Of a DNA stretch of 64,000 nucleotides, positions 1 to 64,000 are shown piece by piece. How positions within the stretch are numbered: the stretch's first letter is position 1; every line of letters begins with the position of its first letter. Both the position numbers and the translations under genes were made by a program. Origin of the DNA: Escherichia coli (GTDB lineage Bacteria > Pseudomonadota > Gammaproteobacteria > Enterobacterales > Enterobacteriaceae). The notes beneath the pieces are model-generated. The model was not told the origin of the DNA. It made no database searches and saw nothing but the letters and a program-made list of their open reading frames with translations. The stretch lies in the NCBI RefSeq assembly GCF_003790525.1, contig NZ_CP033635.1; one strand, given 5' to 3'.

Positions 1-1
1 A

Positions 2-373
2 GATGCGAATGGCGGCAAGTACGAAGGCTACCGTACCCATTACAAATGGGACAACGGACTTGCTCTGCGTGACTGGCGTTATGTTGTTCGCATTGCAAAC
101 ATCGATGTCAGCAATCTTTCAGAACCTTCCTCTGCCGCAAATATTGCGAAGTTGATGGTTAAAGCACTGCATCGCATTCCAAATCGTGGCATGGGTCGCC
201 CGGTGTTCTACATGAACCGCACTGTAGGCCAGGCTCTTGATCTGCAATCTCTGGAGAAAACATCTCTGGCGATCAGCGTAAAAGAGACAGAAGGCGAGTG
301 GTGGACTTCATTCCGTGGTGTACCAATCCGTGAAACTGATGCGCTTCTGGAAACAGAAGCCCGCGTGGTGTAA
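2..373 (+). CDS. Phage head protein, C-terminal part (probably major capsid protein); 5' end is upstream of the window
   Basis: Open frame runs from window position 2 with no stop until TAA at 371-373; position directly upstream of the tail tubular genes; identity as capsid is inference from gene order. Confidence 0.45.
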   Translation, partial: DANGGKYEGYRTHYKWDNGLALRDWRYVVRIANIDVSNLSEPSSAANIAKLMVKALHRIPNRGMGRPVFYMNRTVGQALDLQSLEKTSLAISVKETEGEWWTSFRGVPIRETDALLETEARVV

Positions 374-389
374 CGCCTGTTATTAACCT

Positions 390-409
390 GTGGGTCGTAA
401 CAGACCCAC
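390..409 (+). promoter_or_regulatory. Intercistronic stem-loop GTGGGTC-N6-GACCCAC after the head gene, no U-tract
   Basis: Perfect 7-bp inverted repeat read directly; lies between stop at 373 and the RBS (GGAG 414-417) of the next gene; possible RNA processing or stability element. Confidence 0.4.
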
Positions 410-424
410 TAATGGAGAAAGAAG

Positions 425-862
425 ATGATCACCGACAAACTGTTGATGTTCTCCGAAGCTCAGGCGGTTACGAATACCGCGGCTTCTACTGACGTAATCG
501 ATCTCGGTCCAATTGACGGAAAACGTCGTGATATCGGCGTGGGTTACCCGCTTGAGTTTTGGGCGCTGGTTAACACAGCCGCCGCGGCAAGCGGTGATGC
601 AACTGTAAACATCCAGTTGCAGACGAGTGAGAATAACAGCTCATGGACCACTATTTATGATAGTGGCGCACTGGCAAAGACCGCCCTGACAGCAGGTAAA
701 CGAGTTGTTTCTGCAAAGGTGCCTGCCGGTGTTCAGCGATATCTGCGTGTTAACTACTCCGTCGCAACTGGCCCACTAACGGCTGGCGAATTCACTGCTG
801 GTATCAGTCTTGATGTTGATGCCAATACGCCGTATCCGATCCGCTCAAAAGTAACTGGTTAA
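425..862 (+). CDS. Hypothetical phage virion protein (145 aa)
   Basis: ORF with ATG preceded by GGAG 8 nt upstream; sits in the structural operon. Confidence 0.6.
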   Translation: MITDKLLMFSEAQAVTNTAASTDVIDLGPIDGKRRDIGVGYPLEFWALVNTAAAASGDATVNIQLQTSENNSSWTTIYDSGALAKTALTAGKRVVSAKVPAGVQRYLRVNYSVATGPLTAGEFTAGISLDVDANTPYPIRSKVTG

Positions 863-872
863 GGTGATATCG

Positions 873-1208
873 ATGTCAGGTGAGAAACCAAGATACCGCG
901 TTCTGCGCCTCTCTCATATCCATAACACTCTGTGGCCGGAGGGGGCAGAAATCGAATACGAAGGTGAGCCCGGTAGCGCACTGGAACCTGTTAACGATGC
1001 AGCCAGACAGGCAAAAGCAAAAATTGCAGGAAAGGTGTCAATGGCAGCAACCAGCACCAAAATCATCAACGATGTGTCAGATGATGGTGAACTGGATAAG
1101 CTCCGTGAAGAGTACGAATTGCTCTTTAACGAGAAGCCACACCATAACGCCAAAGCCGAAACGCTCCGCGAGAAGATCGCAGATAAGCGTAAAGAACTGG
1201 GCGTGTAA
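873..1208 (+). CDS. Hypothetical phage protein (111 aa from ATG 873; ORF track begins at GTG 864)
   Basis: AAGGTGA RBS at 861-867 placed 5 nt before ATG 873. Confidence 0.55.
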   Translation: MSGEKPRYRVLRLSHIHNTLWPEGAEIEYEGEPGSALEPVNDAARQAKAKIAGKVSMAATSTKIINDVSDDGELDKLREEYELLFNEKPHHNAKAETLREKIADKRKELGV

Positions 1209-1226
1209 GCCTCGCGGATCAGACAA

Positions 1227-1246
1227 GGGGCTTCGGCCCCTTTATT
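1227..1246 (+). terminator. Intrinsic terminator inside the structural operon (GGGGC-UUCG-GCCCC followed by TTTATT)
   Basis: GC stem with UUCG tetraloop and T-rich tail read directly; placed after the head-proximal genes, analogous in position to the T7 T-phi terminator (established knowledge). Confidence 0.55.
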
Positions 1247-1258
1247 GCAGGAGTGTAT

Positions 1259-1582
1259 ATGGAACTCGTAAACCTCAAAACCGGCACTGACAGCTACCAG
1301 GATGAGAGCGGAGAAACCAGAACTCGCGATGAATACCCGTGGGGGCTGTGCATCACTCTTAATAACGACACATTGAATAAGCTGAAGGCGCAACCTCAGG
1401 GCGTCGGAACAGAAGTGATGATAACTGCAAAGGCTGTTATTCGAGGCCTGTCTGCCAGAGAAACTGACGATGGTGTTAATCGCAGCGCCGATCTGCAGAT
1501 CACTGATATGGCGATCGCTCCTGTTTCCGGGGATGTAGAAAAATCAGCGGCTGAAACCCTGTACGGCAATGGGGGTGAGTAA
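1259..1582 (+). CDS. Hypothetical phage virion protein (107 aa)
   Basis: GCAGGAG RBS 5 nt before ATG 1259; stop overlaps the next start (TAATG). Confidence 0.55.
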   Translation: MELVNLKTGTDSYQDESGETRTRDEYPWGLCITLNNDTLNKLKAQPQGVGTEVMITAKAVIRGLSARETDDGVNRSADLQITDMAIAPVSGDVEKSAAETLYGNGGE

Positions 1583-2187
1583 TGGCCTCTGTAGTAGAGA
1601 TCTGCAATCGTGCGCTGTCCAATATTGGCAATAGCCGCAGCATTAACAGCCTGACGGAAGCCAGCAAGGAAGCGGGGGAATGTTCGCTGCACTTTGAGGC
1701 CTGCCGTGATGCTGTGCTTTCTGATTTTGACTGGAACTTTGCTACCAAACGCGTGGCGCTTGCAGATACGAGCAATCCACCGCCTGACTGGGAATATGCG
1801 TACCAGTACCCGTCAGATTGTCTGCGCATTACTGAAATTATGCTTCCTGGTGTACGCAATCCAACAGCAGCAATGCGCGTTCAGTACGAAGTTGGTGCAG
1901 ACACCAACGGAACAGGAAAGTTGATCTACACAGACCAGCCTCAGGCATGGCTCAAGTATGTCTCTCTCGTTACAGATGTGAACATGTTTGATGCCATTTT
2001 TATGGAGGCGTTGGCCTGGCGTCTTGCGGCAGCTATTAACATGGCGCTGACTGGGAATGCAGACCTCGGTACGTTTGCCCTCAATATGTACAATCGCGTG
2101 ATTCTTAGTGCTGGCTCGCATAGCCAGAATGAATCACAGGAACCACAGCCACCGGTTGATGAGTTTACCATTGCGAGGTTGTCCTGA
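1582..2187 (+). CDS. Tail tubular protein A-like (T7 gp11-like)
   Basis: 201 aa; size, position and N-terminal sequence pattern resemble T7 gp11 from memory; stop/start overlap with neighbours. Confidence 0.6.
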   Translation: MASVVEICNRALSNIGNSRSINSLTEASKEAGECSLHFEACRDAVLSDFDWNFATKRVALADTSNPPPDWEYAYQYPSDCLRITEIMLPGVRNPTAAMRVQYEVGADTNGTGKLIYTDQPQAWLKYVSLVTDVNMFDAIFMEALAWRLAAAINMALTGNADLGTFALNMYNRVILSAGSHSQNESQEPQPPVDEFTIARLS

Positions 2188-4658
2188 TGGCTATCAGTTG
2201 GATCCAGCCCAGCTTTGCCGGTGGTGAGATTGGACCGTCGTTGTACGGGCGTATTGACATGGCGAAGTACCAGGTAGCATTGCGCAAGTGCGATAACTTT
2301 ATCGTGCGGCAGTATGGCGGCGTTGAGAATCGACCTGGTACGCGTTTTGTCGGTGCCGCCAAATACCCAAATCGGAAATGCCGCCTGATCCCGTTCCAAT
2401 TCTCGACGGTTCAGACTTATGCTCTGGAGTTCGGACACCAGTACATGCGCGTTATCAAAGATGGTGCGTTGGTGCTGAACAGCAGCAATGTTATTTATGA
2501 AATTGCCACGCCATATACTGAAGCCGATCTGTTCCGAATTAAATTCACGCAAAGCGCCGACGTGCTTACGCTGGTTCACCCGGCATACCCGCCGAAAGAG
2601 CTGCGCCGCTATGCGCATGACAACTGGCAACTGGTTGATGTGGTAACGAAGAACGGGCCATTTGAAGATATCAATATTGATGAGTCAGTGACGGTTTATG
2701 CCAGCGCCAGCACCGGGACAATTACGTTAACGGCAAGCGCCTCTATTTTTGGCGCGGAGCAGGTAGGCAAATTGTTCTATCTGGAACAGCCTGCAGTGGA
2801 TTCTGTGCCGGTATGGGAAACCAGTAAGAGTACGTCGATTGGCGATATTCGCCGTGCAGACAGTAACTACTATCGCGCCGTTACAGCAGGCAAAACAGGC
2901 ACTTTGCGCCCTTCGCATACAGAAGGCACATCATGGGATGGCTGGGGCGGATCCGGTGATGATGATACTGGCATTGAGTGGGAGTATCTGCACAGTGGTT
3001 TTGGCATTGCCCGTATAACTGCTGTAAATGGCACTACTGCAACTGCTGAGGTGATTTCCTATATCCCTTCGCAGGTCGTTGGCGAGGATAATGCCAGCTA
3101 TAAATGGGCTAAATATGCCTGGAACAGTGTTAATGGTTATCCTGGCACTGTTGTTTATTATCAACAACGTCTTTACTTCGCCGCATCGACTGCGTTCCCT
3201 CAGACCATCTGGGCCAGCCGTACCGGGGATTATAAGGATTTTGGCAAAAGCAATCCTACGCAGGATGACGACAGAATTATCTACACCTATGCCGGGCGTC
3301 AGGTTAATGAGATCCGTCACCTGATTGATGTTGGTTCTCTGGTGGCGCTGACTTCCGGAGGTGAGTACGTCATCACCGGCGACCAGAACAAAGTGTTAAC
3401 CCCATCATCATTTGCATTCAGCTCTCAGGGATCAAATGGCTCGAGTAATGTCCCACCAATTGCCGTAGCGAATATTGCTCTGTTCGTCCAGGAGAAAGGC
3501 AGTGTTGTCCGTGATCTGGCCTACTCATTCGATGTTGACGGCTATCAGGGGAACGACCTGACCATCCTTGCCAATCATCTTTTTCAGAAGCACAGCATTG
3601 TTGACTGGTGCTTCTCGATTGTCCCTTACTCCAGCGCCTTCTGCATCCGTGATGACGGTAAATTACTGGTGATGACCTATTTGCGTGATCAACAGGTTTT
3701 TGCATGGGCACCACAGTCCAGTACCGGAAAATATGAAAGCACATGCAGTATCAGCGAAGGCAATGAAGATGCGGTGTATTTCGTCGTTAACCGAACCGTT
3801 AACGGGCAAACAGTGAGATACATCGAGAGACTGTCCAGCCGTTTATTTACCAGCGATGAAGATGCTTTCTTTGTTGATTCTGGCCTTAGCTATGATGGAA
3901 GAAATACGTCTGACAGAACGATGACCATCACTGGTGGTTCTGGTGAATGGGATTACCGCGCGGAATATACAATCAGTGTTTCTGGTGGTGCGTACTTCAC
4001 CAGTAGTGATGTCGGTGCGCAACTACAGTTCCCTTATACCGGAACTGATCCTGATACTGGCGATGAAGTGTCAAAAGAATTACGTTGCGACATTATTTCT
4101 GTAACCAGCAATACCGCTGTAGTGGTTCGTGCTAACAGGAACGTCCCGCCATCCCTCAGGAATGTGGCCACCACGAACTGGCAGATGGCGCGCCGGACAT
4201 TTGGAGGCCTGTCTCATCTTGAAGGCCAGACCGTAAACATTCTTTCTGATGCGAATGTTGAGCCACAGAAAGTTGTTTCCGGAGGTGCCGTCACACTGGA
4301 ATCACCGGGGGCTGTAGTGCACATCGGCCTGCCAATAACTGCTGAATTCGAAACACTGGATATCAACATTAACGGACAGGAAACGCTGCTGGACAAAAAA
4401 CAGGTGATCCCCTCCGTTACTCTGGTTGTGAATGCCAGCCGCGGCATCTGGGCGACTACGCCTGGCGGTAAATGGTACGAACATCCACAGCGTGAATTCG
4501 AGTTCTACGATGATCCTGTTGATGATGCTACCGGAAAAGTAGAAGTGAAACTGGACAGTAACTGGGGCAAAAACGGACGTGTAAAAATCCGTCAGCTTGA
4601 CCCGTTGCCGCTGTCTGTTCTTGCCGTTATTCCTCGCCTTACTGTTGGGGGATTCTGA
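2187..4658 (+). CDS. Tail tubular protein B-like (T7 gp12-like, nozzle)
   Basis: 823 aa directly after the gp11-like gene; N-terminal GG...RPG pattern like gp12; TGATG overlap at both ends. Confidence 0.6.
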   Translation: MAISWIQPSFAGGEIGPSLYGRIDMAKYQVALRKCDNFIVRQYGGVENRPGTRFVGAAKYPNRKCRLIPFQFSTVQTYALEFGHQYMRVIKDGALVLNSSNVIYEIATPYTEADLFRIKFTQSADVLTLVHPAYPPKELRRYAHDNWQLVDVVTKNGPFEDINIDESVTVYASASTGTITLTASASIFGAEQVGKLFYLEQPAVDSVPVWETSKSTSIGDIRRADSNYYRAVTAGKTGTLRPSHTEGTSWDGWGGSGDDDTGIEWEYLHSGFGIARITAVNGTTATAEVISYIPSQVVGEDNASYKWAKYAWNSVNGYPGTVVYYQQRLYFAASTAFPQTIWASRTGDYKDFGKSNPTQDDDRIIYTYAGRQVNEIRHLIDVGSLVALTSGGEYVITGDQNKVLTPSSFAFSSQGSNGSSNVPPIAVANIALFVQEKGSVVRDLAYSFDVDGYQGNDLTILANHLFQKHSIVDWCFSIVPYSSAFCIRDDGKLLVMTYLRDQQVFAWAPQSSTGKYESTCSISEGNEDAVYFVVNRTVNGQTVRYIERLSSRLFTSDEDAFFVDSGLSYDGRNTSDRTMTITGGSGEWDYRAEYTISVSGGAYFTSSDVGAQLQFPYTGTDPDTGDEVSKELRCDIISVTSNTAVVVRANRNVPPSLRNVATTNWQMARRTFGGLSHLEGQTVNILSDANVEPQKVVSGGAVTLESPGAVVHIGLPITAEFETLDININGQETLLDKKQVIPSVTLVVNASRGIWATTPGGKWYEHPQREFEFYDDPVDDATGKVEVKLDSNWGKNGRVKIRQLDPLPLSVLAVIPRLTVGGF

Positions 4659-5122
4659 TGATCGATGTTCGAATTATTCCCGCTACCGAAGAGCATCTTC
4701 AGATGATTTTGCCGGATGTTCGTCAGGCTGATATTGACGAACTGTATGCGGTATCGCTGATGACTACCGAAGATGCGCTGCGCGTTGGTCTGCGCACTGC
4801 GACTATGGCCTGGTCAGGGTTCGCGAACGGAGAACTGGTAACCATGTTTGGTGTATCTCCGGCGTCAATGATCGGTGGCAATGGTACACCCTGGCTGGTC
4901 GGGACCAGCCGTATTGAAAAATATCAGAAGACATTTCTGCGCCACTGCCGCCCTGTATTGCAGCAGATGCTGGCAGTTTATCCGCGCCTGGAAAACTACG
5001 TCGACGAGCGAAACTATGTTGCCAAAGCATGGCTGCACTGGCTTGGATTCAGGCTTGAAGAGGCCGCGCCTTATGGTGCTCTTGGTCTTAATTTCCACAG
5101 ATTTCACATGGAGAGAAAATAA
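4658..5122 (+). CDS. Internal virion protein (gp13-like position)
   Basis: 154 aa; gene order only. Confidence 0.45.
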   Translation: MIDVRIIPATEEHLQMILPDVRQADIDELYAVSLMTTEDALRVGLRTATMAWSGFANGELVTMFGVSPASMIGGNGTPWLVGTSRIEKYQKTFLRHCRPVLQQMLAVYPRLENYVDERNYVAKAWLHWLGFRLEEAAPYGALGLNFHRFHMERK

Positions 5123-5667
5123 TGTGCGATCCGGTTATTGCTGGTGGCGCAATGCTCGCCATGAGTGGCATTCAGGCATACACCCAGTACCAACAGGGAA
5201 AGTATGCCTCGAAGGTTGCAGAAGCGAACGCAGATATAGCCACTGCTCAGGCAAATGATGCAATAAACATAGGTAACGCTGAAGCTGAGCAACGGCGCAG
5301 AGAGACCCGACAGCGGCTTGGTACACAGGCGGCGACAATGGGGGCTACCGGCGCTGATTTATCTACAGGTAACGCGCTGGATATATTTGGCGACACTGCT
5401 CAGTTTGGCGCTCTTGATGCGCTGACGACGGTGAATAACGCGCAACGCGAGGCTTACGGTTATCAGATGCAGGCTGCTAACTATAAAGCAGAAGCCAGTT
5501 CAGCCCGTAAACAGGGGAATGTGGGAGCAGCAACAACATTGCTCACTGCGCCTCTGAAGGCATACGGTGCGTACCAGATGTTTGGTGGGACGTGGAGTCC
5601 GTTTACTCAAAGCACTCCTGCGCCAATCGGGGCAGCAGCAGGAACCAGATTACCCGGAGGATTATAA
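5122..5667 (+). CDS. Internal virion protein (gp14-like)
   Basis: 181 aa, starts MC..., Ala/Gln-rich, same size class and position as T7 gp14. Confidence 0.5.
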   Translation: MCDPVIAGGAMLAMSGIQAYTQYQQGKYASKVAEANADIATAQANDAINIGNAEAEQRRRETRQRLGTQAATMGATGADLSTGNALDIFGDTAQFGALDALTTVNNAQREAYGYQMQAANYKAEASSARKQGNVGAATTLLTAPLKAYGAYQMFGGTWSPFTQSTPAPIGAAAGTRLPGGL

Positions 5668-8180
5668 TGCCAGTCGTACCAACAGTATCCGGACGTCAGG
5701 TTGAGAGCCGTGGAGTTCAGTCAGCAGGCTTGCAGACGTTTTCTCAGCCAGGTATTGGTGATGCTTTTGTTCTGGCAGGGGAAGAGGCAATTGATGTTTT
5801 TGGGCAGGCAAAACAGCGTGCCAATATTGCCTTGGCTCAGGAGGCATCTCTTAACCTCAGTCAGATAAGCAGTGATTTGCTGAATAATCCTGAAACAGGA
5901 TTGCTTAACCTGAAAGGGAAAAATGCTATTGGAAAAGGCCATGAGTATACGCAGCAGTTTGATGCTCAGGTCGAACAATTGGCTATGTCGCTGCCGGATG
6001 AACAGGCTCGTAATGCTTTCATGCAGCAGGCGCAGCAGCAGCGCATTCAGTTCACTACGCAGGCCGGGCGGCACGAGATAGGGCAAATAAATGCCTACGA
6101 AGAAGGCCAGTTTCAGGCGACGCTGCTGAACAATGGTAAAAATGCCGCAGCATTGTATGGCGACAACGCCGCATACGTATTGGCTAATAAGCAAACTTTC
6201 CAGCAAATTGAGGATTACGGCATTGCGCATGGCTGGAGCGACGAGCAAATCCAGGCCAAGAAAATCGAGTTTAAAGAGAAGGTTGCTGATGCCGCATTGT
6301 CCCAGTGGTCGGCAAACAATGCGACCGCATTCATCCAAAGTAATGGCGAGTTAAGTGATACTGCTGCTGGAGCTCGCCGTGCTGTAGCAGATAGTGACTC
6401 TTCCGAGCGTGCCCGTGGCATACGCAACAATAACCCAGGAAATCTCGAATACAGCAAAACTAATCCGTGGGTAGGCCAGACCGGTGATGATGGTCGATTT
6501 GCTAAATTCGAAACACCTGAACACGGGATTCGTGCATTAGGGCGGAACCTGATGTCGTATCAGAGGCAGGGTATTGATACCGTCAGCGAGATAATTAATC
6601 GCTGGGCACCGCCTACTGATAAAAATGACACTATGTCGTATATCAAAGCAGTGTGCGAACAACTTGGCGTTTCTGCTGATGAGCCTCTCGATGCATCTAA
6701 TCCTGATACCCTGAAGGCGCTTTGTGCAGCCATTATCCATCATGAGAACGGTAGCCAGCCATACAGTGATCAGCAGTTAACTGCTGGTGTCAGTGCAGCA
6801 CTTGGTTTATCAACAATTCCAACCAACATCAAACGCTATACCGGTAATGCAGCATTCGATGCGGCATCTCCTGAGGCGCAGGCAAGTTTTATGCGACAGG
6901 CGGATCAACTGCGTCGGCAGCAGCAGGCTGAATATAAAACGATGATTGACAGCCAGGTTCGCGATGCGACAGCTGCGTATATGCGTGGCGTTGAATTTCC
7001 TAACCCACCTGGTGAGGCTGATTTTATTGCAGCTTATGGAGTCAGAGAAGGAAACCTGCGATATACCGAGTTCAGAAATGCGCAAATCGCCGGACAGTAT
7101 ATAGGCTCTTTCCGCAACATGCCGACAAGCAGCATTACATCATATGTTGAGCAATTACGCCCGGATACTGGTGAGACAGGGGAGGGTTATGCGGCACGAG
7201 CCGCTCTTTATGACAACGTTGTGTCGGCTGCAAGTCAGGTGATAAAGCAGCGACAGGCTGATCCTGTACAGTTCTCTCTTGCCGCCGGACAGGCAAAGCC
7301 TATCGACATGAGCAATAAGGATAACTTTGGACAGAGCGTTGCCTTGCGTGCCGCTCAGGTCAGTGACCTTGCTAAGTCATATGGCACTCCACTGACGTTC
7401 TTTTCCAAAGACGAGGCCAATCAGATCGGTGTTTTCTTTCGTGATGCGCCCGTTTCCCAACAGGCAGCATATCTCGATACCATCAGGCAGAGCACTGGTG
7501 GTGGGCAGGTGTATATGTCAGCACTACAGCAGATCAGTGCCAACGCTCCATCTGCTGCCGTTGCCGGGATACTGATGGATAAGCCAGGTGGTATTTTGGC
7601 AGAAAAAAACTGGTTTAATCCGGATGTTTCCGTGTCTCCTGAAACCGCTGCGCAGACAATTCTTGCTGGCGCGGCGGCTCGTAAAGGTACTGATGACGCG
7701 AAAGGTATTCCGATGCCTAAAGATGCTGATCTTCGCCTTGAGTTTTCTGACATGGTGAAGGATGCATTTGCTGGTGATGCTCAGGGGGCATCAATGGCAT
7801 ACGAGATCGCAAAGGACTATTACGCTGGTGTGATGGCGAAAAAAGGCGTGGTATCAGGCGAAATTGACAATGATATCTGGAAACAGGCTGTTAACGTAGC
7901 TACAGGTGGCGTGCATGACTATAACGGAATGGGGAATGTTCTTTTGCCGTGGGGAATGTCTGCAGAGCAATTCGATAAGCAGGTTAATCAGGCTTGGAAT
8001 GAACAAGTTGTTGGCACAGGGATAAAAACACCGCCTGGTCAGTATGGTTTGCAAAGTTACGGCGATAGTCAGTACCTGGTGAAACTTGGTACTGGTTATC
8101 TGCTAAAAGATGATGGTTCTCCCGTTGTTCTTGATCTGACACAGAAGCGTCAGAGATTCTCCGGAGATATTCCGAAATGA
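5667..8180 (+). CDS. Internal virion / ejection protein (gp15-like position), 837 aa
   Basis: Start moved from ORF-track 5592 to ATG 5667, which overlaps the upstream stop (TAATG) and has GGAGG 7 nt upstream; contains a conserved-looking NNPGNL...W...RWAP motif block. Confidence 0.55.
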   Translation: MPVVPTVSGRQVESRGVQSAGLQTFSQPGIGDAFVLAGEEAIDVFGQAKQRANIALAQEASLNLSQISSDLLNNPETGLLNLKGKNAIGKGHEYTQQFDAQVEQLAMSLPDEQARNAFMQQAQQQRIQFTTQAGRHEIGQINAYEEGQFQATLLNNGKNAAALYGDNAAYVLANKQTFQQIEDYGIAHGWSDEQIQAKKIEFKEKVADAALSQWSANNATAFIQSNGELSDTAAGARRAVADSDSSERARGIRNNNPGNLEYSKTNPWVGQTGDDGRFAKFETPEHGIRALGRNLMSYQRQGIDTVSEIINRWAPPTDKNDTMSYIKAVCEQLGVSADEPLDASNPDTLKALCAAIIHHENGSQPYSDQQLTAGVSAALGLSTIPTNIKRYTGNAAFDAASPEAQASFMRQADQLRRQQQAEYKTMIDSQVRDATAAYMRGVEFPNPPGEADFIAAYGVREGNLRYTEFRNAQIAGQYIGSFRNMPTSSITSYVEQLRPDTGETGEGYAARAALYDNVVSAASQVIKQRQADPVQFSLAAGQAKPIDMSNKDNFGQSVALRAAQVSDLAKSYGTPLTFFSKDEANQIGVFFRDAPVSQQAAYLDTIRQSTGGGQVYMSALQQISANAPSAAVAGILMDKPGGILAEKNWFNPDVSVSPETAAQTILAGAAARKGTDDAKGIPMPKDADLRLEFSDMVKDAFAGDAQGASMAYEIAKDYYAGVMAKKGVVSGEIDNDIWKQAVNVATGGVHDYNGMGNVLLPWGMSAEQFDKQVNQAWNEQVVGTGIKTPPGQYGLQSYGDSQYLVKLGTGYLLKDDGSPVVLDLTQKRQRFSGDIPK

Positions 8181-9979
8181 GTTACTTTGGCCTTAATCCA
8201 GTAAACCAGAATCAGCAGCTTGACGAAGCAGCATCAAATCCAGTTGGCTTTAACAGCGATGTTGGTTTTTTCGACAATGCTGTAGGAGCGGCATTGTCTG
8301 GTTTGTACTCCGGGCTGGTGGCAAAGCCTGATCAGTTGCTCTGGGCAGGGATGGATAAAATCGTATCCCCGATTGCTCAGTTTGTTAACGAAAACACCTC
8401 GCTCAATGACACTTCAGTTTCATACATTGCCGAGCAGAGAAAACTAGCAGAGCAGCAGGTTAAGCGGCTGACGCCTGATGCCGCGACAACCGGAACCGCC
8501 GGGCAGGTTCTTTATGGGTTGTTCGATATGGGCGGGCAGGCTGTTATCGGTACAACGCTCGGTGGTCCGGTCGGAGGTGCTGCGGCGGTAACTTCGCTAC
8601 AGGGTTTTTCTGAGTTTGAACGGCTGACAGCACAGGGTGTTGATTTCAGGACGGCGCAGGAAGCGGGATTAGTGCAGGGTATTACTGCTGGTGCCGGAAC
8701 ACTGATCCCTATGAGCCTCGGGTTACGTGCTGGTGGTGCGCTGGCGGAAGGTGTGGCGGCTCAGCTTGCGCGGACGGGTGAAAGTTCAGTGCGACGCGCC
8801 GCAGCAACAGCAGTACGTGCAACGCCAGATATTGCCTATGCCGCAGGTACAAATATTGCGTTCGGTATGGCACAGCGTGGGCTTACTGCAAAAACGCTTC
8901 GTGATGGTGGCTATAGCGAAATGGCTAACCAGTATGATGTGTTGGATCGACAGGCAATTGCTATTGATGCTGTTCTTGGGGTGGCGTTTGGTGGTGTCGG
9001 CAGATTTATTAACTCTCGCGGCGAGTCTACAAGCGCACCAAATTTTTCACCAGTTGATATCGATGCTGCACTGGCGGCGAATGCCGCTCATCATGCTGAA
9101 ATTGATATTGCTCCCGGTGTGCCGATCAACGTGCTTTCGCGTAATTCGCACATTCAGGCTCTGCGAAAAGCCATGTCTGATGTTAGCCAGGGGAGACCTG
9201 TAGACGTTGCCAGCATTGTTGAGTCTGCATCTTTCAGTGAAATTCCTGGGCGCAAGAGTCTGCTTTCTCAGGCAGTTAATGAGGCTCTGTCATCTGTAGA
9301 TGATGGAGTAACGGCGCGCGCTATAGAAAATCGGTTGCTTGAAGAACAGGCCGCGCAGCTTTTGCCGCGTGGCGATAGACAGGTTTACCAGTCTGAAATC
9401 GCTAATAGCCAACGAATTATTGAAAATCTCACTGAACAGCGCGCACAAATTCTTGCAGAAGAGCCAACCGGTAGCGGTAAAGCTTTGTCTCGTGCTCGAT
9501 CAGATAAACAGGCCAGACTTCGCGATATTGATCAACGAATCCGGCAGGCACAAGAACGCCTGGAGTTTTCCCGTAACGCGTTGGCTCCGCACGAGCCTGG
9601 CGGTCAGTTTTTTGAAGCTCGAGCAGAACTGGCACGACGACAGCAGGCAGAAAGTGAACTTAATGCTCAGGCTGTTTCATTCTATAAAACAGCAGAGGTC
9701 AGGACGCCAGACGAAGTAGCTCCTTTTGAGCCCGGTAAGATATTGCAACAGACAGAACAAAAAATGATGGCAGATCCGGCAGGAGATATTGATCTGCGTA
9801 TAGCTGAAGACTCGCTGCTTGAATCTCCGGACATGATAATCACCGTGCTGGATGATGATGGTAATCCACAATCGCGCAGTGCGCGTGAAGTACTGGATGA
9901 AGCGAACAGGGAAAGTGAGCAGGCAATACAGGATTCCAGCCTGTTTGATGTTGCTGTGGCGTGTTTCTTGAGAGGTTAA
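8177..9979 (+). CDS. Internal virion / ejection protein, 600 aa, Gly/Ala-rich
   Basis: ATGA overlap with upstream gene; gene order. Confidence 0.5.
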   Translation: MSYFGLNPVNQNQQLDEAASNPVGFNSDVGFFDNAVGAALSGLYSGLVAKPDQLLWAGMDKIVSPIAQFVNENTSLNDTSVSYIAEQRKLAEQQVKRLTPDAATTGTAGQVLYGLFDMGGQAVIGTTLGGPVGGAAAVTSLQGFSEFERLTAQGVDFRTAQEAGLVQGITAGAGTLIPMSLGLRAGGALAEGVAAQLARTGESSVRRAAATAVRATPDIAYAAGTNIAFGMAQRGLTAKTLRDGGYSEMANQYDVLDRQAIAIDAVLGVAFGGVGRFINSRGESTSAPNFSPVDIDAALAANAAHHAEIDIAPGVPINVLSRNSHIQALRKAMSDVSQGRPVDVASIVESASFSEIPGRKSLLSQAVNEALSSVDDGVTARAIENRLLEEQAAQLLPRGDRQVYQSEIANSQRIIENLTEQRAQILAEEPTGSGKALSRARSDKQARLRDIDQRIRQAQERLEFSRNALAPHEPGGQFFEARAELARRQQAESELNAQAVSFYKTAEVRTPDEVAPFEPGKILQQTEQKMMADPAGDIDLRIAEDSLLESPDMIITVLDDDGNPQSRSAREVLDEANRESEQAIQDSSLFDVAVACFLRG

Positions 9980-9984
9980 ATTAA

Positions 9985-12459
9985 ATGAGACAGGAATGTA
10001 TACAAGCGGTCCAGCAGGCGGCGCAGCGCACGTTAACGGCGCGAGAAATACAGAACATTGAAGACCGCATTTATCGAAATATGCGCTCCATTGCTCGTGA
10101 TGACCCGATGTCGTGGCGACAACTTTCCGAATCAGAACGGTTGTATCGTGCAGCACAATTGGCATCTGAAGAATTACAGCGAGAAGCGGCATTAAAGAAA
10201 CGTCGTGTGGCCCTCACTATAGCCGCACGTCAGAGATTGGATAAATTTATCAATAGCTATCAAGGGGCTGATGGGAAACTTGGCGCTCTTAACCGTACTA
10301 TTGCTTTTAATGCAGACGGTAAATCGAATTTCCTCTCTGTTGAATCCAGAACAAAAGCCACCCGTGATTATGCATTGAGTCAATTGCAGGAGGCATTCGA
10401 AGCAGTTGATCCTCGCTTTTTTGGTCTGTTTGAAGATGAAGCGGGCGTACGTGACCTGGTATATGAAATGCGGGGGCAAAATACTGGCAATGCTAAAGCA
10501 AGAAAAGGTGCTAAGGCGTGGAGAGAAGTTACAGAGCTGCTGCGCCGCCGGTTTAATGATGCTGGTGGGGACATTGGCTATCTCGAAAACTGGGGGATCC
10601 CTCAACATCATTCTATGGAAAAGGTTGGGGCGGTATCAAAGGATAAGTGGGTTAGCGATGTTATAGGTAAGCTGGATCGCAAATATTATACCCGAGCCGA
10701 TGGACAACTGATGAACGATGCCGAGTTGTCTGAATTTCTTGGAGAGGCTTATAACACGATCGCTACTGGTGGGCTGAATAAGCTTACTGATACCGGAATG
10801 CGAATTTCCGGCGCACGTGCTAACCGTGGTAATGCATCACGACAGATACATTTCAAAGATGCAGATTCCTATCTGCAATATCAGCAACTTTATGGCGATC
10901 GCTCTCTATGGGAAATCATGGTCGGTCACCTGGAAGGTATCAGTAAAGATATTGCGCTGGTGGAAACATATGGCCCAAACCCCGATCATGTTTTCCGCTC
11001 CCTTCTTGATCAGGTTAAGGCAGAAACGGCAACAGCTAACCCGAGTAAAACCGGTAGCGTCGAGCGTCTGGCGAACAAAACAGAGAACTTGTACAACTTT
11101 ATTTCCGGAAAAACACAGCCTGTAGCGAATCCGCACATCGCGCGATGGTCTGACAATATCCGCAACTGGCTGGTTGCCAGCAGACTCGGATCCGCGTTGC
11201 TGTCATCGTTCTCTGATCTTGGAACCATGTATCTGTCTGCGAAGGTTACCAACCTTCCAATGAACCAGTTATTTCGCAACCAGCTTGAAGCTATGGACCC
11301 AACGAACCGTACAGAACTTGCGCGGGCGCGCCGCGCTGGCCTGGCGATGGAATCTCTACTTGGCAGCGTTAACCGCTGGGCGATGGATAATATGGGGCCG
11401 TCTGTGTCTCGTTGGGCGGCAACGGCGGTAATGCGTGCCAGTGGGCTTACAGCATGGTCAGATGCGCACAAGCGCGCCTATGGCGTAACCATGATGGGAA
11501 GCCTGGGAGAAGTAGTGTCACGGACACCAGACCTTCGTAGCCTCGATGACTCTGATTTTCGTATCCTGAAAAGCAAAGGGATTACTGACACAGACTGGAG
11601 CGTATGGAAGCTGGCGCAACAGGAGGACTGGGGGAACGGTAATAATACGATGCTGACACCGGAAAGCATTATGCGTATCCCTGATTCAGCAGTTAAACAT
11701 CTTGGTGAGCCTGAACGCGTGAAATTTGAGGCAATGCGTAAACTGCTCGGTGCCGTAACTGAAGAAGTTGATATGGCTGTTATTACACCGGGCGCACGTG
11801 AACAGATGTTCGTAGGGTCTGGTCTTCAGCGTGGAACATGGAAAGGTGAATTAACGAGAAGTGTTTTCCTGTTTAAATCGTTCCCTATCTCGGTAGTTAT
11901 GCGTCACTGGCATAGAGCTATGGGGATGCCGTCTGCTGGTGGGCGTGCGGCATATATAGCAACGTTTTTAGCAAGCACAACCATGCTTGGTGCTCTTTCC
12001 ATGCAGATTACTGATCTTATTAATGGGAGAAATCCAAAAGAAATGACCGGTGACAACATGGTTAAATTCTGGATAAATGCATTTTTAAAAGGTGGTGGGG
12101 CAGGGTTGTATGGTGATTTTCTTTTCTCTGACCACACCAGGTACGGGAGCGGCGCACTAGCGTCGATGCTTGGCCCGGTAGCTGGTCTGGTTGATGACGT
12201 AGTGAAGATTGCTCAGGGCATACCGTTAAATGCTGTGGAAGGGAAGAATGAGCAGACTGGTGGTGATCTGGTTAAGCTTGGGAAAGGTTTGATGCCTGGT
12301 GCGAATCTCTGGTACTTGAAGGCGGCTCTCGATCACATGATCTTTAATCAGATGCAGGAGTATTTTTCACCAGGCTATTTGCGTAAAATGGAGCAACGTT
12401 CGAAGAAAGAGTTTAACCAGACATACTGGTGGCGACCTCAGGATGTCACTCCGCAATAA
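9985..12459 (+). CDS. Internal virion / ejection protein (gp16-like position), 824 aa
   Basis: Last large gene of the structural operon; AGAGG RBS upstream. Confidence 0.5.
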   Translation: MRQECIQAVQQAAQRTLTAREIQNIEDRIYRNMRSIARDDPMSWRQLSESERLYRAAQLASEELQREAALKKRRVALTIAARQRLDKFINSYQGADGKLGALNRTIAFNADGKSNFLSVESRTKATRDYALSQLQEAFEAVDPRFFGLFEDEAGVRDLVYEMRGQNTGNAKARKGAKAWREVTELLRRRFNDAGGDIGYLENWGIPQHHSMEKVGAVSKDKWVSDVIGKLDRKYYTRADGQLMNDAELSEFLGEAYNTIATGGLNKLTDTGMRISGARANRGNASRQIHFKDADSYLQYQQLYGDRSLWEIMVGHLEGISKDIALVETYGPNPDHVFRSLLDQVKAETATANPSKTGSVERLANKTENLYNFISGKTQPVANPHIARWSDNIRNWLVASRLGSALLSSFSDLGTMYLSAKVTNLPMNQLFRNQLEAMDPTNRTELARARRAGLAMESLLGSVNRWAMDNMGPSVSRWAATAVMRASGLTAWSDAHKRAYGVTMMGSLGEVVSRTPDLRSLDDSDFRILKSKGITDTDWSVWKLAQQEDWGNGNNTMLTPESIMRIPDSAVKHLGEPERVKFEAMRKLLGAVTEEVDMAVITPGAREQMFVGSGLQRGTWKGELTRSVFLFKSFPISVVMRHWHRAMGMPSAGGRAAYIATFLASTTMLGALSMQITDLINGRNPKEMTGDNMVKFWINAFLKGGGAGLYGDFLFSDHTRYGSGALASMLGPVAGLVDDVVKIAQGIPLNAVEGKNEQTGGDLVKLGKGLMPGANLWYLKAALDHMIFNQMQEYFSPGYLRKMEQRSKKEFNQTYWWRPQDVTPQ

Positions 12460-12468
12460 GGAACAACA

Positions 12469-12882
12469 ATGAAGGAATTATTGCTGTTATCGGTATTTTT
12501 GATATCCGCTTGCTCGACATCCTATGATGTTTATGACGGTGTTGATAAGGCATATTGCGACAAAGTTAAAATGGATTTTTCTCTTGCCAAGACGGCGAAG
12601 GATAGTTGTATTGATCACTACGTCAAGACTTATACCAAGCCAGCCTCATCGGCATCTGATATTGCTGAAGGTGCTGTGTTTGAGTGTAACAAGGTGATAT
12701 CCATCGCAGCGAGTTCTTCATACGATGCTGCTGTATGTGCAATGGCTGAAAGAAACGGCATGTCAGTGCAAAAAATTAATAGCATGATAAGCAGTAATGA
12801 CGAAGCCAAAATAAGAACTGATATCAGCTCGGTGAAAAAAGATGCCATGAACAGAGTTGTAAAATATCAGTCATCTTTATAA
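12469..12882 (+). CDS. Prophage lipoprotein (signal peptide with lipobox L-I-S-A-C), 137 aa, AT-rich gene
   Basis: N-terminus MKELLLLSVFLISAC read directly; AAGGA RBS; sits at the start of the accessory island. Confidence 0.65.
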   Translation: MKELLLLSVFLISACSTSYDVYDGVDKAYCDKVKMDFSLAKTAKDSCIDHYVKTYTKPASSASDIAEGAVFECNKVISIAASSSYDAAVCAMAERNGMSVQKINSMISSNDEAKIRTDISSVKKDAMNRVVKYQSSL

Positions 12883-12897
12883 GTCGTGACATGTCAC

Positions 12898-12922
12898 AGG
12901 CCGCTTTCGCGGCCTTGTTTTT
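12898..12922 (+). terminator. Intrinsic terminator of the structural operon / lipoprotein gene
   Basis: AGGCCGC-TTTC-GCGGCCT hairpin followed by TGTTTTT. Confidence 0.6.
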
Positions 12923-13082
12923 AACGAATGCCACCGCCACCCGGGCGGGAATCCGCAGAACGCCCACCGCAGCGGGAGCCGTCAGCAGCAGTGTCGCTGT
13001 CGTGCTGACAACGACCGGCAAAGGCCTGAGTTGAAGCTACCAGAGACAACAAAACGAACAGTGCAGCAAATGCTTTTTTCAT
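12921..13082 (-). CDS. Candidate small secreted peptide (53 aa, Sec signal MKKAFAALFVLLSLVASTQAFA, two Cys)
   Basis: Internal ATG of the 77-aa ORF; convincing signal peptide but weak RBS; possible TTGACG / TATAGA promoter just upstream. Confidence 0.3.
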   Translation of the reverse strand: MKKAFAALFVLLSLVASTQAFAGRCQHDSDTAADGSRCGGRSADSRPGGGGIR

Positions 13083-13154
13083 TGTGAAATTTCCATCTAT
13101 AAGCCACCTCAATGTGGCGTCAATGAGTGTAGCACTGACTTTTGTTTCGCCCAC

Positions 13155-13176
13155 AAAAAAGCCCGCAGCGCGGGCT
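13155..13176 (-). terminator. Intrinsic terminator of the cargo operon
   Basis: AGCCCGC-GCU-GCGGGCU hairpin followed by six U on the - strand; overlaps the stop codon at 13175. Confidence 0.6.
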
Positions 13177-13615
13177 ATTCTTCTTCATCATTAAAAAGCG
13201 GATTGTTGTTTCCATCTGATGAAAGGAAAGGTATGTGTTCTCTTGAAAATCCAACAATGACAATTTCATTATCATTTTTTGCATAATGAATGCATTCATT
13301 AGAATGCCTTCCGCCAGGGTTGAAATTTAAGTTAATGGTATAATTCTTAAATGTGTTTGGATACCATGTTGGCCCACAATGATAATGCCAATAATTCTCT
13401 TGCTCATAATTGTCTGAGCCGGGAATTTTATCATGGTTATCATCAACCCACGAGGGCTTGTTTTTTCCAACAAGCGCCCTTCCATTGGCAACATCCTCTA
13501 AAAAACTTTGTATGATTTTTATTTCATCATCAGTAAGGAAAGGTCCGTCTACAGCGAAAGGGGTGTTGCTTTCCCCATGTAGAAAACTATTAGATATTCT
13601 AATGTTAAACTTCAA
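13175..13615 (-). CDS. Hypothetical cargo protein, about 146 aa, low GC, Asn-rich, no recognised domain
   Basis: Probable TTG start at 13615 with AGGAG RBS 6 nt upstream, 20 nt after the stop of the 55-aa ORF; ORF track shows a longer frame from 13756 that overlaps the upstream gene. Confidence 0.5.
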   Translation of the reverse strand: MKFNIRISNSFLHGESNTPFAVDGPFLTDDEIKIIQSFLEDVANGRALVGKNKPSWVDDNHDKIPGSDNYEQENYWHYHCGPTWYPNTFKNYTINLNFNPGGRHSNECIHYAKNDNEIVIVGFSREHIPFLSSDGNNNPLFNDEEE

Positions 13616-13635
13616 GGAAAACTCCTGATGTGCTT

Positions 13636-13803
13636 CTATTTGGAGCGAAATGCCGCCTTGAAGTCGCTGAAAGATGTTCCTGTCTGGTAAACCATATCCT
13701 TGTCGCGCTCTTTGCTTGCGCGGCCAAGCATAACTTTTCCAATGACATCCCAGCATTGCTTGGCTTGTTCATTGTGCTGAGTACGATTTTTCAACGCTGT
13801 CAT
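13636..13803 (-). CDS. Small protein (55 aa), first gene of the cargo operon; possible regulator or antitoxin-like partner
   Basis: ATG with AGGAGG RBS 6 nt upstream, placed immediately downstream of promoter P_A; translated by hand. Confidence 0.5.
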   Translation of the reverse strand: MTALKNRTQHNEQAKQCWDVIGKVMLGRASKERDKDMVYQTGTSFSDFKAAFRSK

Positions 13804-13815
13804 ATCGCGCCTCCT

Positions 13816-13858
13816 TTACCTTTAAGGTAATAGTACGCTATTCACCCACAGTCTGCAA
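13816..13858 (-). promoter_or_regulatory. Promoter P_A (-35 TTGCAG at 13853-13858, 17-bp spacer, -10 TACTAT at 13830-13835) with operator copy A (TTACC-TTTAA-GGTAA, 13816..13830)
   Basis: Hexamers and the 15-bp palindrome read directly; the operator abuts the -10 and the RBS. Confidence 0.55.
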
Positions 13859-13867
13859 TCTGTACAG

Positions 13868-13894
13868 AATTATTTAAAGGCACATCCCTGTGCC
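13868..13894 (-). terminator. Terminator-like hairpin after the antirepressor-like gene (GGCACA-GGGA-TGTGCC then TTTAAATAATT)
   Basis: Hairpin read directly; T-rich but interrupted tail. Confidence 0.45.
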
Positions 13895-13902
13895 GCCGCC
13901 CG

Positions 13903-14589
13903 TCAGAAGAACCCAGCCTTGTCGTTGATGTACTCCGCGTGGGTCTGGATATCACGCAGGCATTTGCTCACACCAACAATGTAGCAGAACATGGTGGTCA
14001 GCTCCGCCGCCGCGCCCGATACGTCGTGCCCGTCTTCCTGTAACTGGTTCAGCAGATTCATCAGCAGTGAGTTCTCCGTCAGGCCGAGAACACCAGACGG
14101 AGAATGAATCAGGCTGCGGTAGCCGGGCTTCAGTGGGGCACTGTAGGTTTTGTTCTCTATCTTCATTGCCTGCATCACTGCTGATGCTGTGGCGTTGGCT
14201 ACCTGGTCGGCAACTATCTTTATGCGTTCTTCCTGCGGGAGCGAGTTTTTAATGTAACTTCCGGTGCGGCGGATCTGAGGAAGAACCTCACCTGTAACCC
14301 ATTTACGAAAGCGGTAGGGGATAGTGCCTGGTGTCACTGCGTCGCGGCAGCGGAGGATCAGTGTGTAGAGGCCTGACTCGTTGATAATATTGGTTTCACC
14401 TTGACGGCCTAAGTTAAATTTAGCCCTTTCATCATCATCAAGAGATTTTATTGACATAGTGGGGTTTGTCAGTTGAAGAGCTTTAATAACGTCTTTGGCA
14501 ACAAACCAAGGATTTCCATCAATAACAATGGCTCGAATGGTGGCTTCTGATTCAAAATGAAAAACAGATGGGGTTACGTTAGCAGTCAT
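13903..14589 (-). CDS. Antirepressor-like protein with N-terminal BRO-N / AntA-type domain, 228 aa
   Basis: Motifs FHFE...IR..IDG.PWFVAKDV and ESGLY.LI read in the translation (BRO-N family, from memory); start set at ATG 14589 with AAGGTGA RBS rather than ORF-track 14742, which has no RBS and a Gly/Cys-rich non-protein-like extension. Confidence 0.8.
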   Translation of the reverse strand: MTANVTPSVFHFESEATIRAIVIDGNPWFVAKDVIKALQLTNPTMSIKSLDDDERAKFNLGRQGETNIINESGLYTLILRCRDAVTPGTIPYRFRKWVTGEVLPQIRRTGSYIKNSLPQEERIKIVADQVANATASAVMQAMKIENKTYSAPLKPGYRSLIHSPSGVLGLTENSLLMNLLNQLQEDGHDVSGAAAELTTMFCYIVGVSKCLRDIQTHAEYINDKAGFF

Positions 14590-14742
14590 AGTGATCACCT
14601 TTGTAGTTAGGTTAATCACCACTACCGACGCCAATCGGTTGGTGGTGAACTGTGCAGGGTTGGCGTAACCGGCTACAAAGGACCCGGCGCACCTTTCGGT
14701 GCCCCCACACAGCCCACCATAGAATAGGTGCGCTTTACACAT

Positions 14743-14761
14743 AAAAAAACCGCTTATGCGG
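14743..14761 (-). terminator. Short intrinsic terminator or attenuator in the leader of the antirepressor-like gene (CCGC-AUAA-GCGG followed by seven U)
   Basis: Read on the - strand; stem is only 4-5 bp, so call is tentative. Confidence 0.4.
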
Positions 14762-14855
14762 CATATGTGCCTCTGTAGTAACCCGGGACGCCAATCCCGG
14801 CACTGGATTTTGCCAGTGCCCGATTACTATGGCACAAGAGGAGTGCGATGTAAAT

Positions 14856-14898
14856 TTACCGAAAAGGTAATAATAAACACTCTACTTGGTAATTGCAA
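14856..14898 (-). promoter_or_regulatory. Promoter P_B (-35 TTGCAA at 14893-14898, 17-bp spacer, -10 TATTAT at 14870-14875) with operator copy B (TTACC-GAAAA-GGTAA, 14856..14870)
   Basis: Near-consensus sigma70 hexamers with exact 17-bp spacing; palindrome overlaps the -10 and start site. Confidence 0.6.
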
Positions 14899-14901
14899 AC
14901 C

Positions 14902-15159
14902 TTATCTGGTTTGTTTTCGTAATTGTTCGGCACAATAGTCGAGATGTGTTTGCAGATCCCGCATAGACATCTGTGAGCTGGTGACGTAGTTAATCAGTGC
15001 AGTCAGTTCGGCAAGTGGGCCATCGACATTAAATCCATCCTTATCGAGATCCCGGAGTAATTTCATCAAGTGCGATCCCTCCACCAGTGACCTGACGCCT
15101 CCCGGCGTGTGAATCCTTTCGGTAAATCCGTCTTCCAGTGGATAGTGATACTGCTGCAT
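14902..15159 (-). CDS. Small protein (85 aa) paralogous to the C-terminal domain of the adjacent antirepressor-like protein; candidate SOS-controlled small antirepressor
   Basis: By-eye alignment with the last ~70 aa of the 228-aa protein shows about 40 percent identity; ATG 15159 with GGAG RBS; LexA box directly upstream. Confidence 0.6.
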   Translation of the reverse strand: MQQYHYPLEDGFTERIHTPGGVRSLVEGSHLMKLLRDLDKDGFNVDGPLAELTALINYVTSSQMSMRDLQTHLDYCAEQLRKQTR

Positions 15160-15178
15160 CTTATCTTCTCCATGCAAT

Positions 15179-15198
15179 AACTGTATATTTATACAGTA
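15179..15198. promoter_or_regulatory. LexA (SOS) box AACTGTATATTTATACAGTA
   Basis: 18 of 20 positions match the consensus TACTGTATATATATACAGTA including both CTGT and ACAG arms; located immediately upstream of the 85-aa gene. Confidence 0.65.
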
Positions 15199-15235
15199 TC
15201 AAATAATTTGTTTGCTATCCAGCACGTTTTGCAAA

Positions 15236-15250
15236 TTACCCGAAAGGTAA
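15236..15250. promoter_or_regulatory. Operator copy C (TTACC-CGAAA-GGTAA) in the divergent region between the 85-aa gene and the tailspike gene, next to a TTGCAA hexamer (15229-15234)
   Basis: Third copy of the 15-bp palindrome; promoter partner hexamers not clearly assignable. Confidence 0.45.
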
Positions 15251-15354
15251 TATCTATTCGTATTTACAGTCTTTCTATCCATATGTGGTTTTTCAGGTAA
15301 TAGAATAACCAGATATGCGGCGCAACGGGTGCTGCGACTATCTGGAGATTTAAC

Positions 15355-17544
15355 ATGACGGTCTCAACCGAAGTTGACCACAACGAATACACCGGTAACG
15401 GCGTTACGACATCATTTCCGTATACCTTCCGTATTTTCAAAAAAACCGACCTGGTTGTTCAGGTGTCTGACCTGAACGGGAACGTAACAGAATTGGTTCT
15501 GGATACCGGTTATAAGGTAACTGGAGCGGGCACTTATAGTGGCGGTGAAGTGGTTCTCCAGTCGCCGCTTGCTGCTGGCTGGCGAATTACGATAGAGCGT
15601 GTGCTTGATGTGGTGCAGGAGACTGATCTTCGCAATCAGGGAAAATTTTTCCCCGAAGTTCATGAAGATGCATTTGACTACCTGACGATGCTGATCCAGC
15701 GATGTTTTGGGTGGTTCAGACGTGCATTGATGAAACCATCTTTGCTTGCAAAATATTACGATGCAAAGCAAAACAAAATTTCTAACCTTGCAGATCCATC
15801 ATTTGAGCAGGACGCTGTAAATAATCGCTCAATGCGTAATTATGTCGATGCTGCAATCGCCGGGGTTGTTGGTGGTTTTGGTTGGTTTATACCGTCAGGA
15901 AGCGGGGCAAGACAACGAACATTTCAAAGCAAAATGAGGGATATAATTTCTCCTTGTGATTACGAAGATAATATTTTTATGATTAAGGAGTTGATATCCA
16001 AAGGCAAAAATGCCGCTGTTTTTAACTCATATTATACTTTTGTTATTACTGTTGGCGAATGGGGTGATTTCCCTACACTCAAAGATGCAATCATTGCAGC
16101 CCAGTCAATGAGACCTATGTGGGATGGTGGTAATGCTTTCTGCGAAATAAGAATTAAGACCGGGCATATTATCAACTATCAAATTGAATTCAGTTCAGGT
16201 GTTGATTTGTCTTGGATTAAAATAACATCAGAAGACTCAGTGGTTTTCTCTGACACTCGTTTGTTTACTAAAATCGTTAGAACGTATTACGAATACAAGT
16301 ATTTATTTTACATTTGCGATGCAGCAAAAAGTCCTGTATTTGCTATTCAGATCGAAGAAAATAGAGATGATAGCGATGTTTGTGCATTTATTGTAACTCA
16401 AAAAGCTGAACTTAATTTCTATCCGTATTCAGGTGCTCGAAAGTTCTACGTTGGAATTCATGGTAGTTTTGGTGCAAAAATTAGTGCATATCATACCGGA
16501 TGTGCTCCTGATGAGGAAAGTGTTGCTGCATATATGCCAGAAGGGTATTACGTATGTGATTTTTCTTATAGCAGATACTCTTCCCTGCAACTGGTAAATA
16601 ATGTCAAGGCATCAATGCCTGTAAGCAAGTTTGAACGGTGCACAGAGAGTACGGTTGCGTCAGTTAATTGTATTTATAATGTTAAAGCAGATTTTCAGGG
16701 GTCAAGTGCAAGCTATTGTTATATAGGATGGAATGTAAGAGATGGTTCAAATGTTAATATACGCGACCATAAAACTATACATTGCTCATATCGTGGATTA
16801 ACCTGCATTCATACAGCATATGTTGATGCAAGACGACATGACGTTGAAGAAAGTGATGCAGAAACAAGTGGTAAAGTCCTTGAACCAAATATTGAAAAAG
16901 GTTTTTATGGATGTGCACTTGGTGTGCGTATTGATGGTGCGGGTTGCGTTGATGTTGCTGGTAATGATATGCGCAATTGTGGAACAGCCGTTAATGCAGA
17001 CACTGGTGCTGTTATTTCAGGAAAGGCTGTAGATATCTCAGGGGCTGAGCTGGGATTTGATTGCCATGCAGGAGCATCTGTTAATTTTCCAAGGCTATGG
17101 GGTACAGATATAAAAAAATTAATGCACCTCCAAGATGGTGTAAGGTTTAACTCTAATATTTGTCATGTATTTGGTGCAAATCCCACAAAAGATATTAGAT
17201 GGATTGATGTAGAGAGATCTGAAGCTTCTTTTATGAATGCAACGCTGGATGCAGATTCAGGATTTATTGCCGACTGTGGTAGTAGGATAACCATTGAAGG
17301 AAGTAAAGTTAAAAACCAAACAATAAGAAGTTTTTTTGGATCATATGTGGCTATAAATAATACTGTTGCTGACAGAACTTATTCAGATATAGCCGATGTT
17401 CCGCAGTTGACTATTAGTGGAGGATCTTTTATTTCTGCTACAGGATATTCTAATTCTGACTCCAGCCCTCTGAGGTTGAGCACAACACGAAATACACTTG
17501 GCGTTGGAGGAGCCATATTTTCAACCAATGGGGAAGTTTCATGA
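15355..17544 (+). CDS. Tailspike / tail fiber protein, 729 aa: conserved N-terminal virion-attachment domain plus divergent C-terminal receptor-binding part
   Basis: N-terminus carries the YTGNGVTT.F.Y.F pattern typical of podovirus tail fiber or tailspike adapters (from memory); C-terminal two thirds are AT-rich and Cys-rich; GGAG RBS 7 nt upstream. Confidence 0.7.
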   Translation: MTVSTEVDHNEYTGNGVTTSFPYTFRIFKKTDLVVQVSDLNGNVTELVLDTGYKVTGAGTYSGGEVVLQSPLAAGWRITIERVLDVVQETDLRNQGKFFPEVHEDAFDYLTMLIQRCFGWFRRALMKPSLLAKYYDAKQNKISNLADPSFEQDAVNNRSMRNYVDAAIAGVVGGFGWFIPSGSGARQRTFQSKMRDIISPCDYEDNIFMIKELISKGKNAAVFNSYYTFVITVGEWGDFPTLKDAIIAAQSMRPMWDGGNAFCEIRIKTGHIINYQIEFSSGVDLSWIKITSEDSVVFSDTRLFTKIVRTYYEYKYLFYICDAAKSPVFAIQIEENRDDSDVCAFIVTQKAELNFYPYSGARKFYVGIHGSFGAKISAYHTGCAPDEESVAAYMPEGYYVCDFSYSRYSSLQLVNNVKASMPVSKFERCTESTVASVNCIYNVKADFQGSSASYCYIGWNVRDGSNVNIRDHKTIHCSYRGLTCIHTAYVDARRHDVEESDAETSGKVLEPNIEKGFYGCALGVRIDGAGCVDVAGNDMRNCGTAVNADTGAVISGKAVDISGAELGFDCHAGASVNFPRLWGTDIKKLMHLQDGVRFNSNICHVFGANPTKDIRWIDVERSEASFMNATLDADSGFIADCGSRITIEGSKVKNQTIRSFFGSYVAINNTVADRTYSDIADVPQLTISGGSFISATGYSNSDSSPLRLSTTRNTLGVGGAIFSTNGEVS

Positions 17545-17837
17545 TTAAGAGCATTGATGTCACTCCATTTCTTCACTCGCTTTGCGCTTTTGCGGCTCAG
17601 GTACTGGTTGGTATTTTTACCGGAAACTGGGCTTACGGTGCGATAGCCGGTTGTACGTTCTTCATTGCGCGTGAACACACCCAGGCAGAATATCGCTGGA
17701 TAGAAAAGTTTGGGAAAGGGAAACGTATCAACATGCCGTGGTGGGGAGGTTTTGATCCACGCGTGTGGGATGTGGGAAGTCTGTTGGATTTTGCTGTTCC
17801 TGTTGTTTTTTGTTTTTGTGTTTATTTCTCTATTTGA
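17541..17837 (+). CDS. Small membrane protein (98 aa, two hydrophobic helices)
   Basis: ATGA overlap with the tailspike stop; hydrophobic stretches in translation. Confidence 0.5.
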   Translation: MIKSIDVTPFLHSLCAFAAQVLVGIFTGNWAYGAIAGCTFFIAREHTQAEYRWIEKFGKGKRINMPWWGGFDPRVWDVGSLLDFAVPVVFCFCVYFSI

Positions 17838-18039
17838 CTGCTACCGCGCCATTAAATGGTGCGGTATTCAACCTGCTCTTCACTGTTTGTTTCTTCAGAG
17901 TCATGTAAAAGGTGAGCTTTATTCTCGGCATGAAAAACAGGGAATTGACGATGTTAAAGTAACAAAAAACCATAAATGGTTTATTATGCGTAATGCTTTA
18001 CTGTTCAGGAGGTTGTTATGCATATAAACGGTGGAAAAC

Positions 18040-18444
18040 ATGTCAGCTCAACTAACCAGTGAAACTTTAAATCAGTGGCTTAGCATGAGTTCTCTGGCGG
18101 CGGTGATAGCAGGAGTTCCTCCTGAGGTTGCTTTGGGTGCTTTGGCTGGAGCGGTAATTTTTGTTACCTCTGCAGTAGAGTACCCCATCCGTCGCCGGGT
18201 GCTCCTGTCGATGCTCAGCTTTCTTTGCGGCCTTCTCTTTTACAAACCAGCAGCATCAATTCTTATCGGCATAGCCAGCCTGATCCCTACCATCACGCAG
18301 GACTCTTTTGAAAAAGGGATTGTTTTCTCTGCAGGCGCATTCGTGTCAGCAATTGTCGCTGTGCGTATTGGTATATGGCTCTATCACCGTTCCGATAATC
18401 CACGCGAGTTAATTCCGGGGAGAAAAGACGATGGTAACGCATGA
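18040..18444 (+). CDS. Membrane protein, holin or antiholin candidate (in-frame alternative start GTG 18031)
   Basis: Several predicted transmembrane stretches; two in-frame starts three codons apart (GTG-GAA-AAC-ATG). Confidence 0.45.
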   Translation: MSAQLTSETLNQWLSMSSLAAVIAGVPPEVALGALAGAVIFVTSAVEYPIRRRVLLSMLSFLCGLLFYKPAASILIGIASLIPTITQDSFEKGIVFSAGAFVSAIVAVRIGIWLYHRSDNPRELIPGRKDDGNA

Positions 18445-18739
18445 GTTTTTTTTGCTTATCACCAATGCAGTTATTTGCACTGGCATAGCAATTCGCGTTG
18501 TCACATTCCGGCGTAACGGCTCTCAACACCGAAGGTGGGGAGGATGGCTTGCTTATTTCCTGATTGTTGCTGCGGCCAGTATTCCTGTTCGTGTCGCCTA
18601 TGCAATCTGGTTACGTACGCCAATGGCTGTGGATTTATCTGAGGTCATTATCAACGCTGTCATGCTAGCTGCGGTTATTAAAACGCGCGGTAACGTCGTT
18701 CAAATTTTCAAAGTATCGAGGTCTAAACATGGAGATTAA
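18431..18739 (+). CDS. Holin candidate (102 aa, 2-3 transmembrane helices) immediately upstream of the endolysin
   Basis: Position and hydrophobicity pattern; overlaps neighbours at both ends. Confidence 0.5.
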
Positions 18740-19358
18740 ACAATTCCAGCGAGCTGCTGGTATCAGCGAGGCACTGGCCGCACGCTGGTTCTCGCATATA
18801 ACTTCTGCGATGAAAGAGTTTGGTATCAGCAAACCAGAAGATCAGGCTATGTTTATTGCTCAGGTCGGGCATGAGTCTGGAGGCTTCACCCGGTTGCAGG
18901 AGAATTTCAACTACAGCGTCAGCGGACTGGCTAACTTTGTTCGGGCTGGGCGTCTCACTCAGGGACAGGCCAACGCATTGGGGCGACGTGCAGGCGAACC
19001 ACCATTGCCACTTGAGCGCCAGAGAGCGATTGCCAATCTGGTGTACAGCAAACGCATGGGGAACAATGCCCCTGGTGATGGCTGGAACTACCGTGGGCGC
19101 GGGCTTATCCAGGTTACCGGTTTGAATAACTATCGTGACTGTGGAAACGGTCTTAAGGTTGACCTGCTGGAGAGTCCTGAACTGCTGGCGCAGGACGAAT
19201 ACGCGGCTCGTAGCGCGGCGTGGTTCTTTGCCAGCAAAGGATGCATGAAGTATACCGGCGATATTGCACGTGTAACTCTGATTATCAATGGTGGCCGGAA
19301 CGGCATCGACGACCGGCGCGCGCGATACATCAATGCCAGTAAGGTGCTGGCGGTATGA
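18729..19358 (+). CDS. Endolysin, glycoside hydrolase family 19 (chitinase-like) type
   Basis: Motifs [18 protein letters not shown] and NYRD read in the translation, recalled as GH19-type phage lysozyme signatures; position between holin and Rz. Confidence 0.8.
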
Positions 19359-19837
19359 TCTGGGCATTCGTAAAAGCATACTGGAAACAGTTGGTTATCA
19401 TGGCGATGCTTGCTGTTCTGGTCATATCAGGAGTTGTAGCCTGGAATGCACACGGTAGTCGTCAGTACGACGCCGGGTATGCGCAGGCGGAAGAAGACCG
19501 CAAAGACGAAGAAGACAAAGTTCGTCAGTACTACGAACAGGAGAAAGTGACCAATGAACGTGAAGCGCAGCAAAGAATCGACCAGGCGCGCAATGATGCT
19601 CTTGATGCTGCCGCTCGCGCTGGCAGGTTGCAGCAACAACTCTTTGCCATCCGTGAGCAGCTCAGGCAGTATAACGCCATTGTCGGCGCTGGGACGTCAG
19701 CCGCAGACACCGGAGTTTTGCTTGCCGACGTGCTCAGCAAATCTCTCGAGAGAAACAGACAACTGGCAGAGTATGCTGACCGGGCAGCCGAAGCCGGAAG
19801 AGTCTGCGAAAAACAGTACGACACCCTGACCAGATAG
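19355..19837 (+). CDS. Rz-like i-spanin (N-terminal transmembrane helix, coiled-coil periplasmic domain)
   Basis: ATGA overlap with endolysin stop; typical Rz architecture. Confidence 0.7.
19554..19829 (+). CDS. Rz1-like o-spanin lipoprotein, fully embedded in the Rz gene in the +1 frame
   Basis: Signal peptide ending in lipobox LAGC, Pro-rich mature part, embedded arrangement as in lambda Rz/Rz1 (established knowledge). Confidence 0.65.
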   Translation: MNVKRSKESTRRAMMLLMLPLALAGCSNNSLPSVSSSGSITPLSALGRQPQTPEFCLPTCSANLSRETDNWQSMLTGQPKPEESAKNSTTP

Positions 19838-19992
19838 CATGGTATTTTTCATGGCACTGATTTCCGGTGACGGTATATAAAACGGTACGGGAAAAGTTGA
19901 GCTTTGGAAAAATGTTATCACTCAATTGGTTATGGTGTCCGTGAATAATTGAGTGGGAATGATTTTGATCCCTGCACTATGAATGAACAAAA

Positions 19993-20018
19993 CCCTCTGT
20001 TACTACAGAGGGTTTTTT
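19993..20018. terminator. Bidirectional intrinsic terminator (CCCTCTGT-TACT-ACAGAGGG flanked by A-run and T-run) at the prophage / yfgI junction
   Basis: Perfect 8-bp stem with six T after it on + and four on -. Confidence 0.6.
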
Positions 20019-20056
20019 ATACTCACGAATCATAGGCTTGAAGTTACTGACATCGC

Positions 20057-20596
20057 TTAGTTAAACCAGCTGTCCGATTTGTTCTCTTCTGCTTTGCCCA
20101 CGCTTTTCATCAGATCGCGACCGCCTTCAGTCATATTTCTGTTTGCGTCAGCTTCAGATTGCACCACATCGGTTTGCGCAGCTTTGTGCTTCAGTTCCTG
20201 ATCGATAAATTCGTTTTCTCGCTTAACGCGGGCTTCTTCTTTCGCCAGCGCCAGTTTTTGTTTCTGAATCTCTAAGCTGCGTAGCTCATCTTCATAACTT
20301 TGATCGCGTTTTTTGTCCGCAGTGGCTTCGGCGTCCAGTTTATCCTGACGAGCTTTCTTATTCGCTGCTGCCGTTGCCGCTCTTTTATTAGCCGCGGCCT
20401 GGGCGTTTGCGCGACGTTGCTTCTCTTGCTGGATTTCCCTGTTGCGCTCCGCGACCCATTCGTCATGCTGCCTTTGCTCTTCATTTTTACCTTGCTGTTC
20501 CGCTTCTGCGACAGCAGAGAGTTGATCCTGCAATGATGAGGCGATAGCCGGATAGCTTAAGGAGGCTAAGATGGCGCAAAGAAAAACTTTCTTCAT
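20057..20596 (-). CDS. yfgI: YfgI, periplasmic protein (179 aa)
   Basis: Signal peptide plus Lys/Glu/Ala-rich repeats; matches recalled K-12 protein and gene order. Confidence 0.85.
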   Translation of the reverse strand: MKKVFLCAILASLSYPAIASSLQDQLSAVAEAEQQGKNEEQRQHDEWVAERNREIQQEKQRRANAQAAANKRAATAAANKKARQDKLDAEATADKKRDQSYEDELRSLEIQKQKLALAKEEARVKRENEFIDQELKHKAAQTDVVQSEADANRNMTEGGRDLMKSVGKAEENKSDSWFN

Positions 20597-20611
20597 GACT
20601 CCTCCTGATTA

Positions 20612-21130
20612 TTAGCTCTTTTCAGGACATTTGGTATTTGGCTGAATACGCGTTTCGTTATACGTCGTGGTAATAACAACGGCTAAACCTGTCGTAAACT
20701 GGCACTCTTTACCCACCTGGGTGGAGGTATACACTTTGGTGCCTTCCTTATACGTTAGAGAAACACCTTCCACTAAGGTTTTATCATTCACCATAGAACC
20801 CGCTGCCGCGCCAACAGCTCCGCCGCCAACTGCACCTGCCGTCGTTCCGGAATTGCTGCCAGACCCCACGTTGTGGCCGATTACACCGCCAGCGACTGCA
20901 CCAATAAGTGCGCCGAAGGCTTGTGCGTTTCGTTTATTTTGGGAGTTGTCTACGGCAACTTTTGCGGGAAGAATGGAAATAATATTAACGGTTTTAGTTT
21001 CTTGTTTGGTATTCAGTTGATCGGTTTGATAAACATCGGCGGCATGATCATCAGCATTTGACTGGCATCCTGCCAGAGTGAATGACGCTAACATTGCCAC
21101 AGGCAGAAGACATTTTTTAAATTTCATCAC
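20612..21130 (-). CDS. yfgH: YfgH, glycine-zipper outer-membrane lipoprotein (172 aa)
   Basis: Lipobox LAGC and Gly-rich zipper in translation; K-12 gene order. Confidence 0.85.
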   Translation of the reverse strand: MMKFKKCLLPVAMLASFTLAGCQSNADDHAADVYQTDQLNTKQETKTVNIISILPAKVAVDNSQNKRNAQAFGALIGAVAGGVIGHNVGSGSNSGTTAGAVGGGAVGAAAGSMVNDKTLVEGVSLTYKEGTKVYTSTQVGKECQFTTGLAVVITTTYNETRIQPNTKCPEKS

Positions 21131-21440
21131 TATTCCTTGTTATACACATTACGAAAAATAAGACATTTAAGATCATCAAAAGAGGAAAGTAAATGTATTG
21201 CGTATAAAGGAATAGATTAAATTTATTAAAATTCATGTGGGAAATAATTTATAAAAATACATCATTAAAATATATGTATTAATTTTATATTTATTTCGCA
21301 GCCAAACAGGATAAACATCAGTCAGGACAAAGACGTAAAATTTAAGATGAAAGAATATCTGCCGCTTTGATAATCCCAAAGAGCAAAAGCATCCGACAGC
21401 GAGGTGCCGTTATGTTCTGTGAAAGTGGAGAAGGTAACCG

Positions 21441-21632
21441 CTAACGTTGTACCGGTGATTCGACGGAGAGTGTGGATTGCTGAGCTTCTTTTTTGCTCTG
21501 ATGGTGCTGCCATGCACCGACGGACGAGTAGATAAAACGGCCAAAGAAGAAGATAAAGCTGATGAGCAGTACGATACGGGTCATGCGACTGTTAAATCGG
21601 TGTCGTTTTCGCATACTGGTTGCCTGACTCAC
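21441..21632 (-). CDS. yfgG: YfgG, small membrane protein (63 aa)
   Basis: Size and position between yfgH and pdeF as in K-12. Confidence 0.7.
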   Translation of the reverse strand: MSQATSMRKRHRFNSRMTRIVLLISFIFFFGRFIYSSVGAWQHHQSKKEAQQSTLSVESPVQR

Positions 21633-21983
21633 AAAAGGTTCCTTGAAGTATGTCCCACGCTGTGGACAGTACTTACATTAAGGCACAACAGGACAAAATG
21701 GTCAATTCTTCGTTATGTAAAAAAGCGTCAGTGGATACATATTTTAATGTTATGGAAGTTAATTTAATTATTTACAATGATGATGTAATAATGATGAATT
21801 AACATGATAAACGTAATAATTCATTAATCAGGGTTATTTTGTTTGATATATATCAATTGGAACTTTCATATGACACTTAGAATCAATGCTCTCTATAGTG
21901 ATGAATAATCATCATTCGAAGTCAGGTGGGATGCCTGTCTGAATACACCTCCTTCAGGATGTGGGGGATTCTGCTGAGCATCT

Positions 21984-24227
21984 ATGAAACTGAATGCAAC
22001 TTATATAAAAATACGTGATAAATGGTGGGGGCTTCCGCTGTTCCTGCCTTCTTTAATCTTGCCCATTTTCGCCCACATTAATACTTTCGCGCATATTTCT
22101 TCCGGTGAGGTTTTTCTCTTTTATCTGCCTCTGGCTCTGATGATCAGCATGATGATGTTTTTCAGCTGGGCGGCATTGCCAGGGATCGCCTTAGGGATTT
22201 TTGTCCGCAAATATGCAGAGCTGGGTTTTTACGAAACGCTCTCATTAACGGCTAATTTTATTATCATTATCATTCTCTGTTGGGGCGGTTACAGGGTCTT
22301 TACTCCCCGGCGTAACAACGTTTCACATGGTGATACCCGTTTAATTTCCCAGCGTATATTCTGGCAGATTGTGTTTCCTGCAACGCTGTTTCTGATACTT
22401 TTCCAGTTTGCTGCGTTTGTAGGATTACTGGCGAGCAGAGAAAATCTGGTCGGCGTCATGCCTTTTAACCTCGGGACCTTAATCAATTATCAGGCCTTAC
22501 TGGTGGGCAATCTGATTGGTGTCCCGCTGTGCTACTTCATCATTCGTGTAGTGCGAAATCCGTTTTATTTACGCAGTTATTATTCGCAATTAAAACAGCA
22601 GGTTGATGTCAAAGTCACCAAAAAAGAGTTCGCACTCTGGCTACTGGCATTAGGTGCTTTACTGCTGCTGTTATGCATGCCGTTAAATGAAAAAAGCACA
22701 ATTTTTAGCACCAACTATACCTTGTCATTATTGCTGCCCCTGATGATGTGGGGAGCGATGCGCTATGGTTATAAGCTGATTTCGCTGCTCTGGGCGGTCG
22801 TGTTGATGATCAGCATCCACAGCTATCAAAATTACATTCCCATTTATCCTGGCTATACCACGCAACTGACCATAACCTCCTCCAGTTATCTGGTATTCTC
22901 TTTTATTGTCAATTATATGGCTGTACTGGCAACCCGTCAGCGAGCGGTAGTCAGACGCATTCAGCGGCTTGCGTATGTGGACCCGGTGGTTCATCTGCCA
23001 AATGTTCGCGCCCTGAATCGCGCGTTGCGTGATGCCCCCTGGTCTGCGCTTTGTTATTTACGCATCCCTGGCATGGAAATGCTGGTTAAGAACTATGGCA
23101 TCATGCTACGGATTCAATACAAGCAAAAACTTTCTCACTGGCTGTCACCCTTGCTGGAACCGGGTGAAGATGTTTATCAGCTTTCGGGTAACGATCTCGC
23201 GCTGCGACTGAATACAGAATCGCACCAGGAGCGCATTACCGAACTGGATAGCCATCTCAAGCAATTTCGTTTCTTTTGGGATGGAATGCCGATGCAACCG
23301 CAGATTGGCGTCAGTTACTGCTATGTGCGCTCGCCAGTGAATCATATCTACCTGCTGCTGGGAGAGCTAAATACGGTCGCCGAGCTTTCCATCGTGACCA
23401 ACGCCCCGGAAAATATGCAGCGTCGCGGGGCAATGTATTTGCAACGCGAATTGAAAGATAAAGTCGCGATGATGAATCGGCTACAGCAGGCGCTGGAACA
23501 CAACCATTTTTTCCTGATGGCCCAGCCGATTACCGGTATGCGTGGTGATGTCTACCATGAAATTCTTCTGCGCATGAAAGGTGAGAATGATGAACTGATC
23601 AGCCCCGACAGCTTCTTGCCGGTCGCGCACGAATTTGGTTTATCGTCGAGTATCGACATGTGGGTCATTGAGCATACGCTGCAATTTATGGCTGAAAACA
23701 GAGCGAAGATGCCCGCTCACCGTTTTGCGATTAATCTGTCGCCAACCTCGGTATGTCAGGCGCGTTTTCCCGTTGAAGTCAGTCAGCTGCTGGCTAAATA
23801 TCAAATTGAAGCGTGGCAACTTATTTTTGAAGTCACCGAAAGTAATGCTCTGACCAATGTTAAGCAGGCGCAAATCACCTTGCAGCATCTTCAGGAATTA
23901 GGCTGCCAGATTGCGATTGATGATTTCGGCACCGGCTATGCCAGCTATGCGCGGCTTAAAAATGTGAATGCCGATTTGCTTAAAATTGACGGCAGTTTTA
24001 TCCGCAATATTGTGTCAAATAGTCTGGATTATCAGATAGTGGCGTCGATTTGCCACCTGGCGCGAATGAAGAAAATGCGGGTAGTGGCAGAGTACGTTGA
24101 AAACGAAGAGATCCGCGAGGCGGTGTTCTCTTTGGGGATCGATTATATGCAGGGTTATCTTATTGGTAAGCCGCAACCGTTAATTGATACGCTGAATGAA
24201 ATCGAACCCATTCGCGAAAGTGCCTGA
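21984..24227 (+). CDS. pdeF: Cyclic-di-GMP phosphodiesterase PdeF (YfgF), membrane MASE1 domain plus GGDEF-like and EAL domains
   Basis: 747 aa with N-terminal multi-helix membrane region and C-terminal EAL-type motifs; K-12 order after ppx. Confidence 0.9.
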   Translation: MKLNATYIKIRDKWWGLPLFLPSLILPIFAHINTFAHISSGEVFLFYLPLALMISMMMFFSWAALPGIALGIFVRKYAELGFYETLSLTANFIIIIILCWGGYRVFTPRRNNVSHGDTRLISQRIFWQIVFPATLFLILFQFAAFVGLLASRENLVGVMPFNLGTLINYQALLVGNLIGVPLCYFIIRVVRNPFYLRSYYSQLKQQVDVKVTKKEFALWLLALGALLLLLCMPLNEKSTIFSTNYTLSLLLPLMMWGAMRYGYKLISLLWAVVLMISIHSYQNYIPIYPGYTTQLTITSSSYLVFSFIVNYMAVLATRQRAVVRRIQRLAYVDPVVHLPNVRALNRALRDAPWSALCYLRIPGMEMLVKNYGIMLRIQYKQKLSHWLSPLLEPGEDVYQLSGNDLALRLNTESHQERITELDSHLKQFRFFWDGMPMQPQIGVSYCYVRSPVNHIYLLLGELNTVAELSIVTNAPENMQRRGAMYLQRELKDKVAMMNRLQQALEHNHFFLMAQPITGMRGDVYHEILLRMKGENDELISPDSFLPVAHEFGLSSSIDMWVIEHTLQFMAENRAKMPAHRFAINLSPTSVCQARFPVEVSQLLAKYQIEAWQLIFEVTESNALTNVKQAQITLQHLQELGCQIAIDDFGTGYASYARLKNVNADLLKIDGSFIRNIVSNSLDYQIVASICHLARMKKMRVVAEYVENEEIREAVFSLGIDYMQGYLIGKPQPLIDTLNEIEPIRESA

Positions 24228-24232
24228 ATAAT

Positions 24233-24259
24233 GCGGGCCGACATTTCTCGTCGGCCCGC
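24233..24259. terminator. Convergent-gene hairpin GCGGGCCGAC-N7-GTCGGCCCGC between pdeF and ppx (no clear U-tract)
   Basis: Perfect 10-bp inverted repeat read directly. Confidence 0.45.
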
Positions 24260-24265
24260 AAAGCA

Positions 24266-27878
<3,613 letters not shown>

Positions 27879-28049
27879 TACCACTTTTACTCCGTTTTAT
27901 TCACGGGACACTGCCTGGATATTATGGCGAGCAATATTGGCAGATGTCCAACTATGCCAGAAAAGGGGGAAAAAAACTGCTGGAGCTTGCGATTTACAGG
28001 TGAATTGAAAAACGCCAGCGGCAGAGCTGGCGCTTTAACTACGGGGGCA

Positions 28050-28687
28050 TTACTCGTCGGCAGCGTAGCCCTGCGGCGGCAGACGTTGACCATCCAGCCA
28101 CGCGGCGTTTTCGTGCATTTTCAGACGACCATCGGCAAACCAGCTAATCACCAGTGGATAAATAGCGTGTTCCTGGGTTTGCACGCGGGCGGTGATGTCA
28201 TCTTCCGTATCACCAGCAAATACCGGGACTTTCGCCTGTAAAATAACCGGGCCACCGTCCAGTTCATCGGTGACGAAATGCACCGATGTACCGTGCTCCT
28301 CATCGCCATTTTCCAGCGCCTGACGATGGGTGTGTAATCCGGGATATTTCGGCAGCAGAGAAGGGTGAATGTTCAGCAAACGCCCGGCATAATGGGAGAC
28401 AAACGCCGGGCTGAGAATGCGCATAAAACCAGCCAGCACGACCACATCGGGTGCGTACATGTCGATTTCATGAATCAACTCCCGGTCATAGGCTTCACGA
28501 CTGTCAAACGCGCTGGTGATGAGCGTATGTGTTGCAATACCCGCCTGGCGGGCGCGTTCAAGGCCGAACGCGTCGGCCTTATTGCTGAAAACTGCCCGTA
28601 CGGTGCCTTTAATTTTGTTGGTTTTGCAGGCGTCAATAATTGCCTGCAAATTACTTCCGTTGCCGGAAATAAGCACCACAATATTCA

Positions 28688-28688
<1 letters not shown>
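28050..28688 (-). CDS. purN: Phosphoribosylglycinamide formyltransferase
   Basis: 212 aa, MNIVVLISGNGSNLQ N-terminus. Confidence 0.95.
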
Positions 28689-29743
<1,055 letters not shown>

Positions 29744-30049
29744 TTACTTGCGGTAGAAAAATAAAATTCGGCGCAATTCTAACAGGGAAAGCAAACGTTT
29801 GCGAGACTGCTTTACACAACCTTTTTGTACGTCTTTTCCCCAGGCGCGCGGCAAAAGAATACTTGTACCAGGGTAAAGGTTAGTTTTCGGATGGAATAAT
29901 CTTCTTCCATAACCATTTGAATATAAAATAACTTTATCTCAAACCGTTATCATTTTGACTAAAGTCAACGAAAATAATATTGCCGCCTTGAAGAAAGGAG
30001 GTATAATCCGTCGATTTTTTTTGTGGCTGCCCCTCAAAGGAGAAAGAGT

Positions 30050-30676
30050 ATGAAGATCGTGGAAGTCAAACACCCACTCGTCAAACACAAGCTGGGACTG
30101 ATGCGTGAGCAAGATATCAGCACCAAGCGCTTTCGCGAACTCGCTTCCGAAGTGGGTAGCCTGCTGACTTACGAAGCGACCGCCGACCTCGAAACGGAAA
30201 AAGTCACTATCGAAGGCTGGAACGGCCCGGTAGAAATCGACCAGATCAAAGGTAAGAAAATTACCGTTGTGCCAATTCTGCGTGCCGGTCTGGGGATGAT
30301 GGACGGTGTGCTGGAAAACGTTCCGAGCGCGCGCATCAGCGTCGTCGGTATGTACCGTAATGAAGAAACGCTGGAGCCGGTACCGTACTTCCAGAAACTG
30401 GTTTCTAACATCGATGAGCGTATGGCGCTGATCGTTGACCCAATGCTGGCAACCGGTGGTTCCGTTATCGCGACCATCGACCTGCTGAAAAAAGCGGGCT
30501 GCAGCAGCATCAAAGTTCTGGTGCTGGTAGCTGCGCCAGAAGGTATCGCTGCGCTGGAAAAAGCGCACCCGGACGTCGAACTGTATACTGCATCGATTGA
30601 CCAGGGACTGAACGAGCACGGATACATTATTCCGGGCCTCGGCGATGCCGGTGACAAAATCTTTGGTACGAAATAA
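30050..30676 (+). CDS. upp: Uracil phosphoribosyltransferase
   Basis: 208 aa from [18 protein letters not shown]-track N-terminal extension trimmed. Confidence 0.95.
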
Positions 30677-30693
30677 AGAATAAAAATAATTAA

Positions 30694-30721
30694 AGCCGAC
30701 TTTAAGAGTCGGCTTTTTTTT
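30694..30721 (+). terminator. Intrinsic terminator / attenuator between upp and uraA
   Basis: AGCCGAC-N7-GTCGGCT hairpin followed by eight T. Confidence 0.6.
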
Positions 30722-30761
30722 GAGTAAAGCGCCTATAACACATAATACAGAGGATAATACT

Positions 30762-32051
30762 ATGACGCGCCGTGCTATCGGGGTGAGTGAAAGACCGCCA
30801 CTTTTACAGACAATCCCGCTTAGTTTGCAACATTTGTTCGCCATGTTTGGTGCAACCGTCCTGGTGCCCGTCTTATTTCATATTAACCCGGCGACTGTAC
30901 TGTTATTTAACGGTATAGGAACGCTGCTGTATCTCTTCATCTGTAAAGGGAAAATCCCGGCTTATCTTGGTTCCAGCTTTGCCTTTATTTCACCGGTATT
31001 GTTACTGTTGCCGTTAGGGTATGAAGTCGCGCTGGGCGGCTTTATTATGTGCGGCGTGCTGTTCTGCCTGGTTTCTTTTATCGTGAAGAAAGCGGGGACC
31101 GGCTGGCTGGACGTGCTGTTTCCACCTGCGGCAATGGGCGCAATCGTTGCCGTCATCGGTCTGGAGTTGGCGGGCGTAGCTGCCGGTATGGCAGGTTTAC
31201 TCCCGGCTGAAGGGCAAACGCCAGACTCCAAAACCATCATCATCTCCATTACCACCCTGGCGGTCACGGTTTTAGGTTCCGTGCTGTTTCGTGGTTTCCT
31301 GGCAATTATCCCGATTTTAATTGGCGTGCTGGTGGGCTACGCGCTCTCTTTCGCAATGGGAATTGTCGATACCACGCCGATTATTAATGCTCACTGGTTT
31401 GCGCTGCCAACCCTCTATACGCCGCGCTTCGAGTGGTTTGCCATTCTGACTATTCTACCAGCGGCGTTAGTGGTTATTGCCGAACACGTAGGGCACCTGG
31501 TGGTAACGGCTAATATCGTCAAAAAAGATCTGCTGCGCGATCCAGGTCTGCACCGTTCGATGTTTGCTAACGGCTTGTCGACCGTGATCTCCGGCTTCTT
31601 TGGCTCCACGCCAAACACCACTTACGGAGAAAACATTGGCGTGATGGCGATCACCCGTGTTTACAGTACCTGGGTTATCGGCGGTGCGGCGATTTTCGCT
31701 ATCCTGCTTTCCTGCGTCGGTAAACTGGCTGCTGCTATCCAGATGATTCCATTGCCGGTGATGGGCGGCGTTTCGCTGCTGCTTTACGGTGTCATCGGTG
31801 CTTCCGGTATTCGTGTGTTGATCGAATCGAAAGTGGATTACAACAAAGCACAGAACCTGATCCTGACTTCCGTTATTTTGATCATCGGCGTCAGTGGCGC
31901 GAAGGTAAACATTGGCGCGGCGGAGCTGAAAGGTATGGCGCTGGCGACCATCGTCGGTATCGGCTTAAGTTTGATCTTCAAACTGATTAGTATGCTGCGC
32001 CCTGAAGAAGTGGTGCTGGACGCAGAAGACGCGGATATAACAGACAAATAA
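30762..32051 (+). CDS. uraA: Uracil permease
   Basis: 429 aa from [10 protein letters not shown]; polytopic membrane protein. Confidence 0.95.
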
Positions 32052-32145
32052 TGTACCGACCGGGCAGTGTTGCTGCCCGGTTCAAACATCATGGGATTCT
32101 GTGGTAAACTTCTCGCGATTTTGTGAAATCCTGGTTGAGGTATCT

Positions 32146-32847
32146 CTGAACACACCGGCACAGCTCTCTTTGCCACTTTATCTTCCTGACGACGAAACCT
32201 TTGCAAGTTTCTGGCCGGGGGATAACTCCTCTTTACTGGCCGCGCTGCAAAACGTGCTGCGTCAGGAACATAGCGGTTACATCTATCTCTGGGCACGCGA
32301 AGGCGCGGGGCGCAGCCATCTGCTGCACGCGGCTTGCGCGGAATTGTCACAGCGTGGCGATGCGGTGGGTTATGTCCCGCTGGATAAACGCACCTGGTTT
32401 GTTCCGGAAGTGCTCGACGGTATGGAGCATTTGTCGCTGGTCTGTATCGACAACATTGAGTGTATTGCAGGCGATGAGTTGTGGGAGATGGCGATTTTCG
32501 ATCTCTACAATCGAATTCTGGAATCGGGTAAAACACGGTTGTTGATCACCGGCGATCGTCCACCGCGGCAGTTGAATCTGGGATTACCGGATCTCGCGTC
32601 GCGTCTCGACTGGGGGCAGATCTACAAATTGCAGCCACTTTCTGATGAAGATAAGTTGCAGGCGCTACAGTTACGCGCTCGTTTGCGTGGTTTTGAACTG
32701 CCGGAAGATGTGGGGCGTTTCTTGCTGAAGCGGCTCGACAGAGAAATGCGCACGTTATTTATGACGCTGGATCAGTTGGATCGTGCGTCGATTACCGCGC
32801 AACGTAAGCTGACCATTCCGTTTGTGAAAGAAATTCTGAAGTTGTAG
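32146..32847 (+). CDS. hda: DnaA regulatory inactivator Hda (non-AUG start; ORF-track frame begins at GTG 32101)
   Basis: Established knowledge places the Hda start at an in-frame CTG giving 233 aa; CTG present at 32146. Confidence 0.8.
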
Positions 32848-32883
32848 ACAAGACGTTTATTGTCGGAAATGCACCCATAGTAT

Positions 32884-32926
32884 TCGTCGGCCGGATAAGA
32901 CGCGGCAAGCGTCGCATCCGGCAATG
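32884..32926. repeat. REP (repetitive extragenic palindromic) element
   Basis: GCCGGATAAG...GCATCCGGC-type palindromic unit in the hda / yfgD intergenic region. Confidence 0.6.
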
Positions 32927-32952
32927 TGCTTCAACTAGCGATGGAGCACTTC

Positions 32953-33312
32953 TTAACCCACGATTTCCAGTACCTGCTCCGGTGGACGACCAATCCGCGC
33001 TTTGCCATTCGCGACCACAATCGGGCGCTCCATTAGCTTTGGATTATCCACCATTGCCTGAATCAGCGCCCCTTCGCTAAGCGAACTGTCAGCCAGGTTC
33101 AGTTCTTTATAAAGATCCTCTTTCTGGCGCATCAATTCACGAGCGCTATTCATTCCCAGCATTTTCAGCAAATCACGCAGCGTTGCCGCATCGGCGGGTG
33201 TCTGAAGGTAGAGCACCACTTCTGGCTCCACGCCGTTTTCTTTCAGCAGGTTCAGCGTTTCCCGGCTCTTTGAACAGCGTGGGTTATGGTAGATTTTTAC
33301 CTGTTTGGTCAT
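32953..33312 (-). CDS. yfgD: ArsC-family protein YfgD (119 aa)
   Basis: Size and position as in K-12; N-terminal ...YHNPRCSKSR motif. Confidence 0.85.
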   Translation of the reverse strand: MTKQVKIYHNPRCSKSRETLNLLKENGVEPEVVLYLQTPADAATLRDLLKMLGMNSARELMRQKEDLYKELNLADSSLSEGALIQAMVDNPKLMERPIVVANGKARIGRPPEQVLEIVG

Positions 33313-33332
33313 TGTTCTTCCTTTAATGCGAA

Positions 33333-34796
33333 TTACATCTTGGTATAAGGCTTAAAGCGTTCCTGCAGCTGGCGCAACTGGTCGATGCGCGCATCGTAAC
33401 GCGCTTGTTGCAGGCTGCCTAATTTCACCTGCGAACTGGCGCTACTCAACAAGGAAATGGCCTGATCGAGTCGCCCGGCGAGCGCATAACCTTCTGCTCG
33501 CGCAGCCAGTTCCTGATCGCGGTTATTTAGCGCGGCTTCCGCCTGTGCCAGTAAATCCCAGCCGTTGCTGTCATCTTTATTATTAAAAGTGTAGCGATTC
33601 AGAATATTGGCCGCTTCTTGTGGTTGACCGCCTTGCAGATAAGCGTTCGCCAGGTTGAGCTGCAACACCGGATTGGTGCGCAAATCACGGGCATTTTTCA
33701 GGCGATTGATTGCCTCATTGGCTTTGTTTTGCCCAAGATCGATATCGGTAGCCAGATCGAGATACCATGCGTTACCAGGTTCTGCCGCCAGTAACGGTTG
33801 CAGCGTTTTACGCGCCTCATCGTATTTATTGGCTTCCATCGCCTGTAGAGCACGACCATATTGCGCCGCTCGTTGCTGACGAACGTTTCCTTTCGCCCAT
33901 TCATCCAGCAAATCACTGGTGAGCTGGTTACGTCCGGAATTATACATCCCCAGTGTGCGCACTTTTGCCAGATAGAAATCTTCTGACGATTGCACCACCA
34001 TCGGGCGCATCTGATTGGCACGGTTACGGGCATCAGCCAGACGGCTTTCCGGTAGTGGGTGAGTGAGCAGAATTTCTGGTGGGCGCGAGGAGTAACGCGC
34101 CTGATCGAGTAATTTTTCGAGGAAGGTCGGCATCGCCTGCGGATCGAATCCCGAGCGTTGCAGCACCTGAATACCAATGCGGTCCGCTTCCTGTTCATTT
34201 TGCTGGGTGAAACTGATCATCCCCTGGCGCGTTCCCGCCAGTGTACCGGTCAGCGCCGCCATCCCCGCCTGCGGACTGGCCATCGCCAGTAAAATAGAAC
34301 CTAACGCGCCGACCCAGGTCAGCGGCGCGCTGCGCTGCTGATCTTCCATCGCTCGCGCCAGGTGACGTTGGGTGACGTGGGAGATTTCGTGCGCCATAAC
34401 TGAAGCCAGTTGACTTTCGTTATCGGAATAACGGAACAGGGCAGAGTGCAGCACCACGTTGCCGCCAAAGAAAGCAAAGGCGTTAATTTCGTCGTTGTTG
34501 ATCAGAAAGAAATGAAACGGTGTCTTAACCGAATTGGCATGCGAAACCAGACGCATCCCCAGCGAATTAATATATTGCGTTAACAGCGGGTCATTAATTA
34601 ACGGCGCGCTGCCGCGTAGCTGGCGGACATAATAGTCGCCCATCTGCATTTCCTGGCCAATGGAAAGCGTGCTTCCTGCGGAGGTTCCCATATCCGGCAA
34701 GGTGTCTGCGCTGTCGGCAAACGCCGGGGCTACCTGACCAATGGTCATAGCAGCAATGAGGGTTGCAACCAGGTTTTTTTTCAACTGCCTGAACAT
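33333..34796 (-). CDS. bepA: Periplasmic beta-barrel assembly-enhancing protease BepA (M48 peptidase with TPR domain)
   Basis: 487 aa with HEISH zinc motif and signal peptide. Confidence 0.9.
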
Positions 34797-35008
34797 AACC
34801 TCTATCCTGTATTTCTGAAGATAGTCATTTGACCGATACTGTGAAATATCGTTCCCACCGCGCCGCCTTTGAGTGTAACGGCGAAGATTAGCCCACTCAA
34901 ATGACTTTTCAGTTTCCTGAATCCGTCATAAAAAGCGAAGTCTTTTTTGTGACATTTCGATACAATTGCGGATCGCAATCCCGCTCTTGAGGTTCAGGGA
35001 AGGTCTTT

Positions 35009-36070
35009 ATGCTCGAAATGTTGATGCAATGGTATCGCCGCCGTTTTAGCGACCCGGAAGCGATTGCCTTGCTGGTTATTTTAGTTGCCGGATTTGGCAT
35101 TATCTTTTTCTTTAGTGGCCTGCTTGCTCCGTTGCTGGTGGCTATTGTGCTGGCCTATTTGCTGGAATGGCCAACCGTGCGCCTGCAATCTATTGGCTGC
35201 TCCCGCCGCTGGGCGACGTCGATTGTATTGGTGGTTTTCGTCGGTATATTGCTACTGATGGCGTTCGTGGTGCTGCCTATCGCCTGGCAACAGGGCATCT
35301 ACTTAATCCGCGATATGCCGGGGATGCTCAATAAGCTTTCTGACTTTGCCGCCACGTTGCCGCGCCGCTATCCGGCGTTAATGGACGCGGGCATTATTGA
35401 TGCAATGGCCGAAAATATGCGCAGTCGGATGCTGACCATGGGCGATTCGGTGGTGAAAATTTCCCTCGCCTCGCTGGTCGGTTTGCTGACCATAGCCGTC
35501 TATCTGGTGCTGGTGCCATTGATGGTCTTCTTCCTGCTGAAAGACAAAGAGCAGATGCTGAACGCCGTTCGTCGGGTGCTGCCGCGTAACCGTGGGCTGG
35601 CAGGACAGGTGTGGAAGGAGATGAATCAACAAATCACCAACTATATCCGCGGCAAAGTGCTGGAGATGATCGTGGTGGGGATCGCCACCTGGCTGGGGTT
35701 CTTACTCTTCGGGCTGAACTATTCGCTGCTGCTGGCGGTGCTGGTCGGCTTCTCGGTACTTATTCCGTACATTGGTGCATTTGTGGTGACCATTCCGGTG
35801 GTTGGCGTGGCGCTATTCCAGTTTGGTGCTGGCACGGAATTCTGGAGCTGCTTCGCGGTGTATCTGATTATTCAGGCGCTGGACGGCAACCTGTTAGTAC
35901 CTGTGTTGTTCTCCGAAGCGGTTAACCTGCATCCGCTGGTCATTATTTTATCAGTAGTGATCTTCGGTGGTTTGTGGGGATTCTGGGGCGTATTCTTCGC
36001 CATTCCATTGGCGACGCTGATCAAAGCCGTGATTCACGCCTGGCCCGATGGGCAAATCGCGCAAGAATAA
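35009..36070 (+). CDS. perM: Predicted permease PerM (AI-2E transporter family)
   Basis: 353 aa polytopic membrane protein, K-12 order. Confidence 0.9.
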   Translation: MLEMLMQWYRRRFSDPEAIALLVILVAGFGIIFFFSGLLAPLLVAIVLAYLLEWPTVRLQSIGCSRRWATSIVLVVFVGILLLMAFVVLPIAWQQGIYLIRDMPGMLNKLSDFAATLPRRYPALMDAGIIDAMAENMRSRMLTMGDSVVKISLASLVGLLTIAVYLVLVPLMVFFLLKDKEQMLNAVRRVLPRNRGLAGQVWKEMNQQITNYIRGKVLEMIVVGIATWLGFLLFGLNYSLLLAVLVGFSVLIPYIGAFVVTIPVVGVALFQFGAGTEFWSCFAVYLIIQALDGNLLVPVLFSEAVNLHPLVIILSVVIFGGLWGFWGVFFAIPLATLIKAVIHAWPDGQIAQE

Positions 36071-36074
36071 TCTT

Positions 36075-36109
36075 CAGCCCGACGAACTGTTTCGCCGGGC
36101 TGATTTTTA
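36075..36109 (+). terminator. Intrinsic terminator after perM
   Basis: Long imperfect hairpin (CAGCCCGACGAA...TTCGCCGGGCTG) followed by ATTTTTA. Confidence 0.55.
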
Positions 36110-36955
36110 GGGTTCCTGACGTAAATAAATAGCCCGATAACAAATACTCACCAGCACTGCACCGCCGATAATATTACCCAGCATCACCGGGAGCAGATTG
36201 GCGGTAATAAAATGGCTGACCGTCAGTGCCGGAAAATGGTCTGCGCTACTGTGCGCCAGTTGCCAGAAGGAGGTAGGGGCGAAATGGCGAATGGCAATGG
36301 CGAACGGAATCACAAACAAATTGGCGATACAGTGCTCAAAACCACTGGCGACAAACAGGGTGATGGGCAAAATCATGGCGACGATTTTGTCGCATAACGA
36401 ACGTCCGCAATAACTCATCCACAGCGCCAGGCAAACCATCACATTGCACATAATGCCGAGGCTGACTGATTCAGTAAATGTATGATGCATTTTGCCCTCG
36501 GCGCAGTGTAAAACCGCGACTCCCCACATCGCGTTTTCACTCATCACCAGCCCGGAAAACCAAATTAACAAACTGAAACAGGCAATACCTGCCAGATTAC
36601 CGCAGGCCACCAGAAGTGCATTAATCAGCCATGTTCGCCAGCTAATAACGCCCCGACTTTTTGCCATCACCGTCATTACCGACGAGGTGAACAGGCTGGT
36701 GCCGCAAACCGCCAGCAAAATAAAGCCGAGCGTAAAGCAAAGGCCTCCCACCAGATGGGTTAATGCCTGTGAAGACGGGGCATCGGCGATAACGGTAAGG
36801 TAAAAAGTAAATCCGATCGCCATAAACACGCCTGCGGACATCGCCATTAAAAAGACCGACACTTTGCTGCGGGCAATTTTATGGGCGGCAATCCGTTCAG
36901 CGATTGCCGCTTTTCTGGCGCTCAACTGCAAGTCGAAAGAGAGTTTGTTTCTCAT
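36107..36955 (-). CDS. focB: Formate channel FocB
   Basis: 282 aa FNT-family membrane protein downstream of hyfR. Confidence 0.9.
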   Translation of the reverse strand: MRNKLSFDLQLSARKAAIAERIAAHKIARSKVSVFLMAMSAGVFMAIGFTFYLTVIADAPSSQALTHLVGGLCFTLGFILLAVCGTSLFTSSVMTVMAKSRGVISWRTWLINALLVACGNLAGIACFSLLIWFSGLVMSENAMWGVAVLHCAEGKMHHTFTESVSLGIMCNVMVCLALWMSYCGRSLCDKIVAMILPITLFVASGFEHCIANLFVIPFAIAIRHFAPTSFWQLAHSSADHFPALTVSHFITANLLPVMLGNIIGGAVLVSICYRAIYLRQEP

Positions 36956-36976
36956 GAATACTCCTGCAAAAGCAGA

Positions 36977-38989
36977 TTACAACACCTCGCGAACCGAGAT
37001 CCCCAGACGCTGCATTCGTGACAGCAGCGTGGTGCGCTTCATCCCTAATCGTGTCGCCGCGCCACGGGGCCCGGCAACAATGCCATTGGTTTCTCGCAAT
37101 ACCTGAACAATGCGCTGACGTTCTTCTTCGTCATTCTCTGGCGTCGTCGGGTGCAGCAACTGCGCCATTGAACTGCGAAGCGCTGAATCTTCATTTAGCG
37201 TCGGCAGTAAACGGCTTTGTCGGACATTAAGATGTAAATTCAGACTGTTACCGCGAGTCAGTAGTACCGCTCGCTCAATCACGTTTTCCAGCTCGCGCAC
37301 GTTGCCCGGCCAGTCCCACGACATCAACTGGCGTAGCGCCTCGGTCGGGATGGCGTCAATTGCGCGATTCATATGGCGCGCCATTTTTTGCGTGAAATGC
37401 TTTGCTAAAAGAGGGATATCTTCCGGACGGTCGCGCAGTGGCGGCAGTTCCAGTGGGAAGACATTCAGGCGATAAAAGAGATCGCTGCGAAACTGGCGAT
37501 CTTCAACCATTTGCCACAAATCACGGTTGGTGGCGGCAATGACTCTGACATTTACCGGGATCGTTCTACTCCCGCCGAGACGCTCAATCTCCCGTTCCTG
37601 CAATACGCGCAGCAGTTTAGGCTGAAGTTCTAACGGCAGATCGCCAATTTCATCGAGAAACAACGTGCCGCCATCGGCAATTTCAAAACGACCACGATGG
37701 GTATTAATCGCACCAGTAAATGCCCCTTTGTCATGACCGAATAACTCACTTTCCAGAAGACTGGCGGGGATGGCAGCGCAGTTGATTTTGACCAGTGGCT
37801 TGTCGCGTCGTGGGCTAAGTTGATGGATCGCTCTGGCGATCACCTCTTTGCCGGTTCCGGTTTCACCACAAATCAACACCGTACTGTCGCTCTTCGCCAC
37901 AATATCTACCTGCTGGAGCAGGTCTTCCATTGCCTGGCTTTGATAGATAATGTCACCGACGCCCAGATTCGAAAGGAGCTGCTCGCTAAGCTGGTGGTTT
38001 TCTTGCTGCAAGCTTTCCTGCAAATCGGTCATGCTGCGCCAGGCATCGGCATTGCCAACGGCAATAGCGATGCGATCGGCAATATGTTGTAGTAGCTGGC
38101 AGTTTTCCTCACTAAAGAGAGTGGAAGAGGTATGCGCCAGCAACAATGCACCCGGTGTATGGTTGCCAAAGGTGAGCGGTATAAGGAGCGCAGATTCGCA
38201 GCCGTTAGATGCAAGTAAGTGTAATAACGGGTCGCGTTGCCAGAGAAACAGATCGTCTGCACGGTGCGTCAAGGTCGGTTGTCGGGTTTGTAGCGTTTGT
38301 GTCAGCAATACACTGTCGCCAGCCATATTGCGTGGCAGACACGCACAATGTGAGGCAGAAAGATCGCTGCACCACAGGCTGAACTTCTCGTTCTTTCGAT
38401 GATCGCCCAGTACCATACTGACTGAAGCCAGACCGAAAAAATGATGGATCTCACGAGCGACGTCAGCGATCAGATTGTCGAGATCAAGATGTGACAACAC
38501 TGCATTAGTGATATCCACCAGTACCCGATGATGATCGCGATCTTTCTCCAGCAAACGCAGCGCCACCTGCTGTTCTTCATCATTGAGCCATGATTGCAGA
38601 ACCGGAGTGATTATGTGTGCCAGCCAGTTAAACAGTGTGCAATCCTGGGGAGTAAAACGACTGCCGTGGGTGCGAATAAAGCGTAGCTCCGCCATTCCAC
38701 TACTGCCGAGAAGGACGGCGTGGCGCGAATAATCGACCATCTCACCCTGATACTTTGTTGTTGCCGTCACATCGCTGCCATCATCATGGTAGCGGTAATA
38801 GAAGTTGCTTTTGAGAACATGCAGTTCAATAAGTTGTACCGGGCTGAACGGCGGCGGCAGCGGGATGAAGGCGCGTAATAAAGACGCCTTGCCGTGTTTC
38901 TGCGCTAACCGCTCCGCGAGCATTCCGTTTACCGCTTCAATTGTTATTCCTTGCGGCGGGGCAAACATCGCCTCGTCTGACATAGCCAT
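36977..38989 (-). CDS. hyfR: Sigma54-dependent transcriptional activator HyfR
   Basis: GAF-like N-terminus, AAA+ sigma54-interaction motifs ([14 protein letters not shown]), C-terminal HTH. Confidence 0.9.
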
Positions 38990-39018
38990 CAACAGTCCTT
39001 ATTAATGAGAAATCCTTC

Positions 39019-39432
39019 TCACGCAATTTTTCTGGCCATCAGATAGATGGCCGGTTCCTGCACAATTTCATCCAACAGATGAATGAATTGAATGCTACGC
39101 GCCTGCCACGCCGACGTCGCGTCATCTGCCAGTGGCGCGAATGCCCGGGTCAACAGGGCGGTGTGGCTGGCGTCAATAACAATCTCACCAAAAGTCATCA
39201 CCCCCAGCATCTTACGTCGGGCTTGCTCCTCTTCGACCAGTGCAAGCCAATCTTCGTATTCCGTCAGTGGGCAGCGGAAGGCGACATTCAGACAATCAAT
39301 CACGCCAACGTGATGGCCGATAGCTAGCGAGTAATACATTACCTGAGAGCTGTGTTCCGGCATCTCGTCGCTACTGGCGACAAACTTTTTTCGCAGCGTC
39401 CAGAAAACAATTTCCCCGCACTCTTCAGTCAT
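39019..39432 (-). CDS. hyfJ: Hydrogenase-4 component J
   Basis: 137 aa from [14 protein letters not shown]-track extension trimmed. Confidence 0.85.
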
Positions 39433-40183
39433 GTAACCCCCGGAGTACGCGAAAGAGTTGCTGAACGATACTATTGAGACGTGGATCGTCGGCATCGCGC
39501 AACCAGGTGTTAACCCGATTTCCTGTAGGATCGTCGCTTAAATGGCGCAGGAGTCGATCGCAAATTTCTCGCCCTTGACGATAGCCCGCCAGCCGCCTCG
39601 CTTCTCGCTCAATGGCGATACGCTGTGATGGCGGGATCTGCGGCCACAGCGGTTGCATGGTCACCCCGGTGGGATCGCGATAATCCACCGCGTGAATCTT
39701 CTGTTGCAGCAAACCGAGCGCCACGGCGAAACCGTGAATGGTGGCGGCCGGTGTTGGCGGGCAGCCGGGGATCCAAACATCAATGGGGACAATGGTGTCG
39801 CTGCCGCCCCAGACGCTGTAAAGATCGTGGAAAATACCGCCGCCGACACCGCACGCGCCGTAGGAAACACAAATTTTATGATCGGGGGCAGACTCATATG
39901 CCCGAAGTGCAGGCATACGCATCGCACGGGTGACTGCGCCAGTAAATAACAAAATATCGGCGTGACGCGGTGATGAAACAACCTTAATGCCAAAACGTTC
40001 TGCGTCGAATACGGGTGTGATGGCGGCAAAAATTTCGATTTCGCAGGCGTTACAGCCGCCGCAATCGACGCGATAAACGTAAGCCGAGCGACGGATATCC
40101 TGTAGCAAATGCTGCTTCATCTTTTGCGTTTGCTCGTCCAGCGTAATGGGCTGGCTGACATGTTGCGTAAGCACTGGACTCAT
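39425..40183 (-). CDS. hyfI: Hydrogenase-4 small subunit-like component I
   Basis: 252 aa, NuoB-like Cys motifs. Confidence 0.9.
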
Positions 40184-40725
40184 AGCTGCTCCTTAGCCAC
40201 CAGCGGTTCATTTGTGTCGTCGTTGATCAGCGTCGCGCGTTGTTTGCATTCCGGGCAGACGCTCGCTTGCGCCCGTAACATTTCGCGGTTTTGTGGTGCA
40301 TTTTGTTGCTGTGCCAACAGTTCTGCAGCCAGTGCGACGGTTTTTTGCGGGGCAAACGGGCGTTCGCAACGGCTGCAACGTTGTAGATGGAACGTCGCGC
40401 GGGTATAGAGATCGGCTTTATTGGTGACGGTCAGTTCAAAGTTATTGGTAAGCTGAATGGCTCTGGTCGGGCACACTTCTTCACAACGTCCGCAGTAAAT
40501 ACAACGCCCCAGATAGAGCTGCCAGGTGCGCGTATTTTGCTGGTCGTCGGTCTGGATAGTCAGCGCATTTGCCGGACAAGCACAGGCGCAGGCACCGCAG
40601 GCAATACATTGGCTGGGCATCAGGTCCGGTTTCCCGCGAAAGCCTGGGCTGACCTCCAGTGGCGCGAAGGGATACTTCACCGTCGCGGTTCCGGCGCGCA
40701 TAATAGTTTTCAGTAACTTCAGCAT
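40180..40725 (-). CDS. hyfH: Hydrogenase-4 ferredoxin-type component H
   Basis: 181 aa with two 4Fe-4S Cys clusters. Confidence 0.9.
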
Positions 40726-40734
40726 TTTCTGTCC

Positions 40735-42450
40735 TTACTTCAGCGGCGAACGGTTACGATCAATGCCGTAGCGTTCGATCTCTTTATACGGCACGGTTTT
40801 TGACTGGCGCTTGCGCACATCAACCAGCGTCACACGGTCGGTACAGGAGTAACAGGGATCAAGGCTACCGATAATCAGCGGTGCGTCAGAAACGGTATTG
40901 CCGCGCAGCATGTAACGCAGCACTGGCCAGTTGGCGTAGGTGGCGGCACGACAGCGCCAGCGGAACAATTTTTGGTTATCACCGAGCATGCTCCAGTGCA
41001 CGTCTTCACCGCGTGGCGCTTCAACAAAGCCCAGCGCGAATGCGTGAGGTTTATAGCTAAAGCCTTCGGTCAGCAGTGGGGTATCCGGCATGTTGTCGAG
41101 GGCAAATTCCAGCATTGCCAGCGAATCAAACGTCTCTTTGACACGGACCATCACGCGGGAGAAGACATCGCCGCCGGTAAAGGTAAACAGCGTTTTGGGA
41201 ATATTACCGTAGTCGGCGTAGGGGTGATCAAAGCGCAAATCACGGGCAAAACCACTGCCGCGGATCAGCGGCCCGACAGGGCTATAATCACGGGCGATTT
41301 GTCGGTCGAGAATGCCAATGCCCTGAGTGCGTTGTTCCATATTCGGCGTGGCAAGCAGCATCTCTACCAGCTCCGACACGTCGGCGCGCATCTCGCGCAC
41401 CAGTTTCAGCGTTTGCAGACGTTGCTCTTTGAGAATATCGCGGCGAACACCACCAATCAGATTCAGACCGTAGGTTTTACGCGACCCGGTCAGCAATTCC
41501 GCCATCGTCATCGACTTTTCCCGCACGCGGAAAAATTGCATAAAGCCGGTATCAAAACCAACAAAATGGCAGGAGAGGCCAAGGTTGAGCAAATGACTAT
41601 GCAGCCGTTCGACTTCCAGCAGAATCGAGCGAATAGTATGCGCTCGTTGCGGCACCTCAATCCCCAGTGCATTTTCAACCGAGTTGGTATAGGCCACACT
41701 GTGGGCAAAACCGCAAATCCCACACACGCGGTCGGATAAGAAGGTCACTTCGTTGTAGCCCATCCGCGTTTCTGCCAGTTTCTCCATGCCGCGATGGACA
41801 TAAAACAGGCGGTAATCAGCATCGACAATTTGCTCGCCATCCACAAACAAGCGGAAGTGACCTGGTTCATCGGAGGTGATATGCAGCGGGCCGACAGGGA
41901 TCACCCGCGCATCGCTGTTGCCCTCGTTGATAAACGGATACGTTTCGGTATCAGTCGTCGGTTCTGGGCGCAGTCGATAATCCATCGCGTCTTTGCGCAG
42001 CGGATGCATATCTTCCGGCCAGTCATCGGGCAACACCAGCCGACGCTGATCCGGCAGGCCAACCGGAATCAGCCCGTACATATCGCGAATTTCTCGCTCG
42101 CCCCAGACCGCGGCAGGGACGCGCGGTGTGACTGACGGAAACTCCCGACTGTCGGCATCGACCAGTGCCTTCACCACGATCCAGCATTTTTCGGCCCCTT
42201 CCATAGAAAGGGCATAATAAACCGCGTAATGACCGTTAAGTGTCCGCTCGTCGTTGCCAAACAGGACTGGAAGCCAGCCATCATGTTGATAATAAAGATA
42301 ATGCACAACGTCAGGCAGCAGATTGATTTTCACCGTAATGGTGACCTGTTCAGGCGTTTGTCGCTCTTCATCCAGCACCGCGCCGGGGAACTGCGTTTTC
42401 AGGGCGGCGAGAATCGCTTCGCCACGATTTGACGATGAATTAACGTTCAC
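40735..42450 (-). CDS. hyfG: Hydrogenase-4 large subunit component G (start uncertain; GTG at 42450 chosen)
   Basis: NiFe large-subunit-like; ORF-track start 42495 would overlap hyfF by 56 nt. Confidence 0.85.
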
Positions 42451-44020
42451 TGTGTTTCTCCGAAACAGATGCGGTGCCTGAAGGCAAAAAATCATGCCAG
42501 GTGCTACGTTGTGCAGGCAGGTCGTGCGTCCCTGAGAGGACTATAGTGGAAGCGCCCGCCAGGATCCTGATGACAGGTTGTGGAATATGCGTTCCCATCG
42601 CCAGCATCATGACCAGCAGAATCACCATTGGCGAGGTGGTCAACCAGCCAAGTTCACCCCGGTTAACGGCCTGCGGCGGTTTCGCCATTAACACCCGCGC
42701 AGCCATCCGTACCAGGCCCGCCAGCACCAGCGTTAACAGCAATAACAGCAGGACGATAAGCAGCAGATGATTACGCGCCAGCCCTGCGGTAACGGTCATA
42801 AATTCGCTAAGAAAAATGTTGAAGGGCGGCATCCCGGCCAGCGCCAGCGCACCGCCGCCAAACAGCACGGCGGTAAATGGCATGATTTTGAGCATTCCGC
42901 AGACGACGTTGAGATCGCGCGTGCCGTACTTGAGCAGTACATTGCCGGAACCGCAGAACAGCAGCGTTTTTGCCAGACTGTGGTTTAAGGTGTGCAGCAG
43001 CGCGGCAAAAATTCCCAGCGGCCCGCCAATGCCTAACGCCACCGCGACCAGTCCCATGTTCTCCACGCTGGAGTACGCCAGCAGACGCTTAATGTCCCGC
43101 TGTACCAGAATGAAAAATGCCGCCACGGCAACCGACAACATGCCGAAGATGAGCAACAACCGGTTGGGGAAATCGCTGCCGATGGCCTGGCAAATAATGA
43201 TGTAATAGCGAATCAGCACCAACAGCGCGCAGTTCAGCAATACGGCGGAGAGCAGGGCGCTGACCGGACTCGGCGCTTCACTGTGAGCATCTGGCAGCCA
43301 GGCGTGCATGGGGAATAGCCCGGTTTTAGTGCCAAAGCCAATTAGCACAAACACAAAGGCCAACAGCATTAATGTTGGGTCAAGCAAGGACGATTGCTTA
43401 AGAACCTCGCTCCAGAATATCGCCATTTCTGCCTGCGGCATAACGCTGGCGGCGTTGGCGTATACCAGCACGGTACCGAACAGACCAAAAGCGACACCAA
43501 CAGTACAAATAATGATGTACTTCCATGCAGCTTCCAGCGATGAACGCTGACCGTAAATGCCTACCAGAAACGCCGAGCTTAAGGTGGTGGCTTCGATCGC
43601 CGCCCACATCACAATCAGGTTATTGCTGGTAACAACCAGCAGCATGGTGAACAAAAACAGATGGAAGAAACCGTAGTAATCGCACAGCGTAACGGGTGAA
43701 AGCTCGCCGTGCTCCACTTCATGACGCATGTAGCCAATCGAGTAAACACCGGTGAGAAAGCCAATCACACCAAGAATGGCGAGGAACAAACCGCCCAGAC
43801 CATCAATATGAAGCCACAGTCCCGCAGCGAATATTTCTCCCGCATCAGCGGCTGTTTGGACCACCCAGAGTGCCAGAATCAGCAGCAGTGTGATCCCTAA
43901 GCTATGTAATACTGTCACCGCGCGAGTCGGAGAGTGCCCCCGTTTCCGGCAGGCAAAACAGAGCAGCGAAAAAAGCAGCGGCGTGAGCAGGAGTAAAGCG
44001 AACATCACAGAATAACTCAT
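42440..44020 (-). CDS. hyfF: Hydrogenase-4 membrane component F (NuoL/M/N-like antiporter subunit)
   Basis: 526 aa polytopic membrane protein. Confidence 0.9.
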
Positions 44021-44024
44021 CTCA

Positions 44025-44675
44025 TTATCCCTTCAGCGCGGTCAAGTTGTTCACGTTCAGCGTGCCGTGGGTACGCCATATTTTTCTTGCCAGTAACACC
44101 ATCACAATGACGGCGAAGATGGCGTCGGTAGCGATACCAATTTCCACCAGTTCCGGTGCACGCCAGGCAAGAAGCGCCAGCACCAGATGGGAGCCGTTTT
44201 CCATCAGGCAGTAACCAAAAATTTGCCGCAGGATATTGCGCTGGCTGACAATGCACAGCAGGCCAAGCAGAAAATGACCTAACGCCACCGCCAGCGCCGG
44301 TTTCAGCCCGGTAGCCATCGGTAGCTTCACGGGCTGAACGACAAATGCGCAAAGCAGGACAATTAACGCCGCGAGCAGTGTCATCATTGCCGGACCGAAT
44401 AACGCTTTTTCCGGGAGGTTCTGGGGAATATTTCGTGCAGCGTAAGTCATGATTAACGGTACCAGCAGCACTTTGGTGATAAAGGCGCTGGCGGACCAGA
44501 TCAGCAGTTGCTCTGCGGCGAACAGGCACGAGAGAGTGGCGAAAATAGACACCAGCACCAGCGACTGGCAGGCGTAAAATCCGCATGACAGGCGATAGCT
44601 TTTGACACTAATCACAAACAGCGATGTCAGCATCATCAGTCCCGCCAGATTATTTACGATCATAGAACCGGTCAT
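44025..44675 (-). CDS. hyfE: Hydrogenase-4 membrane component E
   Basis: 216 aa membrane protein. Confidence 0.9.
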
Positions 44676-44686
44676 TCATCATCTCC

Positions 44687-46126
44687 TTACTGCAACCAGG
44701 TCGCGGCGATTACGCTGGAAATCAGCGACATCACAATCAGTACAATCAACACCAGGCGCATTGATCCTGGCAGCGGTGCGGCATCGGCGACGGCCTCGCT
44801 CGGTTTGCCAGGCACGACGCGACCAAACCAGCGAATAAACCAGGCGAAACTGGCGACCGATTCAATCATCAGCAGAATCATGGCGGGCAGCAGGATCCAG
44901 TACTCCACTGACAACGAAAAACCGGCAGCAAACAGCGGGAATTTACTGAAGAAGCCGTTGAACGGCGGTACGCCAGTAATCGCCAGCGCGGCTACGCAGA
45001 AACCCACGCCTGGCAACGGCAGGGTGTGCAATACGCCACGCAGACGCGGCAACAAGCGCGTGCCGCAGCTGTAACTCAGCGCACCTGCTACAAGGAAAAA
45101 CAGGCTTTTAGCGAACGCGTGGTTGACGATGTAGGCGATGCTGCCCTCCAGCGACAGCCGCGAGCCGAAGATGGAGAGCGACAAGCCGAAAAACATCCAG
45201 CCAAGTTGAGTGATGGTCGACCAGGCCAGCAACCGCTTCATATCCTGCTGTGGCAAATACATCAGGAAGCCGTAAAGAATGGTGACCAGTGCCATAACCA
45301 TGCCAACGCCGCCAATCACATGCGGGATATTGCCGCCGTCGATAATGGCACGGGCAAAAATGTAAACGCCCACTTTCACCATCGATGCGGCGTGGAGATA
45401 GGCGCTGATCGGTGTTGGCGCTTCCATTGCATCCGGTAGCCACGCTTGCATCGGTAGCTGGGCCGATTTCCCCCACGCGGCAAACAGAATGCCGCCATAA
45501 ACCAGATAACGTGCGTCGCCGTGTAACTCGCTCATCGCGCTAAGCGCAAACGTTCCGGTCTGCAAAAACAGCGTGGCGGCGGCAAGATACAACCCCAGCG
45601 AACCGATATGAGTGATAAGTAACGCTTTTAGTGCTGAACGCTGCGCTTTATCGCTCTGGTAATAACTGATCAACGCCCAGGAGCAGCCGCCCGTAATTTC
45701 AAAAAACAACAACTGACCGAGCAGCGTTGAGGAGAGTACCAGTCCCGCCATCGCGCCGATAAACACCAGCAAAAATGCGTAATAACGATTCGTGCCGTTA
45801 TGCGGGTGTTCGCGATTTTTATCCGTCAGATAACCCGTGGAGTAGATCGTGACCAGCAAACCGAGGAACACCACCACAAACAGAATCAGCGTACTCACGC
45901 GATCAATGACCAGGCCAAACAACGCCACATCCCCCACGTTGACCAACGTCAACGTGACGGCAACTTTATCGGCCTGATAAAACGCGGAGATCAGCGACAA
46001 CATGCACAGCGTGGTCAGCGCGGCGAACAAAATCCCCCATTCGGCGGCCCGACGTTGTGGCGAAAACGAAACGACCAGTGCGCCGATAAAAGGCAGCAAT
46101 AACGTCGTCAGAGCAAGATTTTCCAT
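44687..46126 (-). CDS. hyfD: Hydrogenase-4 membrane component D
   Basis: 479 aa antiporter-like subunit. Confidence 0.9.
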   Translation of the reverse strand: MENLALTTLLLPFIGALVVSFSPQRRAAEWGILFAALTTLCMLSLISAFYQADKVAVTLTLVNVGDVALFGLVIDRVSTLILFVVVFLGLLVTIYSTGYLTDKNREHPHNGTNRYYAFLLVFIGAMAGLVLSSTLLGQLLFFEITGGCSWALISYYQSDKAQRSALKALLITHIGSLGLYLAAATLFLQTGTFALSAMSELHGDARYLVYGGILFAAWGKSAQLPMQAWLPDAMEAPTPISAYLHAASMVKVGVYIFARAIIDGGNIPHVIGGVGMVMALVTILYGFLMYLPQQDMKRLLAWSTITQLGWMFFGLSLSIFGSRLSLEGSIAYIVNHAFAKSLFFLVAGALSYSCGTRLLPRLRGVLHTLPLPGVGFCVAALAITGVPPFNGFFSKFPLFAAGFSLSVEYWILLPAMILLMIESVASFAWFIRWFGRVVPGKPSEAVADAAPLPGSMRLVLIVLIVMSLISSVIAATWLQ

Positions 46127-46142
46127 ATTCCGTCAGTGCTCC

Positions 46143-47090
46143 TTACAGACCGGTTAACCAGAAGACCCAGGCAAGCGCAGCAAGGCTGAAGCCAAGCCAG
46201 GTCACATGGTGAATGAGTAAAAAACGCCCGCGTGCCAGCGTGTTTTCTGCGATAGAGGCCAGAACAAAAATCAGCAAAACCTTGAGCAGCGTAACGACAA
46301 GTGAAGTCAGCAGGCAGGTGAGAGAAAGCTCTTGCGCGCGCCCAAAGGGCAGAAACAGGGCCACAAACAGTGATGCCATCACGACCTGTTTCAGCCCCAG
46401 CCCCAACTTCGCCAGCGCCAGCCCGGCACCGGAATATTCGGTCAGCGGGCCTTCCTGTAATTCCTGTTCTGCTTCAGCAACATCAAAGGGAATTTTTCCC
46501 ATCTCAATGAAGCAGGCAAAACCACAGGCCAGTAACGCCAGTACGGTGGTTAGCGGCGAGTTCCAGCCCGTCGCCAGCGTCTTGCTGATCATCTCGATAT
46601 GCGTGGAATCCGCTATCAGCGCCAATACCAGCAGTGAGAGAATGAGCATGGGTTCGACCAGAATGCCGAGCGTTAACTCGCGACTGGCACCGATTCCCGC
46701 AAAGGGGCTTCCGGTATCCAGCCCGGAAAGAGCAAAGAAAAAACGAAATAGGGCAAGAAGATAGATAAGGGTGATCAGATCGCCGCCGCCCGCAAAAGGG
46801 GAAACAGTAATAAATAGTGGTAGGGCCATCGCCAGCACCAGCATGCTGCTGATTAATACCCACGGCATCAGGCGGAACATCAGACCTGAAGATGTCGGCG
46901 CAACTTCCTGGCGTTTAAACAGTTTGTGGATATCGCGATAATCCTGCCAGATCCCCGGTCCGCGACGGGAGTGCATACGCGCGCGTATCTGCCGGGAAAT
47001 CCCCGTAAAAAGCGGGGTTAGCGCCAGCAGAATCACGGCCTGTGCTAACGCAAAAATGATCAGATATCCGTCGCAAAGAGTTTGTCTCAT
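46143..47090 (-). CDS. hyfC: Hydrogenase-4 membrane component C (NuoH-like)
   Basis: 315 aa from MRQTLCDGYL. Confidence 0.9.
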   Translation of the reverse strand: MRQTLCDGYLIIFALAQAVILLALTPLFTGISRQIRARMHSRRGPGIWQDYRDIHKLFKRQEVAPTSSGLMFRLMPWVLISSMLVLAMALPLFITVSPFAGGGDLITLIYLLALFRFFFALSGLDTGSPFAGIGASRELTLGILVEPMLILSLLVLALIADSTHIEMISKTLATGWNSPLTTVLALLACGFACFIEMGKIPFDVAEAEQELQEGPLTEYSGAGLALAKLGLGLKQVVMASLFVALFLPFGRAQELSLTCLLTSLVVTLLKVLLIFVLASIAENTLARGRFLLIHHVTWLGFSLAALAWVFWLTGL

Positions 47091-47100
47091 GGTGATTTCC

Positions 47101-49119
47101 TTAGACGGCAATAGCGATTAGCAGCACAACCAGTGCGGCGACCACATACAGGCAATAGAGACGAAAGTCGCCGCTTTGCAGATGCTGTATTTCTTTGGCC
47201 AGCCGTTGGGTGGCGCTCACGATGGGGCGGATCACCCGCTCATCCCAGAAGGGTTCTGTGCTCTGAGCCCTGGCGGTGACGTGCGCAAGACCTTTGTTCA
47301 GCCTCAGCGTAGGGTCGAGCTGTTGTCGTAGACGAAATAGCGCACAAAAGACCACACGCAGCGGCTGCATCACGCCATTGCCTGACGGGGCCATCGCATT
47401 ATCCCAGCCGTAGCCGCATGCCCAGGCATCTCCTGTGCGACGAAACGCTGCGCGGCGCGAACGACACCACAGCCAGTAAAGGCCAGGCAGCAAAGGCATC
47501 GCCAGTAGTAACAGCAACAGTAATGAGGGAGTGACCCGTGTATGAAACGTGCCGGGTACAAGTGCTATTCCGCTGGCGACAGTGACGGGAGGGGTATTGG
47601 TAAACGCATGGGCAATGTGCATTATCTTCGGTGCCAGCCAACTGGCACTAAGCGCAATGAATACGCAGAGTGCCGCGAGCAGTAGCATGGCGACGATCAT
47701 CGTATTTGGCACGTCCTGTGCCTCTTCAGCGTGTGTACTGCGCGGCGCACCACAGAAAGTAATGCCGTACATTTTGACGAAGCACATTACTGCCAGCCCA
47801 CCAGTGACTGCCAGCATCACCATAGCAATAGGACCCGCAAGTTGTAGCGCTACGGCTTCCACACGACTTAGTGAGAACAGCGACTGCCAGGTGTACCATT
47901 CGCTGATAAAACCATTCAGCGGAGGAATGGCTGATATCGCGAGGCAACCAATCAGGCATGCTGCGGCTGTCCACGGCATCCGTTTTGCCAGTGCCCCCAT
48001 TTTTTCCATGTCGTGGGTATGCAAACGCGAAATAATCGCACCCGCGCCGAGAAATAGCAGCCCTTTGAACAGCGCATGGTTGAGCAGATGAAACAGTGCG
48101 CCGAGCAGTCCAACCATGGTGAGCAGCGGGTCGTGCAGTGACAGACCGACCATGGACACACCGACCGCCAGCAAAATAATGCCGACGTTTTCGACGGTAC
48201 TCCAGGCCAGCAGCCGTTTGATATCCTGTTCCGCCAGCGCATACAGCACGCCCAGGAGCGCGGAGATTGCGCCGATCGCCATCACCAGAATGCCCCACCA
48301 CAGCGGCAAACCCGTTTGCGCCAGCAGATCCATCGCCACTTTCAGGATGCCGAAAATACCGATTTTGACCATTACGCCAGACATCAACGCCGAAGCGTGC
48401 GATGGTGCGGCAGGGTGAGCGCGCGGCAACCAGCTGTGCAACGGCATCATCCCGGCTTTCGCGCCAAAACCGAAGAAGGCCAGCAGGAACACCGCCGACG
48501 CCAGCCCCGGAGAAAGTGAAAGCGTGCGGAAACTGGCAAAATCGAGGCTGCCGCTTTCGCGCCCCATCAGCAAGAAGGCGATCATAATCAGCACCGATCC
48601 GGCGTGGGCGATAAAAACGTAGAGCATGCCAGCGTTGATTGACGTTTTATCCTGCCTGGCAATGACCAGAAACCAGGAAGACAGCGACATCATTTCAAAC
48701 AGCACGATGAACCAAAAAGCGTTATCCATCACCAGCAGGGCAACCATCGAGGCGATGAAAAGATTCATAAAGAAGCCCATCGCCGCCGCGCCTTTGCCCT
48801 CGTATTCGCGCATATAAGTCAATGAATAGAGCGAACAAACCACCACCAGCAAGGAGATAACCAGCACCATAAATGCCGAGAGGCTATCCATTCGCAGGGT
48901 TAAATCGGCAAAGTCAAAAGGCGTGGCAAAACGGGCGACTAAAGTTACGCCTGCATGTAATTGCGTAATTCCGCTGATGATGCCAATCACGCCGCCCACC
49001 AGCGATGTGATGCCGGAAAGCTTAATAGCCAGTCTGTCCAGACCGAGTAAAAACAGCGAAGCCAGACTGGCAAACAGATAGAGGATCAGCGACCAGGTTA
49101 ATAATTGCAGGGCATCCAT
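47101..49119 (-). CDS. hyfB: Hydrogenase-4 membrane component B
   Basis: 672 aa antiporter-like subunit. Confidence 0.9.
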   Translation of the reverse strand: MDALQLLTWSLILYLFASLASLFLLGLDRLAIKLSGITSLVGGVIGIISGITQLHAGVTLVARFATPFDFADLTLRMDSLSAFMVLVISLLVVVCSLYSLTYMREYEGKGAAAMGFFMNLFIASMVALLVMDNAFWFIVLFEMMSLSSWFLVIARQDKTSINAGMLYVFIAHAGSVLIMIAFLLMGRESGSLDFASFRTLSLSPGLASAVFLLAFFGFGAKAGMMPLHSWLPRAHPAAPSHASALMSGVMVKIGIFGILKVAMDLLAQTGLPLWWGILVMAIGAISALLGVLYALAEQDIKRLLAWSTVENVGIILLAVGVSMVGLSLHDPLLTMVGLLGALFHLLNHALFKGLLFLGAGAIISRLHTHDMEKMGALAKRMPWTAAACLIGCLAISAIPPLNGFISEWYTWQSLFSLSRVEAVALQLAGPIAMVMLAVTGGLAVMCFVKMYGITFCGAPRSTHAEEAQDVPNTMIVAMLLLAALCVFIALSASWLAPKIMHIAHAFTNTPPVTVASGIALVPGTFHTRVTPSLLLLLLLAMPLLPGLYWLWCRSRRAAFRRTGDAWACGYGWDNAMAPSGNGVMQPLRVVFCALFRLRQQLDPTLRLNKGLAHVTARAQSTEPFWDERVIRPIVSATQRLAKEIQHLQSGDFRLYCLYVVAALVVLLIAIAV

Positions 49120-49736
49120 TAGCGTTGCTCCTGAGTGAGGGAAAGGGGATCCTCCCCGCCATTGGCAAACCAGCTTGCGGCAAGGCGCTGTTTTTCTTTC
49201 ATCTGACGTTGCAGTCTATCGTCGGTGATCAGCCGTAACGCCTGATTCGGACAAGCGCGAACGCAGGCCGGACCTTCTGGCAAGAAATCACACAGGTCGC
49301 ATTTCACCGCGACGGTCTGGACACCCGGTTCCCAGCGCAGCAAAGCATGTTGGGTCGACACGTTTTCTTCGCCGTCTTTGAGTGAGCCCTCAGCCTGAAA
49401 AACATATTGCGCAGGGGCATTCACCGGACGGCTTCCTGAAGCGCTGATTGCGCCAAATGGGCAGACCACGGCGCAAAGCTTGCAACCAATACAAAGGCTT
49501 TCGTTGAGTTGGATCGCATCATCCCTCTGGGAGATGGCATTGACCGGGCAGACCTGCAGGCAAGGGGCTTCCTCACAGTGATGACACACGACAGGGGCAG
49601 TGAGTGTTGACGTCTTCGCCAGGGCCAGGCGCGGGTGTTGCTGTAAACCTTGCGTTTTATGCACGTCCGAACAGGCAGCGAGACAGGTATTACATCCTGT
49701 ACACCACAGTGGTTCGGCCACCACAAAGCGGTTCAT
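49119..49736 (-). CDS. hyfA: Hydrogenase-4 ferredoxin component A
   Basis: 205 aa from MNRFVVAEPLWCTGC, multiple 4Fe-4S motifs. Confidence 0.9.
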   Translation of the reverse strand: MNRFVVAEPLWCTGCNTCLAACSDVHKTQGLQQHPRLALAKTSTLTAPVVCHHCEEAPCLQVCPVNAISQRDDAIQLNESLCIGCKLCAVVCPFGAISASGSRPVNAPAQYVFQAEGSLKDGEENVSTQHALLRWEPGVQTVAVKCDLCDFLPEGPACVRACPNQALRLITDDRLQRQMKEKQRLAASWFANGGEDPLSLTQEQR

Positions 49737-49777
49737 GTCGGCTCCTTGAAAATGATATGAAACATTGCATTTCATAT

Positions 49778-49793
49778 TGCATAAAGAATGCCA
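49778..49793 (-). promoter_or_regulatory. Sigma54-type promoter (-24 TGGCAT, -12 TGCA) upstream of hyfA
   Basis: TGGCAT-N5-aTGCA read on the - strand with GG and GC in the canonical 12-nt register; hyf is known to be sigma54- and HyfR-dependent. Confidence 0.5.
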
Positions 49794-49988
49794 GTCTGAT
49801 TAATTTAATATATTCAATAAGTTATGAATTAACTGTATTCTGAACGGTACAAAAATGATGGTCATTAACGTTCAGCAATAAATGGATTCGACACCCGTGT
49901 CGCAGGGGAAAGCGAGAATGTGATCTTGATCACGAGAAGTGAGGTGTGCTGGCCGCAAGCACAGCCAGCACGGAATGGAGCAAAGTAA

Positions 49989-50459
49989 TCAGGCGTGTTC
50001 TTTCAGCCAGTTCAGCACAACGTCGTGGTGATTGCTGGTTTTGAAATCGTCAAAGACATGTTCGATTTTGCCATCAGCGTCAATCAGGAAGCTGATGCGA
50101 TGAATACCATCGTAGGTTTTGCCCATGAAGGACTTTTCACCCCAGACGCCGAATTGTTCGCACACCTGGTGGTCCTCATCAGACAGGAGCGTAAAGTTAA
50201 GCAGCTCTTTTTCCGCAAAACGGGAGAGTTTTTCGGGTTTATCGGTGCTGATACCCAGCACATCGACGCCCGCTTTTTTCAACTCATCCATGTTATCGCG
50301 TAAGCCGCAGGCCTGTACGGTACAGCCGGGGGTCATGGCTTTCGGGTAGAAATAAACCAGAACACGCTGTCCCTGGAAGTCGGTCAAATTAACTTGTTCT
50401 CCGTCTTGATCCGGCAAGCTAAATTTCGGTGCGATATCACCGGCTTTCAGTGGATTCAT
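49989..50459 (-). CDS. bcp: Thiol peroxidase (bacterioferritin comigratory protein)
   Basis: 156 aa peroxiredoxin with TPGCT motif. Confidence 0.95.
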   Translation of the reverse strand: MNPLKAGDIAPKFSLPDQDGEQVNLTDFQGQRVLVYFYPKAMTPGCTVQACGLRDNMDELKKAGVDVLGISTDKPEKLSRFAEKELLNFTLLSDEDHQVCEQFGVWGEKSFMGKTYDGIHRISFLIDADGKIEHVFDDFKTSNHHDVVLNWLKEHA

Positions 50460-51031
50460 TACTTAACTCCATCCTGTTCATCATGTTGGGAATAATTGAC
50501 GACGTTAATACTGCCTTGTGCATTGAGTTCTGTACATAGGGCTTTGAACGCTTGCTCAATATTTGCTGCGTCCGCAGATGCGGGGCTGTGGGCAGTTATC
50601 TGAATATGCAACTGCGCAGCCCGTTCATTTTCAGCAGGTTGCGTGCGCGACACCAGCTCCGCAATGTTCATATGATGCGCGTCGAAAAGTGCTGTGAAGC
50701 GTTCAATTAAATGCGGGGAGTCTGCCACATCGACCTGAACCCAGACAGATGCTGGCATTGGCGGACGCGGACGCGCCGTCGTGCGCTTCATCACGATTAA
50801 AAGATCCAGTTCGGCACCTTTCAACGGTAACGTTGATTCAATCAGAGTAATGGCATTCCATGAACCGGAAAGCAGCATGATAAACGTGAACTCTTCTCCC
50901 AGCATCGCCAGGCGACTGTCTTCAATATTACAGCCGCAACTACTGACATGACGGGTGATGGTGTTCACTATTCCAGGGCGATCGGCACCCAACGCAGTGA
51001 TCACCAGATAATGTTGCGATGACAGTGTCAA
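50459..51031 (-). CDS. gcvR: Glycine cleavage system transcriptional repressor (TTG start)
   Basis: 190 aa from (M)TLSSQHYLVITALGADRPGIV; TTG at 51031. Confidence 0.85.
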   Translation of the reverse strand: MTLSSQHYLVITALGADRPGIVNTITRHVSSCGCNIEDSRLAMLGEEFTFIMLLSGSWNAITLIESTLPLKGAELDLLIVMKRTTARPRPPMPASVWVQVDVADSPHLIERFTALFDAHHMNIAELVSRTQPAENERAAQLHIQITAHSPASADAANIEQAFKALCTELNAQGSINVVNYSQHDEQDGVK

Positions 51032-51176
51032 ACTGGTTATTCCTTCAAGGGGTGAGTTGTTCTTAAGGAAAGCATAAAAAAAACATGCATACAACAATCA
51101 GAACGGTTCTGTCTGCTTGCTTTTAATGCCATACCAAACGTACCATTGAGACACTTGTTTGCACAGAGGATGGCCC

Positions 51177-52055
51177 ATGTTCACGGGAAGTATTGTCGCG
51201 ATTGTTACTCCGATGGATGAAAAAGGTAATGTCTGTCGGGCTAGCTTGAAAAAACTGATTGATTATCATGTCGCCAGCGGTACTTCGGCGATCGTTTCTG
51301 TTGGCACCACTGGCGAGTCCGCTACCTTAAATCATGACGAACATGCTGATGTGGTGATGATGACGCTGGAGCTGGCTGACGGGCGCATTCCGGTGATTGC
51401 CGGGACCGGTGCTAACGCTACTGCGGAAGCCATTAGCCTGACGCAGCGCTTCAATGACAGCGGTATCGTCGGCTGCCTGACGGTAACCCCTTACTACAAT
51501 CGTCCGTCGCAAGAAGGTTTGTATCAGCATTTCAAAGCCATCGCTGAACATACTGACCTGCCGCAAATTCTGTATAATGTGCCGTCCCGTACTGGCTGCG
51601 ATCTGCTCCCGGAAACGGTGGGCCGTCTGGCGAAAGTAAAAAATATTATCGGAATCAAAGAGGCAACAGGGAACTTAACGCGTGTAAACCAGATCAAAGA
51701 GCTGGTTTCAGATGATTTTGTTCTGCTGAGCGGCGATGATGCGAGCGCGCTGGACTTCATGCAATTAGGCGGTCATGGGGTTATTTCCGTTACGGCTAAC
51801 GTCGCAGCGCGTGATATGGCCCAGATGTGCAAACTGGCAGCAGAAGGGCATTTTGCCGAGGCACGCGTTATTAATCAGCGTCTGATGCCATTACACAACA
51901 AACTATTTGTCGAACCCAATCCAATCCCTGTGAAATGGGCATGTAAGGAACTGGGTCTTGTGGCGACCGATACGCTGCGCCTGCCAATGACACCTATCAC
52001 CGACAGTGGTCGTGAGACGGTCAGAGCGGCGCTTAAGCATGCCGGTTTGCTGTAA
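51177..52055 (+). CDS. dapA: 4-hydroxy-tetrahydrodipicolinate synthase
   Basis: 292 aa from [15 protein letters not shown]. Confidence 0.95.
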
Positions 52056-52071
52056 AGTTTAGGGAGATTTG

Positions 52072-53106
52072 ATGGCTTACTCTGTTCAAAAGTCGCGCCT
52101 GGCAAAGGTTGCGGGTGTTTCGCTTGTTTTATTACTCGCTGCCTGTAGTTCTGACTCACGCTATAAGCGTCAGGTCAGTGGTGATGAAGCCTACCTGGAA
52201 GCGGCACCGCTTGCGGAGCTTCATGCCCCGGCTGGAATGATTTTGCCGGTGACCTCCGGTGATTATGCAATCCCGGTGACCAACGGTAGTGGTGCTGTCG
52301 GTAAGGCGCTGGACATTCGTCCACCAGCCCAGCCGCTGGCACTGGTTTCTGGCGCGCGTACCCAGTTCACGGGCGATACCGCTTCATTGCTGGTGGAAAA
52401 TGGTCGTGGCAATACTCTGTGGCCGCAGGTGGTTAGCGTGCTGCAGGCGAAAAACTACACCATCACCCAACGTGATGATGCTGGTCAGACACTGACCACC
52501 GATTGGGTACAATGGAACCGTCTGGACGAAGACGAGCAGTATCGTGGTCGTTATCAAATCTCTGTTAAGCCGCAGGGTTATCAGCAGGCGGTTACGGTTA
52601 AACTGCTGAACCTGGAACAGGCGGGCAAACCGGTTGCAGACGCGGCTTCCATGCAGCGTTACAGCACGGAGATGATGAACGTTATTTCCGCCGGTCTGGA
52701 TAAATCTGCCACTGACGCCGCGAACGCTGCGCAAAATCGTGCCTCCACCACTATGGACGTACAAAGTGCAGCTGATGACACCGGTTTACCGATGCTGGTC
52801 GTACGCGGGCCGTTCAATGTGGTTTGGCAACGTCTGCCAGCGGCGCTGGAAAAAGTGGGCATGAAAGTGACCGACAGCACCCGTTCGCAGGGTAACATGG
52901 CCGTAACTTACAAGCCGCTGTCTGACAGCGACTGGCAGGAACTGGGCGCGAGCGATCCAGGCCTGGCATCCGGTGACTATAAACTGCAGGTTGGCGATTT
53001 AGATAACCGCAGCAGCCTACAGTTCATCGATCCGAAAGGTCATACTCTGACTCAGAGTCAGAATGACGCGCTGGTAGCTGTCTTCCAGGCTGCGTTTAGC
53101 AAGTAA
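52072..53106 (+). CDS. bamC: Outer membrane protein assembly factor BamC (lipoprotein)
   Basis: 344 aa, lipobox LAAC. Confidence 0.95.
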
Positions 53107-53210
53107 AAATACAGGGCTGGAGTCATCCGGCCCTTTTTTCTGATATGATACGCAAACGTGTGCGTCGGCAGAAAAACGCGATTTTAGCGGTAATTCGCAC
53201 GAAATTTGTT

Positions 53211-53255
<45 letters not shown>

Positions 53256-53318
53256 ACATCTGGCACACCAGACAGCAATAGATTTTAAAACGTTAATTCA
53301 CACCCAGGAGTGATAAAG

Positions 53319-54032
53319 ATGCAAAAGCAAGCTGAGTTGTATCGTGGTAAAGCGAAAACCGTATACAGCACGGAAAACCCGGACCTGTTGGTGCTCGAAT
53401 TCCGCAATGATACGTCAGCAGGGGATGGCGCGCGCATTGAGCAGTTTGATCGCAAAGGTATGGTGAACAACAAGTTCAACTACTTCATTATGAGCAAACT
53501 GGCTGAAGCGGGTATCCCGACTCAAATGGAGCGTCTGCTCTCCGATACCGAATGTCTGGTGAAAAAGCTGGATATGGTGCCGGTTGAGTGTGTCGTGCGT
53601 AACCGTGCTGCTGGCTCTCTGGTGAAACGTCTTGGAATCGAAGAAGGTATTGAGCTGAACCCGCCACTGTTCGATCTGTTCCTGAAAAACGACGCCATGC
53701 ACGATCCGATGGTCAACGAATCTTACTGCGAAACCTTTGGCTGGGTGAGCAAAGAGAACCTGGCGCGTATGAAAGAGCTGACCTACAAAGCGAACGACGT
53801 GCTGAAAAAACTGTTCGATGATGCTGGTCTCATTCTGGTCGACTTCAAGCTGGAGTTTGGTCTGTACAAAGGCGAAGTGGTTCTGGGCGATGAGTTCTCC
53901 CCGGACGGCAGCCGCCTGTGGGACAAAGAAACGCTGGAGAAAATGGACAAAGACCGTTTCCGCCAGAGCCTCGGTGGCCTGATCGAAGCCTATGAAGCCG
54001 TTGCCCGCCGCCTGGGTGTACAGCTGGACTGA
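53319..54032 (+). CDS. purC: SAICAR synthetase
   Basis: 237 aa from [16 protein letters not shown]. Confidence 0.95.
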
Positions 54033-54199
54033 TTTTTCTATTCATCATCTTGCCGTGCTGCTGGCACGGCAAGACAACCGCTCTCATAAGATGTGCATTG
54101 AACGCTCATTCCTCCGCCATTTCATCCCGCTTTCCTGTGGTAATCTTCCTCTGAACCACCTACGATCATTTCTATAATGAATATATTGTTGAGGTATCT

Positions 54200-55063
54200 A
54201 TGCGTTGGCAAGGGCGACGTGAAAGTGACAATGTTGAAGACAGGCGCAATAGCTCCGGCGGTCCGTCAATGGGCGGTCCCGGTTTTCGCCTGCCAAGCGG
54301 TAAAGGCGGGCTGATTTTACTGATAGTCGTGCTGGTTGCAGGCTACTATGGCGTTGATTTAACCGGGTTGATGACCGGACAGCCGGTTTCCCAACAGCAA
54401 TCAACGCGGTCAATTAGCCCTAATGAAGACGAAGCCGCAAAATTCACCTCGGTGATTCTGGCAACCACGGAAGACACCTGGGGACAGCAATTCGAGAAGA
54501 TGGGTAAAACCTATCAGCAACCGAAGCTGGTCATGTACCGTGGAATGACGCGTACCGGCTGCGGGGCGGGACAGTCCATAATGGGGCCATTCTATTGCCC
54601 GGCGGATGGCACAGTTTATATCGATCTCTCCTTCTATGATGACATGAAAGACAAACTTGGCGCGGATGGCGATTTTGCCCAGGGGTACGTTATCGCTCAT
54701 GAAGTCGGTCATCATGTGCAGAAACTGCTAGGCATCGAGCCGAAAGTTCGTCAACTGCAACAAAACGCGACGCAGGCGGAAGTAAACCGCTTATCTGTGC
54801 GTATGGAACTCCAGGCCGACTGTTTTGCCGGTGTCTGGGGGCATAGTATGCAGCAGCAAGGTGTTCTGGAAACCGGCGATCTGGAAGAGGCGCTGAACGC
54901 GGCGCAGGCCATCGGCGATGACCGTTTACAACAGCAAAGTCAGGGGCGAGTAGTACCAGACAGTTTCACTCATGGCACTTCTCAGCAACGCTACAGCTGG
55001 TTTAAACGTGGTTTCGACAGCGGCGATCCGGCACAATGCAATACTTTTGGTAAAAGCATTTAA
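54200..55063 (+). CDS. ypfJ: Putative zinc metallopeptidase YpfJ
   Basis: 287 aa with HEVGHH motif and N-terminal membrane anchor. Confidence 0.9.
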
Positions 55064-55077
55064 CTTCCGGGGCAGGG

Positions 55078-57093
55078 ATGGCTGAACTGACTGCGCTTCA
55101 CACATTAACAGCGCAAATGAAACGTGAAGGGATCCGCCGCTTGCTGGTGTTGAGCGGGGAAGAGGGTTGGTGTTTTGATCATGCGCTTAAGTTGCGTGAT
55201 GCCTTACCTGGCGACTGGCTGTGGATTTCGCCGCAGCCAGATGCTGAAAACCACTGTTCTCCCTCGGCACTACAAACTTTACTTGGGCGCGAGTTCCGGC
55301 ATGCGGTATTCGACGCCCGCCACGGCTTTGATGCCGCTGCCTTTGCGGCACTTAGCGGAACGTTGAAAGCGGGAAGCTGGCTAGTGTTGTTACTCCCTGT
55401 ATGGGATGAGTGGGAAAACCAACCTGATGCCGACTCGCTGCGCTGGAGTGATTGCCCTGACCCTATTGCGACGCCGCATTTTGTCCAGCATTTCAAACGC
55501 GTACTTACGGCGAATAACGACGCTATCCTCTGGCGGCAAAACCAGCCGTTCTCGTTGGCGCATTTTACTCCCCGTACTGACTGGCACCCCGCGACCGGCG
55601 CACCACAGCCAGAACAACAGCAACTCTTACAGCAGCTACTGACCATGCCATTGGGCGTGGCGGTGGTAACGGCTGCGCGTGGGCGCGGTAAATCGGCGCT
55701 GGCAGGGCAACTCATTTCTCGTATTGCGGGTAGTGCGATTGTCACCGCGCCCGCAAAAGCGGCAACGTATGTACTGGCACAATTTGCGGGCGAGAAGTTT
55801 CGCTTTATTGCACCGGATGCCTTGTTAGCCAGCGATGAGCAAGCCGACTGGCTGGTGGTCGATGAAGCCGCAGCCATACCTGCGCCGTTGTTGCATCAAC
55901 TGGTATCGCGTTTTCCTCGAACGTTGTTAACCACTACGGTGCAGGGCTACGAAGGCACCGGACGTGGTTTTTTGCTGAAATTTTGCGCTCGCTTTCCGCA
56001 TTTACACCGTTTTGAACTGCAACAACCGATCCGCTGGGCGCAGGGATGCCCGCTGGAGAAAATGGTCAGCGAGGCACTGGTGTTTGACGATGAAAACTTC
56101 ACTCACGAACCACAAGGTGACATCGTCATTTCTGCTTTTGAACAGACGTTATGGCGAAGCGAACCAGAAACGCCGTTAAAGGTATATCAGCTATTGTCTG
56201 GCGCGCACTACCGGACCTCGCCGCTGGATTTACGCCGGATGATGGATGCACCAGGGCAACATTTTTTACAGGCGGCTGGCGAAAACGAGATTGCCGGAGC
56301 GCTGTGGCTGGTGGATGAGGGGGGATTATCTCAACAACTCAGTCAGGCGGTATGGGCAGGTTTTCGTCGCCCTCGGGGTAATCTGGTGGCCCAGTCGCTG
56401 GCGGCGCACGGCAGCAATCCACTGGCAGCGACATTGCGTGGACGGCGGGTAAGCCGGATAGCAGTTCATCCGGCGCGTCAGCGGGAAGGCACAGGGCGGC
56501 AACTTATTGCTGGTGCTTTGCAATATACGCATGACCTCGACTATCTTTCGGTGAGTTTTGGTTACACCGGGGAGTTATGGCGTTTCTGGCAACGCTGCGG
56601 TTTTGTGCTGGTGCGAATGGGTAATCATCGTGAAGCCAGCAGCGGTTGCTATACGGCGATGGCACTGTTACCGATGAGTGATGCGGGTAAACAGCTGGCT
56701 GAACGTGAGCATTACCGTTTACGTCGCGATGCGCAAGCTCTCGCGCAGTGGAATGGCGAAATGCTTCCCGTTGATCCACTAAACGATGCCGTCCTTTCTG
56801 ACGACGACTGGCTTGAACTGGCCGGTTTTGCTTTCGCTCATCGTCCGCTATTAACGTCGTTAGGTTGCTTAATGCGTCTGTTACAAACCAGCGAAATGGC
56901 ATTACCGGCGCTGCGTGGGCGTTTACAGAAAAACGCCAGTGACGCGCAGTTATGTACCACACTTAAACTTTCAGGCCGTAAGCTGTTACTGGTCCGTCAG
57001 CGGGAAGAGGCCGCGCAGGCGCTATACGCACTTGATGATGTTCGCACTGAGCGTTTGCGCGATCGCATAACGCAATGGCAATTTTTTCACTGA
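55078..57093 (+). CDS. tmcA: tRNA(Met) cytidine acetyltransferase
   Basis: 671 aa, helicase-like Walker A (ARGRGKS) plus GNAT-like C-terminal part. Confidence 0.9.
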   Translation: MAELTALHTLTAQMKREGIRRLLVLSGEEGWCFDHALKLRDALPGDWLWISPQPDAENHCSPSALQTLLGREFRHAVFDARHGFDAAAFAALSGTLKAGSWLVLLLPVWDEWENQPDADSLRWSDCPDPIATPHFVQHFKRVLTANNDAILWRQNQPFSLAHFTPRTDWHPATGAPQPEQQQLLQQLLTMPLGVAVVTAARGRGKSALAGQLISRIAGSAIVTAPAKAATYVLAQFAGEKFRFIAPDALLASDEQADWLVVDEAAAIPAPLLHQLVSRFPRTLLTTTVQGYEGTGRGFLLKFCARFPHLHRFELQQPIRWAQGCPLEKMVSEALVFDDENFTHEPQGDIVISAFEQTLWRSEPETPLKVYQLLSGAHYRTSPLDLRRMMDAPGQHFLQAAGENEIAGALWLVDEGGLSQQLSQAVWAGFRRPRGNLVAQSLAAHGSNPLAATLRGRRVSRIAVHPARQREGTGRQLIAGALQYTHDLDYLSVSFGYTGELWRFWQRCGFVLVRMGNHREASSGCYTAMALLPMSDAGKQLAEREHYRLRRDAQALAQWNGEMLPVDPLNDAVLSDDDWLELAGFAFAHRPLLTSLGCLMRLLQTSEMALPALRGRLQKNASDAQLCTTLKLSGRKLLLVRQREEAAQALYALDDVRTERLRDRITQWQFFH

Positions 57094-57166
57094 CTCCTTC
57101 AATTTTCTCCCATGGTCATTGTGAGTCAGCGGCGTAAAATTAATGACATCAGTTAAGGAGTTCGCC

Positions 57167-57865
57167 ATGAAACATGACCATTTTGTTGTTCAAAGCCCGG
57201 ATAAACCTGCGCAACAATTGTTACTGCTTTTCCACGGTGTCGGGGATAACCCGGTGGCAATGGGGGAAATAGGCAGCTGGTTTGCGCCGCTATTTCCTGA
57301 TGCGCTGGTGGTGAGTGTCGGAGGCGCGGAGCCGAGCGGTAATCCGGCGGGGCGTCAGTGGTTTTCGGTGCAGGGTATTACGGAAGATAATCGCCAGGCG
57401 CGTGTGGATGCCATCATGCCGACGTTTATTGAAACGGTGCGCTACTGGCAGAAACAGAGCGGAGTAGGGGCTAACGCCACGGCGCTAATCGGTTTCTCTC
57501 AAGGCGCGATTATGGCGCTGGAGAGCATTAAAGCCGAACCGGGCCTTGCCTCACGCGTCATTGCCTTTAACGGACGGTATGCGAGCCTGCCGGAAACTGC
57601 GTCTACAGCCACGACAATTCACCTGATTCATGGCGGTGAAGATCCGGTTATCGATCTGGCGCATGCGGTTGCGGCGCAGGAAGCGTTAATCAGTGCCGGT
57701 GGTGACGTGACGCTGGATATCGTGGAGGATTTAGGCCATGCGATCGACAATCGCAGTATGCAATTTGCTCTGGATCACTTGCGTTATACCATTCCGAAAC
57801 ATTATTTCGACGAAGCGCTAAGCGGCGGTAAGCCTGGCGATGATGATGTGATTGAAATGATGTAA
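57167..57865 (+). CDS. ypfH: Esterase YpfH
   Basis: 232 aa from MKHDHFVVQSPDKPAQQ. Confidence 0.9.
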   Translation: MKHDHFVVQSPDKPAQQLLLLFHGVGDNPVAMGEIGSWFAPLFPDALVVSVGGAEPSGNPAGRQWFSVQGITEDNRQARVDAIMPTFIETVRYWQKQSGVGANATALIGFSQGAIMALESIKAEPGLASRVIAFNGRYASLPETASTATTIHLIHGGEDPVIDLAHAVAAQEALISAGGDVTLDIVEDLGHAIDNRSMQFALDHLRYTIPKHYFDEALSGGKPGDDDVIEMM

Positions 57866-57870
57866 TAATA

Positions 57871-57940
57871 GCCGGGTAGGTCTGATAAGACTGTATCAGG
57901 CATCATGGCCGGATGCGGCGTTAACGCCTTATCCGGCCAC
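57871..57940. repeat. REP element cluster
   Basis: GGCCGGATGCGGCGTTAACGCCTTATCCGGCC-type palindromes between ypfH and ypfN. Confidence 0.6.
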
Positions 57941-57945
57941 TTAGC

Positions 57946-58146
57946 TTACTTCTTCGGTTGATCCTTTTTCGGCCAGTCGTCGTCATCGTCCCACTTATCG
58001 TTGAAATCACGATGCGGGGGAAGCTCCGGCTTGTTGGCGAGAAATTTCTTATGGTCGACGCGCTTGAGATCTTTAATCACGTTCAGCAGGACGCCTACCA
58101 AAAAGACAATCACCAGAATCCACCAATATTTAGCCAGCCAGTCCAT
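57946..58146 (-). CDS. ypfN: Small inner-membrane protein YpfN (66 aa)
   Basis: [22 protein letters not shown]-terminus; ORF-track extension trimmed. Confidence 0.85.
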
Positions 58147-58173
58147 GCTTATTTCCTCTTGCGGAACCACTCA

Positions 58174-59301
58174 TCACGCGACGAGCTGTTCCATGATACG
58201 TTGATACATACGGGCAAGTAGCTGCAGGTCGGCAGCGTTCACACATTCATTAATTTTATGAATAGTGGCATTGACCGGCCCGAGTTCCACCACCTGCGCC
58301 CCCATGCGGGCAATAAAGCGCCCGTCGGACGTTCCGCCTGTGGTCAGTAGCTGCGGTTTAATTTCATTATAGTGCTCAACCGCGTTAACGACCGCATCCA
58401 CCAGTTTACCGCGTGCGGTCAAAAATGGCTGCCCGGAAAGCCACCAATCCACCGTATAGCGCAGTTGATGTTTTTCAAGCAGGGCAAGTACCTGCGCTTT
58501 GATCATCTCATCCGTCAGTTCGGTGCTGAAGCGGAAGTTAAACTGCACAAACAGTTCACCCGGAATAACGTTGTTACTGCCCGTTCCCGCCTGAATATTG
58601 GCAATCTGCATACTGGTCGCCGGGAAAAATTCATTGCCCTGATCCCACTCAATAGCCACTAATTCATTAAGGAAAGGTGCTGCGCGATGTACCGGATTGT
58701 CAGCCAGATGCGGGTAGGCAACATGCCCCTGAACGCCATGAATGGTAAGGTTGCAGGTTAATGATCCGCGACGACCATTTTTCACCACATCACCTACCAC
58801 TTCGATACTCGACGGTTCGCCGACCAGGCAGTAATCGAGACGCTCATTACGTGCCATTAACGCCTCGACGACTTTTACCGTACCGTTGTGGGCACTGGCT
58901 TCTTCATCAGAGGTGATCAGAAATGCCAGTCGCCCCGTATGGTTGGGATGTTGTGCGACAAAACGTTCTGCCGCTACCACCATCGCCGCCAGCGAGCCTT
59001 TCATATCTGCCGCACCGCGCCCGAATAACATGCCGTCACGAATGGTGGGTTCAAACGGCGGATTGATCCAACGGTCGGCGTCGCCAGGCGGCACCACGTC
59101 GGTATGCCCGGCAAAGGCTAACGTTTCACCTTGCCCACGCCATGCCCAAAAATTCTGCGTATCGGCAAAGTCCATGCGTTCAACGGTAAAACCGATCGCC
59201 TGCAAACGTTCAATCAACAAAGCCTGGCATCCTGCGTCATCAGGACTCAGGGAAGGGCGGCGAATAAGCTGTTGTGTCAGCTCAATAACCGGGCACGACA
59301 T
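58174..59301 (-). CDS. dapE: Succinyl-diaminopimelate desuccinylase
   Basis: 375 aa M20 peptidase-family protein. Confidence 0.95.
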
Positions 59302-59304
59302 AGA

Positions 59305-59679
<375 letters not shown>

Positions 59680-60041
59680 TTATGAGAATAAATACTCATT
59701 TAAGGGTGAAAACATTTTGCCTGCAAATGATCATCAGGAAATATAACATTATCGAAGTATTCAAATTAACAACTATTAAATAACATTAAACATTTTTAAC
59801 GTAAACATTAAGAATATTCATCTTGTTATCTGTCTGTATTTTAACCAGAATTAAATCAGTATTAGATGCCGTATGAATATCTCGAAATGTTGCTGTGTAT
59901 CACATACAAATTATCACCGCAGGACCATAGTATTTACATAAGGTTTGTCCCCCGGAGGTAGTCATCGCAGCAATCGAGTAAATTAGCTTCACCACGGTAT
60001 ATTGTTTCCGTAGAATACCCATAATTATAAGAGAGGTTGTT

Positions 60042-60101
60042 ATGATTGAACGTGAACTGGGGAACTGGAAAGACTTTATCGAAGTTATGCTTCGTAAGTA
60101 A
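60042..60101 (+). CDS. ypfM: Small protein YpfM (19 aa, MIERELGNWKDFIEVMLRK)
   Basis: Not in the ORF track because of length; ATG with GAGAGG RBS 6 nt upstream; matches recalled K-12 small protein. Confidence 0.7.
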   Translation: MIERELGNWKDFIEVMLRK

Positions 60102-60161
60102 TTCCTGAGACAAAGTACAAACAGCAAGAACCCGCTGAGCAGGTTCTTAATCGGAAAGTTG

Positions 60162-60194
60162 AAAAAGGCGACACATTAGCATGTCGCCTTTTTT
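60162..60194. terminator. Bidirectional intrinsic terminator between ypfM and acrD
   Basis: GGCGACA-N8-TGTCGCC hairpin flanked by A-run and T-run. Confidence 0.6.
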
Positions 60195-60199
60195 ATTGC

Positions 60200-63100
60200 T
60201 TATTCCGGGCGCGGCTTCAGCGGGAAGCGGCGGCGCACCAGCACAAAGAACAGCGGCACGAAGTAAATAGCCAGAATAGTGGCCGAAATCATCCCGCCCA
60301 TTACGCCAGTACCCACCGCATGCTGACCACCGGAACCGGCACCCGTGCTGGTTGCCATTGGCAATACGCCGAAGATAAATGCCAGCGAAGTCATCAGAAT
60401 CGGGCGTAAACGCTGACGGCAGGCGTGGAGCGTCGCTTCAAACAGGTCGTGGCCTTTTTGGTTCATCTCGTTAGCAAACTCGACGATCAGGATGGCATTT
60501 TTCGCCGATAAACCAATGACCGTTAACAGGCCCACCTGGAAGTAAACGTCGTTTTCCAGCCCGCGCATCCAGGTTGCCAGCAGCGCGCCGATAACCCCCA
60601 GCGGCACGACCAGCATTACCGAGAACGGCACCGACCAGCTTTCATACAACGCCGCAAGACACAGGAATACCACCAGCAAGGAAATGGCGTACAGCGCCGG
60701 AGCCTGCGCGCCGGAAAGCCGCTCCTGATACGACATCGCCGTCCACTCCAGACCAAAGCCGTTTGGCAACTGCTTCACTAACGATTCCATAATATCCATC
60801 GCCGTACCGGTACTGACCCCCGGTGCGGCTTCCCCTACAATCTCTACCGCAGAATAACCGTTATAGCGTTCCAGACGCGGCGAGCCTGTCTCCCAGCGTG
60901 AGGTCGCGAAAGCAGAGAAGGGCACCATGCCGCCATCTTTATTTCGGACATACCAGAGATTGATGTCATCTGGCAGCATGCGATACGGCGCAGCTGCCTG
61001 CACATAGACTTTCTTCACGCGACCGCGATCCATAAAGTCATTCACATAGCTCGAACCCCAGGCGGTTTGCAGTGTGTCGTTAATATCGTCGATAGCAACG
61101 CCCAGCGCCTGAGCTTTACGCTGGTCGATATCAATCTGCAACTGCGGACTGTCGTCGAGGCCGTTATGGCGCACACGGGTTAGCTCCGGGTTTTCCGCCG
61201 CCAGCGCCAGCAACTGGTTACGTGCTGCCATCAGCGCATCGTGACCCGCTCCAGCGTGGTCCTGCAACTCCATATCAAAACCCGCAGAACTACCAAGACC
61301 GCTAATTGCTGGCGGGCTGCTGGCGATAACGCGAGCTTCTTTAATCTTGTTAAACGCCTTCGTTGCACGCTCGATAATGGCAAACGAGGTGCCGGTCTTA
61401 CTGTCGCGTTCGCTCCAGTCTTTCAGGCGGATAAACATTCTCGCCACGTTTTGCCCGTTACCCCCAGGGCCAGAACCAACAGTGGCAAACACCGACATGA
61501 TGTTGTCTTTTTCATGGGTGAAGTAGTATTTCTCGATTTGCTCAACGACTTTCAGGGTCTGTTGTTGGGTTGAACCGCTGGGCAACTGTACCGAGGTAGT
61601 AAACATGCCACGGTCTTCCAGTGGCAAGAACGACGTCGGCAAACGCAGGAACAGGAACACCATGCCGCCAAGCAGCAGGACATAAATCACAATCCAGCGC
61701 AGGCTACGGTGGAGAATTTTCGCCACCCCTTTTTCGTAGCGTTCGGCGTTGCGGTTAAACATCTGGTTAAACCAGGCAAAAAAGCCTTTTTGCCCGTGAT
61801 GCTCACCTTTTTTCAGTGGCTTAAGTAGCGTGGCACACAGAGCCGGAGTGAGGATCATCGCTACCAGTACTGACAGCACCATCGCTGCAACAATGGTAAT
61901 AGAGAACTGGCGATAGATGGCACCGGTGGTGCCGCCGAAGAAGGCCATTGGTACAAATACCGCCGAAAGCACCATCGCAATCCCGACCAGTGCCCCCTGG
62001 ATCTGCCCCATCGATTTACGTGTGGCTTCGCGAGGAGTGAGTCCTTCCTCACTCATAATACGTTCGACGTTTTCCACCACCACGATGGCGTCATCCACCA
62101 GCAGACCGATCGCCAGCACCATCGCGAACATGGTTAAGGTGTTGACGCTGTAACCGAAGGCATAAAGTACGGAGAAGGTTCCCATCAACACCACCGGCAC
62201 GGCGATAGTGGGTATCAGCGTGGCGCGGAAGTTTTGCAGGAACAGATACATAACGAGGAAAACCAGAGCGATAGCTTCCAGCAGCGTTTTCACCACGTCT
62301 TCAATGGAGGCTTTAACAAACGAGGTGGTTTCATACGCCACCTTGTATTCCAGTCCGTGCGGGAAATACTGCGCCAGCTCGTCGAGACGATTGAGCACCA
62401 GCTCCGCTGTCGCCATTTCGTTCGCGCCGGAGGCCAGTTTTACCCCCAGCCCGGAGGCTGGCATACCATTGAAGCGGCTAAGATAATCGTATTTTTCCGC
62501 CCCCATTTCGATGGTGGCGACATCGCCCAGCCTTACCTCTGAGCCGTCCTGATTCACCCGCAAGGTGATATCGCGGAACTGTTCTGGTGTTTGTAGCAGT
62601 GACTGGGCGTTAATGGTGGCGTTGAGCGCCTGCTTATCGACGGAAGGCGTACCACCAAGTTGCCCAACCGCAATCTGCGCGTTCTGTGACTCAATGGCAT
62701 CAGTGACATCTTTAGCCGTCATCTGGAAACTGTTGAGTTTCGCCGGGTCCAGCCAGATACGCATGGAATATTGCGAACCATAGGCATCGATATCCCCGAC
62801 GCCATTCACGCGGCTTAACGGATCCTGAATATTACTGGCAACGTAATCGGCAATATCCTGTTTATCCATCGAACCATCGGTAGAGACGAAGGCAATGGTC
62901 AGAATATTGGTATCGCCGGTTTTACGCACCGTCACGCCCTGATTTTGCACCGCCTGCGGTAACTTTCGCATGGCTGATTGCAGCTGGTTTTGTACTTGCT
63001 GCACGGCTTCGTCCGGATCGGTGCCTGCTTTAAAACTTAAAGTGACAGATGCCTGGCCGGTGCCACTGCTCTGAGACGACATATACATGAGATTATCGAG

Positions 63101-63313
63101 GCCGGTCATATTTTGCTCGATAACCTGGGTCACGGTGTTTTCCAGCGTCTGGGCCGATGCGCCGGGATAGTTAGCGGTCACTCGCACATTCGGTGGCGCG
63201 AGATCGGGGTATTGTTCAACGGGCAATGAAAAAATCGCCAGGGTACCTGTCAGACACAACAGGATTGCCAGCACCCAGGCAAAAATGGGGCGATCAATAA
63301 AGAAATTCGCCAT
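60200..63313 (-). CDS. acrD: RND aminoglycoside / multidrug efflux pump AcrD
   Basis: 1037 aa RND transporter, [19 protein letters not shown]-terminus. Confidence 0.95.
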
Positions 63314-63476
63314 TAAAAGAGGACCTCGTGTTTCTGCGTATCGTTGTAGGCTTGACTTGCTTCACTGTAGCGGCAAGGTACGAGCCAATCGTGGAGAAAA
63401 AAAGGAGTTAATGTAAATTATCATGCCCTTTTATACTGAACCTTAAGTGCCACTATTCTTTGGTCAATAAGAGGCA

Positions 63477-64000
63477 TTACATCAGCTGACTTTCCTCACC
63501 CTCCGCAGAGCGAAAGCTAATACTCACTAACGTGCCGCCGCCGGAAGGTTGCGAAAAAGTCAGCGTCCCACCCAATCTTTCCGCGCGTTCGCGCATGATA
63601 TTCAGACCATAATGGCCTTCGGGTTCTTTCGGTTCACCGATGCCAATCCCGTTGTCGCGAATATAGACTGTGTGATTGCCATCCGGCGCGGTGACGCAGC
63701 TAACGGCGATTTCGCTGGCGTTGGCGTGCTTCATCGCATTCAGCACCGCTTCGCGAATAATTTGCAACAAATGCACCTGCATTTGCGCATCCAGCGCCAG
63801 GGTTGGCAGACGGCAGTCGAGGGTCAGTTTGGCGCTGGTTTGATTTTGTAACGTATCCAGCATTTCCCTCAACGCGGAGGGGAGATCCGCCTGCTGCAGC
63901 GTCAGGCGGAAAGTAGTTAACAGCTCGCGTAACTGCCGATAAGCATCATTCAACGCCTGGGAAAAATCGGCCATGATACTTTGTGCGGTGGCATTATCTT
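63477..64000 (-). CDS. narQ: Nitrate/nitrite sensor histidine kinase NarQ, C-terminal part (5' end beyond window)
   Basis: HATPase_c-like motifs (RDNGIGIG, GHYGL..MRERA); frame continues past the window end. Confidence 0.85.
   Translation of the reverse strand, partial: DNATAQSIMADFSQALNDAYRQLRELLTTFRLTLQQADLPSALREMLDTLQNQTSAKLTLDCRLPTLALDAQMQVHLLQIIREAVLNAMKHANASEIAVSCVTAPDGNHTVYIRDNGIGIGEPKEPEGHYGLNIMRERAERLGGTLTFSQPSGGGTLVSISFRSAEGEESQLM

What the first reader, a model, noticed from the sequence alone, without database searches (positions are those of the whole stretch)
14590..14898. Structured leader with terminator-like hairpin between P_B and the antirepressor-like gene
Seen: the approximately 265-nt region between P_B and ATG 14589 contains an 8-bp stem GGCACTGG/CCAGTGCC, a GGCACC-GAAA-GGTGCC hairpin with GNRA loop, and CCGC-AUAA-GCGG followed by seven U (14743..14761) on the transcribed strand. 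Inference: transcription attenuation or a roughly 100-nt small RNA ending at the U-tract, controlling read-through into the antirepressor gene; compare the sar antisense RNA of P22 immI (established knowledge, different mechanism).
Basis: partly seen in the sequence, partly recalled or inferred. Interest (0 to 1): 0.5.

Follow-up and report, generated by a model that had tools for sequence, protein, structure and literature searches.

The report
P1-type IsrK/C4 antisense switch guarding antirepressor
The "structured leader" is a known two-RNA control module (an IsrK-like small RNA followed by a C4 antisense RNA, as in phage P1 and Salmonella Gifsy-1) that very probably keeps the antirepressor gene of an E. 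coli phiV10/epsilon15-like prophage silent; it is real, but an unannotated copy of a known system, not a new one.

Summary
The hairpins are real, apart from one misread base. They are more than a leader with an attenuator. On the minus strand, Rfam places an IsrK small RNA at 14819..14743 (74.7 bits, threshold 50).

Two exposed C4 elements, b' (CCUUUGUAG) and a' (ACGCCAA), are perfectly complementary to two downstream sites. These are b2 (CUACAAAGG), which overlaps the antirepressor Shine-Dalgarno sequence, and a2 (UUGGCGU). The same elements also match decoy copies b1 and a1 inside the IsrK-like RNA.

This three-way complementarity holds in all 10 phages compared (P1, Gifsy-1, VT2-Sakai, APSE-7 and others). 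The recognition sequences differ between phages and change together at all sites.

The likely mechanism is the phage P1 immI one. C4 blocks translation of the antirepressor, and the terminated IsrK-like RNA counteracts C4. The Gifsy-1 orf45 coupling frame is absent here.

The window is a Uetakevirus prophage. GenBank and RefSeq records of this genus annotate no RNA at this position. Verdict: a new member of a known kind, of low interest.

The parts
14856..14870 (.). Inverted repeat TTACC-N5-GGTAA overlapping or abutting the -35 of the leader promoter. It is probably the operator of the prophage repressor.
   Evidence: The window has three perfect copies, all within this module (13816, 14856, 15236). 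The half-sites are conserved and the spacer varies in phiV10, Tyrion and phiv142-3. The complete genome of the related phage ZX5 has 14 sites (10 perfect, 0.54 expected by chance), clustered around the repressor gene. Which protein binds them is an inference.
14826..14854 (-). Sigma-70-type promoter: -35 TTTACA (14854..14849), 17-bp spacer, TG-extended -10 CATAGT (14831..14826). The inferred transcription start is about 14819.
   Evidence: Promoter scan. In the alignment it sits over the annotated P1 promoter P1c4 (formerly P51b; -35 TTGACC, -10 TATAGT) and over the Gifsy-1 sequence upstream of isrK. The Rfam IsrK model begins 7 nt after the -10.
14743..14819 (-). IsrK-like small RNA, 77 nt. 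Hairpin 1 is at 14819..14800. Hairpin 2 is at 14799..14784 and carries a1 (UUGGCGU, 14794..14788) in its loop. b1 (CUACAGAGG) is at 14778..14770. The intrinsic terminator GCCGC-AUAA-GCGGU-U7 is at 14762..14743.
   Evidence: Rfam RF01394, 74.7 bits against a gathering score of 50, model positions 1-77 of 77. Hairpins 1 and 2 are 98% paired with compensatory changes across 10 phages. The overlapping match to c4-a1b1 (RF03163) scores 44.1, just under its threshold of 46.7.
14638..14724 (-). C4 antisense RNA (Rfam match). By homology with the annotated 77-nt c4 RNA of P1, the mature form is predicted to be 14718..14641. b' (CCUUUGUAG, 14681..14673) lies in the loop of hairpin 2. a' (ACGCCAA, 14666..14660) lies in the single-stranded joint.
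   Evidence: Rfam RF01695, 79.5 bits against a gathering score of 45, model positions 1-87 of 87. The 17-bp closing stem is 98.8% paired, with 8 compensatory pairs. Predicted probability of being unpaired is 0.85 for b' and 1.00 for a'. P1 c4 ends are taken from the GenBank annotation.
14628..14634 (-). a2 target site UUGGCGU in the antirepressor 5' UTR, complementary to a'.
   Evidence: 7 of 7 Watson-Crick pairs. The a'-a2 helix is 92.9% paired across 10 phages, and 4 of its 7 pairs show changes on both sides.
14595..14606 (-). b2 target site CUACAAAGG (14606..14598), overlapping the Shine-Dalgarno sequence AAGGUGA (14601..14595) of the antirepressor gene.
   Evidence: 9 of 9 Watson-Crick pairs with b'. 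The site ends 8 nt before the AUG. Equivalent sites 6-16 nt before the AUG are present in all 10 phages.
13903..14589 (-). Antirepressor-like gene (228 aa, Bro-N domain). This is the regulated gene.
   Evidence: Pfam Bro-N, E = 1.3e-19. PHROG 130 'anti-repressor Ant', E = 1e-55. RefSeq annotates the same start codon. Overexpressing the homologue in phage ZX5 pushes the phage toward lytic growth (PMC9782041).

Best explanation
The region between the promoter and the antirepressor gene is a P1-immI-type RNA switch made of two RNAs from one transcript.

1. Transcription starts near 14819. The promoter carries a phage-repressor-type operator at its -35.
2. Many transcripts stop at the weak intrinsic terminator (14762..14743) and yield a 77-nt IsrK-like RNA.
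3. Read-through transcripts carry the C4 element. By analogy with P1 it is cut out, at its 5' end by RNase P, as a stable RNA of about 78 nt.
4. C4 displays two single-stranded recognition elements, b' and a'. They pair with b2 and a2 just upstream of the antirepressor start codon. b2 overlaps the Shine-Dalgarno sequence, so ribosomes are excluded and no antirepressor is made in the lysogen.
5. The IsrK-like RNA carries near-identical copies of the targets (a1, b1). It can therefore capture a'/b', either in cis within the read-through transcript or in trans as the short RNA. This relieves the block, as shown experimentally for IsrK in Gifsy-1.

Shown here: the elements, their structures, and the covarying complementarities. 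Inferred from P1 and Gifsy-1: RNA processing, direction of regulation, the decoy role of the short RNA, and what binds the operator.
For: - **Family matches.** Both Rfam models match end to end above their gathering scores and are the only hits in the window.
- **Shared architecture.** The same order (promoter, a1/b1 hairpins, terminator, C4, a2/b2, start codon) occurs in P1. There the GenBank record annotates a1, b1, c4, a2 and b2 and notes 'repression of icd ant translation'. It also occurs in Gifsy-1, VT2-Sakai, APSE-7, Hafnia yong2, Moraxella Mcat4 and three other Uetakeviruses.
- **Structure.** 90.3% of cells are paired and 34 pairs have compensatory changes. 0 of 500 shuffles reach this, and slid controls give 35-45% paired.
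- **Recognition code.** In all 10 loci, b' matches b2 by 6-12 contiguous Watson-Crick pairs. The cognate mean is 8.5 against 4.7 for non-cognate pairs. a' matches a2 and a1 by 6-8 pairs.
- **Parallel changes.** phiV10 lost one nucleotide at b1, b' and b2 alike. phiv142-3 changed all three sites to CUAAGUGG/CCACUUAG. Tyrion changed a1, a' and a2 to UUGGUCU/AGACCAA.
- **Duplex energies.** Cognate pairs are more stable than non-cognate ones: -31.6 against -22.3 kcal/mol for the IsrK target, and -26.9 against -20.6 for the downstream target.
- **Accessibility.** b' and a' are predicted to be unpaired in folded C4.
- **Long-range pairing.** The minimum-energy fold of the whole leader pairs a1/b1 with a'/b'. 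This is 'structure A' of the Gifsy-1 study.
- **Experiments elsewhere.** IsrK supplied in trans raised anrP translation 139-fold in Gifsy-1, and a processed RNA downstream of IsrK (STnc1160) depends on the isrK promoter (PMC4825925). c4 RNA represses Ant synthesis in P1 and P7 (PMC8546580, PMC12197685).
Against: - No expression data exist for this prophage. The transcription start, termination efficiency, C4 processing and repression are all inferred.
- The Gifsy-1 authors explain activation through a 45-codon upstream reading frame that overlaps the C4 element, not through direct occlusion at a2/b2. That frame is cut to 15 codons here, so their mechanism cannot simply be transferred.
- In the isolated 5' UTR, a2 and the Shine-Dalgarno sequence are predicted to be largely base-paired locally (probability unpaired 0.18 and 0.16). 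A local hairpin may therefore contribute to silencing independently of C4.
- The role of a1/b1 is labelled only 'putative' in the P1 record.
- For the window's own C4, the cognate downstream target ranks only 5th of 10 by unconstrained duplex energy. The close relatives Tyrion and Mcat4 share the same b sequence.
Confidence: 0.8

Rival explanations
1. One reading: a purely cis-acting attenuator. The terminator hairpin alone sets how much transcription reaches the antirepressor gene. The short product is a by-product, and no trans-acting antisense RNA is involved.
For: A canonical hairpin plus U7 lies 154 nt upstream of the start codon. A hairpin plus U-tract is seen at this position in all 10 aligned loci, with different stem sequences. 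Read-through of this terminator is a real step in Gifsy-1.
Against: This does not explain the C4 match (79.5 bits). It also does not explain why three separated sites keep complementarity to the C4 loops through coordinated changes. In Gifsy-1 the operon was transcribed but not translated (280 against 4 Miller units), so control lies after termination.
Confidence: 0.08
2. The Gifsy-1 mechanism exactly as published. The short RNA activates translation of an upstream reading frame that overlaps the C4 region, and the antirepressor is translated by coupling to it. There is no direct occlusion of its Shine-Dalgarno sequence.
For: The conserved UAUGGUGGG at the 5' edge of C4 contains the AUG used by orf45 in Gifsy-1. 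The Gifsy-1 frame does run for 45 codons across the C4 element and ends at the anrP start.
Against: In the window this frame stops after 15 codons, at a UAG inside b'. By my own reading of the aligned sequence it also stops after 15 codons in P1. It therefore cannot deliver ribosomes to the antirepressor start 90 nt further on. The antirepressor has its own good Shine-Dalgarno sequence, AAGGUGA, which b2 overlaps.
Confidence: 0.07
3. The leader is coding. The 279-aa reading frame that starts at ATG 14742 is the real antirepressor, with an N-terminal extension.
For: The mechanical ORF list shows an open frame from 14742 that is in frame with the gene.
Against: There is no Shine-Dalgarno sequence before 14742, which sits directly after the U-tract. 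Relatives differ from the window in this stretch by 1-nt and 6-nt insertions or deletions that would break the frame. RefSeq and phage records start the gene at the ATG equivalent to 14589. The Bro-N domain starts at residue 18 of the short form.
Confidence: 0.01
4. The module is a decaying relic that no longer regulates anything in this prophage.
For: No direct expression data exist. Only part of the prophage lies in the window.
Against: Both RNAs score as well as those of the experimentally studied phages. All pairings are intact, and b'-b2 is 9 of 9. The leader is 100% identical in other complete E. coli genomes and about 95-98% identical in two phage records, one of them the isolated phage ZX5, whose antirepressor is functional.
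Confidence: 0.04

Closest known systems
Phage P1/P7 immI operon: c4 antisense RNA with a1/b1 and a2/b2 sites controlling icd-ant (Rfam C4 RF01695 and c4-a1b1 RF03163)
   Same: - Same order of parts on one strand: repressor operator, promoter, a1/b1 hairpins, hairpin plus U-tract, C4, a2/b2, ribosome-binding site.
- Same C4 fold.
- Recognition elements at the same places: a hairpin loop and a single-stranded joint.
- The b2 site lies about 8-10 nt before a start codon.
- The downstream gene is an antirepressor.
   Different: - P1 places the small gene icd between C4 and ant, and c4 targets the icd ribosome-binding site. Here C4 targets the antirepressor's own Shine-Dalgarno sequence.
- The recognition sequences differ: CACUAAC and CUGUCAA in P1, CCUUUGUAG and ACGCCAA here.
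- The antirepressor here is a Bro-N protein, not P1 Ant1/Ant2.
- The host phage is a short-tailed integrating Uetakevirus, not a plasmid prophage.
Salmonella Gifsy-1 isrK-orf45(STnc1160)-anrP locus (Rfam isrK RF01394; Hershko-Shalev et al. 2016, PMC4825925)
   Same: - A 77-nt IsrK RNA with the same three hairpins and terminator.
- C4 sits at the same distance downstream.
- The a element is identical (UUGGCGU/ACGCCAA).
- The same long-range pairing of the middle of IsrK with the C4 region.
- The downstream gene is an antirepressor-like protein.
   Different: - No 45-codon upstream reading frame here; it is 15 codons.
- No Q-type antiterminator gene upstream. The module sits between the tailspike gene and virion genes.
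- The b specificity differs (CGGUGAU in Gifsy-1).
- The Gifsy-1 paper does not identify orf45/STnc1160 as a C4 RNA. It compares the locus with P4 CI instead.
Satellite phage P4 CI RNA with seqA/seqC targets (same Rfam clan CL00128)
   Same: A processed RNA from an untranslated leader pairs with two complementary sites, one upstream and one downstream of itself, on the same transcript (summarised in PMC4825925).
   Different: In P4 the outcome is premature transcription termination of replication genes, not occlusion of an antirepressor ribosome-binding site. Within the clan, Rfam assigns this sequence to C4, not to the P4 family.
Phage P22 immI sar RNA
   Same: A small RNA controls antirepressor synthesis in a secondary immunity region next to the tailspike gene. 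The genomic position is analogous.
   Different: Sar is a true cis-antisense RNA transcribed from the opposite strand across the ant ribosome-binding site (established knowledge). Here every element is on the same strand as the target, and pairing comes from short dispersed complementary motifs. There is no sequence or structural relationship.

Membership tests
C4 antisense RNA (Rfam RF01695; P1/P7 c4) | The covariance model matches at or above the curated gathering score, over the full length of the model. | tested here: met
   79.5 bits against 45, model positions 1-87 of 87, E = 2.4e-15. Found again in the whole-window scan.
C4 antisense RNA (Rfam RF01695; P1/P7 c4) | Fold made of a long closing stem that encloses two hairpins, supported by covariation. 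| tested here: met
   The minimum-energy fold of 14724..14638 gives this fold. Across 10 phages the closing stem is 98.8% paired with 8 compensatory pairs, and the two hairpins are 92% and 88% paired.
C4 antisense RNA (Rfam RF01695; P1/P7 c4) | Two exposed elements (a', b') complementary to two sites (a2, b2) in the co-linear downstream mRNA, at or next to a ribosome-binding site. | tested here: met
   b'-b2 is 9 of 9 pairs and overlaps the Shine-Dalgarno sequence. a'-a2 is 7 of 7 pairs. The sites covary in 10 phages. Probability unpaired is 0.85 and 1.00.
C4 antisense RNA (Rfam RF01695; P1/P7 c4) | A second copy of the targets (a1, b1) upstream of C4. | tested here: met
   a1 is UUGGCGU (7 of 7). 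b1 is CUACAGAGG (9 pairs including one G-U). Cognate targets pair better than non-cognate ones.
C4 antisense RNA (Rfam RF01695; P1/P7 c4) | Lies upstream of, and on the same strand as, an antirepressor gene. | tested here: met
   Bro-N domain and PHROG 'anti-repressor Ant', 49 nt downstream of the C4 match.
C4 antisense RNA (Rfam RF01695; P1/P7 c4) | Processed (5' end by RNase P) from a longer precursor to a stable RNA of about 77 nt that represses antirepressor synthesis. | not testable with these tools
   Requires RNA and genetic experiments. The ends 14718 and 14641 are predicted only by alignment to the annotated P1 c4.
IsrK Hfq-binding RNA (Rfam RF01394; Gifsy-1) | The covariance model matches at or above the gathering score over the full length, and the third hairpin is an intrinsic terminator with a U-tail. 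| tested here: met
   74.7 bits against 50, model positions 1-77 of 77. The terminator scan hits 14762..14749 followed by U7.
IsrK Hfq-binding RNA (Rfam RF01394; Gifsy-1) | Its own promoter lies immediately upstream, so the RNA begins at hairpin 1. | tested here: inconclusive
   A TTTACA-17-CATAGT promoter-like site ends 7 nt before the model start and aligns with the P1 promoter P1c4. The transcription start has not been measured.
IsrK Hfq-binding RNA (Rfam RF01394; Gifsy-1) | A downstream orf45-type reading frame translationally coupled to the antirepressor. | tested here: not met
   The frame from the conserved AUG (14720) stops after 15 codons, inside b'. In Gifsy-1 it runs 45 codons to the anrP start.
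IsrK Hfq-binding RNA (Rfam RF01394; Gifsy-1) | Genomic context next to a Q-type antiterminator gene whose expression is the output. | tested here: not met
   The neighbours are a tailspike gene, a small LexA-box gene and virion genes. Gifsy-1 has antQ directly upstream.
IsrK Hfq-binding RNA (Rfam RF01394; Gifsy-1) | Binds Hfq and activates antirepressor translation in trans. | not testable with these tools
   Experimental properties, shown for Gifsy-1 only.
c4-a1b1 motif (Rfam RF03163) | The covariance model matches at or above the gathering score. | tested here: not met
   44.1 bits against 46.7 at 14832..14780. The same nucleotides are covered by the IsrK match. P1, Gifsy-1 and VT2-Sakai pass with 48-51 bits.
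P22 immI sar antisense RNA | RNA transcribed from the strand opposite the antirepressor mRNA, overlapping its ribosome-binding site. | tested here: not met
   No promoter-like site on the plus strand in 14590..14900. All structured elements and Rfam matches are on the minus strand, the same strand as the gene.

The most novel reading that the evidence does not exclude
In phiV10/epsilon15-like phages the module may be the minimal form of the C4 switch. C4 would act directly on the antirepressor's own Shine-Dalgarno sequence, with no icd or orf45 intermediary. It may also be wired into a two-key induction circuit that has not been described. In that circuit a phage-repressor operator sits on the IsrK/C4 promoter. 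A second gene sits immediately upstream and encodes only the C-terminal domain of the antirepressor. That gene has the same operator plus a conserved LexA box. DNA damage (through the small protein) and RNA titration (IsrK against C4) would then be separate routes to repressor inactivation. Recognition classes (a and b sequences) would decide which co-resident prophages, for example Stx phages in O157 hosts, cross-talk.
Probability: 0.3. Interest if true: 0.45.

Novelty: new member of a known kind. Interest (0 to 1): 0.2.

Why it matters
For annotation, about 940 of 5426 complete E. coli genomes carry a match to this leader (449 of them over at least 80% of its length), yet the one RefSeq record I opened lists only the flanking protein genes. 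Some phage records instead call spurious 'Ash family' proteins over the RNA region.

For biology, the result says that antirepressor expression, and hence induction and anti-immunity, in Uetakevirus prophages is probably under RNA control. The one experimental paper on lysogeny control in this genus that I found (phage ZX5) does not mention this.

The side-by-side comparison also shows that Gifsy-1 'orf45/STnc1160' is the C4 element. P1 c4 and Salmonella IsrK are therefore two halves of one widespread module, although a 2025 review still treats them separately.

None of this is a new principle.

Tried and rejected
- **Unconstrained duplex folding** of C4 against its targets produced long artificial duplexes. 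I replaced it with segment-restricted duplex energies and a count of contiguous complementarity.
- **Column-based pair counts for b'-b2** are depressed (71-81% paired) because loop insertions and deletions misalign the sites. The per-locus search is the better test.
- **Two further helices** were tested and are inconclusive. The first encloses the terminator (CACAU/AUGUG) and is 77% paired. The second pairs the 3' strand of the C4 stem (UCACCAC) with the conserved downstream GUGGUGA. It is 93% paired but almost invariant. Overall covariation was reached by 73 of 500 shuffles. A local hairpin that sequesters the Shine-Dalgarno sequence is predicted in the Uetakevirus leaders but is not formed the same way in other phages.
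- **An independent C4 promoter** between the terminator and C4 was looked for and not found. The spacer is only 18 nt and is not conserved.
- **The leader as an N-terminal protein extension** was rejected.
- **NCBIfam** gave no hits for the four proteins of the module.
- **The original P1 papers** (Citron and Schuster 1992; Heinrich et al. 1994) are not held in the library. P1 facts therefore rest on the GenBank annotation, on secondary citations and on my own knowledge of those papers.
- **The prophage repressor gene** is not in the window, which holds only the virion-to-att half of the prophage. The operator inference had to be made on the ZX5 genome.
Full report
**1. Observation**

- The 8-bp stem is GGCACUGG (14820..14813) with CCAGUGCC (14806..14799).
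- The GAAA hairpin is at 14702..14689. Its stem is 5 bp, because the sequence reads GGCACC-GAAA-GGUGCG, not ...GGUGCC.
- The terminator is CCGC-AUAA-GCGG followed by U7, ending at 14743. The terminator scan also finds it.

The 240 nt from 14819 to 14580 fold at -105.3 kcal/mol, against -80.2 +/- 4.7 for shuffles (z = -5.3). The structure is therefore far beyond chance.

**2. What it is**

An Rfam scan of the region gives two full-length matches on the minus strand, both above their gathering scores.
- IsrK (RF01394) at 14819..14743, 74.7 bits against a threshold of 50.
- C4 antisense RNA (RF01695) at 14724..14638, 79.5 bits against a threshold of 45.
- The c4-a1b1 motif (RF03163) overlaps IsrK and falls just below its threshold (44.1 against 46.7).

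These are the only Rfam matches in the whole 64-kb window.

**3. Genomic setting**

The window carries the virion-to-attachment-site half of a phiV10/epsilon15-like (Uetakevirus) prophage of E. coli.
- Positions 1..12459 and 14580..19964 are 95-98% identical to phage vB_EcoP_ZX5.
- The attachment core ATTGAGTGGGAATGATT reported for ZX5 and phiV10 lies at 19948..19964.
- The module sits between a virion gene (ending at 12459) and the tailspike gene (15355..17544).
- The regulated gene (14589..13903) encodes a Bro-N protein of the PHROG 'anti-repressor Ant' family. Overexpressing its ZX5 counterpart drives the phage toward lytic growth (PMC9782041).
- The phiV10 and Tyrion GenBank records and the RefSeq record examined annotate no RNA here. 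phiV10 marks only a 'putative rho-independent terminator'.
- The ZX5 paper does not mention any small RNA, antisense RNA or LexA.
- The APSE-7 GenBank record annotates exactly this pair, isrK and C4, with a' and b' regions upstream of a Bro-N gene.

**4. Anatomy and recognition code**

I follow the site names used in the phage P1 GenBank record.

| Element | Sequence | Window position | Location |
|---|---|---|---|
| b' | CCUUUGUAG | 14681..14673 | 11-nt loop of C4 hairpin 2 |
| a' | ACGCCAA | 14666..14660 | single-stranded joint of C4 |
| a2 | UUGGCGU | 14634..14628 | antirepressor 5' UTR |
| b2 | CUACAAAGG | 14606..14598 | overlaps the Shine-Dalgarno sequence AAGGUGA (14601..14595), 8 nt before AUG 14589 |
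| a1 | UUGGCGU | 14794..14788 | loop of IsrK hairpin 2 |
| b1 | CUACAGAGG | 14778..14770 | between IsrK hairpin 2 and the terminator |

- b' and a' are predicted to be unpaired (probability 0.85 and 1.00).
- b'-b2 forms 9 of 9 Watson-Crick pairs, and a'-a2 forms 7 of 7.
- a1 pairs with a' by 7 of 7. b1 pairs with b' by 9 pairs including one G-U.

**5. Comparative test**

I aligned the leader with nine other phages: phiV10, Tyrion, phiv142-3, APSE-7, Gifsy-1, Hafnia yong2, Moraxella Mcat4, VT2-Sakai and P1. All nine have C4 above its threshold. Eight have IsrK above its threshold as well. P1's IsrK-like segment scores 35 bits, and P1 passes the c4-a1b1 model.

- *Structure.* For the local structure plus the a'-a2 and b'-b2 helices, 90.3% of cells pair and 34 of 60 pairs show changes on both sides. 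No shuffle out of 500 reaches this, and slid controls give 35-45%.
- *Recognition sequences change together.*
  - phiV10 lost one nucleotide at b1, b' and b2 alike (CUAAAAGG/CCUUUUAG).
  - phiv142-3 has CUAAGUGG/CCACUUAG at all three b sites.
  - APSE-7 has CUAAACAGG/CCUGUUUAG and UUCGCAU/AUGCGAA.
  - Tyrion has UUGGUCU/AGACCAA.
  - P1 has GUUAGUG/CACUAAC and UUGACAG/CUGUCAA.
- *Cognate against non-cognate.* Contiguous b'-b2 complementarity averages 8.5 nt for cognate pairs and 4.7 nt for non-cognate pairs. Duplex energies are -31.6 against -22.3 kcal/mol for the IsrK target and -26.9 against -20.6 for the downstream target.
- *Position.* b2 always ends 6-16 nt before the start codon.

This is the signature of a working antisense recognition code. 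It is the same logic that underlies P1/P7 heteroimmunity.

**6. Promoter and inputs**

- *Promoter.* The promoter-like site TTTACA-17-CATAGT (14854..14826, with a TG-extended -10) ends 7 nt before the first IsrK nucleotide. It aligns with the annotated P1 promoter P1c4, formerly P51b.
- *Operator.* A palindrome TTACC-N5-GGTAA (14870..14856) abuts its -35. The half-sites are conserved and the spacer varies among Uetakeviruses. The window's only three perfect copies flank this module.
- *Operator distribution in ZX5.* The complete ZX5 genome has 14 sites, 10 of them perfect, against 0.54 expected. They cluster on both sides of the repressor gene and in front of other transcription units.
- *Inference.* I infer that this is the prophage repressor's operator. 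This parallels the C1 operator Oc4 (Op51) in front of the P1 c4 operon. It is an inference, not a demonstration.
- *No separate C4 promoter.* No promoter-like site lies between the terminator and C4, so C4 must come from read-through transcripts.

**7. Mechanism proposed**

Shown by sequence: the parts, the folds and the covarying complementarities.

Inferred from P1 and Gifsy-1:
- Most transcripts end at the weak 5-bp terminator and give the 77-nt IsrK-like RNA.
- Read-through transcripts yield C4. By alignment to the annotated 77-nt P1 c4, its mature ends are predicted at 14718 and 14641. RNase P generating the 5' end is my own knowledge of Hartmann et al. 1995.
- C4 pairs with a2 and b2 and occludes the Shine-Dalgarno sequence, so the antirepressor is not made.
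- The IsrK-like RNA mimics the targets. It captures a'/b' in cis (the long-range helix in the minimum-energy fold, which equals 'structure A' of PMC4825925) or in trans. This releases translation.

In Gifsy-1, IsrK supplied in trans raised anrP translation 139-fold, and a processed RNA (STnc1160) downstream of IsrK depends on the isrK promoter.

The translation shows that Gifsy-1 'orf45' is a reading frame laid over the C4 element. It starts at the invariant UAUGGUGGG and ends at the anrP start. In the window that frame stops after 15 codons, at the UAG inside b'. The published orf45 coupling route therefore cannot apply here. Direct occlusion of the antirepressor's own Shine-Dalgarno sequence, as at icd in P1, is the simpler expectation.

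**8. Caveats**

- There are no expression data for this phage.
- The role of a1/b1 is only 'putative' in P1.
- In the isolated 5' UTR, a2 and the Shine-Dalgarno sequence are predicted to be mostly paired locally. That hairpin is not conserved in form across phages.
- Two extra helices I tested are inconclusive.

**9. Verdict**

The finding is real and functionally meaningful. It is an unannotated member of the P1 c4 / Gifsy-1 IsrK module, which is common in temperate phages. It occurs in 247 phage records and in 940 of 5426 complete E. coli genomes.

It misses the C4 antisense RNA and names the wrong comparator, P22 sar. Novelty: new member of a known kind. Interest: low.

Noticed in passing
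window 15181..15196 (LexA box) and 14902..15159 (minus-strand gene): A perfect LexA-type box (CTGTATAAATATACAG) lies just upstream of an 85-aa gene. The gene product is 41% identical to the C-terminal 80 residues of the antirepressor (PHROG 450, function unknown). The box and the gene are conserved in phiV10, Tyrion, phiv142-3 and ZX5. This looks like an SOS-controlled mini-antirepressor next to the RNA-controlled one.
   Followed up: partly
window 13816..13830, 14856..14870, 15236..15250; L010 (ZX5), 14 sites: The palindrome TTACC-N5-GGTAA marks all three promoters of this module. In the complete ZX5 genome it occurs 14 times (0.54 expected by chance), clustered around the repressor gene and in front of the integrase and terminase genes. 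It is probably the Uetakevirus repressor operator, dispersed over the genome as the C1 operators are in P1.
   Followed up: partly
L004 (Gifsy-1) 1301..1438 compared with window 14720..14673: The published Gifsy-1 'orf45' is a reading frame lying exactly over the C4 antisense RNA element, which is also the STnc1160 region. The frame is cut to 15 codons in this window, and in P1 by my own reading of the sequence. It is therefore not a conserved feature of the module.
   Followed up: yes
L010 (ZX5) 1779..1892; L006 (Hafnia yong2) 988..1671: Phage records annotate 'Ash family protein' coding sequences on top of the C4/IsrK RNA region. These are probably mis-annotations of the RNA module.
   Followed up: no
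window 19948..19964: The attachment core ATTGAGTGGGAATGATT marks the prophage end. A hairpin plus U-tract follows at about 19990..20018. Sequence beyond about 19965 no longer matches the phage (ZX5) and is presumably host chromosome, so the prophage repressor gene is not in the window.
   Followed up: partly
window 13636..13803 and 13175..13615 (minus strand): Downstream of the antirepressor lie a 55-aa gene and a 146-aa gene (PHROG 5954, function unknown). They sit behind a third operator-bearing promoter-like site (TTGCAG-17-TACTAT). The 193-aa ORF in the mechanical list overestimates the second gene. This cargo differs between Uetakeviruses.
   Followed up: no
window 14622..14616 with 14648..14642: The nearly invariant GUGGUGA downstream of a2 can pair with the 3' strand of the C4 closing stem (UCACCAC). 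This would compete with C4 folding. It is 93% paired across 10 phages but shows too little variation to test.
   Followed up: partly

What the first reader, a model, noticed from the sequence alone, without database searches (positions are those of the whole stretch)
14902..15159. Stand-alone paralogue of the antirepressor C-terminal domain
Seen: the 85-aa protein (...IHTPGGVRSLVEGSHLMKLLRDLDKDGFNVDGPLAELT...LRDLQTHLDY) aligns by eye with the last ~70 residues of the BRO-N protein (...IHSPSGVLGLTENSLLMNLLNQLQEDGHDVSGAAAELT...LRDIQTHAEY) at roughly 40 percent identity. Inference: the domain exists both fused to BRO-N and free, with the free copy under LexA control; it could be the actual repressor-binding antirepressor module or a competitor of the long form.
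Basis: seen in the sequence. Interest (0 to 1): 0.65.

Follow-up and report, generated by a model that had tools for sequence, protein, structure and literature searches.

The report
Known SOS antirepressor Ant plus fused paralogue
The 85-residue gene is the already characterised LexA-controlled antirepressor Ant of epsilon15-like phages, and the neighbouring BRO-N protein really does carry a second copy of the same fold, but behind a separate small-RNA control region.

Summary
The 85-aa protein (14902..15159, minus strand) aligns with residues 147-224 of the BRO-N protein at 41% identity (E 2e-16; z = 32 against shuffles).

The short protein is not new. It is 86.7% identical to Ant of Salmonella phage SPC32H, which was crystallised with its repressor Rep (PDB 5D50). 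It sits in the same slot next to the tailspike gene. It has a near-consensus LexA box 22 nt upstream of its ATG, at the same position as in SPC32H. A Rep homologue lies in the same prophage, outside the window.

Three things go beyond the finding:
- The long form is not under LexA. It lies behind an isrK plus C4 antisense-RNA leader, as in P1 immI and Gifsy-1 isrK-anrP, and the C4 loop is complementary to its ribosome-binding site.
- The same Ant-like C-terminal domain is fused to Bro-N, AntA, Rha or ORF6N domains. The Bro-N, AntA and Rha forms I examined lie in this slot behind this leader.
- A 15-bp palindrome, probably the Rep operator, abuts both promoters.

Whether the long form binds Rep is inferred, not shown.

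The parts
14902..15159 (-). ant: the 85-aa stand-alone antirepressor, orthologue of SPC32H Ant (PDB 5D50 chains E-L), phiV10 gp24 and epsilon15 gp19
   Evidence: phmmer against PDB gives 5d50_E 'Anti-repressor protein' at E 1.4e-46. Identity to SPC32H ant is 86.7%. The position next to the tailspike gene is the same.
15179..15198 (-). LexA box TACTGTATAAATATACAGTT (core CTGT-N8-ACAG at 15181..15196), 22 nt upstream of the ant ATG
   Evidence: Found. The position is the same in SPC32H and phiV10. SPC32N has CAG changed to AAG in the homologous box.
15236..15250 (.). Palindrome TTACC-N5-GGTAA directly upstream of a TTTGCA hexamer in the ant promoter region; probable Rep operator
   Evidence: The prophage has 10 exact copies against 0.07 expected, and they cluster in the rep-cro intergenic region.
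14856..14870 (.). Second copy of the palindrome, one base upstream of the -35 hexamer of the isrK promoter
14826..14854 (-). Sigma-70-like promoter (TTTACA, 17-nt spacer, CATAGT, with TG) ending about 7 nt before the isrK 5' end
   Evidence: Consensus scan. The isrK model starts at 14819.
14743..14819 (-). isrK-type RNA (Rfam RF01394) including its intrinsic terminator (stem 14749..14762 plus a T run)
   Evidence: cmscan gives 74.7 bits against a gathering score of 50, E 4e-14, over the full model length. The terminator was found.
14638..14724 (-). C4 antisense RNA (Rfam RF01695), of the P1 c4 / P4 CI type
   Evidence: cmscan gives 79.5 bits against a gathering score of 45, E 6e-14, over the full model length.
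14598..14634 (-). Predicted C4 target in the leader: TTGGCGT (14634..14628) and CTACAAAGG (14606..14598). The second overlaps the Shine-Dalgarno sequence of the BRO-N gene.
   Evidence: Exact complementary words were found.
13903..14589 (-). The 228-aa BRO-N::Ant-like protein (RefSeq WP_000126405.1, 'Bro-N domain-containing protein')
   Evidence: The ORF list shows a 279-aa in-frame extension that runs through the C4 RNA. That extension is not conserved in phiV10.
14278..14538 (-). Bro-N domain (residues 18-104)
   Evidence: Pfam PF02498, E 1.3e-19.
13906..14151 (-). Ant-like C-terminal domain (residues 147-228), paralogue of ant
   Evidence: BLASTP E 2e-16. 5d50_E at E 1.1e-13. In the AF2 model, pLDDT block means are 82-95 from residue 151. 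Foldseek hit 5d50_G has TM 0.83, rmsd 1.8 A and probability 1.00.
13816..13830 (.). Third copy of the palindrome, between the BRO-N stop codon and the next minus-strand gene

Best explanation
The 85-aa gene is ant, the SOS-responsive antirepressor of epsilon15-like (Uetakevirus) temperate phages.

In the lysogen, LexA sits on the box overlapping the ant promoter. DNA damage removes LexA and Ant is made. By analogy with SPC32H, an Ant tetramer then binds the C-terminal tetramerisation domain of the prophage repressor Rep, splits the Rep tetramer into dimers and takes it off its operators.

The BRO-N protein downstream carries a true paralogue of this fold as its C-terminal domain. It belongs to a separate transcription unit that starts at the isrK promoter. 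Expression of that unit is gated by the isrK terminator and by a C4 antisense RNA that can pair with the ribosome-binding site. My inference is that the long protein is a second antirepressor. It would use the Ant-like domain as the part that engages Rep, and it would be released by a signal other than SOS, such as superinfection or loss of the RNA immunity.

Shown here: the homology, the LexA box, the RNA elements, the presence of Rep in the same prophage, and the domain swaps.
Taken from the literature on SPC32H: Rep binding, the tetramer and LexA control.
Inferred: that the long form binds Rep, and that Rep binds the palindromes next to both promoters.
For: Short form:
- E 1.4e-46 to PDB 5D50 chain E and 86.7% identity to SPC32H ant.
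- Same position between the virion genes and the divergent tailspike gene.
- The LexA box lies 22 nt upstream of the ATG in the window, SPC32H and phiV10.
- SPC32N differs from SPC32H by one base in that box.
- The same prophage in E. coli WWCOL-236 encodes a Rep homologue: 43% identity to SPC32H Rep, and 5D50_A at E 3.5e-42.
- All 35 phage records with an Ant-type domain are among the 37 that have a Rep homologue.
- Later papers describe Ant as a tetramer that binds two Rep dimers through the Rep C-terminal domain, and as LexA-dependent (PMC9638917, PMC9986798, PMC7380047).

Long form:
- The C-terminal domain matches Ant by sequence and by predicted fold.
- isrK and C4 lie between ant and the BRO-N gene, both above Rfam gathering scores.
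- The C4 loop is complementary to CTACAAAGG over the Shine-Dalgarno sequence.
- The same leader plus an Ant-like C-terminal domain is found with an AntA domain (L009) and a Rha domain (L010) in the same slot of related prophages.
- Natural hybrids between the two paralogues exist: P0014, and the Klebsiella Ant.
- In Gifsy-1, the isrK-controlled BRO-type protein AnrP induces the prophage (PMC4825925).
Against: - No binding or induction data exist for this prophage.
- Its Rep is only 43% identical to SPC32H Rep while Ant is 87% identical. Either the Ant-Rep contact tolerates much divergence, or the pairing has been reshuffled.
- The long form is dispensable. Phages with a 99.5%-identical Rep (PAS61, YDC107_2) lack it, and in the phiV10 reference genome it is frameshifted inside the Ant-like domain.
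- At 41% identity, the Rep-contacting residues of the long form may not be conserved. I could not map the 5D50 interface because neither the coordinates nor the primary paper were available.
- The C4-target pairing is only moderately better than shuffles for one of the two segments (44 of 500 shuffles reach it).
Confidence: 0.85

Rival explanations
1. The Ant-like domain of the long protein is only an oligomerisation module, since Ant is a tetramer. On this reading the active part is the Bro-N domain, for example through DNA binding at operators or another host or phage target, and the long protein does not touch Rep.
For: The residues invariant in both paralogues (Y4, L8, H17, P19, G21, L25, S29, M32, L35, D41, G42, V45, A50, E51, Y58, H72, Y75) could equally be core or tetramer contacts. 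N-terminal domains of this superfamily resemble DNA-binding folds: the Foldseek hits include Dachshund/Ski and Mbp1.
Against: The N-terminal domain is freely swapped (Bro-N, AntA, Rha, ORF6N) while the C-terminal domain is kept, in three cases within the same slot. That pattern points to the C-terminal domain as the phage-matched part. The domain occurs only in genomes that also carry the Rep family. Free-standing copies of the 'long-form' subtype exist at 98% identity (P0001), so this subtype works without any N-terminal domain.
Confidence: 0.2
2. The short and long forms co-assemble into mixed tetramers. One then modulates the other as a competitor or dominant-negative partner, instead of each acting separately on Rep.
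For: SPC32H Ant acts as a tetramer (PMC9638917). The two proteins share the fold. Recombinants between them are viable in nature. A transcript from the ant promoter would run into isrK with no intervening terminator, which could couple their expression.
Against: At 41% identity, hetero-oligomerisation is uncertain. Related phages do well with Ant alone (SPC32H, epsilon15, PAS61). The two genes have different control regions, which suggests they are normally made at different times.
Confidence: 0.15
3. The long form targets repressors of other, heteroimmune epsilon15-like prophages or superinfecting relatives (cross-talk or anti-immunity), not the resident Rep.
For: Trans-acting antirepressors that cross between prophages are documented in Salmonella (Lemire et al. 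2011, as summarised in PMC7380047). The two paralogues differ most in the C-terminal half, which could set a different specificity. The phiV10 depositors called the gene 'putative anti-immunity protein'.
Against: I found no second Rep type that tracks the presence of the long form. Phages with and without it share a 99.5%-identical Rep.
Confidence: 0.15
4. The similarity is chance or low-complexity, and the 85-aa ORF is not a gene.
For: None.
Against: z = 32 against shuffles. The ORF is conserved at 60-100% identity in 35 phage records. The orthologue has been crystallised.
Confidence: 0.01

Closest known systems
Ant of Salmonella phage SPC32H (Kim and Ryu 2013, J Virol 87:11775; Kim et al. 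2016, PNAS 113:E2480; PDB 5D50)
   Same: 86.7% identity over the whole length. Both are about 86 aa and stand-alone. The gene position is the same, divergent from the tailspike gene. The LexA box is at the same distance from the ATG. A Rep-family repressor is present in the same genome.
   Different: The cognate Rep here is only 43% identical to SPC32H Rep. Here ant is followed by a second, fused copy of the fold, which SPC32H lacks. No experiment has been done on this allele.
Phage P1 immI region (c4 antisense RNA - icd - ant)
   Same: A C4-family RNA lies in the leader of an antirepressor gene, with loop sequences complementary to sites upstream (inside isrK) and at the ribosome-binding site. 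In P1 this pairing blocks translation and transcription of ant (my own knowledge of Citron and Schuster 1990, not read here). A repressor operator-like palindrome at the promoter recalls C1 control of the P1 immI promoter.
   Different: There is no conserved icd-like upstream ORF. I did not compare the protein with P1 Ant. The effector domain here is the SPC32H Ant fold.
Gifsy-1 isrK - orf45 - anrP locus (Hershko-Shalev et al. 2016, PMC4825925)
   Same: [quoted passage not shown] In Gifsy-1, AnrP expression induces the prophage independently of the isrK locus.
   Different: I did not examine the AnrP sequence, so it is unknown whether it carries the Ant-like C-terminal domain; no Gifsy record appeared among the 34 phage records found with the C-terminal domain query. 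The downstream readout in Gifsy-1 is AntQ, and I did not look for a counterpart here.
Tum of coliphage 186 and GfoA/GfhA of the Gifsy prophages (LexA-controlled antirepressors)
   Same: The logic is the same: a non-cleavable repressor is inactivated by a small protein whose gene is repressed by LexA.
   Different: These are different protein families. I did not test sequence similarity here. My recollection of the Kim and Ryu 2013 abstract is that it describes Ant as structurally distinct from them.

Membership tests
SPC32H-type Ant antirepressor (short form) | Full-length sequence homology to the crystallised Ant | tested here: met
   5d50_E at E 1.4e-46, residues 2-84 against 3-85. Identity is 86.7%.
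SPC32H-type Ant antirepressor (short form) | LexA operator overlapping the promoter | tested here: met
   CTGT-N8-ACAG lies 22 nt upstream of the ATG in the window, SPC32H and phiV10. The box matches 18 of 20 consensus positions. The SPC32N mutation lies in the homologous box. LexA binding itself was not tested.
SPC32H-type Ant antirepressor (short form) | A Rep-family repressor with the C-terminal Ant-binding/tetramerisation domain in the same phage | tested here: met
   It is not in the window. It is present in the same prophage in NZ_CP178552.1: L008 34894..35478, 43% identity, with 5d50_A at E 3.5e-42 and 5d4z_A (the C-terminal domain) at E 3.6e-20.
SPC32H-type Ant antirepressor (short form) | Tetramer that binds Rep and releases it from DNA | not testable with these tools
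   This needs biochemistry. No multimer prediction or coordinates were available.
Ant fold (C-terminal domain of the long form) | Sequence and fold match to Ant | tested here: met
   BLASTP E 2e-16. phmmer to 5d50_E at E 1.1e-13. Foldseek hit 5d50_G with TM 0.83 and rmsd 1.8 A over 71 columns.
Ant fold (C-terminal domain of the long form) | Conservation of the Rep-contacting residues | not tested
   The interface residues of 5D50 could not be obtained. The primary papers are not held and no coordinates were accessible.
BRO-N family (long form) | Pfam PF02498 match | tested here: met
   E 1.3e-19, residues 18-104.
P1 immI-type RNA-controlled antirepressor module | C4-family antisense RNA in the leader | tested here: met
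   RF01695 at 79.5 bits against a gathering score of 45. It is conserved in phiV10, a Klebsiella phage, L009 and L010.
P1 immI-type RNA-controlled antirepressor module | Two C4 loop segments complementary to sites upstream and at the ribosome-binding site | tested here: met
   Exact words TTGGCGT (in isrK and in the leader) and CTACAAAGG over the Shine-Dalgarno sequence. Duplex energies are matched or beaten by 0, 6, 7 and 44 of 500 shuffles.
P1 immI-type RNA-controlled antirepressor module | Upstream coupled ORF (icd in P1, orf45 in Gifsy-1) | tested here: inconclusive
   In the window, an in-frame ORF extension runs through C4. The frame is broken in phiV10, so the extension is not conserved as coding sequence.
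Gifsy-1 isrK locus | isrK RNA with its own promoter and terminator upstream of the antirepressor gene | tested here: met
   RF01394 at 74.7 bits against a gathering score of 50. The promoter-like site ends 7 nt before the RNA start, and a terminator-like site is present.
186 Tum / Gifsy GfoA family | Sequence homology | not tested
   Treated only as a functional analogue.

The most novel reading that the evidence does not exclude
In epsilon15-like phages, the Ant fold is the phage-specific, Rep-engaging effector. It has been attached to at least four unrelated 'antirepressor' N-terminal domains (Bro-N, AntA, Rha, ORF6N); the three forms I examined sit behind the same isrK/C4 RNA gate. The prophage would then have two independent induction inputs, SOS through LexA and RNA immunity, converging on one surface of one repressor. 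Both antirepressor promoters would also be under Rep itself through the adjacent palindromes. If so, the free Ant shows that the C-terminal domain alone suffices for antirepression. That would turn the long-standing question of what the Bro-N, AntA and Rha domains contribute into a clean experiment.
Probability: 0.4. Interest if true: 0.55.

Novelty: new member of a known kind. Interest (0 to 1): 0.35.

Why it matters
The finding itself matters little. The free protein is an orthologue of a characterised and crystallised antirepressor.

It has some practical value. RefSeq calls this gene 'hypothetical protein'. PHROGs files the family (phrog_450) under 'unknown function'. Neither Pfam nor NCBIfam has a model for it. 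The region is present at 80% coverage or more in 303 of 5426 complete E. coli genomes, so a simple annotation transfer is missing.

The more interesting point is the pairing. One repressor-binding fold is present twice in one prophage, once under LexA and once under an isrK/C4 RNA gate, with swappable N-terminal domains. That offers a compact system for asking what the widespread Bro-N, AntA and Rha 'antirepressor' domains actually do, and how a prophage integrates SOS and non-SOS induction signals.

Tried and rejected
- The primary SPC32H papers (Kim and Ryu 2013; Kim et al. 2016) and the epsilon15 genome paper are not in the library. Statements about the Ant mechanism therefore rest on later papers that summarise them, on the PDB entry names, and on my own recollection of the abstracts.
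- Pfam on the 85-aa protein gave only a weak, meaningless DUF724 hit. NCBIfam gave nothing.
- A search for Rep inside the window found nothing. The window starts inside the prophage, so I took Rep from the matching complete genome instead.
- The word-indexed protein search with the C-terminal domain alone returned only short proteins. That wrongly suggested the fusion is rare. The exhaustive profile search and the full-length query corrected this.
- Whole-molecule RNA duplex energies looked implausibly large, so I discarded them in favour of segment-wise tests against shuffles.
- I considered predicting a Rep-Ant complex by fusing the chains. I did not try it, because the tool returns no coordinates or contacts.
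- I considered and rejected chance similarity.
- I considered reading the 279-aa ORF as the real gene product. I rejected it because the extension covers the C4 RNA and is frame-broken in phiV10.

Full report
**Where the window comes from**

The region around the finding is 93-97% identical to phiV10-like Escherichia phages of the genus Uetakevirus, the epsilon15 group. It is 100% identical over the 1.6 kb I queried to the chromosome of E. coli WWCOL-236, where a roughly 39-kb prophage lies next to guaA. The window begins inside that prophage in the virion genes and leaves it after the lysis genes near 19.9 kb. The immunity region therefore lies outside the window.

**Checking the observation**

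The ORF at 14902..15159 (minus strand) encodes 85 aa. It aligns without gaps with residues 147-224 of the 228-aa protein encoded at 13903..14589, which has a Pfam Bro-N domain at residues 18-104.
- Identity is 32/78 (41%), with E = 2e-16.
- The Smith-Waterman score is 165. Shuffles give 26 +/- 4, with a maximum of 62 in 2000, so z = 32.

**What the short protein is**

A search of PDB sequences returns one hit: chain E of 5D50, named 'Anti-repressor protein', 86 aa, E = 1.4e-46. This is Ant of Salmonella phage SPC32H. Identity is 86.7%.

In SPC32H the gene annotated ant lies between a small membrane-protein gene and the divergent tailspike gene. That is the same place as phiV10 gp24, epsilon15 gp19 and the ORF here.

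Later papers describe the system as follows.
- Rep of SPC32H binds DNA as a tetramer. [quoted passage not shown]
- The Rep C-terminal tetramerisation domain is also the Ant-binding domain (PMC9986798).
- Ant is made after LexA self-cleavage (PMC7380047).

The LexA box is visible directly. CTGTATATTTATACAG lies at 15181..15196, 22 nt upstream of the ATG. Boxes sit at the same distance in SPC32H and phiV10, and a Klebsiella relative has a one-mismatch version at the same place.

SPC32N is the sister isolate of SPC32H. From my recollection of Kim and Ryu 2013, it makes Ant constitutively. It differs from SPC32H in this region by one base, which changes the CAG half of that box to AAG.

The same prophage encodes a Rep homologue.
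- It lies at L008 34894..35478 and is 194 aa.
- It is 43% identical to SPC32H Rep.
- 5D50_A matches at E 3.5e-42, and the C-terminal domain structure 5D4Z matches at E 3.6e-20.

In the phage collection, all 35 records with an Ant-type domain are among the 37 with a Rep homologue.

The short protein is therefore an orthologue of a known, structurally characterised, LexA-controlled antirepressor. Databases have not caught up.
- RefSeq calls it 'hypothetical protein'.
- PHROGs lists phrog_450 as 'unknown function'.
- Pfam and NCBIfam have no model.

**What the long protein is**

Its C-terminal domain matches 5D50 chain E at E 1.1e-13.

An AlphaFold2 model built on a 43-sequence alignment shows a confident N-terminal domain and a poorly defined segment across roughly residues 111-150 that is partly modelled as helix. 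The C-terminal helical domain is confident, with pLDDT block means of 82-95 from residue 151. Foldseek aligns that domain to 5d50_G with target-normalised TM 0.83, rmsd 1.8 A and probability 1.00.

The gene is not under LexA. Apart from the ant box, the only other CTGT-N8-ACAG matches in the window are at 388 and 63247.

Instead, the 310 nt between ant and the BRO-N start codon hold two Rfam families above their gathering scores:
- isrK (RF01394) at 14819..14743, 74.7 bits.
- C4 antisense RNA (RF01695) at 14724..14638, 79.5 bits.

A promoter-like site (TTTACA, 17-nt spacer, CATAGT, with a TG extension) ends 7 nt before the isrK start. The isrK model ends in a terminator-like hairpin plus a T run.

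Two unpaired segments of C4 have exact complements in two places. One is inside isrK. The other is in the leader just before the BRO-N gene, where CTACAAAGG (14606..14598) covers the Shine-Dalgarno sequence.

This is the layout of the P1 immI region, where c4 RNA blocks icd-ant expression (established knowledge, not read here). It is also the layout of the Gifsy-1 isrK-orf45-anrP locus. There the long transcript is translationally silent, IsrK acts on it in trans, and AnrP induces the prophage (PMC4825925).

The isrK-C4 leader occurs in 234 phage records, including many Stx phages and APSE.

**How the two copies relate across genomes**

An exhaustive profile search of 1.84 billion representative proteins finds only 64 clusters with this domain at E <= 0.001, so the family is narrow. 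Most are free proteins of 80-100 aa. The longer ones carry the domain at the C-terminus of Bro-N, Phage_pRha, AntA or ORF6N domains.

I examined the genomic context of two of the non-Bro-N forms. The AntA form (L009) and a Rha form (L010) lie in epsilon15-like prophages, in the same slot next to ant and the tailspike gene, behind the same isrK-C4 leader. I did not examine the context of the ORF6N form (P0066).

Full-length Bro-N fusions at 67-100% identity are common in Escherichia, Salmonella, Klebsiella, Enterobacter, Citrobacter and Raoultella. The 1.6-kb region is present at 80% coverage or more in 303 of 5426 complete E. coli genomes.

The long form is optional.
- SPC32H, epsilon15, PAS61, BUCT554 and BUCT711 have only ant.
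- PAS61 has a Rep that is 99.5% identical to the one here.
- In the phiV10 reference genome the long gene is frameshifted inside the Ant-like domain and is annotated as gp23 plus gp22.

Free-standing copies of the 'long-form' subtype also exist.
- A 97-aa protein, 98% identical to the C-terminal domain, lies beside the integrase of another epsilon15-like prophage.
- A 95-aa protein lies in a small Klebsiella island with an AlpA-like gene and HicAB.

Natural hybrids occur between the two subtypes. P0014 has an Ant-type first half and a long-form-type second half. The Klebsiella Ant carries the DGHDVSGAAAEL motif of the long-form type.

**A regulatory site seen on the way**

A 15-bp palindrome, TTACC-N5-GGTAA, occurs 10 times exactly in this prophage (14 times with one mismatch or fewer) and 10 times in SPC32H. 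Chance expectation is 0.07.
- Copies cluster between rep and the divergent cro-like gene. This prophage has one exact site and one one-mismatch site there, plus a weaker third match that I picked out by eye in the sequence. SPC32H has two adjacent sites.
- Other copies lie downstream of rep and in front of the replication and virion gene blocks.
- In the window, one copy abuts a TTTGCA hexamer upstream of ant (15236..15250).
- One sits a single base from the -35 hexamer of the isrK promoter (14856..14870).
- One follows the BRO-N gene (13816..13830).

The position is conserved in SPC32H, phiV10 and the Klebsiella phage while the 5-nt spacer varies. The putative recognition helix of Rep (NLVNRW) is conserved between the two 43%-identical Reps.

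I infer that this is the Rep operator and that Rep also controls both antirepressor promoters. I could not check this against the primary papers.

**Most likely mechanism**

In the lysogen, LexA (and probably Rep) keeps ant off. The isrK terminator and C4 RNA keep the long gene untranslated.

DNA damage removes LexA. Ant tetramers then bind the Rep C-terminal domain and take Rep off its operators.

The long protein most likely brings the same fold to bear on Rep under a different signal, by analogy with P1 Ant and Gifsy-1 AnrP. Its N-terminal domain adds something still unknown.

No terminator-like site was found between the ant stop codon and isrK. SOS-driven transcripts should therefore extend into isrK, which could link the two inputs. 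This last point is speculation.

**Verdict**

The fused paralogue, its RNA gate and the domain swaps are a modest extension of known biology and are not categorically new.

Noticed in passing
window 14638..14819 (minus strand): isrK (RF01394) and C4 antisense RNA (RF01695) lie in tandem between ant and the BRO-N gene. The same pair precedes the AntA- and Rha-fused versions in other prophages, and it occurs in 234 phage records, including many Stx phages.
   Followed up: yes
window 13816..13830, 14856..14870, 15236..15250; L008 and L002 genome-wide: The palindrome TTACC-N5-GGTAA is present 10 times in each epsilon15-like genome against 0.07 expected. Copies cluster in the rep-cro region and sit at most promoter regions. 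It is probably the Rep operator, in a distributed P1-like operator set.
   Followed up: partly
L001 3012..3691 (phiV10 gp22/gp23): In the phiV10 reference genome the BRO-N::Ant-like gene is frameshifted inside the Ant-like domain and is annotated as two genes. This is either a real pseudogene or a sequencing error.
   Followed up: partly
L006 3001..3294; L003 3001..3288: Extra free-standing copies of the 'long-form' subtype exist. A 97-aa gene, 98% identical to the C-terminal domain, lies beside the integrase of another E. coli epsilon15-like prophage. A 95-aa gene lies in a small Klebsiella island with AlpA-like and HicAB genes near a tRNA, possibly a satellite that uses it against a helper prophage.
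   Followed up: partly
P0014; L007 864..1124: Natural recombinants exist between the two paralogues: one with an Ant-type N-half and a long-form-type C-half, and a Klebsiella Ant carrying the DGHDVSGAAAEL motif. This implies gene conversion between the copies.
   Followed up: no
L008 34894..35478 versus L002 33739..34335: Between this prophage and SPC32H, Ant is 87% identical but Rep only 43%. Either the antirepressor is much more conserved than its target, or the two genes have been reassorted.
   Followed up: partly
window 13903..14742 (minus strand): The longest ORF (279 aa) extends in frame through the C4 RNA. Many metagenome gene calls use this 279-aa version, so part of the RNA gene is being annotated as protein.
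   Followed up: partly
window 14902..15159: There is an annotation gap. RefSeq calls ant 'hypothetical protein', PHROGs phrog_450 is 'unknown function', and there is no Pfam or NCBIfam model, although the orthologue has been crystallised.
   Followed up: yes
window 12469..13803: Four small cargo genes of unknown function lie between the BRO-N gene and the 824-aa virion protein gene: 55 aa, 146 aa and a 53-aa membrane protein on the minus strand, and a 137-aa lipoprotein-like protein on the plus strand. The first is preceded by a copy of the palindrome.
   Followed up: partly
L007 1215..1472: In a Klebsiella relative, an 85-aa ORF lies between ant and isrK. Going by its length and N-terminal sequence alone, it resembles the DUF1902 gene that sits next to a HicA toxin gene in L003, so it may be a HicB-type antitoxin; I did not scan it.
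   Followed up: no
window 15355..17544 versus L008 4271..6286: The tailspike ORF in the window is 729 aa, but the RefSeq CDS in the otherwise identical strain maps to a 671-aa product. The 3' end of the tailspike gene may differ between the window and that record.
   Followed up: no

What the first reader, a model, noticed from the sequence alone, without database searches (positions are those of the whole stretch)
15179..15198. Near-consensus LexA box directly upstream of the 85-aa antirepressor-domain gene
Seen: AACTGTATATTTATACAGTA matches the SOS-box consensus TACTGTATATATATACAGTA at 18 of 20 positions with both CTGT and ACAG arms intact, 20 nt upstream of ATG 15159. Established knowledge: LexA-repressed antirepressors trigger induction of prophages whose repressors are not RecA-cleavable. 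Inference: DNA damage derepresses this small protein, which then acts on the prophage repressor.
Basis: partly seen in the sequence, partly recalled or inferred. Interest (0 to 1): 0.75.

Follow-up and report, generated by a model that had tools for sequence, protein, structure and literature searches.

The report
SOS-controlled antirepressor of phiV10-like prophage
A genuine, very strong LexA (SOS) operator sits on the promoter of a small antirepressor gene in an epsilon15/phiV10-like E. coli prophage, but it is the E. coli copy of the LexA-Ant-Rep induction switch already worked out in Salmonella phage SPC32H, so it is real but ordinary.

Summary
AACTGTATATTTATACAGTA at 15179-15198 is the only site in the 64 kb within 3 mismatches of the LexA consensus (0 of 100 shuffles). 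Its heterology index is about 1.2-1.8, like the tightest E. coli SOS boxes; the next best site in the window scores 12.2.

The 85-aa gene downstream (14902-15159, minus strand) is 87% identical over its full length to Ant of Salmonella phage SPC32H, whose structure in complex with its repressor is solved (PDB 5D50). The window holds the right half of a phiV10-like (Uetakevirus) prophage integrated at guaA.

The box, its position 17-20 nt before the ATG, and a TGGATA-17-TGnTACTGT promoter that it overlaps are conserved across eight Uetakeviruses and in 77 of 80 close relatives. SPC32H and its derivative SPC32N differ in this region only by ACAG to AAAG in the homologous box and one tailspike base.

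The cognate repressor lies outside the window in the source genome. It matches SPC32H Rep and has only HTH domains, with no peptidase domain.

Found in passing: a second, IsrK/C4-RNA-gated BRO-N antirepressor next door, whose C-terminus is a paralog of Ant.

The parts
15179..15198 (.). LexA operator (SOS box): AACTGTATATTTATACAGTA, or TACTGTATAAATATACAGTT in the ant orientation
   Evidence: unique in the window; HI 1.2-1.8. Arms are invariant in 8 Uetakeviruses and in 77 of 80 close relatives, with variation only in the 8-nt spacer.
15216..15221 (-). Inferred -35 hexamer TGGATA of the ant promoter
   Evidence: Positions. T, G, G, A and the final A are invariant in alignment A1. It lies 17 nt from the inferred -10. 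Inference only; not mapped. The generic promoter scan did not call it.
15193..15201 (-). Inferred extended -10 (TGaTACTGT). The TACTGT hexamer is the left arm of the LexA box
   Evidence: for positions. TG and TA..TGT are invariant in A1. This places the box over -12 to about +8. Inference.
15165..15171 (-). Shine-Dalgarno GGAGAAG, 5 nt before the ATG
   Evidence: GGAG is invariant in A1.
14902..15159 (-). ant: 85-aa antirepressor, ortholog of SPC32H Ant
   Evidence: PDB 5d50_E, E 1.4e-46 over residues 2-84; phrog_450, E 7e-48; PGAP CDS WP_001188254.1.
15236..15250 (.). Palindrome TTACCCGAAAGGTAA, the probable operator of the phage repressor Rep, between the ant promoter and the tailspike gene
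   Evidence: 3 exact copies between 13816 and 15250; with up to 1 mismatch, 7 matches in the window against 1.2 expected. Conserved in A1. The homologous epsilon15 site is annotated 'protein_bind repressor'. The motif clusters around rep in epsilon15, SPC32H, phiV10 and the source genome.
14856..14899 (-). Neighbouring module: promoter-like TTTGCA-18-TATTAT abutting a second Rep-operator-like palindrome, TTACCTTTTCGGTAA (14856-14870)
14743..14819 (-). Neighbouring module: IsrK-like small RNA with an intrinsic terminator. It overlaps a c4-a1b1 target motif at 14780-14832
   Evidence: Rfam RF01394 74.7 bits (gathering score 50); RF03163 44.1 bits (gathering score 46.7). Terminator.
14638..14724 (-). 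Neighbouring module: C4-type antisense RNA
   Evidence: Rfam RF01695 79.5 bits (gathering score 45), full length.
13903..14589 (-). Neighbouring module: 228-aa BRO-N antirepressor whose C-terminal ~80 aa are a paralog of the small Ant
   Evidence: phrog_130/245 'anti-repressor Ant' and phrog_450; 41% identity to small Ant, E 2e-16; PGAP CDS; 82% identical to ZX5 ORF4.

Best explanation
This is the SOS input of the lysis-lysogeny switch of an epsilon15/phiV10-like (Uetakevirus) prophage integrated at the 3' end of guaA.

In the lysogen, host LexA binds the near-consensus box. The box overlaps the extended -10 and the start site of the ant promoter, so ant stays silent. DNA damage activates RecA, LexA cleaves itself, and ant is transcribed. 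The 85-aa Ant protein then binds the phage repressor Rep, a two-HTH protein without a self-cleavage domain that is encoded about 20 kb away, outside the window. Rep comes off its ATTACC-N5-GGTAAT operators and lytic genes are expressed.

Shown here: the site, its strength, its conservation, the orthology of Ant and Rep to the solved SPC32H pair, and the domain content of Rep. Taken from the literature: LexA control and Ant-Rep binding in SPC32H. Inferred: the exact promoter hexamers, and that the E. coli Ant binds the E. coli Rep.
For: - The site is unique and as strong as the best E. coli SOS boxes.
- Ant is 87% identical to SPC32H Ant, solved in complex with Rep (PDB 5D50). SPC32H annotates the gene as 'ant' at the same locus.
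- Alignment of 8 Uetakeviruses from E. coli, Salmonella, Enterobacter and Klebsiella keeps the box, the TGGATA, the TG and the SD invariant in otherwise 74%-identical DNA.
- 77 of 80 close relatives keep CTGT-N8-ACAG 19-20 nt before the ATG, and substitutions fall only in the spacer.
- SPC32H and SPC32N differ in the 3.2-kb region by two bases. One changes ACAG to AAAG in the box and raises HI from about 3 to about 7. This agrees with my recollection of Kim and Ryu 2013, that this mutation makes Ant constitutive.
- The Rep homolog in the 100%-identical source genome is 43% identical to SPC32H Rep, hits 5d50_A at E 3.5e-42, and has HTH Pfam domains only.
- E. coli phage ZX5 has the identical 20-mer box and an Ant identical at 84 of 85 residues. 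Its lysogens rise from 1e7 to 1e9 PFU/mL with mitomycin C (PMC9782041).
- General mechanism: PMC7380047 and PMC3121763.
Against: - No experiment on this E. coli element exists in the material I could read. The two primary SPC32H papers (PMC3807360, PMC4983836) were not held, so their content rests on memory, on secondary citations and on database records.
- Rep is only 43% identical to SPC32H Rep while Ant is 87% identical, so cognate binding is inferred, not shown.
- The promoter hexamers are weak matches (4/6 and 3/6 plus TG), and the generic scan did not call them.
- A second antirepressor lies next door, so the small Ant need not be the only route to induction.
Confidence: 0.9

Rival explanations
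1. The LexA box is functional, but in this E. coli lineage the small Ant is accessory. Induction would then depend mainly on the neighbouring BRO-N antirepressor (13903-14589) or on another route, because the E. coli Rep has diverged from the SPC32H Rep that Ant is known to bind.
For: Rep is only 43% identical to SPC32H Rep. The BRO-N protein carries its own Ant-like C-terminal domain. Overexpressing the ZX5 ortholog lowered the prophage titre from 1e9 to 1e6 (PMC9782041).
Against: Ant and its box are under strong purifying selection in the same E. coli lineage: 98-100% protein identity and invariant arms in 77 of 80 loci. Epsilon15-type and phiV10-type Reps differ equally, yet both lineages keep Ant at 83-87% identity. 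The BRO-N module is absent from SPC32H and epsilon15, and in phiV10 the Ant query matched only one place, so its BRO-N protein carries no detectable Ant-like domain.
Confidence: 0.06
2. The box controls the divergent tailspike and lysis transcription unit (ATG 15355) rather than, or in addition to, ant.
For: The box lies in the 195-nt divergent intergenic region, 157 nt from the tailspike ATG.
Against: The box sits at a fixed 17-20 nt from the ant ATG across the genus, while the distance to the tailspike gene varies. It overlaps the conserved ant-direction TGGATA-17-TGnTACTGT. A separate conserved Rep-operator palindrome lies nearer the tailspike side. The SPC32N box mutation goes with an antirepressor phenotype (recollection of Kim and Ryu 2013).
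Confidence: 0.03
3. A chance AT-rich palindrome with no regulatory role.
For: None beyond the AT-richness of the intergenic region.
Against: None in 100 shuffles. There is an HI gap of 10 units to the next site. The arms are invariant while the spacer varies. The site is conserved across four host genera.
Confidence: 0.01

Closest known systems
Salmonella phage SPC32H LexA-Ant-Rep switch (Kim and Ryu 2013, J Virol 87:11775; Kim et al. 2016, PNAS 113:E2480; PDB 5D50, 5D4Z)
   Same: Same genus (Uetakevirus). The Ant ortholog is 87% identical over its full length. Same locus, between the last virion gene and the divergent tailspike. The LexA box is at the homologous position. The Rep homolog has the same two-HTH architecture. 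The Rep-operator palindrome is the same.
   Different: The host is E. coli. The box is closer to consensus (HI 1.2-1.8 against 2.8-3.7). Rep is only 43% identical. This prophage carries an extra ~2.4-kb insert directly downstream of ant (window 12469-14901), holding an IsrK/C4-gated BRO-N antirepressor and small cargo genes. SPC32H lacks that insert.
Coliphage 186 Tum (LexA-repressed promoter; Tum binds the CI repressor)
   Same: Same logic: a non-cleavable repressor, and a small antirepressor whose promoter is held by LexA (PMC7380047; details from my own knowledge).
   Different: A P2-like myovirus. No sequence relationship was detected or expected: Ant has no Pfam or NCBIfam family. The SPC32H authors described Ant as structurally distinct from the sipho- and myovirus antirepressors (my recollection of the abstract).
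Gifsy-1 and Gifsy-3 antirepressors GfoA and GfhA (Lemire et al. 2011, PMC3121763)
   Same: Small antirepressors encoded outside the immunity region and under direct LexA control. The repressors are not cleaved.
   Different: Lambdoid siphoviruses with unrelated proteins. Cross-talk between prophages was shown there and not examined here.
P22 immI (Ant controlled by Mnt and Arc) and P1 immI (C4 RNA, icd, ant)
   Same: An antirepressor region located between virion genes and the tailspike, as in P22. The neighbouring module here has the P1-type C4 antisense RNA and a1b1 targets upstream of a BRO-N/Ant gene.
   Different: Those antirepressors are not LexA-controlled. The small Ant studied here is. 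The comparison rests on my own knowledge plus the Rfam hits.

Membership tests
SPC32H-type Ant (Uetakevirus small antirepressor, phrog_450) | Full-length sequence homology to SPC32H Ant (86 aa) | tested here: met
   phmmer against PDB 5d50_E: E 1.4e-46, residues 2-84 of 85. tblastn: 86.7% identity to the SPC32H ant gene. phrog_450: E 7e-48.
SPC32H-type Ant (Uetakevirus small antirepressor, phrog_450) | Genomic position: minus-strand gene between the last virion gene and the divergent tailspike of an epsilon15-like genome | tested here: met
   Window 1-12462 is 97.6% identical to phiV10 6877-19338. ant and the tailspike follow as in phiV10 and SPC32H. attR core at 19948-19964.
SPC32H-type Ant (Uetakevirus small antirepressor, phrog_450) | LexA box overlapping the ant promoter | tested here: met
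   The box aligns column for column with the SPC32H box, whose ACAG to AAAG change distinguishes SPC32N. HI 1.2-1.8. Promoter overlap is inferred from the conserved TGGATA-17-TGnTACTGT.
SPC32H-type Ant (Uetakevirus small antirepressor, phrog_450) | Cognate Rep-type repressor without an autocleavage (S24 peptidase) domain in the same phage | tested here: met
   Not in the window. In the 100%-identical source genome NZ_CP178552.1 the prophage encodes a 194-aa protein that is 43% identical to SPC32H Rep, hits 5d50_A at E 3.5e-42, and has HTH_3/HTH_26 Pfam domains only.
SPC32H-type Ant (Uetakevirus small antirepressor, phrog_450) | Ant physically binds Rep and releases it from operator DNA | not testable with these tools
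   Needs pull-down or EMSA. Only the SPC32H complex is solved.
E. coli SOS regulon (LexA-repressed promoters) | 16-mer CTGT-N8-ACAG core with a low heterology index, placed over the core promoter | tested here: met
   The HI matrix was built from 25 sites recalled from memory, so absolute values are approximate. The rank is robust.
E. coli SOS regulon (LexA-repressed promoters) | LexA binding in vitro and RecA/LexA-dependent induction in vivo | not testable with these tools
   Indirect only: ZX5 lysogens with the identical box are mitomycin C inducible.
Phage 186 Tum / Gifsy GfoA-type antirepressors | Sequence homology to Tum or GfoA | not tested
   No direct comparison was run. Ant matched no Pfam or NCBIfam family. 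I file it as 'works like', not as a member.

The most novel reading that the evidence does not exclude
In E. coli Uetakevirus prophages the SOS-gated small Ant may be only the trigger of a two-stage antirepressor cascade. Once Ant lifts Rep, a promoter whose -10 abuts a Rep-operator palindrome (14856-14899) would open. It would drive an IsrK/C4-RNA-gated BRO-N protein whose C-terminal domain is a paralog of Ant. That protein would then also sequester Rep, giving positive feedback that makes induction irreversible after LexA recovers. Read-through from the ant promoter, which has no terminator before the IsrK terminator at 14749-14762, could couple the two stages directly.
Probability: 0.3. Interest if true: 0.45.

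Novelty: already known. Interest (0 to 1): 0.15.

Why it matters
The finding explains how this guaA-integrated prophage family senses DNA damage without a cleavable repressor. Region 12400-15400 has megablast matches in 1029 of 5426 complete E. coli genomes, but only 19 of them cover at least 80% of it.

The practical value is for annotation. The ant gene is labelled 'hypothetical protein' in RefSeq, in phiV10 and in ZX5, and no Pfam or NCBIfam model covers it. The published ZX5 study of repressor and antirepressor looked only at the neighbouring BRO-N gene.

It does not open a new question. The mechanism and the structure are published for the Salmonella ortholog.

Tried and rejected
- **Papers not held.** Reading the primary papers failed: PMC3807360 (Kim and Ryu 2013), PMC4983836 (Kim et al. 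2016) and PMC2698709 (epsilon15 genome) are not held. I relied on secondary citations, on GenBank and PDB records, and on a direct SPC32H/SPC32N comparison.
- **No curated family.** Pfam and NCBIfam have no family for Ant.
- **Rep not in the window.** Looking for Rep in the window by tblastn gave nothing, because the window starts inside the capsid genes. Rep was found in the source genome instead.
- **Promoter scan.** The generic promoter scan did not report the ant promoter. The assignment rests on conservation.
- **Other CTGT-N8-ACAG matches.** The matches at 388 and 63247 scored HI 16 or above (not listed by the scan), so they are not LexA sites.
- **Start codon.** The TTG at 15177 (91-aa ORF) was rejected as the start. 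It lies upstream of the SD, and both PGAP and the orthologs start at ATG 15159.
- **Cargo genes.** PADLOC and NCBIfam gave nothing for the neighbouring cargo genes.
- **Weak Rfam hit.** A Trp_leader hit at 13153-13259 (21.5 bits, E 0.37) is noise.

Full report
**1. The observation**

Window 15179-15198 reads AACTGTATATTTATACAGTA. This matches the 20-nt LexA consensus at 18 positions, and both CTGT and ACAG arms are intact. It is the only site in the 64 kb within three mismatches of the consensus, and none appeared in 100 dinucleotide-preserving shuffles. The bare CTGT-N8-ACAG pattern is not significant alone, with 3 found against 0.72 expected.

I built a Berg-von Hippel/Lewis-type heterology index from 25 E. 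coli SOS boxes recalled from memory, so absolute values are approximate. The site scores 1.2-1.8, level with umuDC, recN and dinD. The next best 20-mer in the window scores 12.2.

The box ends 19 nt before ATG 15159, and a GGAGAAG Shine-Dalgarno lies in between. PGAP calls the same 85-aa CDS in the source genome.

**2. What the gene is**

The 85-aa product matches chain E of PDB 5D50, named 'Anti-repressor protein', at E 1.4e-46 over residues 2-84. That chain is Ant of Salmonella phage SPC32H, where the gene is annotated 'ant'.

No Pfam or NCBIfam family covers the protein. PHROGs places it in phrog_450, and it matches the C-terminal part of phrog_1760 'anti-repressor' weakly.

**3. Where we are**

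- Window 1-12462 is 97.6% identical to phiV10 6877-19338, and the lysis genes follow up to 19964.
- The attachment core ATTGAGTGGGAATGATT, reported for phiV10, epsilon15 and ZX5 (PMC9782041), sits at 19948-19964.
- The window therefore holds the right half of a Uetakevirus (epsilon15-like podovirus) prophage, followed by host DNA.
- The sequence is 100% identical to E. coli WWCOL-236, NZ_CP178552.1. There the prophage runs on to an integrase next to guaA.

**4. Conservation**

I aligned the ant-tailspike intergenic region of the window with phiV10, SPC32H, epsilon15, Tyrion, BUCT554, BUCT711 and Kp4865. Mean identity is 74%. The following stay invariant: TG.TA.TGT......ATACAGT, an upstream TGGA.A, the GGAG of the SD, and a palindrome TTACC-N5-GGTAA.

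Read in the ant direction this gives TGGATA, 17 nt, then TGaTACTGT. That is a -35 and an extended -10 whose hexamer is the left arm of the box. LexA would then cover roughly -12 to +8. This promoter assignment is inference. The generic scan did not call it.

In 80 close relatives from IMG/VR, 77 keep CTGT-N8-ACAG 19-20 nt before the ATG, and all sequence variation lies in the 8-nt spacer. The three exceptions are two contig-end artefacts and one IS insertion.

In a Klebsiella-centred sample, 65 of 71 loci carry a box with the left arm ATGT (ATATGTATAT..ATACAGT.), 17-19 nt before the ATG. HI is 7.3 for the commonest form and up to about 10. That is weaker, but still within the range of the 25 recalled E. 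coli sites.

**5. Link to function**

SPC32H and SPC32N differ in the 3.2-kb region at two bases. One is in the tailspike gene. The other changes ACAG to AAAG in the box and raises HI from about 3 to about 7.

This agrees with my recollection of the Kim and Ryu 2013 abstract. As I recall it, the two genomes differ by two nucleotides, the LexA-site mutation overlaps the ant promoter and makes Ant constitutive, and Rep is not cleaved but is inactivated by Ant. I could not open that paper.

A held review states the general point and cites it (PMC7380047). Another paper summarises the structural work: Rep binds DNA as a tetramer, and tetrameric Ant binds two Rep dimers (PMC9638917).

**6. The partner**

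Rep is not in the window. In the source genome a 194-aa protein, in the immunity region next to a divergently transcribed 76-aa gene, is 43% identical to SPC32H Rep, matches 5d50_A at E 3.5e-42, and has HTH domains only.

Its flanks carry three copies of the TTACC-N5-GGTAA motif, one exact and two near-matches. Epsilon15's RefSeq record annotates the same motif as 'repressor' binding sites, including the one next to ant.

E. coli phage ZX5 has the identical 20-nt box and an Ant identical at 84 of 85 residues. Its lysogens go from 1e7 to 1e9 PFU/mL with mitomycin C (PMC9782041).

**7. Mechanism and rivals**

The best explanation, at 0.9 confidence, is:

1. LexA holds the ant promoter shut.
2. 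DNA damage leads to LexA self-cleavage, and ant is transcribed.
3. Ant sequesters the non-cleavable Rep.
4. Rep leaves its operators and lytic genes are expressed.

The rivals are:

- Ant is accessory in E. coli because Rep has diverged and a second antirepressor exists (0.06).
- The box serves the divergent tailspike promoter (0.03).
- The palindrome is chance (0.01).

**8. Comparison and novelty**

This element meets every membership criterion of the SPC32H Ant family that I could test. It works like 186 Tum and the Gifsy GfoA/GfhA antirepressors (PMC3121763) without being related to them.

It is already known as a system. What is missing is only annotation and direct tests in E. coli. Interest is low.

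**9. Seen in passing**

Directly downstream of ant lies a P1-immI-like module:

- a promoter-like site whose -10 abuts a Rep-operator palindrome;
- an IsrK-like RNA with terminator, a c4-a1b1 motif, and a full-length C4 antisense RNA;
- a 228-aa BRO-N antirepressor whose C-terminus is 41% identical to the small Ant.

Seventy of the 80 close relatives carry the RNA region. The same '-10 plus palindrome' cassette precedes a 55-aa ORF at 13636-13803.

An ISL3-family element sits exactly in the LexA box in four related loci.

Noticed in passing
window 13903-14901, minus strand: A second antirepressor module of the P1 immI type lies directly downstream of ant. It comprises a promoter-like TTTGCA-18-TATTAT (14870-14899), an IsrK-like sRNA with terminator (14743-14819, 74.7 bits), a c4-a1b1 motif (14780-14832, 44.1 bits, just under gathering), a C4 antisense RNA (14638-14724, 79.5 bits), and a 228-aa BRO-N antirepressor (13903-14589). 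The C-terminal ~80 aa of that protein are a paralog of the small Ant (41% identity, E 2e-16). The RNA region is present in 70 of 80 close relatives. It is absent from SPC32H and epsilon15..
   Followed up: partly
window 13816-13830, 14856-14870, 15236-15250: Three exact TTACC-N5-GGTAA palindromes, one upstream of each leftward transcription unit. With up to 1 mismatch the window has 7 matches against 1.2 expected. The motif is annotated as a repressor-binding site in epsilon15 and clusters around rep in all Uetakeviruses checked. Two of the three copies abut a -10-like hexamer (TATTAT|TACC, TACTAT|TACC), which suggests Rep-repressed promoters. What the copy next to the ant promoter controls (tailspike, ant or both) is unresolved..
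   Followed up: partly
window 12469-13803: Cargo inserted between the last virion gene and the antirepressor region, relative to SPC32H. It comprises a 137-aa gene with a lipoprotein-like N-terminus (12469-12882, +, phrog_8691), a 53-aa gene with a signal-peptide-like N-terminus (12921-13082, -), a 146-aa gene (13175-13615, -, phrog_5954) and a 55-aa gene with a strong SD (13636-13803, -). All are 'hypothetical', with no NCBIfam or PADLOC hit..
   Followed up: partly
L087 ~1-1170; L103, L110, L116 (related IMG/VR loci): An ISL3-family insertion sequence (transposase NF033550, E 1e-85) is inserted exactly within the ant LexA box in one E. coli-type and three Klebsiella-type loci, in both orientations. 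The junction reads GAAGACCC|ATA(A/T)A(C/T)ATACAGT. It separates ant from its promoter and from the left arm of the box, and would uncouple the prophage from SOS..
   Followed up: partly
L093-L167 (Klebsiella-type Uetakevirus loci): In the Klebsiella-centred lineage the homologous box has the left arm ATGT instead of CTGT (ATATGTATAT..ATACAGT.) in 65 of 71 loci, across Ant proteins 54-100% identical to Kp4865 Ant. HI is 7.3 for the commonest form and up to about 10, against 1.2 in E. coli. This may be a lineage-specific lower LexA affinity, that is, a lower induction threshold..
   Followed up: no
window 19948-19964: The prophage attachment core ATTGAGTGGGAATGATT marks the right end of the prophage. 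Window 19965-64000 is host chromosome. In the source genome the other end lies at the 3' end of guaA..
   Followed up: yes
L088 and L074 (IMG/VR contigs): Two of the three apparent 'box-less' relatives are contig-end artefacts. L074 is truncated inside the box. L088 continues into what looks like a sequencing-adapter-like string (AGATGTGTATAAGAGACAG; identified from my recollection)..
   Followed up: no

What the first reader, a model, noticed from the sequence alone, without database searches (positions are those of the whole stretch)
15355..17544. Mosaic tailspike with conserved N-terminal adapter and AT-rich, Cys-rich C-terminal receptor-binding part
Seen: the first ~170 residues carry the podovirus tail-fiber adapter pattern; the downstream sequence drops in GC content and encodes many Cys and Asn residues. 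Inference: horizontally exchanged receptor-binding or depolymerase domain defining host range.
Basis: partly seen in the sequence, partly recalled or inferred. Interest (0 to 1): 0.5.

Follow-up and report, generated by a model that had tools for sequence, protein, structure and literature searches.

The report
Mosaic prophage tailspike with swapped receptor-binding module
This is the tailspike gene of a phiV10/epsilon15-like E. coli prophage: a conserved tail-attachment head joined to a foreign, AT-rich beta-helix receptor-binding module that P22-like and other phage types also carry, which is an ordinary case of a well-known way phages change host range.

Summary
ORF 15355-17544 (729 aa) is intact and has a good ribosome-binding site. 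Residues 1-179 are the epsilon15/phiV10-type (Uetakevirus) N-terminal anchor, not the T7 Pfam family. Residues 180-729 have GC 0.38 and GC3 0.24. This is the lowest-GC 1.65-kb stretch in the 64-kb window. Cys is 3.0% there, but Asn is not enriched.

Horizontal exchange is shown directly:
- Homology to other Uetakeviruses stops at nt 15890.
- It resumes at 17554 (phiv142-3) or 18016 (ZX5).
- Nt 16172-17800 are 98% identical to tailspike genes of P22-like phages (JEP4, HZ41), which have a different head-binding N-terminus.
- More distant homologues of the module (37-70% identity) sit behind T7-type, N4/G7C-type, TSP1/gp66-type and tail-collar anchors.

Enzyme activity and the receptor remain inferred. 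Genomes carrying the module are O7, O11, O15 or O25, so no single serogroup can be assigned.

Verdict: a real mosaic of a known kind, carrying an uncharacterised receptor-binding subtype. Interest is modest.

The parts
15344..15347 (+). Shine-Dalgarno GGAG, 7 nt upstream of the ATG
   Evidence: Read directly from the sequence.
15355..17544 (+). Tailspike / receptor-binding protein gene, 729 aa, intact
   Evidence: ORF list. Full-length match to PHROG 5662 'tail fiber protein'. 99.5% identical to phage HEMP4 and 98.7-99.9% identical in 10 complete E. coli genomes. Syntenic with phiV10 tail fibre gene p25.
15355..15890 (+). N-terminal anchor (particle-binding) module, aa 1-179, epsilon15/phiV10 (Uetakevirus) type
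   Evidence: 94-99% nt identity to Uetakevirus tail-fibre genes and prophages whose C-termini differ. Homology to ZX5 and phiv142-3 ends exactly at 15890. 22 PHROG families match this part only. Residues 1-202 match solved Dpo31 domains D1/D2 at E = 1e-30.
15891..17541 (+). Receptor-binding module, aa 180-729: right-handed parallel beta-helix, AT-rich, Cys-rich
15891..16170 (+). Proximal part of the receptor-binding module (aa 180-272), specific to this lineage
   Evidence: Only about 55-57% nt identity to the JEP4 tailspike here, although the proteins are homologous. Found only in the full-length matches.
16172..17800 (+). Recently exchanged block: distal 457 aa of the module plus most of the downstream small ORF, 98% identical to P22-like phage JEP4
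   Evidence: blastn gives 1631 nt at 97.9%. The 60-nt sliding identity rises from 57% to 98-100% across 16171-16290 and falls again at about 17790. The same block occurs in HZ41, 92CQ and five E. coli records (four distinct genomes) annotated 'phage head-binding domain-containing protein'.
16204..16236 (+). Codons for DLSWIKITSED (aa 284-294), a motif with several invariant residues; it lies inside the crossover zone with the P22-like gene
   Evidence: Invariant columns D284, S286, W287, I290, D294 in the 24-sequence alignment. The identity transition spans 16171-16290.
17541..17837 (+). 98-aa hydrophobic small ORF whose start overlaps the tailspike stop (ATGA); conserved 3' flank of the swapped module
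   Evidence: Sequence. phrog_1443, function unknown. No Pfam, NCBIfam or PADLOC hit. Homology to phiv142-3 resumes at 17554 and to lambdoid 1H12 over 17565-17806. It lies directly after tail-fibre genes in three phage groups.
15891..18015 (.). Whole cassette that differs from Uetakevirus ZX5: the receptor-binding module, the small ORF and a spacer
   Evidence: blastn window versus ZX5: homology 13861-15890, then 18016-19964. In phiV10 this slot holds its own module plus oac.

Best explanation
The gene encodes the single tailspike of a phiV10/epsilon15-like (Uetakevirus) temperate podovirus that lies as a prophage next to yfgI.

Residues 1-179 form the genus-conserved anchor. By homology to Dpo31 this is a beta-sandwich plus the start of a coiled coil, and it fixes the presumably trimeric spike to the tail.

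Residues 180-729 form a right-handed parallel beta-helix. It binds, and probably cleaves, a surface polysaccharide of E. coli, and so sets which strains the phage can adsorb to.

The beta-helix module is a mobile cassette brought in by recombination:
- The 3' junction lies in or just past a conserved small ORF (17554-18016).
- A later homologous crossover, around the conserved DLSWIKITSED motif, exchanged the distal 457 residues with the tailspike of P22-like phages.

Shown: the gene, the module boundaries, the exchanges and the predicted fold. Inferred: trimer formation, glycan binding or cleavage, and control of host range.
For: Context and synteny: the first 20 kb of the window match phiV10, phiv142-3 and HEMP4 at 96-97% identity. 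The gene sits where phiV10 has its tail fibre gene, between the antirepressor region and the holin-endolysin-Rz genes.

Anchor. The Dpo31 paper (PMC13317679) reports that a cryo-EM study of the Carin-1 virion placed the homologous D1 domain at the base of the virion.

Boundaries.

The same module behind other anchors:
- P22 head-binding PF09008, TSP1/gp66 PF18668, tail-collar PF12571 and T7 PF03906.
- The gp17 slot of a T7-like contig.
- The tailspike region of an N4/G7C-like contig.

Foreign origin: GC3 is 0.24 against about 0.42-0.58 for most other genes of this prophage, though two upstream small ORFs (12469-12882, 13175-13756) are also low at 0.34-0.40.

Opportunity for exchange: E. coli MS 198-1 and EC332 each carry both the Uetakevirus-type gene and a P22-like tailspike with this module.

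The general model of a conserved anchor with an exchangeable receptor-binding domain in Uetake- and Lederbergviruses is published (PMC10408124).
Against: - No sequence-level link to any characterised enzyme. Pfam, NCBIfam and PDB sequence searches of the module find nothing.
- Only a monomer was modelled, so the trimer is assumed.
- The closest solved structure (Andhra gp15) has no demonstrated enzymatic activity.
- Genomes carrying the module belong to at least four O types: O7, O11, O15 and O25. This does not fit the simple rule of one module subtype per O serogroup.
- The receptor of phage JEP4 has not been determined.
Confidence: 0.85

Rival explanations
1. The beta-helix module only binds and does not cut. 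It acts as an adhesin-type receptor-binding protein with no glycanase, lyase or esterase activity.
For: The best structural match, Andhra gp15, is described only as a receptor-binding protein. Pertactin and the Vag8 autotransporter, which are non-enzymatic beta-helices, also score well. There is no Pfam catalytic domain. Two homologues carry an extra C-terminal SGNH esterase domain, as if the helix itself lacked an enzymatic function.
Confidence: 0.25
2. The module recognises something shared by several serogroups rather than one O antigen. Candidates are a common O-unit substructure, LPS core, ECA, colanic acid or a capsule. That would give a broader host range than classical tailspikes have.
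For: Genomes carrying the module are O7 (PCP07083), O11 (MS 198-1), O15 (six genomes, including one P22-like lysogen) and O25 (GN02461). JEP4 was reported to lyse 32 of 67 AMR E. coli across phylogroups. Pas et al. list other Uetakevirus subtypes found across several serogroups and suggest non-O-antigen receptors.
Against: - The O11, O15 and O25 lysogens share the prophage position and neighbouring genes. From memory, these O types fit the ST69 clone, but no sequence typing was done. O-antigen switching after lysogeny would then explain the spread.
- A prophage need not match its present host.
- The JEP4 paper reports myovirus morphology for a P22-like genome, so its host-range data may not belong to this genome.
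- Only a few independent lineages were typed.
Confidence: 0.3
3. The composition shift is not a sign of foreign origin. It only reflects the amino-acid make-up of a beta-helix protein, and the gene is a vertically inherited single unit.
For: Beta-helix proteins are rich in Asn, Ser, Gly and Ile, which favours AT-rich codons. Cys richness is a family trait.
Against: The drop is strongest at synonymous third positions (GC3 0.24 versus 0.46 in the anchor). DNA homology to sister phages breaks exactly at the module borders. The module is 98% identical in an unrelated phage genus.
Confidence: 0.02
4. The gene is a relic in a defective prophage and no longer functions.
For: It lies in a chromosomal prophage, and RefSeq annotates it as 'hypothetical protein'.
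Against: The 729-codon ORF is intact with a good SD sequence. It is 99.5% identical in the 39.9-kb phage genome HEMP4, which covers 96% of the prophage part of the window. The neighbouring virion and lysis genes are intact.
Confidence: 0.05

Closest known systems
phiV10 tail fibre gp25 (O157-specific) and epsilon15 tailspike gp20: the Uetakevirus receptor-binding proteins
   Same: Same genome position and the same N-terminal anchor. Nt 1-536 are 94-99% identical to genus members, about 82% to phiV10 and about 74% to epsilon15-like Salmonella phages. Same two-part plan of anchor plus exchangeable distal module (PMC10408124).
   Different: The distal module is unrelated. phiV10 follows its gene with the O-acetyltransferase oac on the opposite strand, whereas here a 98-aa hydrophobic ORF follows on the same strand.
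Tailspikes of P22-like (Lederbergvirus) phages JEP4 and HZ41 and of related E. coli prophages
   Same: Distal 457 residues and the downstream small ORF are 98% identical at the DNA level. The whole module is 89% identical at the protein level.
   Different: Their N-terminus is the P22 head-binding domain (PF09008), not the Uetakevirus anchor. The first roughly 90 residues of the module are only about 55% identical in DNA.
Staphylococcus phage Andhra receptor-binding protein gp15 (PDB 8EGR)
   Different: 12-15% sequence identity, a Gram-positive host, a different N-terminal attachment, and no detectable sequence relationship.
Dpo31 tailspike of marine podovirus Carin-1 (PDB 28lx / 8ck1)
   Same: Residues 1-202 align with Dpo31 residues 1-207 at E = 1e-30. 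In Dpo31 this is the beta-sandwich D1 plus the start of the coiled coil D2, the end that attaches to the virion.
   Different: The Dpo31 catalytic beta-helix and its C-terminal chaperone domain D4 have no counterpart in the sequence here.
P22, HK620 and Sf6 tailspike endoglycosidases (the textbook model)
   Different: No sequence similarity, different anchors, and activity and receptor not shown here.

Membership tests
Uetakevirus (epsilon15/phiV10-type) receptor-binding protein | N-terminal anchor homologous to the first ~200 aa of phiV10 gp25 / epsilon15 gp20 | tested here: met
   Nt 1-536 are 94-99% identical to Uetakevirus genes and 74% to epsilon15-like Salmonella phages. They are 82% identical to phiV10. 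PHROG tail families match aa 1 to about 166-205.
Uetakevirus (epsilon15/phiV10-type) receptor-binding protein | Position in a phiV10-like genome, between the antirepressor region and the lysis cassette, as the only tailspike gene | tested here: met
   Window 1-19964 matches phiV10, phiv142-3 and HEMP4 at 96-97% identity in the same gene order. Flanking genes were identified by PHROGs.
Uetakevirus (epsilon15/phiV10-type) receptor-binding protein | The anchor physically attaches the spike to the tail | not testable with these tools
   Only by analogy: the homologous Dpo31 D1 domain is reported at the base of the Carin-1 virion (PMC13317679).
Pfam Phage_T7_tail (PF03906), the T7 gp17-type adapter | Significant match to the family profile over the N-terminal ~150 aa | tested here: not met
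   E = 8.3, covering only residues 135-161. BLASTP against the anchor of a genuine T7-type homologue gives no significant match.
Right-handed parallel beta-helix tailspike / depolymerase (pectin-lyase-like fold) | Beta-helix fold of the distal domain | tested here: met
Right-handed parallel beta-helix tailspike / depolymerase (pectin-lyase-like fold) | Homotrimer | not tested
   Only a monomer was modelled. The structural neighbours are trimers.
Right-handed parallel beta-helix tailspike / depolymerase (pectin-lyase-like fold) | Catalytic acidic residues in a substrate groove, and measurable glycan cleavage | tested here: inconclusive
   Invariant E335, D402, D463, D538 and several Arg/His residues exist. 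They could not be placed on the model, and there is no match to a catalytic Pfam family; Beta_helix PF13229 is hit by 1 of 24 members. Activity needs an experiment.
P22-type tailspike (head-binding domain PF09008) | P22 head-binding N-terminal domain | tested here: not met
   No PF09008 match in this protein. That domain is present in the relatives P0002, P0006, P0007 and P0017, which share the distal module.
O-serogroup-specific receptor-binding subtype (criterion of Pas et al. 2023: one subtype, one host serogroup) | All hosts or lysogens of the subtype share one O serogroup | tested here: not met
   RefSeq wzx/wzy annotations give O11, O15, O25 and O7. Clonal descent followed by O-antigen switching may confound this.

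The most novel reading that the evidence does not exclude
This uncharacterised beta-helix subtype may recognise a receptor common to several E. coli serogroups. Separately, the small hydrophobic ORF whose start overlaps the tailspike stop (phrog_1443) lies directly 3' of receptor-binding genes in Uetake-, Lederberg- and lambdoid phages. It may be a dedicated partner of these cassettes, either as the 3' homology arm that lets temperate phages swap modules or as a co-expressed membrane factor.
Probability: 0.2. Interest if true: 0.5.

Novelty: new member of a known kind. Interest (0 to 1): 0.3.

Why it matters
The gene is a clean natural example of how temperate E. coli phages re-tool host recognition. 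[quoted passage not shown] In two genomes (MS 198-1, EC332), prophages of two different types carry the same module.

The module family has no Pfam model, no solved structure and no assigned receptor. It has 834 cluster representatives at E <= 0.001 in a 1.84-billion-protein library.

If its receptor turns out to be shared among serogroups, it would be a useful part for engineering phage or tailocin host range. Otherwise it adds one more receptor-binding subtype to a well-described system.

Tried and rejected
- **Sequence-based function for the module.** Pfam on the protein and on all 24 family members, NCBIfam, PADLOC, and PDB sequence searches with both the protein and the profile gave nothing beyond one weak Beta_helix hit.
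- **T7-type adapter reading.** Rejected.
- **Receptor from lysogen serotypes.** I located the O-antigen clusters of MS 198-1, 118UI, GN02461 and PCP07083. I then ran a chimeric query (tailspike C-terminus plus O15 wzy) to count co-occurrence. The O types are mixed, so no assignment is possible. A guess at the cluster position in FORC_082 landed in the flg/fab region, and I dropped it.
- **Literature.** The JEP4 paper gives no receptor, and its morphology does not fit the genome. Pas et al. 2023 do not include JEP4, HZ41 or VEc3. Nothing was found on HEMP4.
- **Small ORF tied to this module.** I tested whether it is specific to this module. It is not, since it also follows other receptor-binding genes.
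- **Promoter and terminator scan.** No more sites than in shuffled sequence.
- **Mapping invariant residues on the model.** Not possible, because model coordinates are not exposed to scripts.
Full report
**1. What is in the sequence**

Coordinates 15355-17544 (+) hold one uninterrupted ORF of 729 codons. GGAG lies 7 nt upstream of the ATG.

Composition changes sharply along the gene. Codons 1-170 have GC 0.465 and GC3 0.46. Codons 171-729 have GC 0.380 and GC3 0.24. The window as a whole is 0.508. Among all 1650-nt stretches of the 64-kb window, the lowest GC (0.376, 3.5 SD below the mean) starts at 15909, inside this gene.

Cysteine is 1 residue in the first 170 and 17 (3.0%) in the rest. P is about 2e-4 against a 1.1% background, which I set roughly from the window's other ORFs rather than computing it. 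The large virion proteins of the same prophage have 0.1-0.7% Cys. Asparagine is not enriched in the C-terminal part (5.2% versus 5.9%), so that detail of the finding does not hold.

**2. Genomic setting**

The first ~20 kb of the window are the right half of a phiV10/epsilon15-like (genus Uetakevirus) prophage. They match phage HEMP4 (97% identity over 96% of the stretch), phiv142-3 and phiV10 in the same gene order.

In phiV10 the corresponding gene is the tail fibre p25. It is preceded by the antirepressor region and followed by oac, a membrane protein, holin, endolysin and Rz. The same neighbours are present here, identified by PHROGs and by the RefSeq annotation of an identical locus in E. 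coli MS 198-1. In that genome the prophage abuts yfgI-yfgH-pdeF-ppx.

**3. The N-terminal part**

Twenty-three PHROG tail-fibre or tailspike families match the protein. Twenty-two of them match only residues 1 to about 160-205. One (phrog_5662) matches full length.

Megablast finds nt 1-536 at 94-99% identity in many Uetakevirus phages and several hundred E. coli prophages whose downstream sequence differs. It also finds nt 1-346 at about 74% identity in epsilon15-like Salmonella phages.

The only solved relative is the tailspike Dpo31 of marine podovirus Carin-1, aligned over residues 1-202 at E = 1e-30. In Dpo31 this region is a beta-sandwich (D1) followed by the start of a coiled coil (D2). 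The Dpo31 paper reports that a cryo-EM study placed D1 at the base of the virion (PMC13317679).

The T7 adapter family is not matched. Pfam PF03906 scores E = 8.3, and there is no BLASTP similarity to a genuine T7-type anchor. So the 'adapter' reading is right, but the type is epsilon15/phiV10.

**4. The module borders**

- Against Uetakevirus ZX5, homology runs 13861-15890 and resumes at 18016.
- Against phiv142-3, a Uetakevirus with yet another distal module, it runs to 15890 and resumes at 17554, ten bases after the stop codon.
- Twenty-three protein homologues with unrelated N-termini all begin to align at residues 183-188, with two exceptions at 153 and 178, and continue to the C-terminus.

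The module is therefore aa 180-729 (nt 15891-17541). It begins at FIPSGSGARQRT.

**5. Direct evidence of exchange**

Nt 16172-17800 are 97.9% identical to the tailspike region of the P22-like phage JEP4. The same block is in HZ41, 92CQ and five E. coli records (four distinct genomes) annotated 'phage head-binding domain-containing protein'.

A 60-nt sliding comparison shows about 55-57% identity from 15934 to 16170. Identity then rises across 16171-16290 to 98-100% and collapses again at about 17790. The rise spans the codons for DLSWIKITSED (16204-16236), a motif with several residues invariant across the family.

I infer a homologous crossover there, between two already related modules. The right end of the block lies inside the next small ORF.

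More distant homologues (37-70% identity over the whole module) carry other N-termini:
- P22 head-binding (PF09008);
- TSP1/gp66 N-terminal (PF18668);
- tail-collar (PF12571);
- T7 tail (PF03906);
- two have an added C-terminal SGNH esterase.

One homologue sits in the gp17 slot of a T7-like 40-kb contig. Another lies in the tailspike region of an N4/G7C-like 72-kb contig. In the phage collection the module also occurs in VEc3 at 47% identity.

A profile search of 1.84 billion cluster representatives finds 834 relatives at E <= 0.001 and 39 at E <= 1e-30.

E. coli MS 198-1 and EC332 each carry both the Uetakevirus-type gene and a P22-like tailspike with this module. That is the situation in which such exchanges can happen.

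**6. Fold**

An AlphaFold2 model of aa 178-729, built with the 24-sequence alignment, has mean pLDDT 94 and pTM 0.89 and is almost entirely beta.

The Andhra paper describes gp15 as a trimeric 19-layer beta-helix related to alginate lyases and to the P22 and Det7 tailspikes (PMC9710869).

No sequence method links the module to a characterised family. The family keeps a set of invariant charged residues: E335, R337, R362, K363, D402, R462, D463, R470, H486, R493, D538, R540 and R580. I could not place them on the model, because model coordinates are not exposed to scripts.

**7. How it most likely works**

- Shown: an anchor of the genus type, joined to a foreign, exchangeable beta-helix module.
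- Inferred from the established behaviour of the P22, HK620, Sf6, epsilon15 and phiV10 tailspikes, and from the modular model of Pas et al. (PMC10408124): the protein forms a trimer; the anchor docks on the tail; the helix binds and probably cleaves a surface polysaccharide; and swapping the helix changes host range.

I put about 0.85 on this overall picture. I put about 0.5-0.6 on the module being catalytic rather than binding only.

**8. The receptor is open**

RefSeq wzx/wzy annotations give the following O types:
- MS 198-1 is O11.
- 118UI is O15.
- GN02461 is O25, with a frameshifted wzy.
- PCP07083, a P22-like lysogen, is O7.

A chimeric query showed that six of the fifteen module-bearing records carry O15 wzy. 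Five are Uetakevirus lysogens and one is the P22-like lysogen 24A16CRGN010.

Only 100 of 5426 complete genomes are O15, so O15 is over-represented. However, the five Uetakevirus lysogens carry near-identical copies of the gene (99.9% to the window) and may be clonal. Those whose surroundings I examined share the prophage position and neighbouring genes. From memory, O11, O15 and O25 all occur in ST69; no sequence typing was done here.

The pattern therefore fits either O-antigen switching after lysogeny or a receptor not confined to one serogroup. Pas et al. report other Uetakevirus subtypes spread over several serogroups and raise the same two options.

JEP4 was reported to lyse 32 of 67 AMR E. 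coli, but its receptor was not determined. The paper's myovirus morphology also does not fit a P22-like genome.

**9. The flank**

The next ORF (17541-17837, 98 aa) starts with an ATG that overlaps the tailspike stop (ATGA). It has two hydrophobic stretches at the N-terminus and one at the C-terminus. It belongs to phrog_1443, of unknown function, and has no Pfam, NCBIfam or PADLOC match.

It lies directly after receptor-binding genes in three groups of phages:
- Uetakeviruses (HEMP4, phiv142-3);
- Lederbergviruses (JEP4, HZ41);
- lambdoid Jouyvirus phages.

It shows 85-98% DNA identity across these groups. It occupies the slot where phiV10 carries its O-antigen acetyltransferase.

Pas et al. 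found conserved motifs flanking the receptor-binding domain in lytic genera but not in Uetake- or Lederbergviruses. This small ORF could play that role in the temperate phages. That is an idea, not a result.

**10. Comparison and verdict**

This is a member of the Uetakevirus receptor-binding protein family by anchor and synteny. It is a beta-helix tailspike by predicted fold. It is not a member of the T7-tail or P22 head-binding families.

Its distal module is an uncharacterised subtype shared with P22-like, T7-like, N4-like and other phages. Near-identical copies of the gene are already in public databases (HEMP4, PHROG 5662, WP_000218903.1). The principle of a conserved anchor with a horizontally exchanged distal domain is well described.

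It is an ordinary example of a known mechanism. Modest interest attaches to the unassigned receptor and to the conserved small ORF on the flank.

Noticed in passing
window 17541-17837 (+): 98-aa hydrophobic ORF whose ATG overlaps the tailspike stop codon (ATGA). It belongs to phrog_1443, function unknown, with no Pfam, NCBIfam or PADLOC hit. It lies directly 3' of tail-fibre or tailspike genes in Uetake-, Lederberg- and lambdoid Jouyvirus phages, in the slot where phiV10 has oac. It may be a 3' recombination arm or a co-expressed membrane factor.
   Followed up: partly
E. coli MS 198-1 NZ_CP146687.1, 1501187-1503376 and 1687879-1688569; EC332 NZ_AP039429.1, 3536911-3539100 and 1609604-1610308: Two prophages in one chromosome, one Uetakevirus-type and one P22-like, both carry this receptor-binding module. 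GPEC1186 also has a second matching place, which I did not locate.
   Followed up: partly
proteins P0015 and P0017 (homologues): Two homologues of the module carry an extra ~167-aa C-terminal SGNH/GDSL esterase domain (PF13472, PF00657). This suggests that some relatives combine the helix with a deacetylase.
   Followed up: no
window 12469-12882 (+) and 13175-13756 (-): Two further low-GC ORFs (GC 0.39) lie between the virion genes and the antirepressor. One has 137 aa (phrog_8691, 3.6% Cys), where phiV10 has only a 141-nt ORF. The other has 193 aa (phrog_5954, 10.9% Asn). This looks like another variable, moron-like region.
   Followed up: no
window 13903-14742 (-) and 14902-15177 (-): A BRO-N/Ant-type antirepressor gene, plus a separate 91-aa ORF that matches only the C-terminal part of such antirepressors (phrog_450, phrog_1760). 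This looks like a duplicated or split C-terminal domain.
   Followed up: no
L005 34778-37109 (E. coli MS 198-1 O-antigen locus): In the O11 lysogen MS 198-1, galF is split by an IS4 insertion just upstream of the O-antigen cluster. In the O25 lysogen GN02461, wzy is frameshifted (L009 9902-10964). Some lysogens may therefore have altered or rough LPS.
   Followed up: no
PMC8425383 (JEP4 paper): JEP4 is described as having myovirus morphology with a ~103-nm tail, yet its deposited 39-kb genome is a P22-like Lederbergvirus. The published host range may not belong to the sequenced genome.
   Followed up: no
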